DNA of 64,000 bases from Rhina ancylostomus (Eukaryota): positions 15,590,099-15,654,098 of the forward strand of contig JARFYF010000057.1 of the NCBI GenBank assembly GCA_030265395.1, in the 5' to 3' direction. Under the pieces are notes generated by a model. That model did not search any database and was not told where the DNA came from. It saw only the letters and a program-made list of their open reading frames with translations. This document shows, in pieces, positions 1 to 64,000 of this stretch. Position numbers and translations under genes: made by a program. Within the stretch, counting starts at the first letter, position 1; every line of letters begins with the position of its first letter.

Positions 1-239
1 CTCCCCTCCTCACGTCTCCCACCCATTTTCCTCTGTCCCTATGCACTCCAAATGAAACAGGAGAGGAGAGTCCCTCTGTTTCTCCCTCGGGACATTTCCA
101 TCAATCTCTCCCGTTACGCTTTCGCTCACTCTTCTGAACCTCCCCCCGACATTCTCCTCTCTTTTCTCTCTTTCCCTCACTTATTCCTCTGCACACATCT
201 TGCAGTCCCGTCCTCCCCCGGCCGCCGACTCTCTCCGTC

Positions 240-800
240 AGCCTGCCTCCCAGTTGATGCCAATTCCCCGAGTGACATCAGCGGCAGTGGGAGCGCGGAG
301 CCGCGGCGGGTCAGCGGGAGCTCTCGGACCCTAGGGCGGGTCAGCGGGAGCTCTCCGGCCGGGGGCAGTGCTGATGAAGCCTCGGTATGACCGCTTCGGG
401 TGCGGTTCGCTGACCATGAGTGGCGGTGCGGCTCCCGTGGCCGAAGAGCCAGACGATGCCACCACCTTTTGCGCGCTGTTGCCCAAGCTGCCGCCCTGGA
501 AATTCTCGGCGTCTTCCCCGGGCTTCTTGGGCGGTCGGAGTCCGGCTCCGAGCGCTGTGCAGCCGCCGCCCGGGCTGGCCACTGCCCTGGGATCTTGCGA
601 GTCGCTGTGCCCCGCTCCGTGTTCTCTACAGCCGACAAGGGGACGCCGAGCCGGCGACAGCAGCGTCCGGCTGCAAGGGGTCAGCCTGGCCGGAGAGCAG
701 AGCAACCGCAGGGGAAGTTNNNNNNNNNNNNNNNNNGGGCTGGCTGCACCCGGAGACCAAAATCCTGCAGTCCGGAGTCTTCTACCTGGTCCGGGTGAGT
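240..800 (+). promoter_or_regulatory. SHC2: CpG island / promoter and first exon of SHC2
   Basis: GC- and CpG-rich stretch; CRE-like TGACATCA at 273-280; 21-bp direct repeat GGCGGGTCAGCGGGAGCTCTC at 305-325 and 335-355. Confidence 0.7.
374..794 (+). CDS. SHC2: SHC-transforming protein 2 (ShcB/Sck), coding exon 1 (N-terminal region and start of PTB)
   Basis: MKPRYDRF...TTFCALLPKLPPWKF...LGSCESLCPAPCSL...RRGS[gap]GWLHPETKILQSGVFYLVR, matching the recalled SHC2 N-terminus; donor GTGAGT at 795; frame shifts by 1 across the 17-N gap 720-736 (gap size likely inexact). Confidence 0.9.
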
Positions 801-829
801 TATCTGTCAGCACCAGCCAGTGACCCAAA

Positions 830-2250
830 GTGTGAGGCCAGGGAGTGGCAGCCAGTGTAACCATCAACGTAAGAGTAGGCAGCAAGAAGGAGCAGTTATT
901 GCCAGCATCAGGGAGTAACAGAGGGTGGGGAACCCCAGAGTGACAGTATATATGAAACTACCAAACCGAGGGAGAGTGGCAGGCACCAGGAATGCCAGAG
1001 TGGATGTGAGCAGCCCGGAGTGACAGTCCAAGAGTGACAGTGCCAGTGGTACTCGGGAGTGGTAGTGGGTGTGAGCAGGGGGGGGGGGCAGCAGCAGGTG
1101 TGAGCTCCAGAAAGGAGGAGGCAGTGTGAGTTCCACAGAGTAACAGTAAGCATGAGCTCCACAGTCAGAGTGAAAACTGTGGAGCAGCTGCTTTGGTCAG
1201 TGCTGGGCTTGCAGTATGTCCCCAAACGAGTGTGAGCACTGGCCAGCATGACGGCCAAAGTAAGAGTGAGCGCCCAAGATTGGCAGCAGGCATGAGCAGA
1301 GTTGCCGTGAGTGACGGTGGGTGTGAGTTGTGGGGAGTGGCAGTGGACAGAGTGATCGGGAGTGAGTGGTGAGGAATGGAGGCAGGTGTGAGTGGTGGGG
1401 AGTGTCAGCGAGTGTGAGCCCTGAGCCTTGGGAAGCAGCACTGGGAAGTGAGAGTGAAAGTATGAGTACTGGGGGAGCAGCAACAGGTGTGCANNNNNNN
1501 NNNAGGGACAGGTCAGTGTAATGGTGAGTGGTGAGTGTGGGCAATGGTGAGTGTGAGCTCGAGAGTACCAGGGAGTAGCAGCACATTTAATTGTCAGGGC
1601 ATTGGCAGTGAGCTTTGGAGAGCAGAAGGGTGTATGATGGACAGAGTCTGCCACTGTCAGGCAGCGCCAGGGTGTGTCAGCTCCAAAGAGTGAGCACTGA
1701 ATGTGGCAGTGTGTGAGTGCAAGCCCAGGGTAGTGACAGAGAGAGGAGCACCAGAGAGTGTGGTTTCAACGTAAGAACACGTGTTGATGATTGGCAGCGA
1801 GTATTGGTACTAGGGATGGATTAACAGTGTGAATAGTGAGTGAAAGCGATTGGTTGTGCGGGGAGTGGCTGTAAGTGTGAGCACCAGTGAGTGGCACTGG
1901 GGAGTGAGAGTGAAACTGAGTGTAAGCAATGGAGAGCAGCAGCAGGTGTGAGCACCAGGATGCAAGAGTCCGAGTGGGATCCAGGGAACAACAAATGAAC
2001 ACCAGGGAGCATCAGTGAGAGTGAGCACCAAAGTAAATACAAGTGGGGGAGCATCAGATGATAAAAGTGAGTGTGAGCCTGCAGGAGTGACAGAGGGTTT
2101 CTTCAGGACACTGGCAGTGTAAGTACAAGGGGAGTGCTACTGAAGCACTCAATTAAATGTGAGTATCAGATAGTGAGAGTCTGTGTGAGCACTGGCAATT
2201 GTGAGGAGTGTGGGTACTGAGGAGTGTCTGTGAATACCAGGCAGTGGGCT
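830..2250. repeat. Degenerate purine-rich low-complexity array (GTGAG/GAGTG/GAGCA motifs) at the start of SHC2 intron 1
   Basis: Recurrent GTGTGAGC, GAGTGACAG and GCAGCAGCAGGTGTGAGC motifs with strong strand asymmetry; generates spurious His/Thr/Leu-rich - strand ORFs. Confidence 0.75.
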
Positions 2251-4329
2251 AGTTAACATCTGGATGCAACAATCTAATCCTGCTCTGAATCTGCTGAATG
2301 ATTTTCTGACTTTTGGCAATGGTTTGGGGACTCTTGCATTGCCTCATGAATGGGAATGGGCAGAGCAATTGTCCACAATGAAATAACTGTCTAAATTTCT
2401 ACCTTGCATTTGCATTTTGGGCTGTTTACTTTTGCGGTATTAGATAGATTAAATAAACTGTTTTTGTATTGTCTGTTCAAGGTCAAGGATGATGTAATTG
2501 AAGTGCTTGGGACTTTGAAAGTTTATGGAGTTGATGAGTTTAGAACAGGGGTAGGATTTTAACATCAGTGCCAGGCCATTCACAGTAGTAGGAAACACTT
2601 CATGCAGACAGCAGGAGAAGTGTAGAACCCTCACACAGTAAACAGTGACTGTTATCTCAGTTCATCATTGTAAATAATTATTGCTAGACAAAGCTGGACC
2701 CAGGGTGATTGGATAGAATGAGAATACAGATCAGCCATGGATGGCAGAGTGGGTTCAAGGGAATTGTAGCCTCCTGTGCCTATTTTTCTAGTCAGATAGT
2801 TTTGCAGTGGGGATTGGAGTGTGGGGTTGGTAAGGGGTGGTGGTGTTGGGGAGTATGGAAAGAAAAAGGAATCAATCCTTTCAGTACTTGCAGATGAGGC
2901 TGCTCAAATCGCAAAGGTTTTTGATGTTCATTTTCATTACAATATACTCATCTCCCTAAAGGTTGTCTCCTGATGGGACTTGGTCCCAAGCTATATTTCT
3001 TTGTTTGTGAGCTGAGCTGATAATCATCTGGAGCCACTTAGCCAGGGAGGACATCACATTTGAGTCTGACACAGTCTTTATCTAATGCGCCATTCTCAGC
3101 TCAGACTGTCCTCTCAGAGTTTATGTTGCAGTAGATGACAGAGTGTGTCCCTCTGAAAAACATGCCATGAGATTCAAATTAATTTCTGATTGAGTTGCTG
3201 CCCACTGTGCACAGTGCTGTCTTGTTTACAAAGTGAAGCAGCTTCATGCTTTCATCCTGAGTGCTGCAGCCACAGAGAAGCAGTAGGCACAGTTCAAAAC
3301 GAGTCAGCACTCTACCCCATTTCCTCCTGAGCATTACTTGTGTCCTGCTTGGCCTAGCCTCCTTGAGTGGTGCAGAGGGAGCTGTGATGAAATACATTAT
3401 AGACCAAACTGTAATTTAAGCTGCAGCAAAACTCTGTTTCCAACCATCCCCCAGCCAGCACCATCTCTCCAGCCTTCCAGTCTGTGACAACAGGAGTTCA
3501 CATTATTAACGCTGGAACACAAGCTTCAAACACAATACGTGGTCCTTGTGTGGAATAGATCAACTGTCCTCCTAGGTTTGTCGTGTGTGTGTGTGTTTGT
3601 GTTTGTGTGTGTATGTTTGCATGTGTCTGATGGGTGTAGAGGGTGTCAGAGAGTGGGAGAGCCAAGGGATCTGTATTGCTTATTGACAGATGGCATGGTA
3701 ATTGAAAAAGATCAATCACTTCCAGTCTGAAGAAAAAATATTTCCTTTGTTTGGTGGTTAATTTTTTCAAACATTTTTCTGTGTTCTAAACCTGCCAACC
3801 TCAATTGGTAGCCTCACAGTCTCTTCATTTGAGGTATAAGGACAGTAAAGAGCAGTTGAAACCCTCACTCCCAGCCCCTGACCCATCTTTCCTGGTCCAC
3901 CTGTAAACAATGCAAAGTTGGGCTGTAAAAATTAGTTCGTCTTTGGTGATTTGTCATGTGTGAATGGAGTTATAAGTGACAGGATGAGGTGAGAAATCTG
4001 CTTTAAAAAAACAAAGTGGCATCTTTGGTTTTATTATTTGGGATACAACTCAGCGAGGAAGTTATAACACACACTTAAATTCCTGGTTTTCCTCACTAGG
4101 ACTGGTTTGGCTAATTCTAGGGTGTCTCACACTATCAAGGCCTCGAAGAGGGTGCAGTGGAGATTTATCAGGGATATACGGAGAACACCAAAGCTGGGGC
4201 TTTTCTTCTTGGAGCAGAGGTTAAGATAAGAATTGATAGATTTTAAAATGGTGAATTATTTTAAGAAATAAGGAGCCTTTTCATTTAACCAATACCAGCA
4301 AAGTCGGTAACCAGATTAATGGGTCCTCT

Positions 4330-5280
4330 TCAGCAGTCTTCTCACAGTGGTTGAACAGCTGTTCATTCCATCCACTCAGAGCTTCAGACACAATTTTCAA
4401 TGTGTATCAACTCCAAGAGCACAGTACCTATTATACATTGCTCATTTGGCCTCACAAAAATCTAACTATATCAATTGAGAGAGACTGTGGAATATCCTTT
4501 GCAAATTTGGCTACCTATAGAAATTTGTCTCCATTTTAAATCTGCTATGTGATGATGTGCAAGACATGACCTTAATGGGTGAGTGCAGTGCAGACTGACA
4601 TCAAGCAAGGCTGCACCATTGCCCTAATATTTTTCTCAATCTCAAAGCTCGTGTTCTATTAGGCAACAACGAGTCCCACCCTCCTGTATGCTTCTGAGGC
4701 ATGGAAAATCTATAGCACGCATCTCAAGGTACTGGAGAGGTACCACCAATGCTCTCTCTGTAGAATCCTCCTAATCCACTGGCAGGATAAACAAACCAAC
4801 AGCAGCATCCTCTCCTAGGTCAACATCTCAAACTTTAAGGCCCCAAGGATGCTTTGTTGATCTTGATCAGCAGGTTGTTTTGTTGCATGCCTGATACAAA
4901 ACTCCTGAGACTAATGTTCTCAGCTCTATCAGTGCATGAGCTTACCAGAGGATCAATTTAAGGATGTTCTCAAAGTCTCCTTGTAAAAGTGCAATGTGCC
5001 ACAACTTACAGGAATCCCTAACTCATATCTGCTTAAAATGGAGAAGGATCATTCAGGGTAGCATTGAGAACCTCGTCCATTTGTCAGGAGCACCAGAAGC
5101 CCAGTGTAAATGGCAAACAGAGCACACTACCTGCCAAATTACTTACACGTCCATACCATCAAGCACCTTAGCCTCCACGTGTGGCTGAGTTCAATGAGTA
5201 CTGCATCAGTCTCATCATCCACTTCAAAACCCACAGAAATGGAGGGGATGCAATCATCCTCAACGCTGAGAGACTGCCAA
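4330..5280 (+). mobile_element. Degraded RTE/BovB-like LINE fragment
   Basis: Relic of RT motif (..IKQGCTIA.. from ATCAAGCAAGGCTGCACCATTGCC) and PTLLYASEAW-like segment, with stops and frameshifts; boundaries approximate. Confidence 0.6.
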
Positions 5281-5539
5281 AATGGCAAAAAAGCTAGAGC
5301 AGAGATGCAAAGAAATTTTTATTTATGCAGCAAGTTGTTGTGATCTACCTGAAAGGATGGAGGAAATGGGTTCAATGAGAAATTTCAGAAGGAAATTGGA
5401 TAAATCCTGAATACAGGGAAAAAAAAAGTATGATTGCGGGGGAAAGATGGTTCTATCAAGCAGATGGGCTGAATGGCCCTCTGTCTTATATCACTTTAAT
5501 TCTATATTTAACAGTGTTTATGCTTTTGTCTTGTTGCAG

Positions 5540-5610
5540 TATATGGGCTGTATCGAAGTGGTAAAGTCAATGAGATCTCTTGACTTCAGCACCAGAACAC
5601 AGGTGACAAG
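5540..5610 (+). CDS. SHC2: SHC2 exon 2 (PTB domain)
   Basis: ttgttgcag|[24 protein letters not shown]|gtagg; 71 bp. Confidence 0.95.
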
Positions 5611-8077
5611 GTAGGATTATGTTCTCCTTTATTCAGTACCGCTCCTACAAGCCTTACACAGAAAGAGCAAACATATGCGACTAAACCTCTCGTCGTTATT
5701 GGCTTAGAAACAAAATGATCAAAAAANNNNNNNNNNNNNNNNNNNNNNNNNNNNNNNNNNNNNNNNNNNNNNNNNNNNNNNNNNNNNNNNNNNNNNNNNN
5801 NNNNNNNNNNNNNNNNNNNNNNNNNNNNNNNNNNNNNNNNNNNNNNNNNNNNNNNNNNNNNNNNNNNNNNNNNNNNNNNNNNNNNNNNNNNNNNNNNNNN
5901 NNNNNNNNNNNNNNNNNNNNNNNNNNNNNNNNNNNNNNNNNNNNNNNNNNNNNNNNNNNNNNNNNNNNNNNNNNNNNNNNNNNNNNNNNNNNNNNNNNNN
6001 NNNNNNNNNNNNNNNNNNNNNNNNNNNNNNNNNNNNNNNNNNNNNNNNNNNNNNNNNNNNNNNNNNNNNNNNNNNNNNNNNNNNNNNNNNNNNNNNNNNN
6101 NNNNNNNNNNNNNNNNNNNNNNNNNNNNNNNNNNNNNNNNNNNNNNNNNNNNNNNNNNNNNNNNNNNNNNNNNNNNNNNNNNNNNNNNNNNNNNNNNNNN
6201 NNNNNNNNNNNNNNNNNNNNNNNNNNNNNNNNNNNNNNNNNNNNNNNNNNNNNNNNNNNNNNNNNNNNNNNNNNNNNNNNNNNNNNNNNNNNNNNNNNNN
6301 NNNNNNNNNNNNNNNNNNNNNNNNNNNNNNNNNNNNNNNNNNNNNNNNNNNNNNNNNNNNNNNNNNNNNNNNNNNNNNNNNNNNNNNNNNNNNNNNNNNN
6401 NNNNNNNNNNNNNNNNNNNNNNNNNNNNNNNNNNNNNNNNCTCTCTCCCTTCTTTGTCAACCATAAATAGTTGATGTAAAGTGGCTGACAGTTGTGTCTT
6501 TACAGATTGATCAGCTCCGTGTGCACAGTAATGAGAGTGTGGTTAGAAATAGCAGCGCCGATCAATAGAGACAATTGAAAGCTGAGTGCAGTTCTAATCT
6601 ATTATTGATGATTCTCCATAACGAGTCAGTCACGTTCTTATATAACTGAGAATATCCCAAACTGTAAAAAAAAAACAGACAAACTCACAAAGGAGAAATA
6701 AAAATTGCTGTGGTTGTTGTCATCAGAATCCTGAGCAAAACACTTTATCAGGAAGAGAGTATTGAAGGAGTTGTATGAAATTTTTGAAGTGTGTGCAGTC
6801 AAATAGCCACTATTCTCACTGACAGATGGGAGTGTAAATTCATTCTTGCTCTTTCCCTCTTCCAGCATGCTGACTTCCCCTTGGGTACATATCCTCTGTT
6901 CTCCTGATTGTGAGGTTTTGATAATTCATTATTGCCAAATAACTCATTCTTCACCTGTCTGGTTGGACAGCTTCCATCCTGGGGTATATCACAGCCCTGT
7001 CCTAACCTCACCAACACATGTACAAATGTGCTTCCAGAGTTGCTCCAGGGAAGCATTGATCCAACTGACGTTTCTACTCTGAAGAACAGGGCACTGAGGC
7101 TTTGCATTTAAATTTTTTTTCAGCATGTGTGCTGCACTGGTACACATTTATTGCCCAACCCTAGTTGGTATTTAATAGAGTGACTTGCTGGGCCATTTAA
7201 GAATCAACGACATTGCTATGGGTCTAGAATTATGTATAAGCAAGTTTGGGTAAATTTTTCTGAAGGGCATTAGTGAACCCAATAACTATCTGATTCTTTT
7301 CTGATCATTAATTTTAAACAGCAGATCGATCTGAATTTAAATTCCACAGCCATGGGTCTCCAGTTAGTCCAAGTCTCTGGATTACGAGTTCAGTAATTTA
7401 GCATTGTGACACTACCTCACTGATAGACAATGCTGTAAATTCACTTTCCCTTCCTTCATTCCCCAGTGTGTGGACTTTCTCTGACGTACCAGTGCTCTCC
7501 TTTGTTGATGGTGTCCGAGTGCTAATGTACTTATTGCTGGTCTGAATGAGATGGGTTAGTTTTGCACACTGCAGACATGTAATTTGCCCCCTTCTGTCCT
7601 CTGTGGCCCTGCTACTCACTGGGTGAAGAGTTTGGTTTGCAGTGATGTCATGAGAACAGTACACAAAGAATGACTTTGAATCCAACAAGGGCAGTTGAGG
7701 AAATTAATTTCAGTTTTATTAAAAATCTGGGAACAATGAACTATCAAAAAAAAGGGAAATAAATTATAAACAAGTTCCTTCCAGGAATGGAAATGTTCTC
7801 ATTACTCTGCCACCATTCTGATGGTGTGAGTTATCAAGTTCTGTTTTACTGGTCTGGGAGAATGTACAATGGATTTTTAAATCATTCAAGGTTACTGTGA
7901 CATGGATTGAGACCATGATTGTTTGCTACAAGATAATACTTCTGTGTTACATTCCTTGAGATTTTGAAAGTTGTAGGAAACATTTAGAATTAGTGTTCCA
8001 GGATTACAAAGAGGAATGGGCTGGGAAGCTTCTGATGTTCTGATTCAATTCTCTAACCCAATACACTTCCTTTTTAG

Positions 8078-8138
8078 GGAAGCCATTAATCGGCTGCATG
8101 AAGCAGTGCCAGGCATGAAGGGGGTTTGGAAAAAGAAG
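8078..8138 (+). CDS. SHC2: SHC2 exon 3
   Basis: tttttag|(R)EAINRLHEAVPGMKGVWKKK|gtacaa; 61 bp, phase compatible. Confidence 0.95.
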
Positions 8139-8995
8139 GTACAAAATCACTTTCAATGACCTGCGAGACTGTTTCACAGACCTTATTTTCAGTAGGTTGC
8201 CTGACCTAGCTATGTTGGTGGGGTGAAGAGGGGATCAGAATCTTGTAGGGTGGGGGAGGCAGGGTGTCCTCACTCGCATGATCTCCTTCCATTTATATCA
8301 TCCAGTGACTTGCAATCCTGTTGGAGCTGGAGATCCATGATTCCTGGTGTTACCGGTGAAGATGTCTGGCTCCAAAACCCCAGAACATCTTGCTGAACGC
8401 AGTGAGATGAGAAAGGAGAATGTTGAAAACACCCAGCAGTCCAGGCAACATTTGTGAAGAGATAAACAGAGTTAACAATCCAAGTTGATGCCCTTTCATC
8501 CCCGTCAGTGAGGNNNNNNNNNNNNNNNNNNNNNNNNNNNNNNNNNNNNNNNNNNNNNNNNNNNNNNNNNNNNNNNNNNNNNNAGAATTGTTCCACACTC
8601 TCACTGGATTATGGGTCCCATAGACATTGTGCCTCACTGGGGAATAAATCTGACAGGTACAGGATCTACTAAAGGGTATGACACTGATTTGCACCTGGGT
8701 ATAGTCCCACCAACACTGGCTGTCTCTAGGGTACAGGGTCCTGTAGACACTGTGCCTCACTGGGCTATGAGTCCCACAGACACTAGTAATTCTTATTGCT
8801 AACCGGGGACAGGCTGTGAGAGGCTAGGGTAAGTGGTGGGGGGGGGGTGGTGTGGTGGAGGTATTGGGTAATGAATTACCTTAAAATGGTGAAGTAAGAT
8901 TGGGCTACTGGTTGCATGTTGACTGATGACAGTTCATGCTGCTAATTAGTTCCTGATGGCTGGGAGCTGTGTGATTTATTTTTGTGTCCTTTTAG

Positions 8996-9115
8996 CCTCC
9001 GAATCAGTCCCTCCATTCAATTCTCGGGAGGAGCAACCTGAGGTTTGCTGGGATGAGCGTTACTCTCAACATCTCCATCGAAGGGTTAAACCTGGCACTG
9101 CCCACCACGAGGCAG
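8996..9115 (+). CDS. SHC2: SHC2 exon 4
   Basis: ccttttag|PPNQSLHSILGRSNLRFAGMSVTLNISIEGLNLALPTTRQ|gtatgg; 120 bp. Confidence 0.95.
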
Positions 9116-9369
9116 GTATGGAGAGGCTGGGGAGAGAGCAGGTGGTGGGAGCAGGGGAAGGTAATCCCCATTAGGTGAGTGGAGATGGAGACTAAGGAGA
9201 GGGTTGGGGTGGGTGCAGAGTGATAGATGCTCGAGCAGCTTTCCATTGGAGCATCCCACAAATGCCGATTCTTAGTGGCTGCAGGTTCCACAGACATTGA
9301 TTCCTATTGTGTATGGATTCCACTGTCTTTTGATATGTCATTGATCCAAGTAGTGATCAGACTGTCTCT

Positions 9370-9715
9370 TAGATAGAGCCATAGCTTCACTTAGCGAGGA
9401 AACAGACCTGGTGGCCAATCATGTCCATGATAAGCATCAAGTACTTGTCTGTAGTAATCCCATTTACCAGCACTTGATCCATAGCCTTCAATGCCTTGAT
9501 GATTTAAGCACATGTAGATACTTCTGAAATGTTGTGAGAGCACCTGCCTCCACCAATCCCTCAGGTAGGGTATTCCAAACTCCAACTACTCTCTGGGTGA
9601 CAAAGTTCATCCTCAGATCCTCTCTAAATCTCTTACCCCTTATCTCTGCTGTGTGGAAAAGTTTCCTGCTATCCACCCTATCTATCAGTGCCTCTCATAA
9701 TTTTGTACACATCTA
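9370..9715 (-). mobile_element. CR1-type LINE 3' fragment
   Basis: - strand FVTQRVVGVWNTLPEGLVEAGALTTFQKYL, the typical CR1 ORF2 C-terminus. Confidence 0.7.
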
Positions 9716-10559
9716 GTGTTATGTAGTGAGACAGGGGTACTTCTTCAGAGTAAGGGATCCTCTAGGGAAATGTGATCACAATATGAGAGAATTTTAGATT
9801 GAGTTCAAAAATGATGCTCTTAAATCAGAATATAAAGCCTTGAACTTAAGTTAAATCAAGTATGGGACACAAGTTGGTTCTGATGAATTCGGAAATTTTA
9901 ATTTAAAATGTTTGCAATAGATAATGACAAACATCAAAATAAATTCTTCATAATTGTCATAGAATCTTCATTCTACTGCAAATTAAAAATTCCAAAGGAA
10001 GAATGCCCCATTCTTGGCTGAAGAGGTTAACAACAGTACCAAATTACAAGAAGAGTCTAAAACTGTAAGTCACAGAATCTTAGATTCATCATGGCATCAA
10101 AGGAAGCCATTGGCTGATTGAGTTTTTGTTGGTTCCCATCAGCCCCATTCCCCAGACTTTTCCTGGAGCCCTGCAAATTATTCTCTCTCAAGCCCATCCA
10201 ATTTATCTCTGAAGCCCTAAATGACCTTTTTTCTACCAGCTTTACCATTAGTAAGTTCTAAACCATACCTATCTTTAGCATAAAATAAAATTTTCCTTGC
10301 ATCCCCCTTGTATCTATTGCTGAAAATTTTACATTTGCACCCCAGTCCTTGAACATTCACTTCTGGGAAAAATTCCTTGCATATCCCCCATATAAACCAG
10401 TTATGATCTTGTTTGCCTCTATCAAATTACTCCTGAGTGTTTCCTCCAAAGAGAACAACCTGTTTCTCCTGTCTAACTTGTAGCTGAAATCTCTCGTCCT
10501 TGGAACCCATCTGTTAATCCTATTCTAAAATCTCTTTAAGCCCTCTCTGAAGATTGGGA

Positions 10560-11910
10560 AAATTTCAGGAAATGGTACTGGAAGATCAAAGAATTGAGGA
10601 GACACAGAGTTAGCAAGCCAGGAATATTAAATATTGTAAGATCTTTAACTGGTGTGTGAAAAGGAAGAGAGTAGAAAAAAATACATTTTGGGTCCCTGAG
10701 AGACAGGAAATGTTACAGAAAACAATAAAGAAAGGCTGAGATGTTCAATAAATATTTTGCATTTGCCTTCCCAGACAAAGATACAAAGAATGTATCTGAA
10801 ATTGCGGAAAAGATCTATCAAGAGTGAGGAATTGAGAGTAATCACTATTGGGTCAGGTGCTTACAAAATATTTTTGCAGTAGGTAGTGACTCACAGGGTT
10901 AGAGGCAATATATTAACAGGGATAGAGAATTGGTTAAAAGACAAAAAACATGGAATAAGCATAAATATTCAGGTTGGTAGACTGCTTTGTTCACAGGGCT
11001 CTGAGCTATTCACAATTTATTGTAATGACTTAGATGGGAAAGCAGAATGTAACTTATCCAGTTTTGCTGCTGACACAAACCTAGATGGGAAAATAAGCTG
11101 TGAGGATGGTCCAAAGAATTTACAATGGGATATGGAAAGATTTAAATGAGTGGGCAAGAAAGTGGCAGATGGAATGCAACATATGAACATATCAGGAAGA
11201 ATGGTGAGAAGGTTCATAAGAAGAATAGCAAAAAAGAATTTCTTACTGGTAGGGAATCAATAAATGTTGGTGTAGAAAAGGACCTGTGTGGGCTAATTCA
11301 TAAAATGCATAAATTAATCTGCAGGTATAACAAACAGAAGAAAAATGATATGTTGCTCTTTATTTCAGAAGAAATGGAGTACAAAAGTAAGGTGGTCTTG
11401 CTGTACAGGTTTTGGTGCACTGTGTGCAGTTGAGGTCTCCATATTTATGGAATGGAAGAATATACTTTCCTTGGAGGTAGTACAGTGTCAATTCACAAGA
11501 TCCATCTCTGGGTCAGGGATTGACCTCTAGGGAAAAACTGAGTTAGAGTGATCCTCGGTCATTGGTGTTTAGAAAAGTGAGAAGTGATCTGATTTAAATA
11601 TATGAGATTCTGCGAGAATTGATAGGTAAAGGCTGAGAGGCTATTTCCTTTGGTTGGAGTGTCTAGAACTAAGGGCCATTGTTTTAGGATATGAATTGTG
11701 CACTTATGACTGAGGAAAGGTTATTTACATTAAGAGTTGTGAATCTTTAGAATTCTCTTCCTAGGAGAGAATGTTTTGGATACTGAGGAATGCAGGGAAA
11801 TGGGGAGCCATCAAAAAGGTTAGCTCGAGGTGTGGGATTGGCCCTGATCTAAATGTATGCTGGAACAGGCCTGAGGAGCTGAATGGCCTTCCCTGCTATT
11901 TGTTATGTAT
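10560..11910 (+). mobile_element. Degraded CR1-type LINE (RT to 3' end)
   Basis: LFTIYCNDLDGKAECNLSSFAADTNL (decayed FADDTKL motif) and downstream CR1-like segments. Confidence 0.7.
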
Positions 11911-12413
11911 TTTTTTCTGACAGTGCCCACACATAAAAGGAGAAGATGCCGGACACACTGAGTGAGTCTGACAGTTCCCAAGAAAGGTTCCTTTCTAGCA
12001 GCAGAAATAAGTTTCAAATGAACTTTGCTAAAAACAGAATAAAACAAAGAGGAGGGGGAGAGAAATGTACAGATACAGGGGAAAGGCACATATTAGCATG
12101 GGCACATCACACATAGGCAAGTGAGTAGACGTGGAGGTTCGTACAGAGAGAGAGAGGAATAACAGTCTCCATTCTGGTTGAAATCAAATTCCTTATTCAT
12201 AAATAGAACTTAAGACACTTAAGATTCTCACATGTAATGAAGGAACCTTGCCTTTTGCTAGGTGGATATGGATGAGAGGGTCCAGGGAAGCAGGTAGCCA
12301 TGTATTGCTGGCATGCTTTTTCTTCCCTGGGGCAGTGGTGGGGGTAGGGTGGGTTCACAGTGAGAGCTTAAAGTTGTCTGCCATGAAAACATCATGTGCA
12401 TTTCATTTTACAG

Positions 12414-12467
12414 ATCATCGCAAACCATAACATGCAGTCCATCTCCTTTGCTTCAGGTGGAGATACG
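12414..12467 (+). CDS. SHC2: SHC2 exon 5
   Basis: ttttacag|IIANHNMQSISFASGGDT|gtaagg; 54 bp. Confidence 0.95.
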
Positions 12468-14363
12468 GTAAGGAGCTCTTTGACTTCACATTGCTTCCAT
12501 CTCTACACTCCCTGCTCAGGAAAGGTCTTTTATGTTGGCTGGACCTCAGATCTGGGGTGTGGAGTAACTCTGCTTAAGAGCAGAATATTAGTTGTCCAGG
12601 TCTGGTGTTAAGTTTTTCATCCCTGGAGAAAGAGTATGGTGGTATGATTACCACCATACCCTCCTCCTCCCTTCTCTCTCTAACTCCCATTGATAGAAGC
12701 AATGAGTGAAGATAGATTAATTGATCATGGGCTGGGTGGTTGTCGCAGCCTAGAGAGTCTTCCGTCCACCAAACCTGAAATCTGGAGCAGAAACCCTGGA
12801 GGACATATAGCCCAGGAACACTCTCGAATCGATGGCACAGAGGGCGAGGTCACCAGTGAAGGAGACGGNNNNNNNNNNNNNNNNNNNNNNNNNNNNNNNN
12901 NNNNNNNNNNNNNNNNNNNNNNNNNNNNNNNNNNNNNNNNNNNNNNNNNNNNNNNNNNNNNNNNNNNNGATTCTGATTAACTTCCAATAGGCTTGACCTT
13001 TAGTTTCCCAAATTACTGTTGAAACCGTTGCTCCTCAGTAATATAATGTGTGTCCTTTTGGATGGGTTGCCCTGGTGGCACAGGTCACGGATTCTGAATT
13101 GAGGATTAAATGTTGGTTTGCTTGAAGCTTCCTAAATCCAAACTGAGGGTTTTCATTTTGATCCTTGAAAACATTCCATGTATGCGCAACTGGTAGAAAC
13201 TCCACACAATAAGGAAGAAATATTAGAAAGGAGTGAAGTCATTTCTCCACAAATTCATGTCAATTTTAAAGTGTCCTGACTGATACTGTGATTGGAATGC
13301 CTTCACCACCAGACAGCACTTATGTACAGTTCACATAATGTACTGTAGCAAGGAACAAAAAAATGCATGTAAAATTAAATTTGACAGTACAAATACAGCT
13401 TGAGCACATTCATGCTGACCCACAGCTGCCACTAAAAAAATCTAATATCAGAAATTGAGTGACTCGCTATTTTCTATTCACCGACTACTCTGAATATTCA
13501 CATCAAAGTACTTACATGTGATCACTGAATGCAGAATCTTCAGAGAGGGAAGTGAACATCTGCCTGCAATGTTTCTCCACTGATTCCCATTGCATCGGCT
13601 GAATTAGTGGTCATGCTCCATTAGAATGGGCCAGAAAACAAGGGATACCTCTGGGCTGCAATAATATTTTTGTTATGTCTGAAGGAAAGAGGGAGCTGGA
13701 GCAGAAAATTATGATTAGTTATCCCAGATTGTCCCAAATAGATCTTTTGATAAGAAAATAAAACACACATTATGCTTGTACAGACTTGTTCTGACAACTG
13801 TTTTAATGTGATTTTTAAAAATCTATTTATGGGATGTGAGTGTTGCCATCCATTACTCATTGCTCTGAATTGGGGAGCGGTTAAAAGTCAATCATTTTAG
13901 GGGTCTAGAGTCACATATTGGCCAGACAGGGTAAGGATGACGGATTTCTTTCCATGCCAGACATTAATGAACTAAATGGGTTTTTACAGCAGTGCAGTTG
14001 TTTCATGCCTACAATGACTAAAATTGGCTCTATTCCAAATTCCAGTTTTACTTAATTACTTGCATTTGACATACTGAACTGCAGTGGTGCAATTCGAATT
14101 TGTGCCTCTGTATTGGAAATCCAGATTCTGGTTGTTAGTCCAGTAATTTAACCACCATTAGTACACCATAATGTTGTATCCATTAACCTGTAATTTAAAG
14201 CAGAGATAAGAATTTCACTAATTTGACCCGCTGAGTTTGCTGAACTCACCATATGTGTTCAGAGAATTCAGAAGGGCCCATTGCATGTTGTTGAATCAGC
14301 TGTTCCTCCCTCATTTTGTCTCTTGTTAAAAACCTGTTGATAACTAAATCTCTTCCCTTGCAG

Positions 14364-14415
14364 GATACCACAGATTATGTTGCTTATGTAGCAAAGGATC
14401 CTGTAAACCAAAGAG
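14364..14415 (+). CDS. SHC2: SHC2 exon 6
   Basis: cccttgcag|DTTDYVAYVAKDPVNQR|gtgagt; 52 bp; retains the K169- and R175-equivalent residues. Confidence 0.95.
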
Positions 14416-15164
14416 GTGAGTGTTCACACATCGTCCTAAATCTATTAGTGTATTTAATGTGGTAAAACATCCCAAGGCATTTCACAGGAGTATTATTAGA
14501 CAAAAAGTTACAATAAACCACATCTGGAGATTGAGGACAGGCTTGGCCAGAGAAATAAGTCTGAAGGAGTGCTGAGGGAGAAAAGAGAGATGAAGAGGAT
14601 TAGAGAGAGTAAACCAGAATTTGGGACCTTGGTAGAGTGATAAAATTGGAGTTGATCAAAAGGTAGGAATTGGAGGAACACAGACCTCAGGATTGTATGG
14701 CAGAAGATTAAAGAGACAAAAGAAGTAAGACCACAGAGGGTACCTGAAAACAGGAAGAGAAATTTAAAGTTGAGGTGGAAGTCAGTAGGTCAGTGAGCAC
14801 AAGTGTAGTGGGTGAATGGGAGTTGGTGCAAGTTAGGAATCAGGCAGCAGAACTTTGGAACAGTTTAACGGATAACACAAAGGCCAGGATTATGTCAGAA
14901 TAGTGAAGTGTAGTGGTAATGACAGTAAGTAAGAGTTTCAACAGCATATAAACAAGACTTAATTTGATAAAGGTGGCAAACTTTTGAAACATGCTTGATA
15001 TTGTATTAATTGGCACCTCTTGGGCTTCACTAGACCACAATTCCAGACATAACAAGTGGGAAATAACTGCTAATCTGAATGTTTGAACTAATTTAATTTC
15101 TAATACTGTTGCACAATGTCATTTTGAGGCTTGTGTCTGTTATTTTTCCAAAATTGTGTGCTAA

Positions 15165-15825
15165 GGGAGCAGAGGGACCTTGGTGTACTTGTCTAAGGAT
15201 TCCTGAAGGTGATGGCATAGATAGATAAGGTGGTTAAAGAAGGCAATGGGATACTTGCCTTCATTAGCCAGAAAATAGAATATAAGAGCATGGTGGTTAT
15301 GGTACAACTATATAAAAAAACATTGGTCAGGTCACAACTGGAGTATTGTGTGCATTTCTGTTCGGCATGCTTCAGGAATGATGTGATTGCATGAGAGAGG
15401 GTGTAGAGAAGGTTCACTAGGATGTTGTCTGTGATGGGTTGTTTCAGTTATGAAGAGAGCCCAGGTAGGCTGGGTTTATTTTCTTTGGAGTGGAGGAGAC
15501 TGAAGGGGACCTTACTGAGGAAAACAAAATTATGATAGTGTTGAGAGTAAGGAACATTTTCCCATAGCAGAGGTGAGTAAAACCAGAAGGCATGGGTTTA
15601 AGGCAAGGGGTAGGAGGGTGTTTCAAATCTGTAACACACTGTCTGAGTGTGGCGATGGAGGTAAGTATTCTCACTCCAATTAAGAAGTATCAGGACAAGC
15701 ACTTGAATCATCAAGACATAGAAAGCTTTTGGCCAAATGCTGGAAAATGGGATTAGTATAGATAGGTACTTGATGGTCAGCATTGACGTGGTGAGCTGAG
15801 GGGCCTGTTTCTGTATGACTCTATT
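15165..15825 (+). mobile_element. CR1-type LINE 3' fragment
   Basis: LYKTLVRSQLEYCVHF-like and ERRLKGDL-like CR1 ORF2 relics. Confidence 0.65.
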
Positions 15826-15863
15826 TACTGAGACTAACAGAGGCTCATATTCATGTCCTGCAG

Positions 15864-15990
15864 CCTGCCATATACTGGAGTGCTGTGATGGTTTAGCACA
15901 GACTGTGATCAGCACGATTGGACAGGCTATTGAACTAAGGTTCAAACAGTATCTCCACAGCCCCCCGAAACTGGTTGCTCCACATGACAG
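15864..15990 (+). CDS. SHC2: SHC2 exon 7 (end of PTB)
   Basis: cctgcag|(A)[41 protein letters not shown](R)|gtaaga; 127 bp. Confidence 0.95.
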
Positions 15991-16463
15991 GTAAGAACGT
16001 TATAAACATGCTGTATTATTCAAGTAATAAAGCCAACTGAACCTGATTAAGTCTAACTGAAATTTCTCCTTTGTTCCCTGGATGCTGGGCTTTTACTGAG
16101 ATAAAGATCCCTCCCCTCTCCATGGTGCTGGCTGGCAGTGGGATATGGGTTCCTCTTCTCCCCAGTGTGAGGACTTACAGAGTATCACAGACCCCATCCT
16201 ATCCCACATTGGTAAAGCACTGCCCCCTTCCTATCACTCTGTGGGAGAATCGCAGATCCTGTCCTTCCATTGTGTGAGGGAATCACTGACCCCTGTCCCA
16301 TCACCCCATGAAATTGCAGATCCCATTGCCAGGCATGTTTCAGTGAGGAATGCACTGAATGGTATTGAGACTAATCGCAGAGATCAGGTAAAACTGCGAA
16401 GGATTTTGAAAGACGATGTCATACCAATTTCAACTGAATGTTTCTCATGTTCGTTGACTGTAG

Positions 16464-16632
16464 GATGACAGGCAGTGAGGAGTCTGCCTGGGGTGAAGAG
16501 GAGGAGACACCAGACCACAATTATTATAATAGCATTCCAGGAAAGCAGCCTCCCCTGGGAGGTGTTGTGGACGTGAGGGGCAGACAGTGGCATGTGCAGA
16601 CCCAGGCTCTGAGCTCCAAGGGCACCCAGCAG
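16464..16632 (+). CDS. SHC2: SHC2 exon 8 (CH1 region with YYNS motif)
   Basis: ctgtag|MTGSEESAWGEEEETPDHNYYNSIPGKQPPLGGVVDVR...GTQQ|gttagt; 169 bp. Confidence 0.92.
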
Positions 16633-17951
16633 GTTAGTAACTCATCCTGAATTATTGTGCTACCTAAACGAGGCAATTACATCTTTTGTTTTCTTTGCTG
16701 TTTTGACGCCACTCACTAGTGATATGATTGGGTATAAGATTAAAACCTGACCTGACTCATATCCAATTTGAACCCAGGAAGCTAATAATTGTTTCCATAC
16801 TCATCTAAATGCTAGTGTTCAAAGAATCCTGTCCCAGGCCTGTAGCACAGATCCACTCCACCCAACTTTGCAGACAGGGAAATCATCACTAAAATGTGAC
16901 TAATGTATTTCAACACACTGAAGTACCAAGCTGACCAGCACATTTAGGTTGGTCCTGTCTGGCTTCATGTGGCCAGACTCTAGCACTGACCACATCAGAG
17001 GTTCCGTGAGTACTAGCTGCTCACTGATACCCTGTACATTTTAACAAAATATATCCTAGAAAATAAAAGTTTTGGGTAAACTACAAGGCCTCTTTCACTA
17101 AGTTGAGAATTCACTAAGTAGAGTTGATGTTTGTTACAATGTTTGTGGGAACAGATTGTAAAGCTTCAGAAGCAGTGCAAGCACAATAGTGCTGGGACTC
17201 CAGCTGTGCTTAAAGGATCTGTCAGGAGTGCCCATATTCCCACCTGCCAAACAAGATCTTGGTCGTTGGAGAGTCAAGAGACTGTAGATGCTGGAATCTG
17301 ATGCAACAAACAATCTGCTGGAGGAACTCACTGGGTTGAGCAGCATCTGTGGGAGGAANNNNNNNNNNNNNNNNNNNNNNNNNNNNNNNNNNNNNNNNNN
17401 NNNNNNNNNNNNNNNNNNNNNNNNNNNNNNNNNNNNNNNNNNNNNNNNNNNNNNNNNNNNNNNNNNNNNNNNNNNNNNNNNNNNNNNNNNNNNNNNNNNN
17501 NNNNNNNNNNNNNNNNNNNNNNNNNNNNNNNNNNNNNNNNNNNNNNNNNNNNNNNNNNNNNNNNNNNNNNNNNNNNNNNNNNNNNNNNNNNNNNNNNNNN
17601 NNNNNNNNNNNNNNNNNNNNNNNNNNNNNNNNNNNNNNNNNNNNNNNNNNNNNNNNNNNNNNNNNNNNNNNNNNNNNNNNNNNNNNNNNNNNNNNNNNNN
17701 NNNNNNNNNNNNNNNNNNNNNNNNNNNNNNNNNNNNNNNNNNNNNNNNNNNNNNNNNNNNNNNNNNNNNNNNNNNNNNNNNNNNNNNNNNNNNNNNNNNN
17801 NNNNNNNNNNNNNNNNNNNNNNNNNNNNNNNNNNNNNNNNNNNNNNNNNNNNNNNNNNNNNNNNNNNNNNNNNNNNNNNNNNNNNNNNNNNNNNNNNNNN
17901 NNNNNNNNNNNNNNNNNNNNNNNNNNNNNNNNNNNNNNNNNNNNNNNNNNN

Positions 17952-18665
17952 ACTCAACGTCAGCAAGACCAAGGAATTGATTGTGGACTTCAGGAAGGGG
18001 AAGTCAGGAGAACACACACCAGTCCTCACTGAAGGGTCAGCAGTGGAAAGGCTGAGCAGTTTCAAGTTCCTGGGCGTCAACATCTCAGAGGATCTGTCCT
18101 GGGCCCAACACATTGATGCAATCAGGAAGAAGGCATGCCAGTGGCTCTACTTCATTAGTCTAGGAAATTTGGTATGTCACTAAAAACTCTTGCAAATTTA
18201 TACAGATGTACAGTGGAGAACATTCTGACTGGTTACATCACCGCCTGGTATGGAGGCTCCAATGTGCAGGATGGAAAGAGGCTGCAGAGAGTTGTAGACT
18301 CAGCCAGCTCCATCACGGAAAACACTCTCTCCACCACTGAGGACATTGTCAAGAGGTGGTGCTTCAAGAAGGCAGTATCCATCATTAAGGACCCTCACCA
18401 TCTGGGACATGCCATCTTTGCATTGAGGAAGAGATACCAGAGTCTGAAGAACTGTACTTATCATTTCAGGAACAGCTTCTTCCCCTCCGCCATCAAATTT
18501 TTGAATGGTCCATGAACCCATGAACACTAATTTATTATTCCTCTTTTGCACTATTTATTTATTTTTGTAGCTTATATTAATTTGTATGTCTTGCACTGTA
18601 CTGCTGCCACAAAACAACAAATTTCACGACATATGTCAGTGATAATAAACCTGATTTTGATTTGT
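17952..18665 (+). mobile_element. Rex1/Babar-type non-LTR retrotransposon 3' fragment
   Basis: LNVSKTKELIVDFRK...FKFLGVNISEDLSW...YRCTVENILTGYITAWYG...RNSFFPSAIK; frameshifted; 5' part lies in the N gap. Confidence 0.75.
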
Positions 18666-21600
18666 ACATTGTGTCTTTGAGAACATGATCCATCTCTAGA
18701 TGAAATAGAAAATGGATTAGTGGCAACTGCAGTGTAGGAGTTGGTAACAGGCCACATTTGAACTATGTATAGAAATTCAAGCCAAGAGCCATATTGTACC
18801 TAGTGACCAGGTTTTTTTTTCTGCAATTGAGAGGGAGCACTACAGTTTCTGCTTCACCTCAGCTGTACACTTCAACCTGTTCTAGGTGTATGCCCCTGTT
18901 CTTGGTATCCACACCCCCCCACCCTGGGTGTCCCACACATAGATGGGGATATACGTGGTTAGCAGAAGGCTGTCTGAAATCTTTCTGCCAAGTACAGCAC
19001 AGGTCTGAACTGAATGAATCATCAGCCCTTTTTATTCATTCAAGGGATGTGGGCTTTGTCGGCTGAGCCAGCATTTAATTACCCATCCCTAATTGCTCTT
19101 GAGAACATGTTGGTGTGCTGCTTTTCTGAACTACTGCAGTCTGTGAGGTGTAGTTAGAAAGTTCCAGGGTTTTGTCTCGGTGGTGAAGAAACAGTGATAC
19201 GTTTCCAAGTCAGGAAGAAGTGTGGCTTGGAGGGCAACTTCCAGGTGGTGGTGTTCCTATCCTTTTGCTGCCTTTGTCCTTCCAGCTGGTAGAGGTTGTG
19301 GGTTTGGAAGGTGCTCTCTAAGGAGCCTGGATGAGTTGTTGCAGTGCATCCTGTAGAGCAGATTTAAGTCAATTCACAATGACTTGGTCAGAACCTTGTA
19401 AAGCACATTTAAAAGTGAGATGAGTCACCAATTACTCACTGCATGCTTCTCCCACTTCTGCTGGTAGATGAGGATGATGCTGACAAATGGAAGCATAGCA
19501 GTGCACACATCCAGCAGGTCTGGGCTGATCCAGTCTATTGGAGCCAAATATAACTCAGCCAACAATCCACTCCTTTTGAGAGATTTCTTTTCTTGAAGTG
19601 GGAACAGATAGATCTTGTCAGTTTGTCCAGAAATAATGAGTGATCCAGACTCCTTCACTTTTTGTTATTCTAAAACCTCCAACATAAAGTTCTTAGAGTC
19701 CATCTGTGGCTTTTGAATGGTTTGTCCAACATAGAAGGATTTGCAGATTCTTAAGATGAGTTCTGATGAAGGGGCCTCGACCTGAGATGTTATAACTCTG
19801 TTTCTGTCCCCACAGATGCGACCTGACTTGTTGAGTGTTACCTGCATTTTTTGTTTTTATTTTAGATTTCCATCATATGCAGTTTTCTTGATTTTGTTAA
19901 AGCATCAGGCTGGGAGTGCATTACAGAACAAACCTCCTTATGACTACTGATCACAGAGCTCCCTCCGTGTACATTTTGGAAGAAGAAGCGCAAATATTTT
20001 CATGAAGTAGATCTAAGATTCGAAGATGATCTTAGAGGATTCAGAGACAAAAACCAAGGCTTCTTTTCAGAATGGCCCAGAGAGTTTGCTAAGTCCTTAG
20101 GGTTGGAGCAAATTGATCACCAACTAATTAATAGTTCTCTGCCTCTTGGAGCTAATCCCTGATGTCAATCCCATTTGGGCTGCAGCAGATAATAAAGAAC
20201 CTCCTGCTGTTTGCCTTTGTAGCTGCTGCTAGATGGCCAGCAGTTAATTCTTCAGAGCCTGGACATACTTGTCAATGAGCCAGAGTAGAGCATTTTCCAT
20301 GCACTGCCCCTGCCGTGAGGAGATGGTTACCAACCACCCCTTTGACTTCAGTGATAATGAAGTTNNNNNNNNNNNNNNNNNNNNNNNNNNNNNNNNNNNN
20401 NNNNNNNNNNNNNNNNNNNNNNNNNNNNNNNNNNNNNNNNNNNNNNNNNNNNNNNNNNNNNNNNNNNNNNNNNNNNNNNNNNNNNNNNNNNNNNNNNNNN
20501 NNNNNNNNNNNNNNNNNNNNNNNNNNNNNNNNNNNNNNNNNNNNNNNNNNNNNNNNNNNNNNNNNNNNNNNNNNNNNNNNNNNATGTAATCTTTAAATCC
20601 ATCGCATTATAATATGTCTAAAGTCACATCACTGCAGTCATTTACTCTGTCCTAGCATAAGCAGACCACACACAAACTGCTGAATTTTCAGTAGGTTAAA
20701 TCGTGGGTCTTAAGCTTCCACTGTGGGATGAGTTCTATTCCAGTGAAGCAGGAAGCATTGTCAACGGATTCTTGATCTGAGATGCATCCTTTTTCCAACC
20801 CTTGTCTTATAAATTGTGCACCCAGATTCCTGGAATTAGGGCAAGGAGGAGTCTTCACTGGATTCCTGGAACCGAGGTGTATGGGGCTCTTGGCAGGAGG
20901 TTTTTAGCTGGAACATCTTTTCTTTCATCTCCTTACTTTTCCTTTCACTTTCCCACTTTTGCCAGTGGTGCTGACTTACTGTGTTTCCTCGTCATCAGAT
21001 GAGGAGCAGCTACTAATATCTGATTGCGACATCTTTTTGCCTCAAATTGGAGTCAGAAGCCTTTTTTGCATTTTGGAGACAGTTTGACTTGATACTCTGT
21101 CAGTGTTGCTTTCTTTCATGCTGAGCCCAGATGCTCAACATCAGCAAGATTTCTGGCCACTACAGCCCGGTTCTAGTCCTTGCCCCATCTCCAAGACTGT
21201 AGAATAGAACAGGCAGGTTAACCATGAGCTGTTCAGTTGACAGATAATTGTGACTAGTTCAAAGGAATCTTAAACACATATTATCCTTTGCATATATTGA
21301 GTTTTTGGAATCTTTTAGGCTAGTTTAGACACTATTGTACCAGAAACTGGCCCCACTCCCAAAGCAANNNNNNNNNNNNNNNNNNNTTCTGCTAAAAGTG
21401 CCCAACAGGATAGAATAGTTGGTTTGCTGTGAGTCACGCACCCCTCCCCAACTCCAACTCATTGTCAGTAAATCAACTATGAAATTAACACACTTGTGGG
21501 TAATAGCACACCTTTGATTAGCTTTCAAATGTTTTTGGATGTAATGCATTTTTAAATTACTTAGAGAATAGGCTAAGAAGGAGAAATCATTCTGTATCAT

Positions 21601-23134
21601 TCTGTAAAGTCATTTTCAGTCATTTCAATTCAGGATCCTCTCAGCTGGTGCACGAGAAGCAGATTAAAATGCTTGTTTTTCTGATTATGCCTATTTCCTG
21701 CTCTGGTAATCAAATAGGATGGCTTATTGCCCGTAAATATATCAAGGAATAGAGAACTATATTTTGAAACAGTAATGGAAGATTCCATATGAGATAATAT
21801 ACAAAAAAAATAGAATTTGAGGAAAATTTATCAAAACAATCGATTGGCCCTATTTGGGAACCTTGACCCCAATAGATTATTGATCCAGAGGTGTGAGTTT
21901 AAATCCTACTGTGGCTGCTGAGGAATTCAAATTCAAGTAATTAAATAAAATCTGCACAAAAAAAGCTAGTCTCAGCACTGAGATGGCCATTAAACTATTA
22001 GAAAGTCTTAAAAACACATCTAATTCATTGATGCTATTGAGGGAAGGAAATCTGATATCCTTGAAAATAAATAAAATGCAGAAGATGTAAATCTAAGATG
22101 AAAACAAAAAGTGCTTGACACAATCAGCAGGTCACGCAGCATCTATAGAAAGAGACAGTTAAGATCTCAAGTTGAAGATGTGAAATGTTACCTCTGCTGC
22201 TCTTTCCACAGATGCTGCCTGACCAGCTGACTGTGACCAACACTTCCTGCTTTTGAATCTGCTGTCCTTATCTGTTCTGGCCTATTTGTGACTCCAGGCC
22301 CATCATGTGGGTCTTAGCTACCTCCTCAGTTCAGGGCAATAGGGTTGGACAATAAAGGCCACGTTGTCAGCAGTGATCTGGCTCAGTTTTGGTCTTTTTG
22401 CACTGTGTTCTGTTGGAGTNNNNNNNNNNNNNNNNNNNNNNNNNNNNNNNNNNNNNNNNNNNNNNNNNNNNNNNNNNNNNNNNNNNNNNNNNNNNNNNNN
22501 NNNNNNNNNNNNNNNNNNNCACTGTGTTCTGTTGGAGTGGATTGTTTCCCTTTTATGGAACCCTGATGTTGTTTCATTACATCCTACGTAGGCTGAGCGA
22601 GCATGTCCTTCAGACCTCCCTCACTGCCTTCAGTAACATTGCATAATAGCATTTTCAGTAATCATTGGTCTGGGAGTATTTTGTGAGTAAGACAGGAGTC
22701 ACTGGATGAGGAAAAGTCCAAGGTCAATCTAATTAGTTCACAACTGCTACCGTAGTGACATGACCTAATCATTATGGAGCTGTTGACTAATCACAGCTAT
22801 CATTTTCTATTGATTAATCTGCAACACATCCAGACATGAGGCCAGGAAATTCTGATTGATGGAGAGTGCTGTGAACCAGATGTTTAAATTCTCCTATTTC
22901 AGTTTTAAAGTATTCATCACAATATAATAATCGTGTGCTCCAGAAAGATTGTACTGCAGTAACTGTGTATTCTTGTAACAGAATCTTGTACATTCTCATA
23001 ATTATGTTACACCGGGGTGGATTTTGACTTTGGCAATTTTTCCTGTTCTACCAATGAGCAGATCTTCAGTTCATAGTGTGCAAGGTAACAGCTTCGTAAA
23101 GAGTAGACAAGAAGCCTGATGAAATTCCTTGGCG

Positions 23135-23710
23135 ATAGTTTAGAATACAAAAACTGGCAGGTCACGGTAGAACTGTACAAAATGCTGATAAGCCTATTGC
23201 TAGAATACTGTGCATAGNNNNNNNNNNNNNNNNNNNNNNNNNNNNNNNNNNNNNNNNNGAAGCTGCAGAGGAGATTTATGGGGACATTGACAGTGCTAGA
23301 GGATTATAGTGTTGAGGGGAGATTGTTGTGGCTGAGCTTGTTTTCTTCCAAATGAAGGAGACTGAGGGGAGATTTAGTTGAGGTTTATAAAATTTTGAGA
23401 GGCTGAGGGGGTCAATGGAAATAACGTATTTAGCTTAGCAGTGAAATCAGTGACTTGAGGTGGAGGTGGGGAGGGCACAGATTTAAGTTAATTGATAGAA
23501 GGATTCAAGGGGAGTTCAGAAAAAAATAATTTTTTCAATGTGATGGGGTTTGGGTTGGTTGCCTGAAAGGATGCTGGAGGCAGATACCCTAACCACAAAT
23601 CCCTGAATGAGCACTTGAAGAATCATAATCTGCAGGGCAATGGACCAGGAGCTAGGAAGGATACAATGGGCTGAAAGGCCTCCTTGCGTGATGCAATTTT
23701 GTAGATTCTA
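23135..23710 (+). mobile_element. CR1-type LINE 3' fragment
   Basis: LYKMLISLLLEYCA and RLRGDLVEVYKILRG-like relics. Confidence 0.6.
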
Positions 23711-23884
23711 TGGTAGCGTGTTGGATGACAGTGCTAATTATTTCAAGGCCCTGACACATTTCCGGTGTGGATTCCTGAGGTCAGGGGTTGGTCCGAGCTC
23801 CTGCTGCTGCCTCTCTTCTGTTGAGATTTCATGGGCAATCTCTCCCACAGCTCAGTCCTTCACTGTACTCTCCTCTCATTCCAG

Positions 23885-23972
23885 CTCAGCCGTTCGTCGC
23901 AGAGGGCAAATGGCCACATACCGCAGCAGAACACGGACAGTCACAGTGAAGATGCAAAACTCTTTGTGGCAG
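23885..23972 (+). CDS. SHC2: Probable SHC2 exon 9 (divergent CH1 linker)
   Basis: Long polypyrimidine tract ..tctcctctcattccag| LSRSSQRANGHIPQQNTDSHSEDAKLFVA(G) |gtcaga; phase 0 to 1, as required between exons 8 and 10; local CpG excess; no recognisable homology. Confidence 0.6.
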
Positions 23973-25124
23973 GTCAGAGGCGATGCATTCTCAAAATCTT
24001 TGGCAGATTCCTGAGGTGGAACAGATCTTAAGGTGATAGAACACAATCTGGGTTGTTATATCGAAAGGAATTTCCTTCAGGCAAAATATCCCATTCTCCT
24101 TCCCTGATAGCAATAGAGAGCATGTAGAGGAGATTTATGAGGATGTTGCCAGGGCATGACAGTGATGATTAGAGACCAGTCTATGTTGGAACAAAGGAAA
24201 CTGAAGGGAGACTTAACTGAGATGCATAAAAATTACACAAAACCCCACAGGGTGAGGAGCATCAAATTATTCCTTTTAGCAGAGATGGCAGATGTCATGG
24301 TTCTGAGCTCTGGCTCTCAGTTTGGCTCATTGTCTTGTCTTGTTGTCCAGCACATGGATTCCATGCTGGATTGATTACATAACAGCACACACCTGAGCCC
24401 CATCAGGGGCTTAGCATAAGTACCTGTGTTTCTCTAGTACTAGTTGCCAGAGTATTGGTCTACNNNNNNNNNNNNNNNNNNNNNNNNNNNNNNNNNNNNN
24501 NNNNNNNNNNNNNNNNNNNNNNNNNNNNNNNNNNNNNNNNNNNNNNNNNNNNNNNNNNNNNNNTGTGTTTGTCCTGAGGAAGTATCCTGACTCCAGTTTT
24601 GTATCAGTGTGCTGCATTTGGGTTCTCTGTGAGCTTGCTCCTTGCTCAACATTGTGACAGCAGAAACTTGGAGCCATGGGTTATTTGGTAGAAGGATTAA
24701 ATGCTGGGAATGTCTTTACTGCTGGTGGGAGGTGGAGGTGTGGAGACTGTCCCCACCTCTACTGTCCTGTCTGGTTATCAGGCATATTCAAGTGCATGGG
24801 AGAGAGACTTTACCCCCAGCACATGCCACAATTGGAATCTGAGGCAAACTGTAGAATCAAGACCTGGTCCTTGGTTGCTCTGGAAAACTGGAAGTGATCC
24901 TGTTTGGGATGGCAAGGTTTGACCCCAGCTAGGTGTCTTACAATGACTTAAGCCAGCAGGGCTGAACCTAAGGTGGAAATGTAAAAAATGTGTTTAACAT
25001 CCATATTGATTTAAATCAGGATCAGAAAAGCCAGCTTGCCCTGATGCTGGCACAGATCCTGCTCATCCTACCACGGTACATCTGCTTTTGTATTGTGCAC
25101 TGCTAATGGTATTGTGAATTGTAG

Positions 25125-25277
25125 GGGTGTCGAGTGATGGTTACCTTCGGCCATATGGGAAAGTCTCCTGTGAAGAGCATATGTATGTTAATACCCAGTC
25201 TCTTGATGCTGGGCAATGGTTGAATGGGACATCGGGGGACATGACCAACAGTCCTGAGAAGGATGTCTTTGATATGA
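25125..25277 (+). CDS. SHC2: SHC2 exon 10 (YVN motif)
   Basis: ttgtag|(G)VSSDGYLRPYGKVSCEEHMYVNTQSLDAGQWLNGTSGDMTNSPEKDVFDM(R)|gtaagt; 153 bp. Confidence 0.92.
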
Positions 25278-25804
25278 GTAAGTATGTCTGAAACTGCTGC
25301 CTGGGTCAGGAGTAAAGACCAGAATCAGAGCTTGAAGCCATTTTACAAAATCTGTAAATGAACTGATCTTGTTAACTATTTTATGCTTACTCAGCACCCC
25401 CCCTCCTCCAATAGCAATGGTGACCTGAATCAGTTTGGTGTTTTTCTGAATTACTGACTGCATGTTAAAAGCCAATACTAAAGGGGCAGGACTGTGGGAC
25501 CCCCCGTTAGAAGGAGAATTTGGAAGTAGCATCCCCATGTCTGTTTGCTCTTCCACCCTTCAACTACCACAGATCAACCTGCTGCACTAATCCTGGCCTC
25601 TTCCATTACTGGTGGTCATACCTCCATCTGCCTTGGCTTTAAACTCTGGAATTTCCTCCTTAAAACTCTTTATCTCTTTTTCCTTAGAGCACTGCTTAAT
25701 ATCTCTTCCAGCAAGCATCCTAATGTGTCTTGACATCAGACTTTATATTTGCTTCAGTGATGTGCCTTGGGATGTTTTACAGTTGTTTGTGTAAATATCT
25801 CAAC

Positions 25805-27490
25805 AACATAAGAAATAGGAGCAGGAGTAAGCTGGTTGTCCCTCGAGCTTGCTCCACCACTCAATAAAACCATGGCTGACACCATCCTGAACCCATTCTC
25901 TCACCTTCTCCCTATATTCCCAACTCACTTGTAGTTTAAGTGTGTCTAGTCTTCACCTTGAATGGCTCTACCTCCAGTTCTCTGGTGCAGAGAATTGCAA
26001 AGATTCACAGCCCACTGAGAAAAGAAACTCCTCCTCATCTGTCTCAAGTGAGTGACCCATTATTCTGAAGCTATGTTCCCCTAGTTCTCAATATTCCCAC
26101 TGAGAAACATCTTCTCAGTATCTACTATGTGAATCCTCAACAGAATCTTGTCTGTTTCAATAAGATCACCTCTCATTCTTCTAAACTTCATTGAGTACAG
26201 GTCCATCCTTGTCAAATTTTCTTCCTATGTCAACTCTTTCATTCCATGAATTAACCTAGTGAACCTTCTCTGCACTGCCCACAATGTGAGCACATCCTTA
26301 AATATTGGAAACCAACTGTAGGTGGTACTGTAGATGTGCACACACAGGTGCCCTATGAAGTTGGATCAAAGTTTCCTTTGCATTAAAAGTCAATATTCAA
26401 GTAGAAACATGTTGAGTTTCATTCCATTTAAGTAAAATTTTTCTTAATCATTCTTCCTTCCAAAGTGAATAACTTCACATTTTCCCACATTATACTCCAA
26501 CTGCAAATTCATGTCCACTTACTTAACCTATCCATTATTGCTTTGGAAGTTCTTTATATCCTCATCATAACTTGCTAATCCACCTATTTTTGTATCATCA
26601 GTCCCATAACCCAGCTCACAAATGCAGACTGAACAGCACAGTAATGATGCAGGCAATGTTGCTGCCTCATCACTGTTGTGATCTGTGTTTTATTCCACCC
26701 TCTGGTTCTGTCTGTGTGGAGTTTGCACATTCTCCCTCTGATGGCATGGGTTCCCGCTTGGTGATCCATTTTCTTCCCACATCCCAAAGCTTGGTTAATT
26801 GGTACTGTAAATTATCTCTAATGTAGATGGATAATGGGAGAATCAGTAGGGTGTTAATCCACATGTGAGGAAGAATAGGTCACAAGGATGTCTGGTGGCA
26901 TATACTCAATGAGCTGAATGGTCTTCAGCTATGCCTTAAGGAAATATAACAACATGAAATAGTTGAGGCCCTAGCACTGATTCTTGTGGCACGCCATTAG
27001 TTATTGATTACCACTCTAAAAACAACCCATTTATCTTGACTCTGCTTTCTATTAGTTAGCTAGTCCCCTATCCATCCCATTACCTCCAATTCAATGCACT
27101 CTTGTCTTATACTTGACACATTATTGAATGCTTTCTTGNNNNNNNNNNTGCTTAATCCCCAAAAGACCCAAGTAAGTTTGTCAAACATGAGTTCCCTTTT
27201 CATAAAAACAAGTTGACTCTGTTTTACTGTTATATAAACTTCTAGCTGTCTTGCCATTCCTCCATGATACAGAATTCCAGCATTTTTCCAATGACCGATA
27301 TCAGGCTAATTAGCCCATAGTTTCCTGATTTCTATTTCCCTCCTGTCTTGAACAGTGGTGTTAAATTTGCAGTTTTTCAATTCTCCGTGACTTCATAATC
27401 CAGGAAATTTTGGTAGGATACAGTGAATGCATTGACTGTCTCTGCAGCCACTTCCTTTAGAGCCTAGGATGGATGACCATGAGGTTTAGA
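25805..27490 (-). mobile_element. Degraded CR1-type LINE (- strand) with a nested V-SINE-like SINE at about 26630-26940 (+)
   Basis: CR1 3' end (ACATAAGAAATAGGAGCAGGAGTA..) and RT relics in reverse; the SINE core GTCTGTGTGGAGTTTGCACATTCTCCC..CCCACATCCCAAAG interrupts it. Confidence 0.6.
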
Positions 27491-27600
27491 AGACTTAAAG
27501 GGTTCCTTGTGCAGATGACTTGGTGCCTGTTCATCACTGAGTGAGGGCCCAAGGCAGACTGTCATAACTTGCCTTTTCACTCATTTTATCTTTGTCAAAG

Positions 27601-27893
27601 GGCCATTTGAGGATGCCTTGAAGCTGCACGATGCCAACTCCTGCAAAAGTGGAGGCCAAGGAACTGGATGCCTGTGGCCAAATCCTGGCTTGGCCAGGGA
27701 CACAGAGGAGGAACAGTTAAAGCGGGAACCCTGGTACCATGGGAAGATCAGTCGGAAAGTGGCTGAGGCATTGCTGGTGCAGGATGGGGACTTCCTGGTG
27801 AGGAACAGCCTGACCAACCCTGGACAGTATGTTCTGACTGGGATGCACAATGGACAAGCAAAGCACCTATTGCTGGTGGACCCTGAAGGAGTG
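27601..27893 (+). CDS. SHC2: SHC2 exon 11 (SH2 domain, first part)
   Basis: tttgtcaaag|(R)PFEDALKLH...EEQLKREPWYHGKISRKVAEALLVQDGDFLVRNSLTNPGQYVLTGMHNGQAKHLLLVDPEGV|gtgagc. Confidence 0.97.
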
Positions 27894-28163
27894 GTGAGCA
27901 ACACTATTGTGGGTGATTTGGTGGGGCTACAATCAGTGTCTGTGGTTTGGGGCAGGGACACATCAGCGGCTGCTCTCTGGAGACCAAACGGGTTAAGATG
28001 TAATATCTCTTTGGCTGAATTGTTGACAATCCCTTCCAGGCTAAACCATAAAGAACAATATCTCATTGCCCTGTCCCCATCCTCTGGATCCTATTCCCTC
28101 TCTCGATGCCCTGTCTATCACTCAGCTTCTCCTGCAGTTTAATGCTCCCTCTTGCCCCTCTAG

Positions 28164-28304
28164 GTGCGGACGAAGGATCTGCTGTTCGAAAGCATCAATC
28201 ACCTGATCAACTACCACCTTGAGAGTGAAGTTCCTATCATTGCAGCTGAGAGTGAAGTCTGTCTGAAACAGGTCATCAAGAGGACACACTCAGTGCTGAT
28301 GTGA
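28164..28304 (+). CDS. SHC2: SHC2 exon 12 (SH2 C-terminus, stop)
   Basis: cccctctag|[46 protein letters not shown]; donor GTGAGT at 28301 overlaps the last codon. Confidence 0.93.
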
Positions 28305-28899
28305 GTGTCGGTGCCACTGAGTTTCTGGTTGATAAACAATCATAATTAGAGTGAGACAAAGATTCAAGCTATGGATTTATACATAGCACTGGGAAAAGCC
28401 GAGGCATGCACCAGCATCTTCCAAAGCTCGACACAGGAGAAATCAGGGAATCTGCACAACAGATCATCTGTGAACATTTGGAGGGTGGAGAGTGAGGGTT
28501 TTTACAGGTAATTGGTGTATATCAGGAGGGAGTTCTGGAGGAAATGCAACAGTATAATTAGCCTGGGCTGTACAGTAAAATTAGGAGTTTGATAGGGAGT
28601 TGGGAGATCCCTTTTAATATTATTCTCAAAACCTGGTAACATTTATGTAGCAGTTTTCGTACAGTTAAATTTGCCAAGATGCTTTACCAGAGGTTAAGGT
28701 TTTGGCAGCTGAAGACCTGGCTATCGACAGCAGAGTGATTAAATTCAAGGATGATCCAAGAGGCTAGAATTGGAGGAGTGTGGAGATTTTGAAATGTTGT
28801 AGGCTGAAGAAGACTTCTGAGATGGGGAAGGGCAAAGAAAACAGGATGGCATCACTATTACCAGCATCGTCACTTATATCAGTAGTCAGCCTAAGTCTC

Positions 28900-29600
28900 A
28901 CCATTGACAGGGTTTAATTAGGGATAGTCAGCACGGGGGAAATCCTCTCTCACAATATGATTGACTTTTATTTGAAGAGGTAACAAACTGATGAAGGCAG
29001 AATGATAGATGTTGTCCATATCAACTCTAGTAAGGCATTTGATAAGGTCTCACATGGTGGGCTTGTCCAGAATATTAAAGCACATGGGATCCAACATGAG
29101 CTGGCTAATTGTATCCAAAATTGGCCAGGTGGTAGGAGGCAGAGGGTAGTGGTGGAAAGATGTTTGTGATTGGAAGTCTGTGACTAGTGGTATACCACAG
29201 GGATCGGTGCTGGGACCTTTGCTGCTTGTGATCTATATTAATGCCTTGGATGTGAATGTAGGAGGTATGATTAGTAAGTATGGTGATGACAAAATTGGTG
29301 GTGTTGTGGATAGTGAGGAAGGTTGTCTAAGGCTACAGCAGGATATGGATCAGATGGAAAGTTGAGTGGAGCATTGGCAGATGAAATTTAATCCTGTCAA
29401 GTGTGATGAGATGCTCTTTGGGAAGCAAAATAGGGGTAGGACGTACACAGTAAATGGTAGTGTGCTAAGGAACGTTGATGAACAGAGGGACTTTGATGTT
29501 TAAGTCCATAGTTCCCCGAAAGTGGTAACACAAGTAGATAGGGTGGGGAAGAAGGCATATGCCATGCTTGCCTTCAAAGGCTATGGCATAGAATAAGCAG
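28900..29600 (+). mobile_element. CR1-type LINE RT fragment
   Basis: SKAFDKVSHG; TSGIPQGSVLGPLLLVIYINALDVNVGGMISKYGDD.. Confidence 0.8.
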
Positions 29601-29624
29601 AGAAGAGGCGTGGGAAATGGGTGA

Positions 29625-30010
29625 GATGCACTTAAGTGCTCTGTAAGCATTGGTGGTCACAGTATTGCTGTACTGAGGTAATGATCAGGGTCGTGCAGGT
29701 TGGTTCAAGAACCAAATGGTTGAAGGGAAGTAGCTGTTCTTGAACCTGATGGTGTGGGACTTCAGGCTTCTGTATCTCCTGCCTAATGGTAACTGTGAGA
29801 AGATGGCAGGGTCCAGATGGTGGGGATCCTTGACGATAGATGCTGCTTTTTTTGAGGCAGAGCCTCATGCAGTTACTTTTGATGGTGGGGAGGGACGTGC
29901 CCATGATGTATTGGGCAGAGTCCAGTACCCTCTACAACATGCAACCAGTCAACAGTACGTCTGCAGAAGTTTGTGAGAGTATTCGGGGACGAGCCGAACC
30001 ACACCACCTT
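29625..30010 (-). mobile_element. Rex1/Babar-type fragment abutting or inserted into the CR1 copy
   Basis: Reverse complement resembles 18200-18520 (..GGAAGTAGCTGTTCTTGAACCTG.., TGGTGGGGATCCTTGACGATAGATGCTGC..). Confidence 0.6.
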
Positions 30011-31831
30011 CAGTAGTGTCTTCAGTGGTCTTGTGAGACTCTTAAAGTCTGGTGCTGAGTTTGGTCACTGGGCAATGCAACATAGTCTGCATTTTAGCAT
30101 AACTGCAGTATCAGTTGTCACAGACATCCCAGAAGTTGGATTGGCCATGTATAGACATTGTCCTGACTGAAATCTATTCAGAAGACCTGTTGACGGTAGA
30201 TTGAAAACAGGTGGGAAATTAATAGGGGTTGAGACCAGGAACTTACTTGGTCGTGATATCAGAGTCCATTCCTTGCAGCAGCGGCTGTCTGCCCCACAAC
30301 ACAGGAGCAACGTTTTAGACCAAAGGGTGATCCAGAGTTCATTTTGTTTCACCATCTCCTTGGGAGGAAAACCTCTTCGCTGGCTTGCCTATGGTTCAGC
30401 AGAAGTTAATCTTTGGCTTGACGCTGCAGATAGCGTCTGGCGTTTCATTGCATGCCTTGCTCTATCTGCGGCAGCAGTGAGAGTGAGTGAATCCTGGTCA
30501 GCATTTATCTTTCAGCACACCAATTCTCAGATGATCAGTCAGTGCTTTATTAAATTTAAAATGCTGGGGAACTGGGGGAGCTGCTGGCAGATACCAGTGT
30601 GGTTCTGGCTGGTTGTCAATTTCAAAATAACTTCACCTTAAAAATATTCTTTGATATATTCAAGACTGGGAAACTTGATAAAATTTGATTCATCGGGCTG
30701 AAAATGGTTTTATTACTATAAGTAAATACTTTGAATCAGAGTGTCAATCCACTTTGAGAGTAACCTGACTTTAAGTTTTGAAAGAATATATGAAAGTATT
30801 TCCTAGTTATGTTTGGCTACAGCTATCCGTTCCCTGGTAAATTAAGGAGAAATTTTGTCTGAAACCTTTCAGAAGTACCTGTTGATGCTGTTGCATTCAA
30901 AGGTGCTGCCTGACCTTAGGACCCTACCCGAAGGCATACAAATGAAAATGGTTAATGGAAAGTCCCAAGAGTGATTGATTTATCCTGGGAAGTGGGCAGT
31001 TTGTGGTTATAGAGTCACAGATTTATAAACACAGATTTATACATCATAGATTTACACAGCCCAACTCATCCATGCTGACCAAGGTGGTTCCATTTGCCTG
31101 CATTTGGCCCATATCCCTCTAAAGCTTTTCTATTTATGTACCAGTCTAAGTGTCTTTTAAGCATAGTAATTGTACCCGGCTCTACAGCATCCACTGGCAG
31201 CTTGTTACATATACCCACNNNNNNNNNNNNNNNNNNNNNNNNNNNNNNNNNNNNNNNNNNNNNNNNNNNNNNNNNNNNNNNNNNNNNNNNNNNNNNNNNN
31301 NNNNNNNNNNNNNNNNNNGTGGCAACACAGGAAGGATGTGGTTGCACCGGAGAAGGTGCAGGGGAGATTGCCTAGATTGGAGGACTTCAGTTGTGGGGAG
31401 AGTTTGATAAGCTGGGCTTGATTTCTCTGGAGTGAAGGAGGCTGAGGGGTGACATGACAGAGGTATTTAAGGCTGAGGCACAGGTGTAGGAGTATCAAAA
31501 ACAAAAGAGCATAGGTTTAAGGTGAGAGGATGGAATTTTAAATGGAATCTGAAGGGTGTCTTTTTACAGAGTGGATGATATCTGGAACGTGATGTTAGAG
31601 GTGGTGGTGGAATCGGATACAATCATTATGTTTAAGAGGCATTTAGACAGCCAATTAAATAGGTAAGGCATAATAGGATATGGTTCCAAAGTAGGCTAAT
31701 GGGATTAGCATAGATGGACAATAAAGATCAGCAATGGACATGGTGAGCTGAAGGACCTGTTTCTTGCTGTCTATCACTCTCAGCATTACTGGTACTCCTG
31801 TTGCTACTAAGTATGTTTCTCTTGTTCACAG

Positions 31832-33125
31832 GTGATACTCAGTATGATTTGTGAATTCCACAGGATTGGGAAGNNNNNNNNNNGGGAAGTTTTGTTCAGG
31901 AGGCTTGGGTCTGGAGTGGATGACTCTGAAGAGCATGGTTGCTTGTTGAATACAGTTGTGGGCAGATTCCAGCTCCACACAGCCTGCTCCCTTACTGCCC
32001 CTACACTCCTGCTGCTTCATTGGGCATGTTGCTTACTGTAGACAGAGAATCATCACACCATTGGAGAACAGGCAACAGGAGTTGACAGAACTTCAAGGTG
32101 ATTATGTAATACAGAATGGCTCGCAATCAAATGGCAAATGAAGGAATCGTAGGAAATGAGGAACTTGTGCTTGGACTGTGCAGTTGCCTGTTACTCAGTA
32201 TATGTTCAGCATATAGTGGACTGGTTTACTGTGCTGGGATTGCACAGCCTGTGCTTTGTGTAAATATCTCTGCATTGAATTATTACATTTTTTTCCCCAC
32301 TCCCTAAAACATCTGAACAGAGCAATGAATGGGTGCAAGAACTGGAGGAGAGACAGGGAAATGGGAGGGAAGGAACAGGGTCAACAGTGGAGGGAGGGGG
32401 AGGAAGCGGGGCTCAACTGGGGAGCAGAGGTATATGTGAAAGATGAGGAATACAAGCAGGTGGCGGGGGGGAAGGGTAGCTTGGTGTGGAATTGCATTGG
32501 GTAAGACTATCCTCAAGGTGCCCACAGCTAATGGTGTGAAGGAATTACACAGCACCTGTAGACCACACCACTGTTCTTGAGGATATACATGTGTGGTGGG
32601 GAAAATGAGGGAGCCTGAACCTGTTGGGAGTTGGAGGGTGGTAGGGGTGGGAGTAGTGGGAATCTTGAGCTGTAAGCTGGTGGATGTCAGCTGGCACTGA
32701 ATCCCATGAGAGGGCTTGGCTCCGCAATGTTATGGTCAGTGATCTGGCACATCTTGTGAATTTGAAATGATTTTGAAAAAACTTCCAGGTTCTCTCCCTG
32801 ATTCTGATCTGTCCTGAGCACATGTATCTACAAACATCTTGAGGGTGTTGACTGGGAACCACAAAGGCAGGCAATGAGACTTTGTAGTGGGAGAACTGGG
32901 GCTCTTGCTGTGGGGCGAGGTATTCTATTTTGTATGAGGGGTGTGGAGTGCATTTTTTTTGGGGTTGGTCAGATGCTAGGGCTTGGGTTGTTTTGCTAGG
33001 AGGGGACTCCATTGGGGATGAAGGGAGTCTGACACTGGTGATATTTATTCTTACGATTGTAAATCAAGCTTTGTGATTCGGATTCTTTTCTTGATCTTTG
33101 AAATAAAAGTGAAATTTGGAAGGTG
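31832..33125 (+). other. SHC2: Probable SHC2 terminal (3' UTR) exon
   Basis: Acceptor tttctcttgttcacag ending 31831; largely unique sequence; AATAAA at 33102-33107 followed by a GT-rich tract; SHC genes carry an intron near the stop codon. Confidence 0.55.
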
Positions 33126-33439
33126 TTCTGTGTTGAGATCACTAACACCACACACACCCTACAGGCAGCTCTGGAGAAATAACCCTCTGCTTTGGCTGCA
33201 ATATTATGCTGCCTGAGACTTCCATTGGGTCTGGGAAGATTTGCTAACAGAACCAGGAGGAACCAGCACTCCTAGACAACCCCAAAACGCTTCCATACCT
33301 GCAGGGTGCTCTAATCACACCATGACCTTGTCCTGTGTTAACCTCATCAGACAGAATCAGAGCTCCAGATTTAGTTCCATCAGGGCTGGATGTTCAAGGT
33401 CATCAGTGATATGGGAAGAGAAATGGGGCAAGAACACTT

Positions 33440-34610
33440 CTGGGCCCCACCTGGCAATATCCAGGGAAGATTGTGTTCAGTGATTCTTTTGAGGAAGTGA
33501 TGAGGAGGATCCATGCAGGTAAAGCTTTTGATGTGGTCAATGTAGATTTTAGCCAGGCCTTTGTCATGGCAAATTGGATCACAAATTGGTTCAGTGGCAG
33601 GAAGGGAATTGTTGGCAGGAGTTTTTTACCAGTGCAAGGCTGCTTCAGTGAGGTTCCACGGGGCTCACCACTCACTCCCTTGACTTTTGTAATATATATT
33701 AATGAGTTAGACTTAAATGTAGATGGCACAATAAAGCAGTTTTCAGATAATACAAAAATTGATCTTGTGGTTGACTGGCAGAAAGCTTCATTCTGCAGAA
33801 GAATATTGATGGGCAGCAAAGTGGCAACTAGAATCCAACCCAGAGAAGCATGATGTAATGCTTTTGCTGAGGTGCATCAAGGGAATATGTAATAAATGGG
33901 AGGATACTGAAATAATATGGAGGAACGAGTGCCCACAGATTCTTAAAAGTAGCCAGACAGGCCAATAAGAAGTTTATAATGACATGCAAGATGTTTTCCT
34001 TTATTAGTCACAGCACAGAATATAACAGCAGGGAGGTATACTCTAGTCAGACCACAGCTGGAACACTGCATAAAGTTCTGATCACCATATTACAAGAAGA
34101 TATGATGCCTGGAGAGAGTGCAGAGAAAATTTTCTGGAATGTTGCCAGGTATGGAAAATTTCAGTTAAGTGGAAAAGTTGGATAAGCAGGCTTGTTTGAA
34201 GCAGAGGGGAGATTTAACTGAGTTTCATAAAATGCAGAATAAGTAGTCAGGACCTACTTCCAGTATGGGCAACAAGACAGCATAATTAAGCAGTGCAACA
34301 ATTAGAAAGGAGGTTAATGTCTTTTTCATTCAGAGAATGGTACAAGAACACAAGAAAATAGGAGCAGAAGCAGGCCACTTGGTCCCTCAAGCCTGCCCAC
34401 CATTCAATGTGACCATAGATGCACTACCTGAAAGAGTGATGGAAGAGAAACCCTTGTCAAATTTATAAAGTACCTGGTTGTGTATTTGAAGAACCTGTGA
34501 CCTGCAGGGCTATGGACCAACTGCTGGAAGATGGGACTAGCTTGGCTACATTTTAATCAGCATGGATTTGATGGGCCAAATGCCCTCATCGTATATTATA
34601 AATTTTCTGT
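33440..34610 (+). mobile_element. Degraded CR1-type LINE
   Basis: DVVNVDFSQAF...SEVPRGSPLTPLTFVIYINELDLNVDGTIKQFSDNTKI RT relic. Confidence 0.75.
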
Positions 34611-35839
34611 GGTCCTGTGAGTGAACCTAACTGTGTCAAAACTGTAAGAATTTGGGCCCCAAAGGTAAGTGGGGTGGTGAGGGAGTTTGTTGGGTAGAGG
34701 TAGGATGCAAATTCCAGACATTCAATCATTCACCACCTTTGAACATTGTGACTTGTCAGATCATGCCATCAAAACATATTCTGCTGATGAGGCTACAACT
34801 GAATATGATAATGGAAACAATGGATTGATAGAAATATTAGGTAGAGAACCTGAGTCCCTCTTCTCAAAATAACCAGCCTTCAACATTCTGTTGGTGCATT
34901 TGGCAGAACCCGAGCCCATGGATGTCTGGGGCAAGGGTTATTGGTGGGGTTCCTTGGGTCCAGGGATTGAATTTCTCCTCCACCTCCTGGTCAAAGTATC
35001 CTGTAATATGTTTGATTGTTAAGGGATAAGAATTAAAATGATCATGGTCCCAGTCCTCCAGAATAATGAGGGCAGAGAAGACTGTGCTGGGTCACAGTTC
35101 CTGCTGTTGGTATCAGCACTGTTGGGCTGCCCTTTGGAGGGAACCAGCCACCTGATTAAAATAATTAGCAGGCAGGAACACTAAAGTTTCATATAAAATT
35201 TTGCGAGGGTTATCTCCCGCAGGCAAAGATGGTGGTTGTAGTTAATCTGCCTCTCCTTATTTGTTTCATAATAATTTACCTTTAAATTATTTATACATGA
35301 GTAGTGTGACAAGATGTAGTGGAAACAAAGAATCATGCTTTGGAACAGTGGAACAGGCCTGAATAGTTGAAAGACCAATAGTTCCTATCTCTTATGTTTA
35401 TACTGCTTCAAGATGCTATACAGCCATTGAAATACATTGAAAAGTGTAGGCACTGTCATAAGTACATCAGCCAATTTGTGTATAAGTAGCCTTGCGACAA
35501 TCCCCACATAATTTGTAAAAGTGATGTTGGAGCTCAGAGCTAATTTGGGGGGGGGGGGTGAAATTCCTGGTCTTGATATTTTAGATATATGCCATGGGAT
35601 ATTTTATCGCAACCTGACAAAACAGACGGGGCCTGGATCCGACATCTCACCCACAACGTGGTACCTCCAAAACAGCAGCACTCCATTGGCACTTGTCAAA
35701 TGTCAAACCCCTGTGTACCTTTTATAAACAATGAACTTTGAACCACGAAGTAAAATAAACTACGGAGATTTGTAGAAGCAGTTCTGAAGTGTGATATCCT
35801 CACTGTCTTAAATCGTTCCCATCACAGTCGTCTGAAGTG

Positions 35840-36210
35840 AGAGGAATTCCCGGGACAAAGGTCCGGCTTCTGTTCTGGGGGGAACATGTTTTGAGGTGAC
35901 ACGAACCGTCGCCCCGCACAAAGATGGCGGCAGCGGCGGTTTCCGGCTGGGCGCCCGGCGCTGAGCCGCCTCTCCCGGATGGGCTCTCACTCACACTCCG
36001 GGAGGCGCTGCTCAAGGTCCTGGAGAATAGGCCCGAGGATCCCGTCTCCTTTCTGGGCGAATACTTCCAAAACCTAGCGGCGGAGGCAGCGGCCTACGAG
36101 GGAACAGCGGAGAAACCGGTTCCGAGACAGCAGGAGGTAACCAGGCGGCGGCATCAGGCCGGCCCGAGGCCTCGCCCAGTGGTGGGGCCATGTTCGACCC
36201 CCGGCCCAAG
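35840..36210 (+). promoter_or_regulatory. TPGS1: CpG island promoter of TPGS1 with a YY1 site over the start codon
   Basis: CpG-rich; AAGATGGCGGC (YY1 consensus) at 35921-35931. Confidence 0.65.
35924..36136 (+). CDS. TPGS1: Tubulin polyglutamylase complex subunit 1, exon 1 (RIIa-like docking domain)
   Basis: MAAAAVSG...LREALLKVLENRPEDPVSFLGEYFQNL...PRQQE|gtaacc. Confidence 0.9.
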
Positions 36211-37165
36211 NNNNNNNNNNNNNNNNNNNNNNNNNNNNNNNNNNNNNNNNNNNNNNNNNNNNNNNNNNNNNNNNNNNNNNNNNNNNNNNNNNNNNNNNNN
36301 NNNNNNNNNNNNNNNNNNNNNNNNNNNNNNNNNNNNNNNNNNNNNNNNNNNNNNNNNNNNNNNNNNNNNNNNNNNNNNNNNNNNNNNNNNNNNNNNNNNN
36401 NNNNNNNNNNNNNNNNNNNNNNNNNNNNNNNNNNNNNNNNNNNNNNNNNNNNNNNNNNNNNNNNNNNNNNNNNNNNNNNNNNNNNNNNNNNNNNNNNNNN
36501 NNNNNNNNNNNNNNNNNNNNNNNNNNNNTCCATTTCCAGCGCTGAAGCTCTTCAGCTAACGATACAGTATGCCGACACCCTCTCCTTTTCAATAACTCTT
36601 TACAAATCATACTGCTTCTAAGATTCTGTAACATTATTTCCATGAACACAGGCCCTCAGTCCAGGGTAATGGAGTTAAGAAACCTTCTGAACTTTGATCA
36701 AAGTGCTAATGGAGCCAGAAACCCACTGACATTTAGAACTGGGTCTGAATGGCTACTGCAGTTGAATAGCAACGTGGAACTCTGGGTTCAATAACTGGGG
36801 ATGAAATAGATTTCTAAGGTTTCTCTTACAGTAATAGAGATATACAGCACAGAAACTGGCCTTTCGGCCCACTGTGACCATGCCGACCTTTGTGTTTATC
36901 TATACATGTCTCATTTACCCACATTTTATCTGGTGCCATCTATGCCTTGGGAATTCAAGTGTTTATCTAGGTCCTGTTTAAATGTTGTAGGAGTGTCTGC
37001 CTCCATCACTGCCTCTGGCAGTGCATTCCTGATTCCAACTGCACTCTGTGTGGAAAAGGTTCACCTTCAGAGCCCCTTTCTCTTCTTGAGGGAGAGCAGG
37101 TATCTGTTGAGGTCTGGGAAGAGTTGGATTGGAGACTAACCAAGTTTCTTTTGCTCTCTCTACAG

Positions 37166-37756
37166 GAGCAGATCTCCAGTTCCCTGAAACAGTTGCTGCT
37201 CTGTCACTACAGTAGACCGGCCTTTAGCAGGAACACAGCTTTGGCCTTCCAGATCCTTAGTTGCCCCACAAACAAGAGGAAAAAGCCTGGTCTCAAAGGC
37301 AGAGTTTACACTGAGCTCCTGAGGCAGATTTGTGGAAGTGCGGGAACTTCTTCCTGCTCCTTGATCCACAAATTGCGATGCTGGGACCATGAGGCTGTTC
37401 CTTTTAGTGTCTTCAGACATGGAGTGCTGACTTGTTTTGTCTTCCTGGACTTTGTGAAGATTTCCAGGAGGCTGTTTGAGGTGGTGGCAGAGTCTGGAGA
37501 GGCCAGTCAGACAGTGTGCCAGGCGCTGCTTGAGGCACTGCAGGAAGCATTGAGTATTAGTGGGTCAGCCAGTGGCACTGGGTGCCTGGNNNNNNNNNNG
37601 GATGCTGCCTCAAAACTCAGCCCTGAGCAGCTTGGGCAGACCATGGAGCAGGCAATGAGGCTGCGGAAAAATGAAACATCCCCGCCAATGACACAGGAGG
37701 AGTTCACTCAGCTCACTGCTCCTCTCTTCATTCAGAGAGTGAAGCCCATGTGTTGA
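37166..37756 (+). CDS. TPGS1: TPGS1 exon 2
   Basis: ctctctctacag|EQISSSLKQLLLCHYSRPAFSRN...KKPGLKGRVYTELLRQIC...DHEAVPFSVFRHGVLTCFVFLDFV...MTQEEFTQLTAPLFIQRVKPMC*; candidate ATTAAA at 38742-38747. Confidence 0.92.
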   Translation, partial: EQISSSLKQLLLCHYSRPAFSRNTALAFQILSCPTNKRKKPGLKGRVYTELLRQICGSAGTSSCSLIHKLRCWDHEAVPFSVFRHGVLTCFVFLDFVKISRRLFEVVAESGEASQTVCQALLEALQEALSISGSASGTGCLXXXXDAASKLSPEQLGQTMEQAMRLRKNETSPPMTQEEFTQLTAPLFIQRVKPMC

Positions 37757-39803
37757 CTGGATAGAAGCAGGCAGTATTTCACTGAATACAAAATGTCCCA
37801 GTCTTGATGGCACCAGATCCCTGCATGTTCCCCCTCAGCCAGTGTTGCACGATGCTGGCATATTGTTGCTTGGCTCAACACAAGTGTGCCGTCAAGGTTG
37901 TGTCCACCCTGAGGCAAACTACACTTTCACTCACCCCCTGCCATCCTCCCCCGTGTCCATGCTCTCTCCTAGGCTGCTGCCTCATCACCATCCCAGTTCT
38001 TGGATTGTGTCTCACTCTCCTTCAAGCACGCCCACCAAATCAATCTTCCAGTCCGCATGCCTGACTTAACATATTAACGTGCTTTATATCTGGGGCAGAA
38101 GAGAGGTTTAGTCAATGCCCTTGCCCTCACCTGCTTAGCGTGTCTCCACCAGCTGGAGGCCACAGTCAGAGTTTTTCTATCCGCTCCCACCTCTTTGTGT
38201 TCCAGAACAGAGCTCCAGTTGAGACATTAGTTACCTTTGTGTGTACTATTTACTGCTTGCCCAGTTTGCCAACATGGTGATTATTCTATTAATTATTTGT
38301 GTTGAGTTCTCATGCTCCTCCCACACTTGCACCTGAGTGGTGTCTCTTCCAGTGAGTGAGTTCTATACACACAAATTCCTTAACCTAGTTGCTCTTGATA
38401 GGGACCAGGATCAAGACTCTCCCTGACCCAGTAGGACTGGAAAGGGGCTAAGAGCAGGAAGCCTCCTTAATGCAGTGGGACAGAATAGGGACCAAGAGGG
38501 GGAACACTGGCTGATCTGGTTCTCTCCCATTCCAAGGGCATGGTACATGATTCTGTCCTCAGCAGTGCATCACAGTGATATAACAGTATAATCTTGTAAA
38601 CACTACCACATGAAAATAAGTCATTAATCTTCAGTAAGCACCTTGTTTGTCTGACTAGAGCTTTATATTGAGGATTGTTGATTATTTGATTGTATCTTGT
38701 TTTGTACCAGTGTTATATATCGGACTCTTGTGTTTTGCAAGATTAAATTAAACAAATTGTATTCACATTTACTGGTTCCTCTCTGTTTTAGACCCACTAT
38801 TTTGACTCTGGTTGTAACATAAACCTGGTCCCAAAGGCACCATGTCTGATGGGTGTGGAATTCTCAAATGGCCTCTTAGACAGTGAGTTTGGACAGGATG
38901 TTTGACCTTGATGTGAGGTGACAGCATCCTAACACCACTTTATTTTCTGAGCCAAGTGCAACAGTCCTTGGAGGTCCATCAGGCTACCTGCCTGGGTGTC
39001 ATTGGGTATTCTTGGTGAAATGCAGCAATGCTCTTGGACTTTCCTTGTAGGTCACTGGATCCCCAGCATCCTATGACAGTTGTAGAGTGGAGGATAAAGG
39101 CCAGGATCCTGTGAGTGTTGCCATCACAGGACACTGGTGCTGAAGAGTTTTTACAGTGAATCAGCTGGCAGTTGTCGGCCTGCCACTGAAGAAACTTTGG
39201 TATCAAAGTAGGAATTTTGGAGCCAGAGGAGGCAACTATCACTTGAGTATGTTCTACCATTCAACAAGATCAGAGGCCTAACTCCATTATTCACCTTTGC
39301 ACCAAACCCCTTAGTATCTTTGGTTATCAAAAGTCTGTCGATTAACAATGAACAATTGACCTGGCATCAATTGTCAATTTGTGCAAGAGAGTTTCAAAGT
39401 TCCAATTTCCTTCGTGAGTAGAAATGTTTTCAAAGTTTAGTCCTGAAAGGTCTGGATCTATATTATTTTGACAAAATGCCTTGTTCTGGACTCCCCAAGC
39501 AGAGGAAAGAGAATCTATCCAATCTATCAGTTCATCTTAATATCTTGAAAACTCTGATTAAATCACCAGTTACCTTAAAAATCCATGGAAGAAAACCCTT
39601 GTTTGTGGAATTTCTCCTCACTTTTTAACCCTTGGAGTCCAGGGATCATTCTGATAAATCTGCTTTGCACTTTCTCCTATCAAGTCAGAGAATTCAAAAC
39701 CTTTTCTCACTCCGTAGTTAAAACATTGTAAGGCAGAGATTTTATTCAGGCTGTGTTCCCAGGATGGGTGAAGGTGAATAAGCTTGCAAGAGGAGTCCTG
39801 AAG

Positions 39804-39858
39804 TCAGAGCACTGAGTGAATCAGTTGCTGCTGTCGGTTTGCAGGCACTCGAAGTCGC
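39804..39858 (-). CDS. Candidate terminal coding exon of the orphan repeat-protein gene
   Basis: - strand acceptor ctccctctgcag|, phase-compatible with the donor at 40053, giving (K)RLRVPANRQQQLIHSVL*; - strand AATAAA at 39746-39741. Confidence 0.4.
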
Positions 39859-40053
39859 CTGCAGAGGGAGCTCAGAACTGAGGTCAATTTTTAAATTCAA
39901 AATCGCTTTTATATATTCAACTTAGATATACAGGGCTCCGTTGACTTGCATTCTCAACTTTTCTCTATGAAGCGTCCTGAAATGTTTTCAAAACGTTGAT
40001 GGAATTCTAGACCTTGCAATCATCTTCCCAAGGGAAGTTTGGAGTTGACTTAC

Positions 40054-41026
40054 TTCTGCCGATCCAGCAAGTCATCAAACCACCGTTTTAGATGCACCTT
40101 TCCCCGCCTTACGGATGTCCTGCGGATGTTGCTCCCCCGTAAACGGTGCCCTCTGTGGTGTGATGTCCTGGATTCTGATCTGCCTCTACCCCGAGGCATA
40201 GTTGGTGACTGAGGGATGTCCCTGGTTAGCACTCTAGAAACGTCAGCCATTCCCACTGGGAAATATTGCAAAGTTTGGTTGTGAGGGATGTCCCTGGCTT
40301 GCACCCTAGAAACGTCAGCCATTCCCACCGGGAAGTATTGCAGTGTTTGGTTGTGAGGGATGTCCCTGGCTCGCACCCTAGAAACATCAGCCATTCCCAC
40401 TGGGAAGTTTTGCAATGTTTGGTTGTGAGAGGTGTCCCAGGCATGCACTCTAGAAACGTCAGCCATTCCCACCGGGAAATTTTGGAACGTTTGGTTGTGA
40501 GAGGTGTCCCAGGCATGCACTCTAGAAACGTCAGCCATTCCCACTGGGAAATTTTGGAATGTTTGGTTGTGAGAGGTGTCCCAGNNNNNNNNNNNNNNNN
40601 NNNNNNNNNNNNNNNNNNNNNNNNNNNNNNNNNNNNNNNNNNNNNNNNNNNNNNNNNNNNNNNNNNNNNNNNNNNNNNNNNNNNGGTGTCCCAGGCATGC
40701 ACTCTAGAAACGTCAGCTATTCCCACCTGGAAATTTTGGAATGTTTGGTTGTGGCCATCCAATTTCATCGAAATGTCTCCTACCCAGGAGGCCCTGCGTG
40801 CTCGGATGGAGGGCTGGACCGCGATAAAATCCATGTCATCATCTGAGGGTAATTCGAAGGAGGAGCAGTCCATTTCGTACTTGTAGAGACTGTCTTCATC
40901 ATCCAACCCTAGGCCGAATGAAGCAAGAATCCTGTCCCCAGCCCACTCCCACCAGGCCAAGAACATATTGACAACAAATATTCTCCAGTCTGGGAACAGC
41001 AGTGTTATCAGTTCCAACAAAGCCAT
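40054..41026 (-). CDS. Uncharacterised protein with 24-aa tandem repeats (main exon; candidate orphan gene)
   Basis: Acceptor tttttaaatcag| at 41075/41074; ATG 41026 in agaATGg context; unique N- and C-terminal ORF segments both join the repeat in the same phase (HNQTxQxFPVGMADVSRVxAxDxx); donor GTAAGT at 40053-40048; the 100-N gap is of unknown size. Confidence 0.6.
40211..40753. repeat. 72-bp tandem repeat (at least 6 copies, array interrupted by a 100-N gap)
   Basis: Units start at 40211, 40283, 40355, 40427, 40499 and 40571 (partial); one further unit at 40685-40753. Confidence 0.97.
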
Positions 41027-41599
41027 TCTATGTTTCCTCCACCCATGCAGCTGAGGCACCCTGGTCCATTGCACCTGATTTAAAAACTGAAAAAAATGAA
41101 TTGAAATTACTTGAGCTTGAATGTAGATCGTTTGCTTTAGTCATAATGTTGGTGTGATGTCGTACAAGGCTAAATCATTGCGGGGGAGGGCAGCAGAAAC
41201 TAACATCTCTTGTCGAAAACCTTGAGTCTGTTCAGAAATGTGGGAAACAGAATGTCTGGGTACTCATTTGGAGTTGACAACATCAACATGAAGACAGTGT
41301 CTCCTTAATTCCCTACATGTAATGGAATACTTTACATTTCCTGAGGTGGATTATAAACAAACAGAAGAGTCAACACGGGAAAGCAGGCAACTAACAAATT
41401 CAAAAATCAATTCCAACCTTTACCTTACTCCCAGGCATCTGTTCTATATATAAAATTGCTCTGAAAGGATTTAATTCCAGCCTGTAACTCGCTTCTGGAT
41501 ACCTATTATTCCATATATAAAGTTGCCAAACCACTTAATTAGATTCTATCCTGTAATTCAATCCATGTATCTGTATTTTTAAATAGAAAACAGCAAAGT

Positions 41600-42860
41600 C
41601 CCTTGTGATTTCACCCTGTACCTCCCTGTATTAATCTTCTAAGGATTTGAAGATGATTTGCTTCTACCTCATATCCATAGGTTCATGGGTGGTTAATGTA
41701 GGATGTACAAACTCTGTCACAATTGGAGCAGGAGGTCTTTGATGGTTTGGTTAGGTGGGTGGGTAGTTTGGGAAGTGGTTTGCTCCTTCCAAAGTTTACT
41801 TCTGTGTGCTCCCGTCGAAGAAGCGGCAGGTTCTCGATGCCATACTGAATGCCCTTCTCNNNNACCCTTCTCCATTTTGAGCGGTCATAGACCAAGGATT
41901 TCTATGAATCAGTAGCAATTTTTGAAGGAGGCTTTAAGAGCATCCTCGTCCACTTGGTAATTTCTTGTCAGAGTAGTGTGTGCACCAGGAAATGACTAAG
42001 TGTAATTTGGGAGGCAGTGGTTGAGAGAAGATGCTGACATTGGTTCTCGTATTCTGACGGTGGATTTGGAGGACTTTGCAGAGACCTGCTGTAGGTAGTC
42101 TGTGTCTCAGAAACCAACAGGAGGACAGGGATCACTGCTGCATGGTATGCCGTGAGCTTTGATCTGGGTTTGAAGTCTGGATCTTCCGACACACTTTTGT
42201 TTAGGTGGCCAAAGGTGTGCTAATTTTATAATTAATTCTGGATTTGTTGAGAAGTGGCTCTTGAGATATGAGAAGTGGTTCATTAATTACATTGTCTCTG
42301 TGGACTTTTATTCCTGGAGTAGCTGGATGAATTGATGTGTAGCACAGACCGGTTGGCAGAAATCTATAGTTTTACAGATGTTTAATACAAGGCTTCATTG
42401 AACAAGTTGAAGATCAGTTTCTTTGCACTAACACACTGCAGCTTGATCACTCTGGCCGGGGTGACCATGGCTCTGTAGTGGAGGCATTGGAATTTAGCTC
42501 CACTCTGTAGGAAGTTTGAAGTTGATGTATAGTATTGAGATGGGAAAGCTTGGGAAAAGTGTTGTGATAATTTGGTCTTGCTTNNNNNNNNNNNNNNNNN
42601 NNNNNNNNNNNNNNNCACCAGCTTGGACTGAAATTGGATCGGTATGGCCTTTTGGTTAAGATTGTGGTTAGCAGCCGTAGATTGAGAAGGATGCTTTACA
42701 GTCTCGTTGACACAGCAAGAGGCTTTTGCGAGGACAAAGGCAATCTGTGGTGGTTGAGGCCACACACTGCATTTCTCTTGGAGTTGTTGTTTATTAAAGG
42801 TCATGTTAATTGCTGTTCCACTTGGATGGAATTCACAATGCGTTTCATTGAAGCACACTG
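41600..42860 (-). mobile_element. Degraded RTE/BovB-like LINE fragment
   Basis: - strand AYHAAVIPVLLLVSETQTTYSR and QQLQEKC relics; same family as 4330-5280. Confidence 0.6.
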
Positions 42861-43339
42861 GTTACCAGTAGGGGTGGTTCAGGAGAACGGTTTTCTCTGT
42901 GGAAGACAGCAGGAAGGTCTCTAGTTACTGCGGTTAGATTCGTCTCCTAGCATGTCCTTTCCTTTGAGATTCCATCCTATTACTTCTCTCCCAGGTATCA
43001 ATTATTTGACATATAAAACACGTTTCTGAATCTTCTCTTATTGAGTTGTCATGTACATTTCAGACAATAACTCACTCCTAGATATTTGTTACTGTGTATA
43101 TTAATCATTCAGTTATTAGCTTCCAGTCTGCAATATACTCCCAAGTATCACTTATTGTATTTATAAACCCTCAATTCCCACACCAAATCAAATACTTAGA
43201 TTTAACTCTGTGATCTAATTCTGGGTGTCTGTTATTCCGAGTCTTTCATTTAGATTCAACTAGTTTTTGTTTCTGGATTTTCATCTCTCTGCACCTAACT
43301 ACCTCTGCCCTCCCTTATGGGGTGATAGAGAGAAACACC

Positions 43340-43610
43340 ATGGAGATAGACCCTTCAGTCACCTTGTCCACACCAACATCAACCACCCATTTACACTAAT
43401 CCTACCTAAATCCTACATTCCCATTAACTCCTGCAGATTCTAACAGTCACTGAGGGGCAATTTACAGTGGCCACTTAACCTACATGTATTTTTTGGACTA
43501 TGAGAGGAAACCCACACAATCACAGAGAGAACATTCAATCTCCACACAGACAGCACCCAAGGTCAGGATTGAATCTGGGTCTCTGGCACTGTGAGGCAGC
43601 AACTCTAATG
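43340..43610 (-). mobile_element. tRNA-derived V-SINE/HE1-like SINE
   Basis: Reverse of ..GCTGCCTCACAGTGCCAGAGACCCAGATTCAATCCTGACCTTGGGTGCTGTCTGTGTGGAG.. Confidence 0.65.
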
Positions 43611-44479
43611 GATTAGAACCCACTGATTATAATTTCTGCCTATACTAATTCTTTAAGTACTCTGTAATATAATCTCTCCCCTCCCTTAGTTTACAGACAA
43701 CAACTCACTTCTAGGTATTTGTTGTTCTTTATAATGCCCATTGGATTAGCTTCCAGCCTGTAACCAACTCCTGGATGTCTATCATTCCATATATAAAGCC
43801 ACTGAACCTCTTGATGAGATTATAACCTTAACTTCTATGTATTTATTATTCTATATATGAATCCTTCAAACATTTCATTGCAATTCTAGCCTATAACTCA
43901 TTTCCAGGTGTCTGTCTTTTTTTCTGAATATAACCATGATCCTGGCTATCCAAAGGCCAAGAGTCGACTGCAGCTTCCACCTGAATTATTTTAAATCGAA
44001 CTCCAGCCCCACCTTTCCAATCCCTCCATCAGATTCCAGTCAGTAGATTTGTTAATCTATATTATCTGCCTCTGCTGGATTATGTTTTAAAAGCAAATGG
44101 AACAAAAGAACCCTACAAATGCTGTAAATCTGAAACAAAAACAGAAGATGCTGGAAATACTCAGCAGATTACTCAGCATCTGTGGTAAGGGAAATAGTTG
44201 GCCCTCTATGTTAATACTGTTTGCCATTTACAAGTTTAGCAAGACTAATGGGAAATAGCACGGAAGCAGAACAAATTGTAGGGTCCTTTCAAAGAACCGA
44301 TACAGTCAAATGGCTCTGGTCATTTCCTACAGTTTTGACAAAAGATCATTGATCTGAAACATTTACCCTCTTTCTCTGCCCAATTATTACTGCCGAACTC
44401 GAGCAGTTCTAGCATTTTCAATCTTCATTTCAGTTTCCAGCATCCTCTAGTAATTGCCATTTACATTTCTCACTGTCCA

Positions 44480-45300
44480 GAGTGAAACTACATATCCCAG
44501 AATAAATCACGCGCTTTCAGGAACAGTCACTTCAGACGCTGATGGTTATTGGCTGCCGATATCCGATTCGCTGGGACACAAATGGCTCTATGATTGGTCG
44601 CTTTGCCATCAGTAATCTGATTGGGCAAGTGGCCCTTCTGATTTGATACAGTTGTTATTCTGCCCACTGATTGGCTCTGCGCGGTGGTGGCCTCTGATTG
44701 GACATATTATGATTTGCTACTTCGTTGCTGCGTGCCGATTGGCCGTGGCAGGTCACGGGGCATTGTACCCAGGCAGCGGCCGGACAGCGGCCTCAGCGCG
44801 ACTCCACTGCGGGGCTGAAAGGGCCTTAATTGCGGCCTCCAGCCACTCGACGTCGGGGCTGAAGGGCCTGTCCTGCGGTCTCCCAGCGATTACTATAGCG
44901 GCGCCAAAGCGGCTCCCCGTACCGACACTCTCCATACCCGGATCCGGCCCTGCGGCCTGTCTCTCTTCAGTGGCCGCGACCTCGCGTTCCCCCCCCTCCA
45001 CCCTCCCCGGTGGCGCCGGGCCCCGGGCGGTCATGGCTCACCAGCAGACCAGCAGCTCCCAGAAGGCNNNNNNNNNNNNNNNNNNNNNNNNNCAGGAGGA
45101 GCCTGTCGAGGGTTTCCGCATTACCCTGGTTGATGAATCCGACCTGTATAATTGGGAGGTGGCGATCTTCGGGCCGCCCAACACGCACTACGAGGGTGGC
45201 TACTTCAAAGTAAGGCCGCGGTTGCAAGAAGACTGGGACTCAGATTGGAGAACTGTGTGAACTACAGGGAGCCGGTGGTGGGGGTGAAATGGGGATTTGG
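44480..45300. promoter_or_regulatory. CDC34: CDC34 CpG-island promoter with ZNF143/SBS motif and six inverted CCAAT boxes
   Basis: ACTACATATCCCAGAAT at 44487-44503; ATTGG at 44548, 44593, 44620, 44670, 44697 and 44738. Confidence 0.75.
45033..45209 (+). CDS. CDC34: Ubiquitin-conjugating enzyme E2 R (CDC34) exon 1
   Basis: MAHQQTSSSQKA[gap]QEEPVEGFRITLVDESDLYNWEVAIFGPPNTHYEGGYFK|gtaagg; 177 bp; CDC34 rather than UBE2R2 assigned by synteny with TPGS1 and SHC2. Confidence 0.88.
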
Positions 45301-48300
45301 GGCGATGAGGAGAGAGGGAAGAGCCCGTGGGCGGAAATCTTCTTTGTCACAGTTTATAGACAGCGACTACCCAGTTTATAGGGCTGGGATACTGTCCAGG
45401 TAGTTTAGTTCTGATCCCATCCCAGTGGACTGGGTGGAGATTGTGGGAGTGGTTGGATCGAAGTGCAGCCCCTTGCCGCCCTCGGAAGGAAGTCAAGAAT
45501 GTCCCCTCTTTCTTCCCCCACGAACAGCAGACTTTCCTTGTCGGTTCGTCGGTCCTTGCATGGGAGTGAGTAGGGGGTTGGGTATCAATGGGAGTTCTGC
45601 TCGAGTAGTTGCGGTCCATGANNNNNNNNNNNNNNNNNNNNNNNNNNNGGTAGTCTTCATTCTATGGCTGCTTTTGCTTGGTCACCAGATAGTTACAGGA
45701 ATAATCTTCCTCAATGCCCCATAAATGTGGGAAAGAGGGTTTAAGTAGACATAAAAGACTGCAGATGCTGGAAGTTGAAGGAATGGATCTAGCAGAGGAC
45801 AAATAATTGCAGAGAGAGGAGCTGAGAATGTGGATGGTATAAAACCTGATGTGGCTACAATTCAGTCATCTTGTGTTTTGACTGGTCTGGGTGAACAGCT
45901 CCCTGTTCAGTCAGTGTGAACTGCTCACTGTCAACCACTGGCCATCATTCCAGCTCAGTTTATTGTGATGGTGAGAGACATGCTCATATTTGTGCTCTGG
46001 GGCTTTTGTGTGCGAAATGGCCTATGGATGGATTAGCAATTAACCGTCAACAAGATTGGAAGCAGTCTGAAATGAATTGCTTACTAGTCTATTGGAGTCA
46101 TCAACAGTGACAGGATGGTCATTTGTTGAAATTTTCATGCCTTTTTGTTTTTGCAGTTCTGGACTTCTGCTTTGCACTAAATGTTTCTCATCTTTGTCAC
46201 CTTTATGATTCTGGTTTTGAATGTCCTTGATTTTAATATTGCTACCCATTGGCAATTGTTTCAACTGTTTGAACCCTTTTCCTTAATTGAACCTTGAACC
46301 TTATTTCCTTAAGACTTTGACAAGTCTTTGGTCATCTGATCTGATTTTACTTTAAGTAGTTTGATGTCAAGTTCCAATTGATAATACTGCTGTGGAGATC
46401 CTGGGATGTTTCATTATTCTTCTTGCTGAGCAAATTCATAAATTGAGGTTAGTAAACTGGTAAAAGGAGTTTATCTCAGATATCTCCATTGTGTTTGTAT
46501 CAGGGGCAGCATGTGGTGATATCATCCATTGTTTGATCCTAGTTATCACATTGGAGGAGGAACAGATCGTCCACATTCTATTGTGATCCATTTGGAACCA
46601 CCATCCCCTTTTGAGGCTGGTGAAGCCAAGGCAGACTTGCTTTTGGGTCTTAGAGTTCCTTGTTTTGGACAGTCTTTTCAAGCCAGGCTTCATTCTATTC
46701 TTTGTCTTGTCAATTTCAAGTGACAAGATTGCAGGACCAGACCCCATGTGGTGGGGGGGGGGGGGGGGAAGGGAGATGNNNNNNNNNNNNNNNGCCGATC
46801 TGTTACTGACTTCATTCTGATATAGCATCTGAATGGATGCAAGGATGGGGTGATGTTTTAGTAGCATTGGAATTCACTGATTTTTGGGGTCAACTTCAAT
46901 GTTCTATTGACTGCCTACTCAGCCAAGTAGGCTATCGATGCAAGTTTTTGTTGTCTTGGCTAGCTGAATGTTTAGTCTGGTATTGCCCACTGGCTGAAAG
47001 TTCACCATATCACTTGTGGGATTATTGAAGTGTCAGTGCAGGAAACTTTGCACAATGAAAAATGTAATGGGCCATGGGTAGATTGATGCACTGTAGGCTG
47101 TTGATGCCCTAACACATGTGGAACCAGTGAGGAATACTTGCATTGCTCAGGGAAGCAATTAATATCCATCCTTTTCAGAGGTGGAGGTGCAATGTTGAGA
47201 CCAGTGTGTTCACAGTTGCCATCATCCTGTAGATTTAAGTCCTAGTGTCTTGGCTGGAAGTAAGTGAATATTTGCAAAGTGGGGATGTAAATTGTTCTTT
47301 TCAATTGAGTTGTAGGCAGCTGGCATGGGGGGGGGGGCGGAAGTACAGTAGATTCCACACCCTGGGTTCATATTTGGTTCAGCCAATTTGCATATCGTCA
47401 TTCACAGAAACATCAGTGTAGTACTGATCAACTCGCGTGCAAGTGGCATTGGTCTGGAACACTGGAATGCAATGTCTTGCTGCTCTTCAGCTTGACAGCT
47501 CAGCCTGATTAGTTTCTGGTACCATGCTCCCTCAGTGCTGCCCATACAATAATAATGTGCTTCTACCATTGTGGGCAGTNNNNNNNNNNNNNNNNNNNNN
47601 NNNNNNNNNNNNNNNNNNNNNNNNNNNNNNNNNNNNNNNNNNNNNNNNNNNNNNNNNNNNNNNNNNNNNNNNNNNNNNNNNNNNNNNNNNNNNNNNNNNN
47701 NNNNNNNNNNNNNNNNNNNNNNNNNNNNNNNNNNNNNNNNNNNNNNNNNNNNNNNNNNNNNNNNNNNNNNNNNNNNNNNNNNNNNNNNNNNNNNNNNNNN
47801 NNNNNNNNNNNNNNNNNNNNNNNNNNNNNNNNNNNNNNNNNNNNNNNNNNNNNNNNNNNNNNNNNNNNNNNNNNNNNNNNNNNNNNNNNNNNNNNNNNNN
47901 NNNNNNNNNNNNNNNNNNNNNNNNNNNNNNNNNNNNNNNNNNNNNNNNNNNNNNNNNNNNNNNNNNNNNNNNNNNNNNNNNNNNNNNNNNNNNNNNNNNN
48001 NNNNNNNNNNNNNNNNNTTTCCCACACCTGACCTATAGTCATGCCATTGGCATTTCAAGTGCTCGTTTAAATACTTAAATGTTGTGAGAGTACCTGCCTC
48101 TACCACTCCAACAGGGATTATATCCAGATTTCAGTGACTAGGTGATGAAAAATATTTTTTTCTTCAAACCCTCTCTAAATTTCTTACCTCTTTCCTTAAA
48201 ACAATGACCTCTGGTTGTGGACACCTATGTTAAGGGAAAGAGTTTCATGCTATCCATCTGAATTTTGCATTCCTGGTTCAGGTCACTCTTCCGCCTTCTC

Positions 48301-49020
48301 TGCTTCGAAGGAAACAAACCCAGTCTGTCATTTTTGTTTGTAGCTGACGTGCTCCATTTCAGGCAACACCCTGATGAATTTTTTCTACACCCCCTGTAAC
48401 CAAACTGAACAGAGCATTCAGGCTGTGGCTTAACCAAAATACCAAAATTCATATAGTTGTGCCTAAGCATCCTCCCCTTATAATCTGTACCCCCAGCTAA
48501 TGAAGGCAAGTATCCCCTTTTGCCATCTTAACCACCTTGTCTACCTGTGCTACTGCCTTCGGGGATCTTTAGATGTGTACACCAAGATCTCAATGTACAT
48601 CCTACGGTCCAGCCTTGCATTTTTCAGGTTGAGGATATGTTCACAGGGCAGGGTAAAATAGTGGCCTTCCTGGGAGTGCGGGGTGTGTACTTTGACCCTT
48701 TGGGTGCAGTGTAGAAAATAAATGCAGAGGCTTGAATGATTTGGGAGGGTTTGGGTCGTGGAGACTTATGCTTTGATTGTGAGAGGATTGGGTTTCAGTA
48801 TTGCATCAAATAGTGCTTGGAGTGGAGGGGGATGACCATTATGGTTGGGTTTGAGATCAACTATNNNNNNNNNNNNNNNNNNNNNNNNNNNNNNNNNNNN
48901 NNNNNNNNNNNNNNNNNNNNNNNNNNNNNNNNNNNNNNNNNNNNNNNNNNNNNNNNNNNNNNNNGTTGGGTTTGAGATCAACTATTTAAGGGGTTAATTT
49001 CACTCCCCTTTTTCCAACAG

Positions 49021-49118
49021 AATGGCGATGTGTGCATTTCAATTCTGCATCCACCTGTCGATGACCCCCAGAGTGGAGAACTGCCCTCTGAGAGATGGAA
49101 TCCCACACAGAATGTCAG
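49021..49118 (+). CDS. CDC34: CDC34 exon 3 (catalytic Cys and acidic loop)
   Basis: ttccaacag|NGDVCISILHPPVDDPQSGELPSERWNPTQNV(R)|gtatag; 98 bp. Confidence 0.95.
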
Positions 49119-49256
49119 GTATAGTCTTTTGGGCAGTACAGAGGATATTTTTGAGCTGTATTGTTTGCCTGCTCCTCTATTTTCTGTATACTTGCATGTG
49201 TTCAGGTGTACGTGTCTCTGCCTGCCTGTAACTGTGTTCCTGGTTTACTGATGCAG

Positions 49257-49391
49257 GACAATTCTCCTCAGTGTCATCTCCCTTTTGAATGAGCCGAACA
49301 CCTTTTCTCCTGCTAATGTGGATGCTTCAGTGATGTTCCGGAAATGGCGAGACAGCAAAGGAAAGGATAGAGAATATGCAGAGATTATTAG
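49257..49391 (+). CDS. CDC34: CDC34 exon 4
   Basis: atgcag|[44 protein letters not shown](R)|gtgagt; 135 bp. Confidence 0.95.
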
Positions 49392-49429
49392 GTGAGTGTG
49401 TACTTTAAGTATTGGACTAAAAAGAGAAG

Positions 49430-51600
49430 GGATTTCTTGAATTATTTGAGAACTTCCTTCACCAGCATGTTATTGATACAACTTAAAAGAAGCATTGTTG
49501 AATTTGATGGTTAGGAATGAAATGGATCAACTGTTTGCAAGAGAATAGTTTGGTAAGAGCAATCATGGTATCATGAAGTTTAGACCGGTATTTGGTGTGG
49601 GGGGGAGCAGAAAGCAAGGAACAGTCTGAAGTAAAACTTGTAAAATGGAAGTGGGCTAACTTTCATGGGATGAGAGGGGATCTAGCCAGGATAATTTGGA
49701 GAGGGAGAGAGAAACAACAAACAGACTAGCTATGTTCCACAAGGGAAGGGTAGGTGAACCAGAGCCTTGGACTCCTTGGATGATGAGGAATATGGGGAAT
49801 AAAAAGGAGGGTATATGTTGTAAATATCAGATGAGAGAACTGAAGAGCAAAATGTTGCTGGCAAAGAGAGAATATGACAAAAAAATAGGCAATTAACAAA
49901 AAAGACCCCAAATATTTTTTTGCATGCTTTTTCAAATAATTGGGTATTGAGTGGTCAGGGGATGAGGATAAAGGGTAATGTATGCCTAGAGGTGCAGGGC
50001 AAGCATGAGTACCTTGTATCAGTGTTTTTGAAGGAAGTAGTGAGAGGGACGTGGGGTGGAGGGCTAAGGATAACTGAAGATAGGTCACAATCAAATCGGG
50101 TGTGTTCATCAAATGGCGGAGCAGGCCTGAGGGGCTTGTAACTTGTGTAAGATTTTGCTGACAAAGTATAGTAAACGATAAACTGGAACTTGGGCGCTCG
50201 ACTGGGTGATTTTCTGTTCCATTGATATTACTGCTATTGATGCACCAATGCACATTTAAGAAATTAAANNNNNNNNNNNNNNNNNNNNNNNNNNNNNNNN
50301 NNNNTTTTGCATACTGTTGCAATACACTTTCTAGTGAGTCAGGTGAGCTTAAAGGGAGCTTGGGAATGGGGCCTCAATAACGCAGACGCTGAACCACTGG
50401 GTTGCTTTCTAAAAACAAAATTAGATAGCAGATTATTAGTTCTGTCCCAGTAGAAGTGGAAATAATGGAAGTAATATGGCAAAATTTGATAGACAATCTT
50501 TCTAGTGCTCCTGCTTGTGCTTAAATTGGATAAGTTTCATGGTTTGGAGTGTGCATCTCTGGTTGCTGAGGGGAGCAGGAGTGAAAACAGCAGAAAGGCA
50601 TATCCCTAAATCTTCCCTACATATGTGCAGGGTTCCAGAAAATTAGATAGTGACAAATGTAATTCTCTTGATTTTGGGGGGGGGGGGGGGGTGGAAGGGG
50701 GGAAAGGTTGTAAGAACATTCCTAGTAACCACAGGCAGACAACTTGACACCAGTGATCCATAGTGGTTTGGGCAGGTGTGGTGTGTGGGAAGAAAAGCTA
50801 ATAGGCACACTGAGAGGCTCGAGTTTATTAGTGAGACCCAGAACAGACTTGCAAAGGGCAGATTGTTTGACTGACCTAACTGAAGCTTCTCAGTAAATAA
50901 GACAAATGATAAAGGGAATGCTGTGGATATTGTCTACATGGATTTTAGCGAAACATTTGACAAAGATGAGCCTGTGGAACAGGTGGGTTGGTGTCAAATG
51001 TATATTAGCTTAAGGACATAAAACAATGAGTAATGGTAAATCACTGTTGACCATCCTCGAGCCTGAAAAAATAATGGTGTTCTCCAAGGGTGTGAAATCC
51101 TCTTTCATTTTTAAAAAAAACTATTTGTATTTGGGAATATCATGTAATGGTTCACAATTTGCTGATGCTACACTTGGAGATTTAGCAAACAGAATCCAAA
51201 GCTAAATGATTGCAACAGAATGCAGGTTAGCAGAATTGGCAGATGATTACAGATGAAATTTAACATGGAAAAGTCTCAGAAGGTTTGAGAGAGCCAATAT
51301 AGATTTAATGGCATTACCCTAAAGAGTGTACAAGTCAGAGGAACTTATGGTTTAATGTGCACAGATCTTTGAAGATGACATATAATATCTTGGGCTTTGT
51401 AACTGGAGCAGAGATGTTATGCTGAGGAAGGAATTTGTATTCAGTGCGAGATAATGACCTGGAACTTGCTGCTTATGAGGGAAGTGGAGATGTTCATTGA
51501 TTTCAAAAGGATATTGAATTGGCATTTTGAGGAAAGTAAGCTTGCAGGCCTCTGTGGCTAATGGGCCTGATTGGATTGCTCTGGAGTGCTGGTACTTTTA
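49430..51600 (+). mobile_element. Highly degraded CR1-type LINE in CDC34 intron 4
   Basis: Relics such as GNAVDIVYMDFSETFDK and SQFADAT; boundaries approximate. Confidence 0.55.
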
Positions 51601-52070
51601 CACAATCGTTCAAATAGTCTCTTTTGTAATGAGTCAAAATCTATTCAGAAACGTGTAGCTCTCTGGCTGGTCATGAAATGGGATGGTGTGCACGAGTTGG
51701 TGCCAAACGGGAGACCTGCATTGATCTCTGGTTGGTGTCCTGGGATCACTGAGTAGGCGAGGCCGACTGGAGCAGATTAAGAGACAGAAACCCATATATC
51801 CACCTCAGTTGGGGAATCGCATAAGTGGGGAGAATGCTGAGCTTGCTGCCATAGTGATTGAGGCAAAGACCCATTTATCAGGAGATTGGGTAAAGATGTG
51901 GGGAGAAAGGAGCAAGATGTAACTGTGATGGAGCAGGTAATGGCAGGAGGAGGGCTTCTGTGTCATGGAGCATTGGGCTGAATGACTTCTTGTAAATCAG
52001 CTGGGTTGAGGCTGCACTGATCTGTGTTGTATCTGAACAAGGAAATTTGGATTTTTTTTATCTTCCTCAG

Positions 52071-52287
52071 AAAACAGGTCTTGGCCACCAAGGCAGAGGC
52101 AGACAAGGATGGTGTGAAGGTGCCGACCACCCTGGCAGAGTACTGTGTCAAGACGAAAGCTCCGCCACACGACAACAGCTCGGACTTGCTGTATGACGAT
52201 CTGTATGACGATGACATGGATGATGAGGAAGATGGGGATGGCGATTTCTTTGATGATGATGACGACTCAGGAAATGAGGAATCGTGA
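52071..52287 (+). CDS. CDC34: CDC34 exon 5 (acidic tail, stop)
   Basis: tcttcctcag|KQVLATKAEADKDGVKVPTTLAEYCVKTKAPPHDNSSDLLYDDLYDDDMDDEEDGDGDFFDDDDDSGNEES*. Confidence 0.95.
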
Positions 52288-54761
52288 CCAACAGCGGGAG
52301 GGGGCGACCGGCCGACCCCTGACCCCAACCCTCTCCCTTCCTCCTGCCTCTCCCCACCCACCTCCCCCAACCCTCCTCCCAGAGCCAGTGGCTGCCCTGG
52401 CTCTGGGACTGAACCCGATCCTGATACCCACGCTGCGACGCTCGCCCAACCCTCCCCCAGTAAATGTATTTGGGCCCTGAGTCGCATCAACGCTGCTCTT
52501 CCAGAACAAACTTTTCCTGCTGTGAGCCTGTGGCCGGGAGGGGGATGTGTGTGGGGGAGGGCGCTTGTATTCTTGTCTTTGTTTCTGAAGCTGTGTCATT
52601 TGTTTTTTTTTGAAAAGTCCGATGGTGAAACATTTATGGGGTGGTATGGCATTGCTCCATGTAATATGCTGATAAAGATTGTCTCTGGTGATACTTTCTA
52701 GCTAATAGCCAAGCCCTTTCTTACCCATGTATGTTCTGAGGTGGTGGGGACAGAGTGGAAATGGCCTCAGTTGTAGTGGAGTATGGATCTCAACTCCATA
52801 TCCTGGTCCTCCAACCTTGACTTGTCTATAACACTGCTTGTGAAACTGTTGAGCAGGCAGCCCAGCTGGATTGCTTGGTGTTTGTTAGTGCCTGGGTAAG
52901 CTAGTTTACCTCTGATGACCTCTCCTGAGGAGTGAGCTGGGGATGGGGAGTAGTGAGACTACTTTTCTACCCTTCCCACCAGTTCTATTCCCCTCAGTTT
53001 GGATATTCATCCATCAGAGATCAGTCTGAAAGAATTAAGCTCAATTTCATTTGCTCATTCTGCCCTTGCCTTCTGGTCCCATTTGCTCTCTGCCCTCCCC
53101 ACTCAGACCTATTGCTTTGGTAATTTGAAAGCTAGGGTTGATGTTGACAGTCTGCATGTGGGTGCTGTCCCCACTTCACTGGTTGCTGGTGTGGGAATGC
53201 CTTTCCATCACAGGTCTTGGATGTGAAAGCGTTTACATTATTTTTGCAATTTACCTTTTGCAGAAACTGTTTGAAATTGACTTGAATCAGTTTATGCCCC
53301 CACCCAACATCACACTCAGACTGTACTTGAACATGTTCTTGACCTGCAGAGTTACAGCCCAAGTGCTAGAAGGTGGGATTAGGGCAAGCAGCTCTTTCTT
53401 TGGTCTACAGGATGCAGGCCGACTGTCTACCTCCTGTGCCATTAAATTTCTATTTGTGCTGTTCAGCCTGTGGTGGATTTCTGGTCTAAAGTGGTGACAT
53501 GAAGGGAGAAATGAGATGAAAATGCCCCTGCTCTACTGTCTCTTAGTTCTCCCTTAACTAGTAAAACAGTCAAACTTCAGGGGGTACAGAGGGTCGTCTT
53601 ATGCCTTAATGCGCAGTACAAGTGATTCTCCCAGCTCACCATTACTCCTGGATGGTTAAGAAATCTTATGCATTGTTACAGATGCACTCTCTCCAGTTGA
53701 AGATTGGTGCATAAACTTTGTTGTCCAGGGCTTGAAGGTTGGGTGGGAAATTTAAAAAAAAAATTCCTGATGTATGTGATAGAATTGAAGCCTCATTCCT
53801 TATTGATGGAGCTTGCAAGCATGAGATTGGGCTGTGATTTCACATCTTGGGTATGGGCAATACTTGTGTTTGTTCATGGAATGATCATAACCACAGTGTA
53901 CCAGCTGTGCCCTGGAGAAGAGGGAATCTGTACCCAAATTAATTTCTAATTATGGTTTATTGGTCTTGCTCAGTGGGGCTGTGGGCCCAAGCTCCATGCT
54001 CTTGAAGGTGAAGTGGTCGGGTTCCCTGAAACGCTGCTGATGTCCAAGGTAGGCAGAATGCTGAGGGAAGTATGGTTAACTCTATGCTGAGTGTGGAGCC
54101 TTTCAGTCCTAACCTGCCTAACGTGGAACAGCTGGTGCTTAGCCCCCTCCTTGTGTGCAAGTTCCACATCCTGTTTCTGCAGTTTTCGATGGGATGTCCA
54201 GCACCGTAACCCCCTCCTGCTCAGTATTCTGTTGTCTGGCTGGATGCTGCTGAGTGTGGCCTACCAGAAGTGAGGAGAATTACATGGGGGTAGAGCATAG
54301 GTGGTCCTTGCTGTACCCTGTATGTCTGATGGCTAGTGTGGCTGCAGCTGGGCTGACTGCAAGTTTGATAGAACTTTCAAAATGTCATCCTGCACAGTTG
54401 TGCTGAGAAGGTTGGTTTAATTTATGGCATTTGAAGGTTGTTGTCATTCACTAATACCTGACACGCTTGGATCTTCAGCAAACCCTTGCTCTCTGGGATT
54501 GTCTTGCTCGTAACCTCTGGTCATGGTAACTGCACCAGGTGGGTGGTGGGAGGGGACCTATTATGTGGTCTCCCTTTGCTTGCAGATGCCAATGCTGCTG
54601 ATCATCCTGTGCGTGTGCACGCACTCCCTGCCTTCAACTTGCAGAGTTTCTGGAGCCGACAAGAGCATGGTTCACAGTTGCTTCATCTGTGTTCACTGGC
54701 AGGAGCCAGAAGTGATCCAGAGTTTGGTTTTAAGTCTTTTTATTTCTTTGTTTCTAAATCT

Positions 54762-54767
54762 AATAAA
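54762..54767 (+). terminator. CDC34: Probable CDC34 polyadenylation signal (about 2.5 kb 3' UTR)
   Basis: AATAAA preceded by a T-rich tract and followed by GT-rich sequence, after a largely unique stretch. Confidence 0.55.
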
Positions 54768-57700
54768 GAACTTTTCAGGACACGGTGAGTGTTTGTGTCG
54801 CTATGAAGCTGTTTCTAACCTCTCTCCGATTTGAAAGTGGTGTTGGAGGGAGTCTTCCCCCATTCTGTCACCTACAGAGGATTATGGATTTAACCCTATA
54901 ACCCAACTTTCGTTATCCAGAGGACTGGATACATTTCCACTGCACTTCTCACCAGCATCACATCACTAACAGTTGTACAAACACTGGAGGCCAATTTTGC
55001 CTTCCAAGGACCCAGAAACAGTAGTAGCATTAATTTAAAGATATTGAAAAGACTGAGCGAACTTGTAGTAAATGTATTTTGGTTTGCATTAGTGTTAGAA
55101 TAACTCCTGTGAATCTAAAGAGTTCCTTCCAAAGGCTCAAAAGCATTGGGGTCACAAGTGATTGTTCGTTGTGTACATTGACCATTAAAATATCACACAT
55201 GTATGCAGGAAGTAAAGGCTAATAGAATGAATTCACAAAACTGAAGTATGAAGGGATTGGAGGTTATGCCACAGCTACAGTTCTGGTTGGACCACAGTCG
55301 GTGGTTCTCAGCAGCACACCTGAAGGATATTCTGATCCTGGAACTTGCACACCATAAATCCATCAGGATGGTATTTGGACTCTTAATAGTTATAAGATTA
55401 TTGTACAAGAAGTAAGTTGAATTCACTGGAATTCAGAAGCTTGTTGGAAAATTTGAACTATGTTATAAAAGGGAATTGATAGTTTCTCTAATTCTGCTTG
55501 TTGGGACATCAAAAGAATAGTGAGTAAAGTCGGAGATTTTTTAAAAACTTGTATTTATATGGTGACTTTAATGCCTCAATGTCTGGTAGCCTTTCAAAGC
55601 AAATTAAGTTTTTATGTAGTAACTCCACAGACATGATGGTAGAAGCTTGAAAGTCTCTTCTGCAAAAAGCCATTGATTAATTTTAAACCTTTTGAGATGC
55701 TTGATGACAAAGATTAATAGGTGCAGAGGTGTGGACTTGATATGCCATTGAGTCTCATTTGAAATCATGGAAAGAAGCTGTTGTGGCTTCCCTAAGGGTG
55801 GAGACTGGAACCTGAGGTGGCTACATCAGGAGGATGATGACTACCTGGAGGAACCTGTTGCATTGTGATGGTGAGAGTCCCATTCCACTGGTTGCTGTAC
55901 AACTGCTAGCTGTAGCGGAAATTGAGAGTGACTTAGCAGCCTTGGCGAGTGCACTTGAGTGGGCCTCAGCTTTGACATGGGCACCTGTGCCAGAAAGCTT
56001 GGGGGCCACTTTCTCCTTCCACTCCACCCAACCTCAACCCAGCAGTTGTCATTTTACCCTTACTGTTCTGTCTGAGCTCCTGTCTCATGGGTTGCTATTC
56101 CAGGACACTTGCTTCCCCCTCTGGCACCTGTTGTCAATGCAGCTGGGACTTAACAAATTTTCCAAACTGAGTAACAGGAATCAACATTGTACTGTTCATT
56201 ATGCCTTTGGTGGTTGGGGGGGGGGGGGGGGAGAAGGGAAGAGAATGCAGAGATAACATTCATAATTTGTGGTCGTCATCAGAATAGGCTCTCTTTCCCA
56301 TAGCCAACAACTCTCTGAATAGGAATACTGGCCCATGCAGTATTCTGGATTCCATGGTCGCTGGCCCTCACTGGCTTATGAACTATGCAGAGGATTTGTG
56401 AGAATACAACTAAATTGAGAAGGGGAAAGTTCTTATTTGGTGGTAGTATGATGGATTTTGAGTCAAGTCTGGAGAAGCTAGCATTGTTCCCCTTGGAACA
56501 AAAGTTTGAGAGGAGTTTTGGTGGGGTGTTCAAGATCATGACAGGTTTTCAGAAGGTAGATAAAACTGTTCCCATTGACAGATGGTTCAAGGTCAAGGGG
56601 AGACACAATTTTGCCAAAAGGTACATGATGACTGTTAGGAAAATTTTAATACACCACAGTAATGATCTGGTAAATGCTGCCTGGAGGGATGGTAGTAACA
56701 GAATCCGAGTCCCTCATAAAGGATTGGCAATAATTTTGAAGACTTTGGGGAAAGAACAGAGAATGGAACTGCAATTATAATTGAGGATGTTGACTCTCAA
56801 ATGTTTAGATTCCAAGGGACGGTCTCCAGTATCTCTGAATCTGAGCCTAATGAGTGAGTATTTTTGATTATGACAGGCATCAGAATCTATCCTGAACCAA
56901 TATTTTCACTTGATCCACTCCTGTTCATAAAAAGCAGGACAAATCCCGGCTGGTTGACTAATGCCCAAGCTGAATTGCAGCAACATGATGGAAGATGTTA
57001 TTTACAATGGTATCAAGTAGCACTTGTGCCTGGACCACTTGGTTCCAAACCTCCCTACAGTCTTTATCCAAATGTGGACTGAAGATCTGAATTGGAGGTA
57101 AGTGACTGCTCTTGATTTTTTTTTGACCAAGTGTGGCATGAAGGAATCCTAGCAAAATGGAAGGAATTGGGAATGAAGTAGAAAACATTTCCAATAGCTG
57201 GAGTTGTATTTTCCATCAAGGAAGATGGTTGTGGTTATTGGAGGTCAATCATCATTCAGGAGTTCCTCAAGGCAGTATCCAAGCCCAAGCATCTTCAGTT
57301 TCTTTCCATCTAAAGATCAGAAATGGGGATGTTCACTGTGCAATGTTCAGCTTCATTTACAATGTCTCAGTAAGTCAACCAGTCCATGCCTACATGCAGC
57401 AAAACCTAGACAATGTTCAGCTATAGGCAGATAAGTAGCACAAAAGTGGCAATGACCATCTCTAATAAATCTTACTTCTTGTCCTTGACATTCTAAACTA
57501 TTACACACTGGGTCCCCATCAATAGTCTGACAGTCATCACTGACCAGAGAGTCAATAATAAATATTGTGATTATAGGAGTAGGTCAGAGGTGAGGAAATC
57601 CTGAGGCGAGTAACTTGCCAAATGTCAGCCCAGAGCCTTTCCAGTATCTAGCATAACTAGGAGCATGTTGGAACACTTTCGACCCACTTGTTTGAATGCA

Positions 57701-59099
57701 CTACTAATGGCAGAGACATTGCAATGGCTATCATCCACAAAATATACTGAATTTACTCGCCTAGGCTGTTCCTAAAATGCAACCCAATTCCATGGCTTCT
57801 TCCACCAATAACAATAGGGGCTCTGGACACAAAGGAAAAGCACATTCCACTCCAAGTTGCACACTAACCTTATGTCGAAATATATCATGGGTTCTTTAGA
57901 TAATACTGGAACTCTCTGCTCAAAAGCACAGGACTGAAGCAGTTCAAGAAGGTGGCTTGGCACCGCCTCAATGGCAACTATGGATGGACAATAAATGATG
58001 GCCTTGTCTGTGACAGCCTTGTTGGATAATTTTGTTTTACAACTTAATGGACAACTATCAGTGCAAGTATCTTGACTGATTCCCTAATCCTAGCTAATGA
58101 CAAATATTGTCTGGGTTGATTGATTTGGAAGGAATTTAAGGCTATTGCTTTCATTTAAATCATCTAAAACTGTGAATAATCTTCGTTATCCTGTTATTAA
58201 ATGCGTTAAATGGGGTGCATTAGGGGTCATGTGTCATTGTCCTCATTGCCCTGTTGGGAAAGCTCAACTATACTTCACCTTAAATACAAGTTTAAGAGCT
58301 AGGAAAGGTTGGAGTACTCGTTAATGCTCTCTATAGTTGATAAGGTAGTAAAACAATCATTCACGCACATTTTATCATTACATTGTTATTAATTATAACA
58401 ACGTATTCAAATTTCAGGGTCACCGACAACAGCTGGAAAACATATAATTCTCTCTGCTTTTCTACTATTCTCCACAAGAGGAAGTGAGATACCCCCAGAA
58501 ACTCGGGTCTCCATTGCATTCATTGGATCAACAAGCCTGTGCAATAAAAGATGTTCCAAAGACGTGCTGGTAGATAAATTGACTTCTGCGAATTTTCCTT
58601 TAATGTAAATTAATTGTAAAAAGAATCAAAGGCCAATTGATGGGTGTGTGAGAGAAAAAGTGGCAGGGGTAATGGAAAACGAGAAGTGGAAATAGGACAA
58701 ATGCCTCACTTCACCGGGAGCTGGCATAGCTCAGATGGGATAAATGGCCTTTTTATACGGTTAGAAGTGTAGGATAAGGATATCTAATAGGAAATGTAGG
58801 GATCTTCTCTGTACGTCCCTGACATGTCACCTGGATGCTGCCTGTCAGATTTATGATACTCCAAAGGCATTTATCGATCACATTTTTTCGGGAGGTAAAG
58901 CTACAACTGGGGGTATCCATGTGGGACCGAATTTGCTCCTTTACTCAGAAGGTTGTTAATCTCCACCGCAGGGGGCTCACTGGATGCCGAGGGAAATGAA
59001 GGAATTTGGGGGTCGGGTGGGACGTTTTCTTGAGGTAAAGGACCAGCCGTGACCTTACTGAACAGTGCAACAGGCTCGGGGGTTGCACAGCCGATTGCT

Positions 59100-59620
59100 G
59101 CTCCTATTTCTTAAACGTGCTGGGTTTTCCATCCATTGGTGGGATCCGAGATGGGTGGGGGGTCAGTGCGGAGGGAGCGTCTGTCGGCTCCGGCCTCCGG
59201 TCAGCCCGCGACTGGAACCGTTGGCGGTAACCCGAGCCGCCGTCCGAGCCTTGTGGGGAAGGTGCTGGCTGGTCCTCTGCTCCGATTGGCTGGTGGGAGA
59301 CCCAGCTCGCGGAAGGGTTAGATTGCCGTACCGGAAGCGGGGCGCCGCCGGGGCCGAGGAGCCGGAACCGAGAGACGGAGCGCGGAGCGGAGCGCGGGTC
59401 CCGGGCCGGAGCGGCGGGTGAGAGCGGGGCCTCGGGCCGGCCGGGTGGGGGTGGTGGAGAGGGCGGCGGCTCAGCGTGCACTTCAGGCCTGGCTCGGCGC
59501 GGGAAACTAGCACCGCCCCCTGCCCCCCCCCATAAGGCGTGCCGCCCCCCCCCCCCACATTACTGCTTCCCGCCCCCTCCATTCGCCGTCAAACTCCCGT
59601 CGGCCCCAATGTCTCCCACC
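59100..59620 (+). promoter_or_regulatory. CpG-island promoter and probable non-coding first exon (ending about 59417) of an unidentified gene
   Basis: CpG-rich; inverted CCAAT (GATTGG, about 59284), ETS/GABP site CCGGAAGCGG at 59331-59340; donor-like CGG|GTGAGA at 59418; no ATG in the exon. Confidence 0.6.
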
Positions 59621-60909
59621 CCCGCTCCAGACCCACCCGCATCCCTTTCACTCCCCACCCCCGTCTCTCCCATGCTCAGTCTCTCCTAGTCTCTTCACCC
59701 CCTTCCCCCCAACCCTGGTCTCCCTTCCCCTCACCCCGCTGGCCCCAGTCTCTTTTCCCTTCGCCCCCCCCCACCGCGCCGGCCTCCGCCTATCTCCCCN
59801 NNNNNNNNNNNNNNNNNNNNNNNNNNNNNNNNNNNNNNNNNNNNNNNNNNNNNNNNNNNNNNNNNNNNNNNNNNNNNNNNNNNNNNNNNNNNNNNNNNNN
59901 NNNNNNNNNNNNNNNNNNNNNNNNNNNNNNNNNNNNNNNNNNNNNNNNNNNNNNNNNNNNNNNNNNNNNNNNNNNNNNNNNNNNNNNNNNNNNNNNNNNN
60001 NNNNNNNNNNNNNNNNNNNNNNNNNNNNNNNNNNNNNNNNNNNNNNNNNNNNNNNNNNNNNNNNNNNNNNNNNNNNNNNNNNNNNNNNNNNNNNNNNNNN
60101 NNNNNNNNNNNNNNNNNNNNNNNNNNNNNNNNNNNNNNNNNNNNNNNNNNNNNNNNNNNNNNNNNNNNNNNNGCCCCAGTCTCTCTCCACCCTATTCCCC
60201 TGGCTCCAGTCTCTCTCCACATCACTTCTGCCTTTTCTCCTCTTTGCTTTGTGCTTAAACGTCTAGGTTCTGCCTTGATTTCATGATTTACTAATTCTCT
60301 TATTTAAATCTGTTAATGAATTTATGGGTTCTGAGAATCATGTAGCACATGCTGACTAAAGCAAGAACAGCATGCAATGTGAGCTGCTGTCATTTATGCA
60401 GCCCGTCATTGATTTTAGATGGTTACCCGGCCAGGAAAGCTGATGTGGAATCTGTGCTGTAGATTTCTTTTCTCATTCCGTATCTCAAAGTTTCACAGTT
60501 ACTGAACTGGATTAAAAGAACGTCTTGCAGTTTGATCCTGAATGTTTTGTGTATTAGATCTAATTTTGATGTCCAACTCACCAGCTGCTAAGAATGAAAT
60601 GAATGGCGGTGTCTGTATGAGGCCCACTGTATAGGACGATGCCATTTCATCCGATCCAAAGTCCTTCTGTTAAAGATTGTTTGGAGCCAGCTTTGTGGTG
60701 GAGTCTTGAAAATTTACATTTAGGTATTCTGCTTGGTGCTAACTAAGTCGTGACTTACTGTCTGAACCCAGTGCTGAGTTGTTTTCCCCAGAGCAGTGAA
60801 AGAATAAATTAAGCACATTATTACGGGCATTAACAGTTTCAGTGTAGTACTGGATTTTTTGATTCCTTGGCGTTGGAGTTAATAAATGCAACATTGACAT
60901 TTAATAGCA

Positions 60910-61150
60910 AAACACAGAAGATGCTGGAGGAATTCAGCANNNNNNNNNNNNNNNNNNNNNNNNNNNNNNNNNNNNNNNNNNNNNNNNNNNNNNNNNNNNN
61001 NNNNNNNNNTGGAGTCCCGATGAAGGGTCTTGGCCCGAAACATTGACTGTTCATTCCCCTCCACAGATGCTGCCTGACCTGCTGAGTTCCTCCAGCATCT
61101 TGTGTGTTGCTCCAGGTTTCCAGCATCTGTAGTCTCTCTTGTGTCTCCAT
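60910..61150. mobile_element. Penelope-derived inverted-repeat element with decayed hammerhead core
   Basis: Arms AACACAGAAGATGCTGGAGGAATTCAGCA and TGCTGAGTTCCTCCAGCATCTTGTGTGTT are near reverse complements; related pieces at about 17270-17358, 19755-19890, 22075-22260, 44115-44450 and 63550-63645. Confidence 0.6.
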
Positions 61151-61477
61151 GTTGATATTTAAAATTTTATATCCCTTCTCTCCTTGCTGCCATGAACATC
61201 TATCCTGTGACTGGAGCTTTAAGTGAATAAAAGCTTATGTTCCTTATCTCTCTTGAGATAGGAACTCCTTATCTTTTAGTGAGTCATCTGCAGTGATCTG
61301 AATCCATTTAGTTTAGAAATGGTGGGGTGCAGTTTCTGCTATGGGCACCATCTTGAAATTGTGCTGGTTGGGTAACAGTTTCTTCTGAGAACTACAACCA
61401 CAAAGTCTTCAATGTACCAGCACAGTTGGACAGAATTTGTTTTTAAATTAACTCATATTCCTTAATGTATTTTATAC

Positions 61478-61771
61478 GATATAATATTTCTTTATTAGTC
61501 ACATGTACGTCGAAACACACAGTGAAATGCATCTTTGCGTAGAATGTTCTGGGGGTAGCCCGCAAATGTTGTCATGCTTCTGGTGCCAACATAGCATGCC
61601 CACAATTCCTAACCTGTACGTCTTTAGAATGTGGGAGGAAACTGGAGCACCCGGAGGAAAACCCACACATTCATGGGGAGAACGTACAAGCTCCTTACAG
61701 ACAGCGGCCAGAATTGAGCCCAGGTCACTGGTGCTGAAATAGCGTTACGCTAACCACTACACTACCGTGCC
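61478..61771 (-). mobile_element. Near full-length tRNA-derived V-SINE (HE1-like)
   Basis: - strand GGCACGGTAGTGTAGTGGTTAGC (A-box-like), GGGCTCAATTC (B-box-like), V-domain core GGGTTTTCCTCCGGGTGCTCCAGTTTCCTCCCACA, and AATAAA tail. Confidence 0.75.
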
Positions 61772-62334
61772 TGCCAATACAGTTTTATTAATATACCTGA
61801 AAGTGAGTTTATCACCAAAAGTATTGTTACTAAAAGTGACAAATTCTCTGAATTTATTATCCTTAATGTTACAGAAAAGTAATGCTGAACCATTTGTTAG
61901 TTCAATTTGTGTAAACTCATTCTTTTTCTTGGTAAATTAAATATTTTCAATGTGCGGAGAGTTTTAAAAACAAGCTGCTTTTGGCTGTGCGAGGGAGCAA
62001 GATTTGAAGAAGCTTCCTGAGGCAACACATTGGCATGATGAGGGATGGTGGTTTGGTTCCTTCATCTGATCTCGGTGAAATGAATATCAGAACTGCTTAA
62101 ATTAGTTTGGAAAACACAAGCTCATGAATGGTTTGTGATGTGATGCTGCTTTAAATCCCCAGTCATTTTACACTCATGCTGCTACAACTGGTAGAAATGT
62201 CACACTGTGACTGAGACATTAGCTACAGTGGCAAACTATGAAACAAATGTAATTTTTATGAAAAGGTTGTTTCACAAATAGTTTTTGTTTGTGGCGTGAA
62301 CTTGAGGTTAATTTGTCAGTAGTTTTGATCAGAA

Positions 62335-62640
62335 TTAGAACGAGAATCAGTTTTATTATCACTGACATATGTCGTGAAATTAGTTGTTTTGCGGCAGCAG
62401 TACAGTGCAAGACATAAAGACAAAAATCACTAAAGTTACAAAAATAAATAAGTAGTGCAAAAGAAGAATAATGAGGCAATGTTCATGGGTTCATGGACCA
62501 TTCAGAAACCTGATGGAGGAGGGAGGAAGCTGTTCCTGAAATGTTGAGTGTGGGTCTTCAGGTTCCTGTACCTCCTCCCCGATGGCAGTAACGTGAAGAG
62601 GGCATGTCCCAGGTGGTGAGGGTCAATGATGGATGCATGT
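62335..62640 (-). mobile_element. Rex1/Babar-type 3' end fragment
   Basis: Reverse complement closely matches 18380-18660 (..CACTGACATATGTCGTGAAATT..GCAGCAGTACAGTGCAAGACATA..GGGTTCATGGACCATTCA). Confidence 0.75.
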
Positions 62641-64000
62641 GGAAGGAAAGTATACAATTAAATGGCACACTTTTGGAAAGTAGATGAGAAGAGATTAAAC
62701 TATGTTGATATGCAGTTAAAGGGACAGTGATGGAGATGAGCTACAACAGGACAAAAGGTTGAGTGGATCTCAAGGATGGGAGAGTGCAGCAGCTGTTCCA
62801 AGAAGTCAATAGGGAATTTTACTAAGTGGTCCTTCATTCACAATCGTAGGCAAGTTGCAAGATCAGTAGGCAAGTGCTCCCCACTGCATTGTCATCTCCT
62901 CTGAGACTGCACCTACTCCAGACCTACTTAATCTCAGTTTGGAATGCAGAAGGGAGGAAGTTGTGTTTCAGTTGTGTCTTGGTCAAACTCCGTCTAGAGC
63001 AGGTGAAGAGTATGTAACCTCCTGATTCTTATCAAAATGTACCATCCTGCACAACCCTCTTTTGATGTCTTCCTCTATTTAGCCGCAGTCATCATTTAAA
63101 TAAACGATACCTCCCAATATGGTGTCATCTTCAAATTTTAAAATCACACTTCTGACTTCCAAGGTTAGTTGGTTTTATAAATCGTGCAGAGTAGTGGCCT
63201 CTTTGGAACACTGTTTCCCTCCTCTTGTTCCCCTCTCGTTAACCACCCTGAGTCTTGTCTTTAGAGATTTGCAATCCATTCTGCTACATGCCCCCTGACT
63301 CTATACGTTCTGACCTTGGAAATTAACCATTGTTAATATTGAAGGCCTTCTGTTGAAAGACTTTGCTGGGATTGGTCAAATAAGACCTTTTTGAATCCAT
63401 ATTGGTCTTGTTTTCAGTTTTCATATGCTTTTCTGTTATATTTTTATCTTCTTTTGGAATTGGACTACCATTTATTGGCCACCCCCAATTGCCCTAGAGA
63501 AGGTGGTAGAGAACCAGTTCTCCTCTTGAACAAACCTGTGTTCTCTCTTTCTCGGTTCTGATGAAGGATCTTCAACCCAAAACATTAATTGATTTTTCTT
63601 TCCATAGATACTGCTTGACAGGCTGAACTCTCCCAGCATTTCTGAGTCACTGGAGCTCATGTAGTGTGGGTATTCTACAGTGTTTTCATCTTGACAAACC
63701 AAGGACTTTGACTGCGTGATATGGAATAGTTTGGGGAAGTGCTGTCTGAGAAGCATTTGGAAATTGACGCAGCACATCTTGTAGGTGGACACTGCAGCCA
63801 TTATTACAGTGATGCCCCCCGTGTTAAGCTGAAAGGTCTATAAATCCATTGACTTCCTTTTTCAAATATAACTATTATCTTAGCTGTCTGCCAGTCTTTT
63901 GACAGTAATATAAGAATGCTTGTAAATGCGGAGCCTTGGATTATGAAAGAAATCCTCAGCTACCACAAGAACAATGTCTTTCAAACCTCTTGACACCTTA

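Follow-up and report, generated by a model that had tools for sequence, protein, structure and literature searches.

In the 64,000-nt stretch of Rhina ancylostomus DNA analysed here (the window), a single-copy frame on the minus strand runs from an ATG at 41026 to a TAA at 40050 and, read in register across a run of 100 Ns, would encode a protein of at least 288 aa. We propose that it belongs to a lineage-restricted gene whose protein would attach through its first 39 residues to the cytosolic side of a membrane, carry a disordered, PKA-regulated tail and have gained its repeat array recently; we put this reading as a whole at a probability of about 0.45. That the frame is a real gene is in itself very probable and, given a gene, the proposed mechanism stands at roughly even odds. 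An earlier note had suggested an undescribed gene between TPGS1 and CDC34, and this is supported by an intact start-to-stop homologue, uneven conservation, single copy number at both the DNA and the protein level, and the lack of a transposon or virus match. The ATG, the hydrophobic Trp-rich start, the acidic block, the Arg-rich tail and the RRAS motif (residues 77-80) that it had described are all present, as are GTAAGT at 40053-40048 and the AATAAA at 39746. Coordinates are collected in Table 1.

Table 1. Features of the locus, in window positions (P0001, distant homologue; X1, RNA-like run of a relative)
Feature	Position	Strand	Remarks
TPGS1 (two exons), converging on the new gene	35924..37756	+	Pfam RIIa/Dpy-30 and TPGS1_C; spliced GT..AG joint in X1
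AATAAA poly(A) signal	39741..39746	-	3' region single copy
Possible last intron, otherwise 3' UTR	39859..40053	-	GT at 40053, AG at 39860-39859; unproven
Basic tail (PRGRG and HRLRGSN common to P0001), C-terminal amphipathic helix, TAA 40052-40050	40050..40211	-	17/39 and 8/16 identical to P0001
Units 2-6, five complete 72-bp (24-aa) units in a leucine-rich-repeat-like register	40212..40571	-
Run of 100 Ns within the array, in all likelihood an assembly gap	40585..40684	.	flanks overlap by 10 nt, 72-bp register; loose end in X1
Repeat unit 1, keeping the Gln of P0001 (Pro in units 2-6)	40685..40753	-
Acidic block plus linker, including RRASW with the PKA-consensus Ser80	40754..40909	-	12/26 identical to P0001 in the acidic block
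Start codon and the conserved, hydrophobic, Trp-rich residues 1-39 (putative membrane anchor)	40910..41026	-	34/39 identical to P0001; single copy
Two upstream out-of-frame ATGs	41028..41069	-	41069: 13 codons; 41046: 12 codons
Six CCAAT boxes at the CDC34 promoter	44548..44742	-	candidate head-to-head promoter for both genes, by inference
First coding exon of the CDC34-type E2 enzyme gene, diverging from the new gene	45033..45209	+	Pfam UQ_con

The protein has no known family, is unnamed in the protein libraries searched and lies at the junction of an SHC-type gene, TPGS1 and an E2 gene that we take, from its sequence and the gene order, to be CDC34. We know of no gene at this junction in mammals. 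Our literature searches returned no paper on TPGS1-CDC34 synteny, none on fishes by title for this gene pair and none on orphan genes of cartilaginous fish; a published chondrichthyan-specific study does not mention TPGS1 or CDC34 in its main text, and supplementary gene lists could include this locus.

The homologue, P0001, is an unnamed Logan gene call of 165 aa (a cluster of 1, on 2 contigs). It aligns with the window protein at E 2e-35, with 96 of 164 aligned residues identical, and the two are collinear from Met to stop, with common start and stop positions and frame-keeping gaps between them. They have in common the order of the parts, the RRASW motif (RRAS at 77-80 in both), the N-Q-T and MADVSRV core and the C-terminal helix; they differ in that P0001 carries one 21-aa copy of the repeated segment where the window protein has at least six 24-aa copies, and has neither the 3-residue insert nor the Pro. 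As evidence, P0001 is a single distant homologue that could be found only because its frame is open, and it is a gene call without DNA context. It is the one match among 1.84 billion protein representatives, a search in which relatives more than 50% identical to it would be hidden in its cluster; with no other homologue detected, the gene would count as lineage-restricted, an orphan. Word searches found P0001 as one of 32 candidates at 146-466 aa and one of 26 at 90-289 aa, with none at 30-41 aa, while lengths of 42-89 and above 466 aa were covered by the representative search alone. None of 11 candidates from viral contigs and none of 246 from metagenome contigs is related to the protein. Pfam gave no family match (weak hits far below cut-off), nor did NCBIfam; PDB gave no hit at E 10, by profile or by P0001, and Rfam no match for the locus.

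As judged from this alignment, constraint is concentrated in residues 1-39, where 34/39 positions are identical, against 62/125 in the rest (Fisher p 3e-5). When the frame was allowed to drift neutrally to 60% identity in 3000 simulations with an assumed indel rate, about 1% stayed free of stops, none of the 3000 stayed in frame, and the N-terminus reached 31/39 identity in 0.3%. Comparison with two related organisms adds that none of 23 listed substitutions in the ORF creates a stop and that all four indels fall outside it. Seven of the 23 are synonymous, against an expected fraction of about 0.25-0.29 (p 0.52; 40 of 55 differences are listed, and X1 has no cover over residues 1-30), and differences from close relatives look near neutral. 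Purifying selection on the frame is seen in the deep comparison with P0001 and not in the shallow one.

The repeats claimed by the earlier note, at least six, are there as six visible 72-bp units (starts 40753, 40571, 40499, 40427, 40355 and 40283), each with its N-Q-T sequon (6/6); on one side of the gap, TRF gives a period of 72, 5.2 copies and 91%. The gap alone splits the ORF, as had been proposed: its flanks overlap by 10 nt, 182 - 100 - 10 = 72, and the frame is in register, all of which points to an assembly gap within the array as the most likely origin of the Ns. In an X1 contig, unit 1 runs directly into the start of a further unit (13 loose letters); six is a lower bound, since no aligned contig spans the gap and hidden units are uncounted. 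Three of the six frames of the unit are free of stops, so the open array is by itself no evidence of coding, and it is homology to P0001 that fixes the reading frame. Among units, 6/18 variants are synonymous (expected fraction 0.26). Because P0001 carries the segment once, at 21 aa, the array is likely a later tandem expansion and not a defining feature, and the description as a modular 24-aa-repeat protein holds for the lineage of the window but fails for the distant homologue. The one-copy P0001 and the six-copy window form would make a natural before-and-after pair for the origin of a repeat protein.

RNA-like cover comes from X1, a run of a relative in which TPGS1 is spliced, and which covers 39779-42415 weakly and in pieces (its CDC34 contig starts at 44641). 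X1 is RNA only by guess, its contigs are unstranded and of low depth, and it is also unspliced across the old repeats upstream, so its cover may be nascent or background transcription; none of the listed runs that contain the locus is recorded as RNA. Cover ends at 39779, 33 nt before the AATAAA, with zero depth just beyond. It is missing at 40936-41016, in the gap and at 43675-44001, and these parts were not used for exon placement. The earlier note's exon boundaries found no support. At its proposed acceptor at 41074, the -3 base differs in both related organisms, and the AG is altered in X1, whose contigs run across the site without splicing; its phase-compatible last exon is unproven, with unspliced X1 cover over 39779-40271 and with P0001 stopping at the TAA that lies within the donor. 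That donor, at 40053, is the best-scoring of 39700-44800 by a simple matrix, and splicing from 40053 to 39859 would excise the stop and give the protein 17 further residues at its end. Absent from the note are the two upstream ATGs (41069 and 41046), both in good context; the uORF of the first stops one base 5' of the main ATG and that of the second overlaps it, and both would be expected to hinder translation.

The earlier note had considered a membrane-anchored protein. Association with a membrane is plausible in the form of a surface or monotopic anchor, in which case the sequons would go unused, but a spanning helix finds no favourable 19-mer: the best insertion sums are +6.2 and +5.5 for the two proteins on a position-independent scale, and the Kyte-Doolittle maxima are 1.63 and 1.42. 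The N-terminal 18-mers have a mean hydrophobicity of 0.8-1.1, charged residues and 4-5 Trp. AlphaFold2 places helices at 2-10 and 14-36 of P0001 (pLDDT 58-79), split by Pro-Asp, and a C-terminal helix in both proteins (pLDDT 71-86), with a low-confidence middle; both models are of low confidence overall (mean pLDDT 56 and 47). Foldseek with these models gave no structural family and no match at E 0.001 for the window protein, and ESM Atlas gave no usable match, which shows neither absence nor novelty. FFAT, RVxF, BH3, CAAX, KKXX and AKAP patterns are absent from either protein. A LIR-like FIAV was dropped, being present in one protein alone.

We suggest that transcription runs on the minus strand, that the CCAAT-rich promoter of CDC34 may drive it, and that the upstream ATGs would damp translation. 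The first 39 residues may insert in-plane or as a hairpin into the ER, lipid droplets or the mitochondrial outer membrane, and phosphorylation of Ser80 by PKA might then switch binding of the tail to partners, through the short MADVSRV motif, the basic stretch and the C-terminal amphipathic helix. The array would be a later, largely tolerated expansion that multiplies a binding site or lengthens a spacer. Membrane anchors, R-R-x-S sites and terminal amphipathic helices are combined in small PKA-regulated disordered proteins and membrane AKAPs. The window protein shows no homology to these and lacks the RII-binding helix consensus, as does P0001. According to PMC13314531, CGI-58 is directed to lipid droplets by a Trp-rich region at its N terminus; there, as here, a short, hydrophobic, Trp-rich N-terminal helix carries a few charged residues and is not a clean spanning helix. 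Viperin may be likened as another N-terminal surface-anchor protein. Both have folded enzyme domains where the window protein has a probably disordered tail, and with no sequence relation found, the likeness is a lead on how the protein may work.

The frame may instead be no working gene but a decaying or incidental one, with a front end conserved for a DNA- or RNA-level reason, and the near-neutral substitutions among close relatives, the weak unspliced cover, the upstream ATGs and the absence from every protein library searched except for one Logan gene call all fit this. We consider it rather unlikely, given the same start, stop and frame-keeping gaps in a homologue 59% identical, the simulations, motifs shared from end to end, a covered frame free of stops and indels in two relatives, and no Rfam match. 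It is improbable, too, that the frame belongs to a larger, spliced gene with different ends, whether through the splice sites of the earlier note or through upstream coding exons. A strong donor overlaps the stop, the acceptor at 39859 is pyrimidine-rich, the frame stays open for 16 codons 5' of the ATG, to 41074, and a conserved donor would also place the end of P0001 at the same TAA; yet neither site in X1 shows a joint or a loose end, the acceptor at 41075 differs in X1, where the closest AG lies one base off, and homology begins at the Met. Old interspersed repeats lie 0.3-1.2 kb upstream of the frame. Together with a coding part without evident introns and a basic tail, they could suggest a transposon- or virus-derived frame, an origin that is barely credible for a sequence in single copy, with neither many copies nor element-protein homology, and with nothing, at the sensitivity of these searches, in Pfam, viral contigs or the representatives besides P0001.

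Unlikely, too, would be a secreted or luminal precursor that starts with a signal or a type II anchor, continues with an acidic pro-piece, is cleaved after Arg-Arg and carries glycosylated repeats. The hydrophobic, acidic, dibasic, basic order resembles that of peptide precursors, the N-Q-T sequon is also in P0001, the Arg-Arg pair is in both proteins and the window protein has a furin-type R-x-R-R at 75-78. P0001, however, lacks the P4 Arg and has no furin match, and the site was dropped as a conserved feature; the residues of the site make up a complete PKA consensus in either protein. The units are not separated by dibasic sites, and a start that lacks a basic n-region and an unbroken hydrophobic core, contains 4-5 Trp and has 34/39 residues conserved would be unusual for a signal peptide. 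Quite improbable is a leucine-rich-repeat (LRR)-like solenoid array, raised by duplication of a non-repeat segment into a new binding surface, which would be compatible with the membrane anchor of our preferred reading. In its strongest form, where a 21-residue segment gained 3 residues, was copied six or more times and, through the unit junction and a Gln-to-Pro change, entered the LRR register from scratch on a membrane-anchored protein, we regard it as a long shot.

The repeat unit does appear to fall in LRR register, but it fails at the defining position 4. Its 24-aa tandem units (six visible, none in P0001) are within the 20-30 residues of LRRs. Of the conserved segment, LxxLxLxxNxL or LxxLxLxxCxxL with L for Leu, Ile, Val or Phe as defined in PMC4030839, 3-4 of 5 positions agree; every unit has Trp or Arg at position 4, and half have Thr at position 6. 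The variable segment xxLPxxLxxLxx is present in units 2-6 (F15, P16, M19, V22), with Gln for Pro in unit 1. A phmmer search of PDB with five units gave 55 hits (best E 5e-10, inflated by repetition), of which 51 are LRR proteins by name or by our own assignment; two units alone reach E 0.006. Each of five units fits 8/9 positions of a 24-residue LRR pattern, one chosen after the fact and allowing Trp (shuffle p 5e-5 to 2.5e-4), and a D-x-x-H-N motif occurs only at the unit junction. No Pfam LRR model matches, and NCBIfam XopAC and XopAE score 29.5 and 26.4 bits against cut-offs of 450 and 600. A profile built from 157 LRR units of the same genome gives the array units -11 to -15 bits, against a median of +35 for true units (shuffle p 0.04-0.17). 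A first shuffle test (0/300) was rejected, its target having been chosen with the query; against 24 unbiased LRR frames of the same genome, 35/300 shuffled arrays did as well. AlphaFold2 puts the array strands elsewhere than LRR positions 3-5, in a single-sequence model of pLDDT 47 (about 49 at the strands).

No related work on de novo LRR origin was found in our literature searches. If the array folds as an LRR, it would offer a directly testable case of a common solenoid fold arising independently; if it does not, the locus would be a well-supported but ordinary fast-evolving orphan gene. An LRR frame from the same genome is presumably LRRD1-like. LRR proteins with 23-24-residue units (MIK2, GSO1, LRRD1, SHOC2) are unlike the window array in its Trp or Arg at 4 and its lack of a Leu-rich core, of caps and of a Pfam match, and P0001 has neither repeat nor LRR match. 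The likeness to them lies in the 24-residue period, Asn at 9, Asp at 5, Pro at 16 and hydrophobic residues at 1, 12, 15, 19 and 22.

On the - strand, an ORF opening at the main ATG runs into a 100-N run, and a second leaves that run and ends in TAA. Because the flanks of the run share a 10-nt overlap, the 72-bp (24-aa) tandem units stay in register across it (spacing 182 = 100 + 10 + 72), and a contig of sequencing run X1 passes straight from unit 1 into another unit, the two ORFs are very likely one frame of at least 288 aa. The earlier note had likewise blamed the gap alone for the split, and its count of at least six repeats agrees with the six units visible, one ahead of the run and five beyond. 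No contig among those aligned from runs X1, X2 and X3 spans the run. Two of the five other 100-N runs in the window also have overlapping flanks (19 nt at 22420, 21 nt at 48865) and thus resemble placeholder gaps with little or no sequence missing.

Coordinates of the frame, its candidate signals and its surroundings (window positions)
Feature	Position	Strand	Remark
First ORF	41026 to N run	-	main ATG 41026
N run	40585-40684		100 N
Unit 1	40685-40753	-
Units 2-6	40212-40571	-
Second ORF	N run to 40050	-	TAA 40052-40050
Candidate donor	40053	-
Old interspersed repeats	41410-41630, 42020-42290		70-82% identity, dozens of copies; frame-upstream
TPGS1	35924-38816		neighbour; Pfam RIIa/Dpy-30 and TPGS1_C; two exons
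UQ_con gene			neighbour, which we take to be CDC34; Pfam UQ_con
CCAAT boxes (6)	44548-44742	-	spaced 27-50 bp
44-bp tandem repeat	44787-44888		after CCAAT boxes
SH2-domain exon	27519-27893	+	consistent with SHC2, a name presumed from gene order

We consider the frame probably a real orphan gene (probability about 0.85), as the earlier note proposed in calling it undescribed. Residues 1-114, used as the query in a word search of 5.8 billion proteins, had one match among 32 candidates: P0001, an unnamed 165-aa Logan gene call (E 2e-35). The alignment extends from Met to stop, and 96 of 164 residues are identical. Conservation is uneven: 34/39 in the N-terminal segment, 12/26 in the acidic segment, 14/19 in the repeat core, 17/39 in the basic tail and 8/16 in the last helix (N-terminal segment versus remainder, p 3e-5). 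Searches of its own genome with both DNA and protein sequence show the locus to be single copy. When 1.84 billion representative proteins were searched with a profile, P0001 alone came back; the non-repeat parts had no match in Pfam, PDB, Atlas, viral contigs or metagenome contigs, and the protein is unnamed in every library searched. A search of paper listings, mainly of openly accessible literature, found nothing on the locus.

Rival readings of the locus as a non-gene, a transposon, part of a longer gene, a precursor or a solenoid were also weighed. Three of the six reading frames of the repeat unit lack stops, so the open state of the array by itself is uninformative. Among 3000 neutral simulations run to 60% identity, about 1% stayed stop-free and 0.3% attained 31/39 at the N-terminus, while the reading frame survived in none under the indel rate assumed; P0001's presence in a protein library itself depends on an open frame. 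Run X2, identical at all listed positions, may be the source sample and is not counted as independent; the remaining two runs come from different organisms, with divergence of roughly 2.5% for X3 and 5% for X1. Of 55 differences in 39700-41160, 40 are listed and 23 of these lie within the frame, mostly in tail and array: 7 synonymous, 16 nonsynonymous and no stops, with no departure from neutrality (p 0.52). All four indels in relatives, two of them adjoining, fall outside the frame, which lends the gene weak support. X1, classed as RNA by guess, gives patchy cover of 39779-42415 (depth 3-8), and its depth is zero over 39097-39423 and the readable portion of the TPGS1 intron. This unstranded cover fits a weak transcript ending near the AATAAA at 39746; it also suggests nascent RNA, because unspliced contigs overlie the old repeats upstream. 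In X1, TPGS1 is spliced at GT..AG, and the first exon alone of a long CDC34 contig is visible. The TPGS1 3' UTR there is about 1.06 kb (end 38816, ATTAAA at 38742), and one relative lacks 9 nt and 12 nt of the gene with its frame kept.

The solenoid reading draws on a leucine-rich-repeat (LRR) likeness. Five units matched 55 PDB sequences (best E 5e-10; two units alone, 0.006), of which 51 are LRR proteins judging by their names or known families, the exceptions being Tako8 twice, BB0689 and one ambiguous case; each unit has 8 of 9 positions of a 24-residue LRR pattern picked post hoc (shuffle p about 1e-4). As published, the LRR conserved segment requires position 4 to be Leu, Ile, Val or Phe (PMC4030839; PMC9525666); contrary to this, every unit has Trp or Arg there. 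The array has no Pfam LRR match, its units score -11 to -15 bits on a profile of 157 own-genome LRR units (true median +35), and 35 of 300 shuffles equalled it on 24 unbiased targets, mostly of a different LRR class. AlphaFold2 built no LRR from the array, and P0001 had no LRR-type PDB match. We therefore do not class the array as an LRR; the likeness is chance or, since D-x-x-H-N forms solely across the unit junction, an emergent product of duplication, and a newly arising LRR-like solenoid is improbable. The array's best own-genome LRR match (G000:C84:38052842-38056042) is a single-exon frame of 518 codons with 23-residue intracellular LRRs, which we take to be LRRD1-like.

P0001 has one 21-aa copy of the repeat segment; the window unit has three additional residues resembling a local 9-nt duplication. 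Residues of P0001 persist in different units (its Gln in unit 1, against Pro in units 2-6; its Arg in units 4-6, against Trp in units 1-3). The pattern is that expected if a single copy was enlarged through unequal exchange, a direction suggested by one outgroup. Several units also occur in X1 and X3, and the array is likely lineage-specific. Variants among units are near neutral (6/18 synonymous); in the core common with P0001, one of three alters a residue.

The acceptor placed at 41074 by the earlier note is not supported: base -3 is altered in both relatives, the AG is altered in X1, and X1 reads through. CAG at 41089-41087, with no difference among those listed, is the better candidate if any intron exists. 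The donor proposed in the earlier note scores higher in a simple matrix than any other within 5 kb on the - strand, and its use with an exon starting at 39858 would append a 17-residue end, yet X1 is unspliced here and P0001 stops at a TAA overlapping the donor; either form may thus occur. Upstream of the main ATG lie two further ATGs, both out of frame. The CCAAT boxes, immediately ahead of the point where X1 shows CDC34 transcription to begin (44641), may form a promoter common to CDC34 and the new gene.

All mechanism past a conserved open frame we infer. Residues 1-39, which bear the constraint, are Trp-rich, with 18-mer hydrophobicity means of 0.8-1.1, a Pro-Asp break and scattered charges; an insertion scale shows no 19-residue segment favourable for spanning a membrane, and the segment is predicted as two helices, which fits an in-plane or hairpin membrane anchor. 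An anchor role is described for the likewise Trp-rich N-terminal region of CGI-58 (PMC13314531). The rest of the protein would be cytosolic and largely disordered; it contains a PKA consensus at 77-80 that P0001 shares, a short motif that is conserved, a basic stretch and an amphipathic helix at its end. Such a protein would be a small adaptor, tethered to a membrane and switched by phosphorylation; the array would add motif copies or extend a spacer, and the sequons would go unused.

In human, ODF3L2 and MADCAM1 lie between SHC2 and TPGS1; no long frame resembling either is evident at 28100-35900 among frames of at least 110 aa. Near 335-823, a stretch rich in CpG probably represents the first exon of the SHC2-type gene, and downstream of CDC34 a promoter-like CpG-rich region (59000-59600) contains a 31-bp tandem repeat at 59376-59440.
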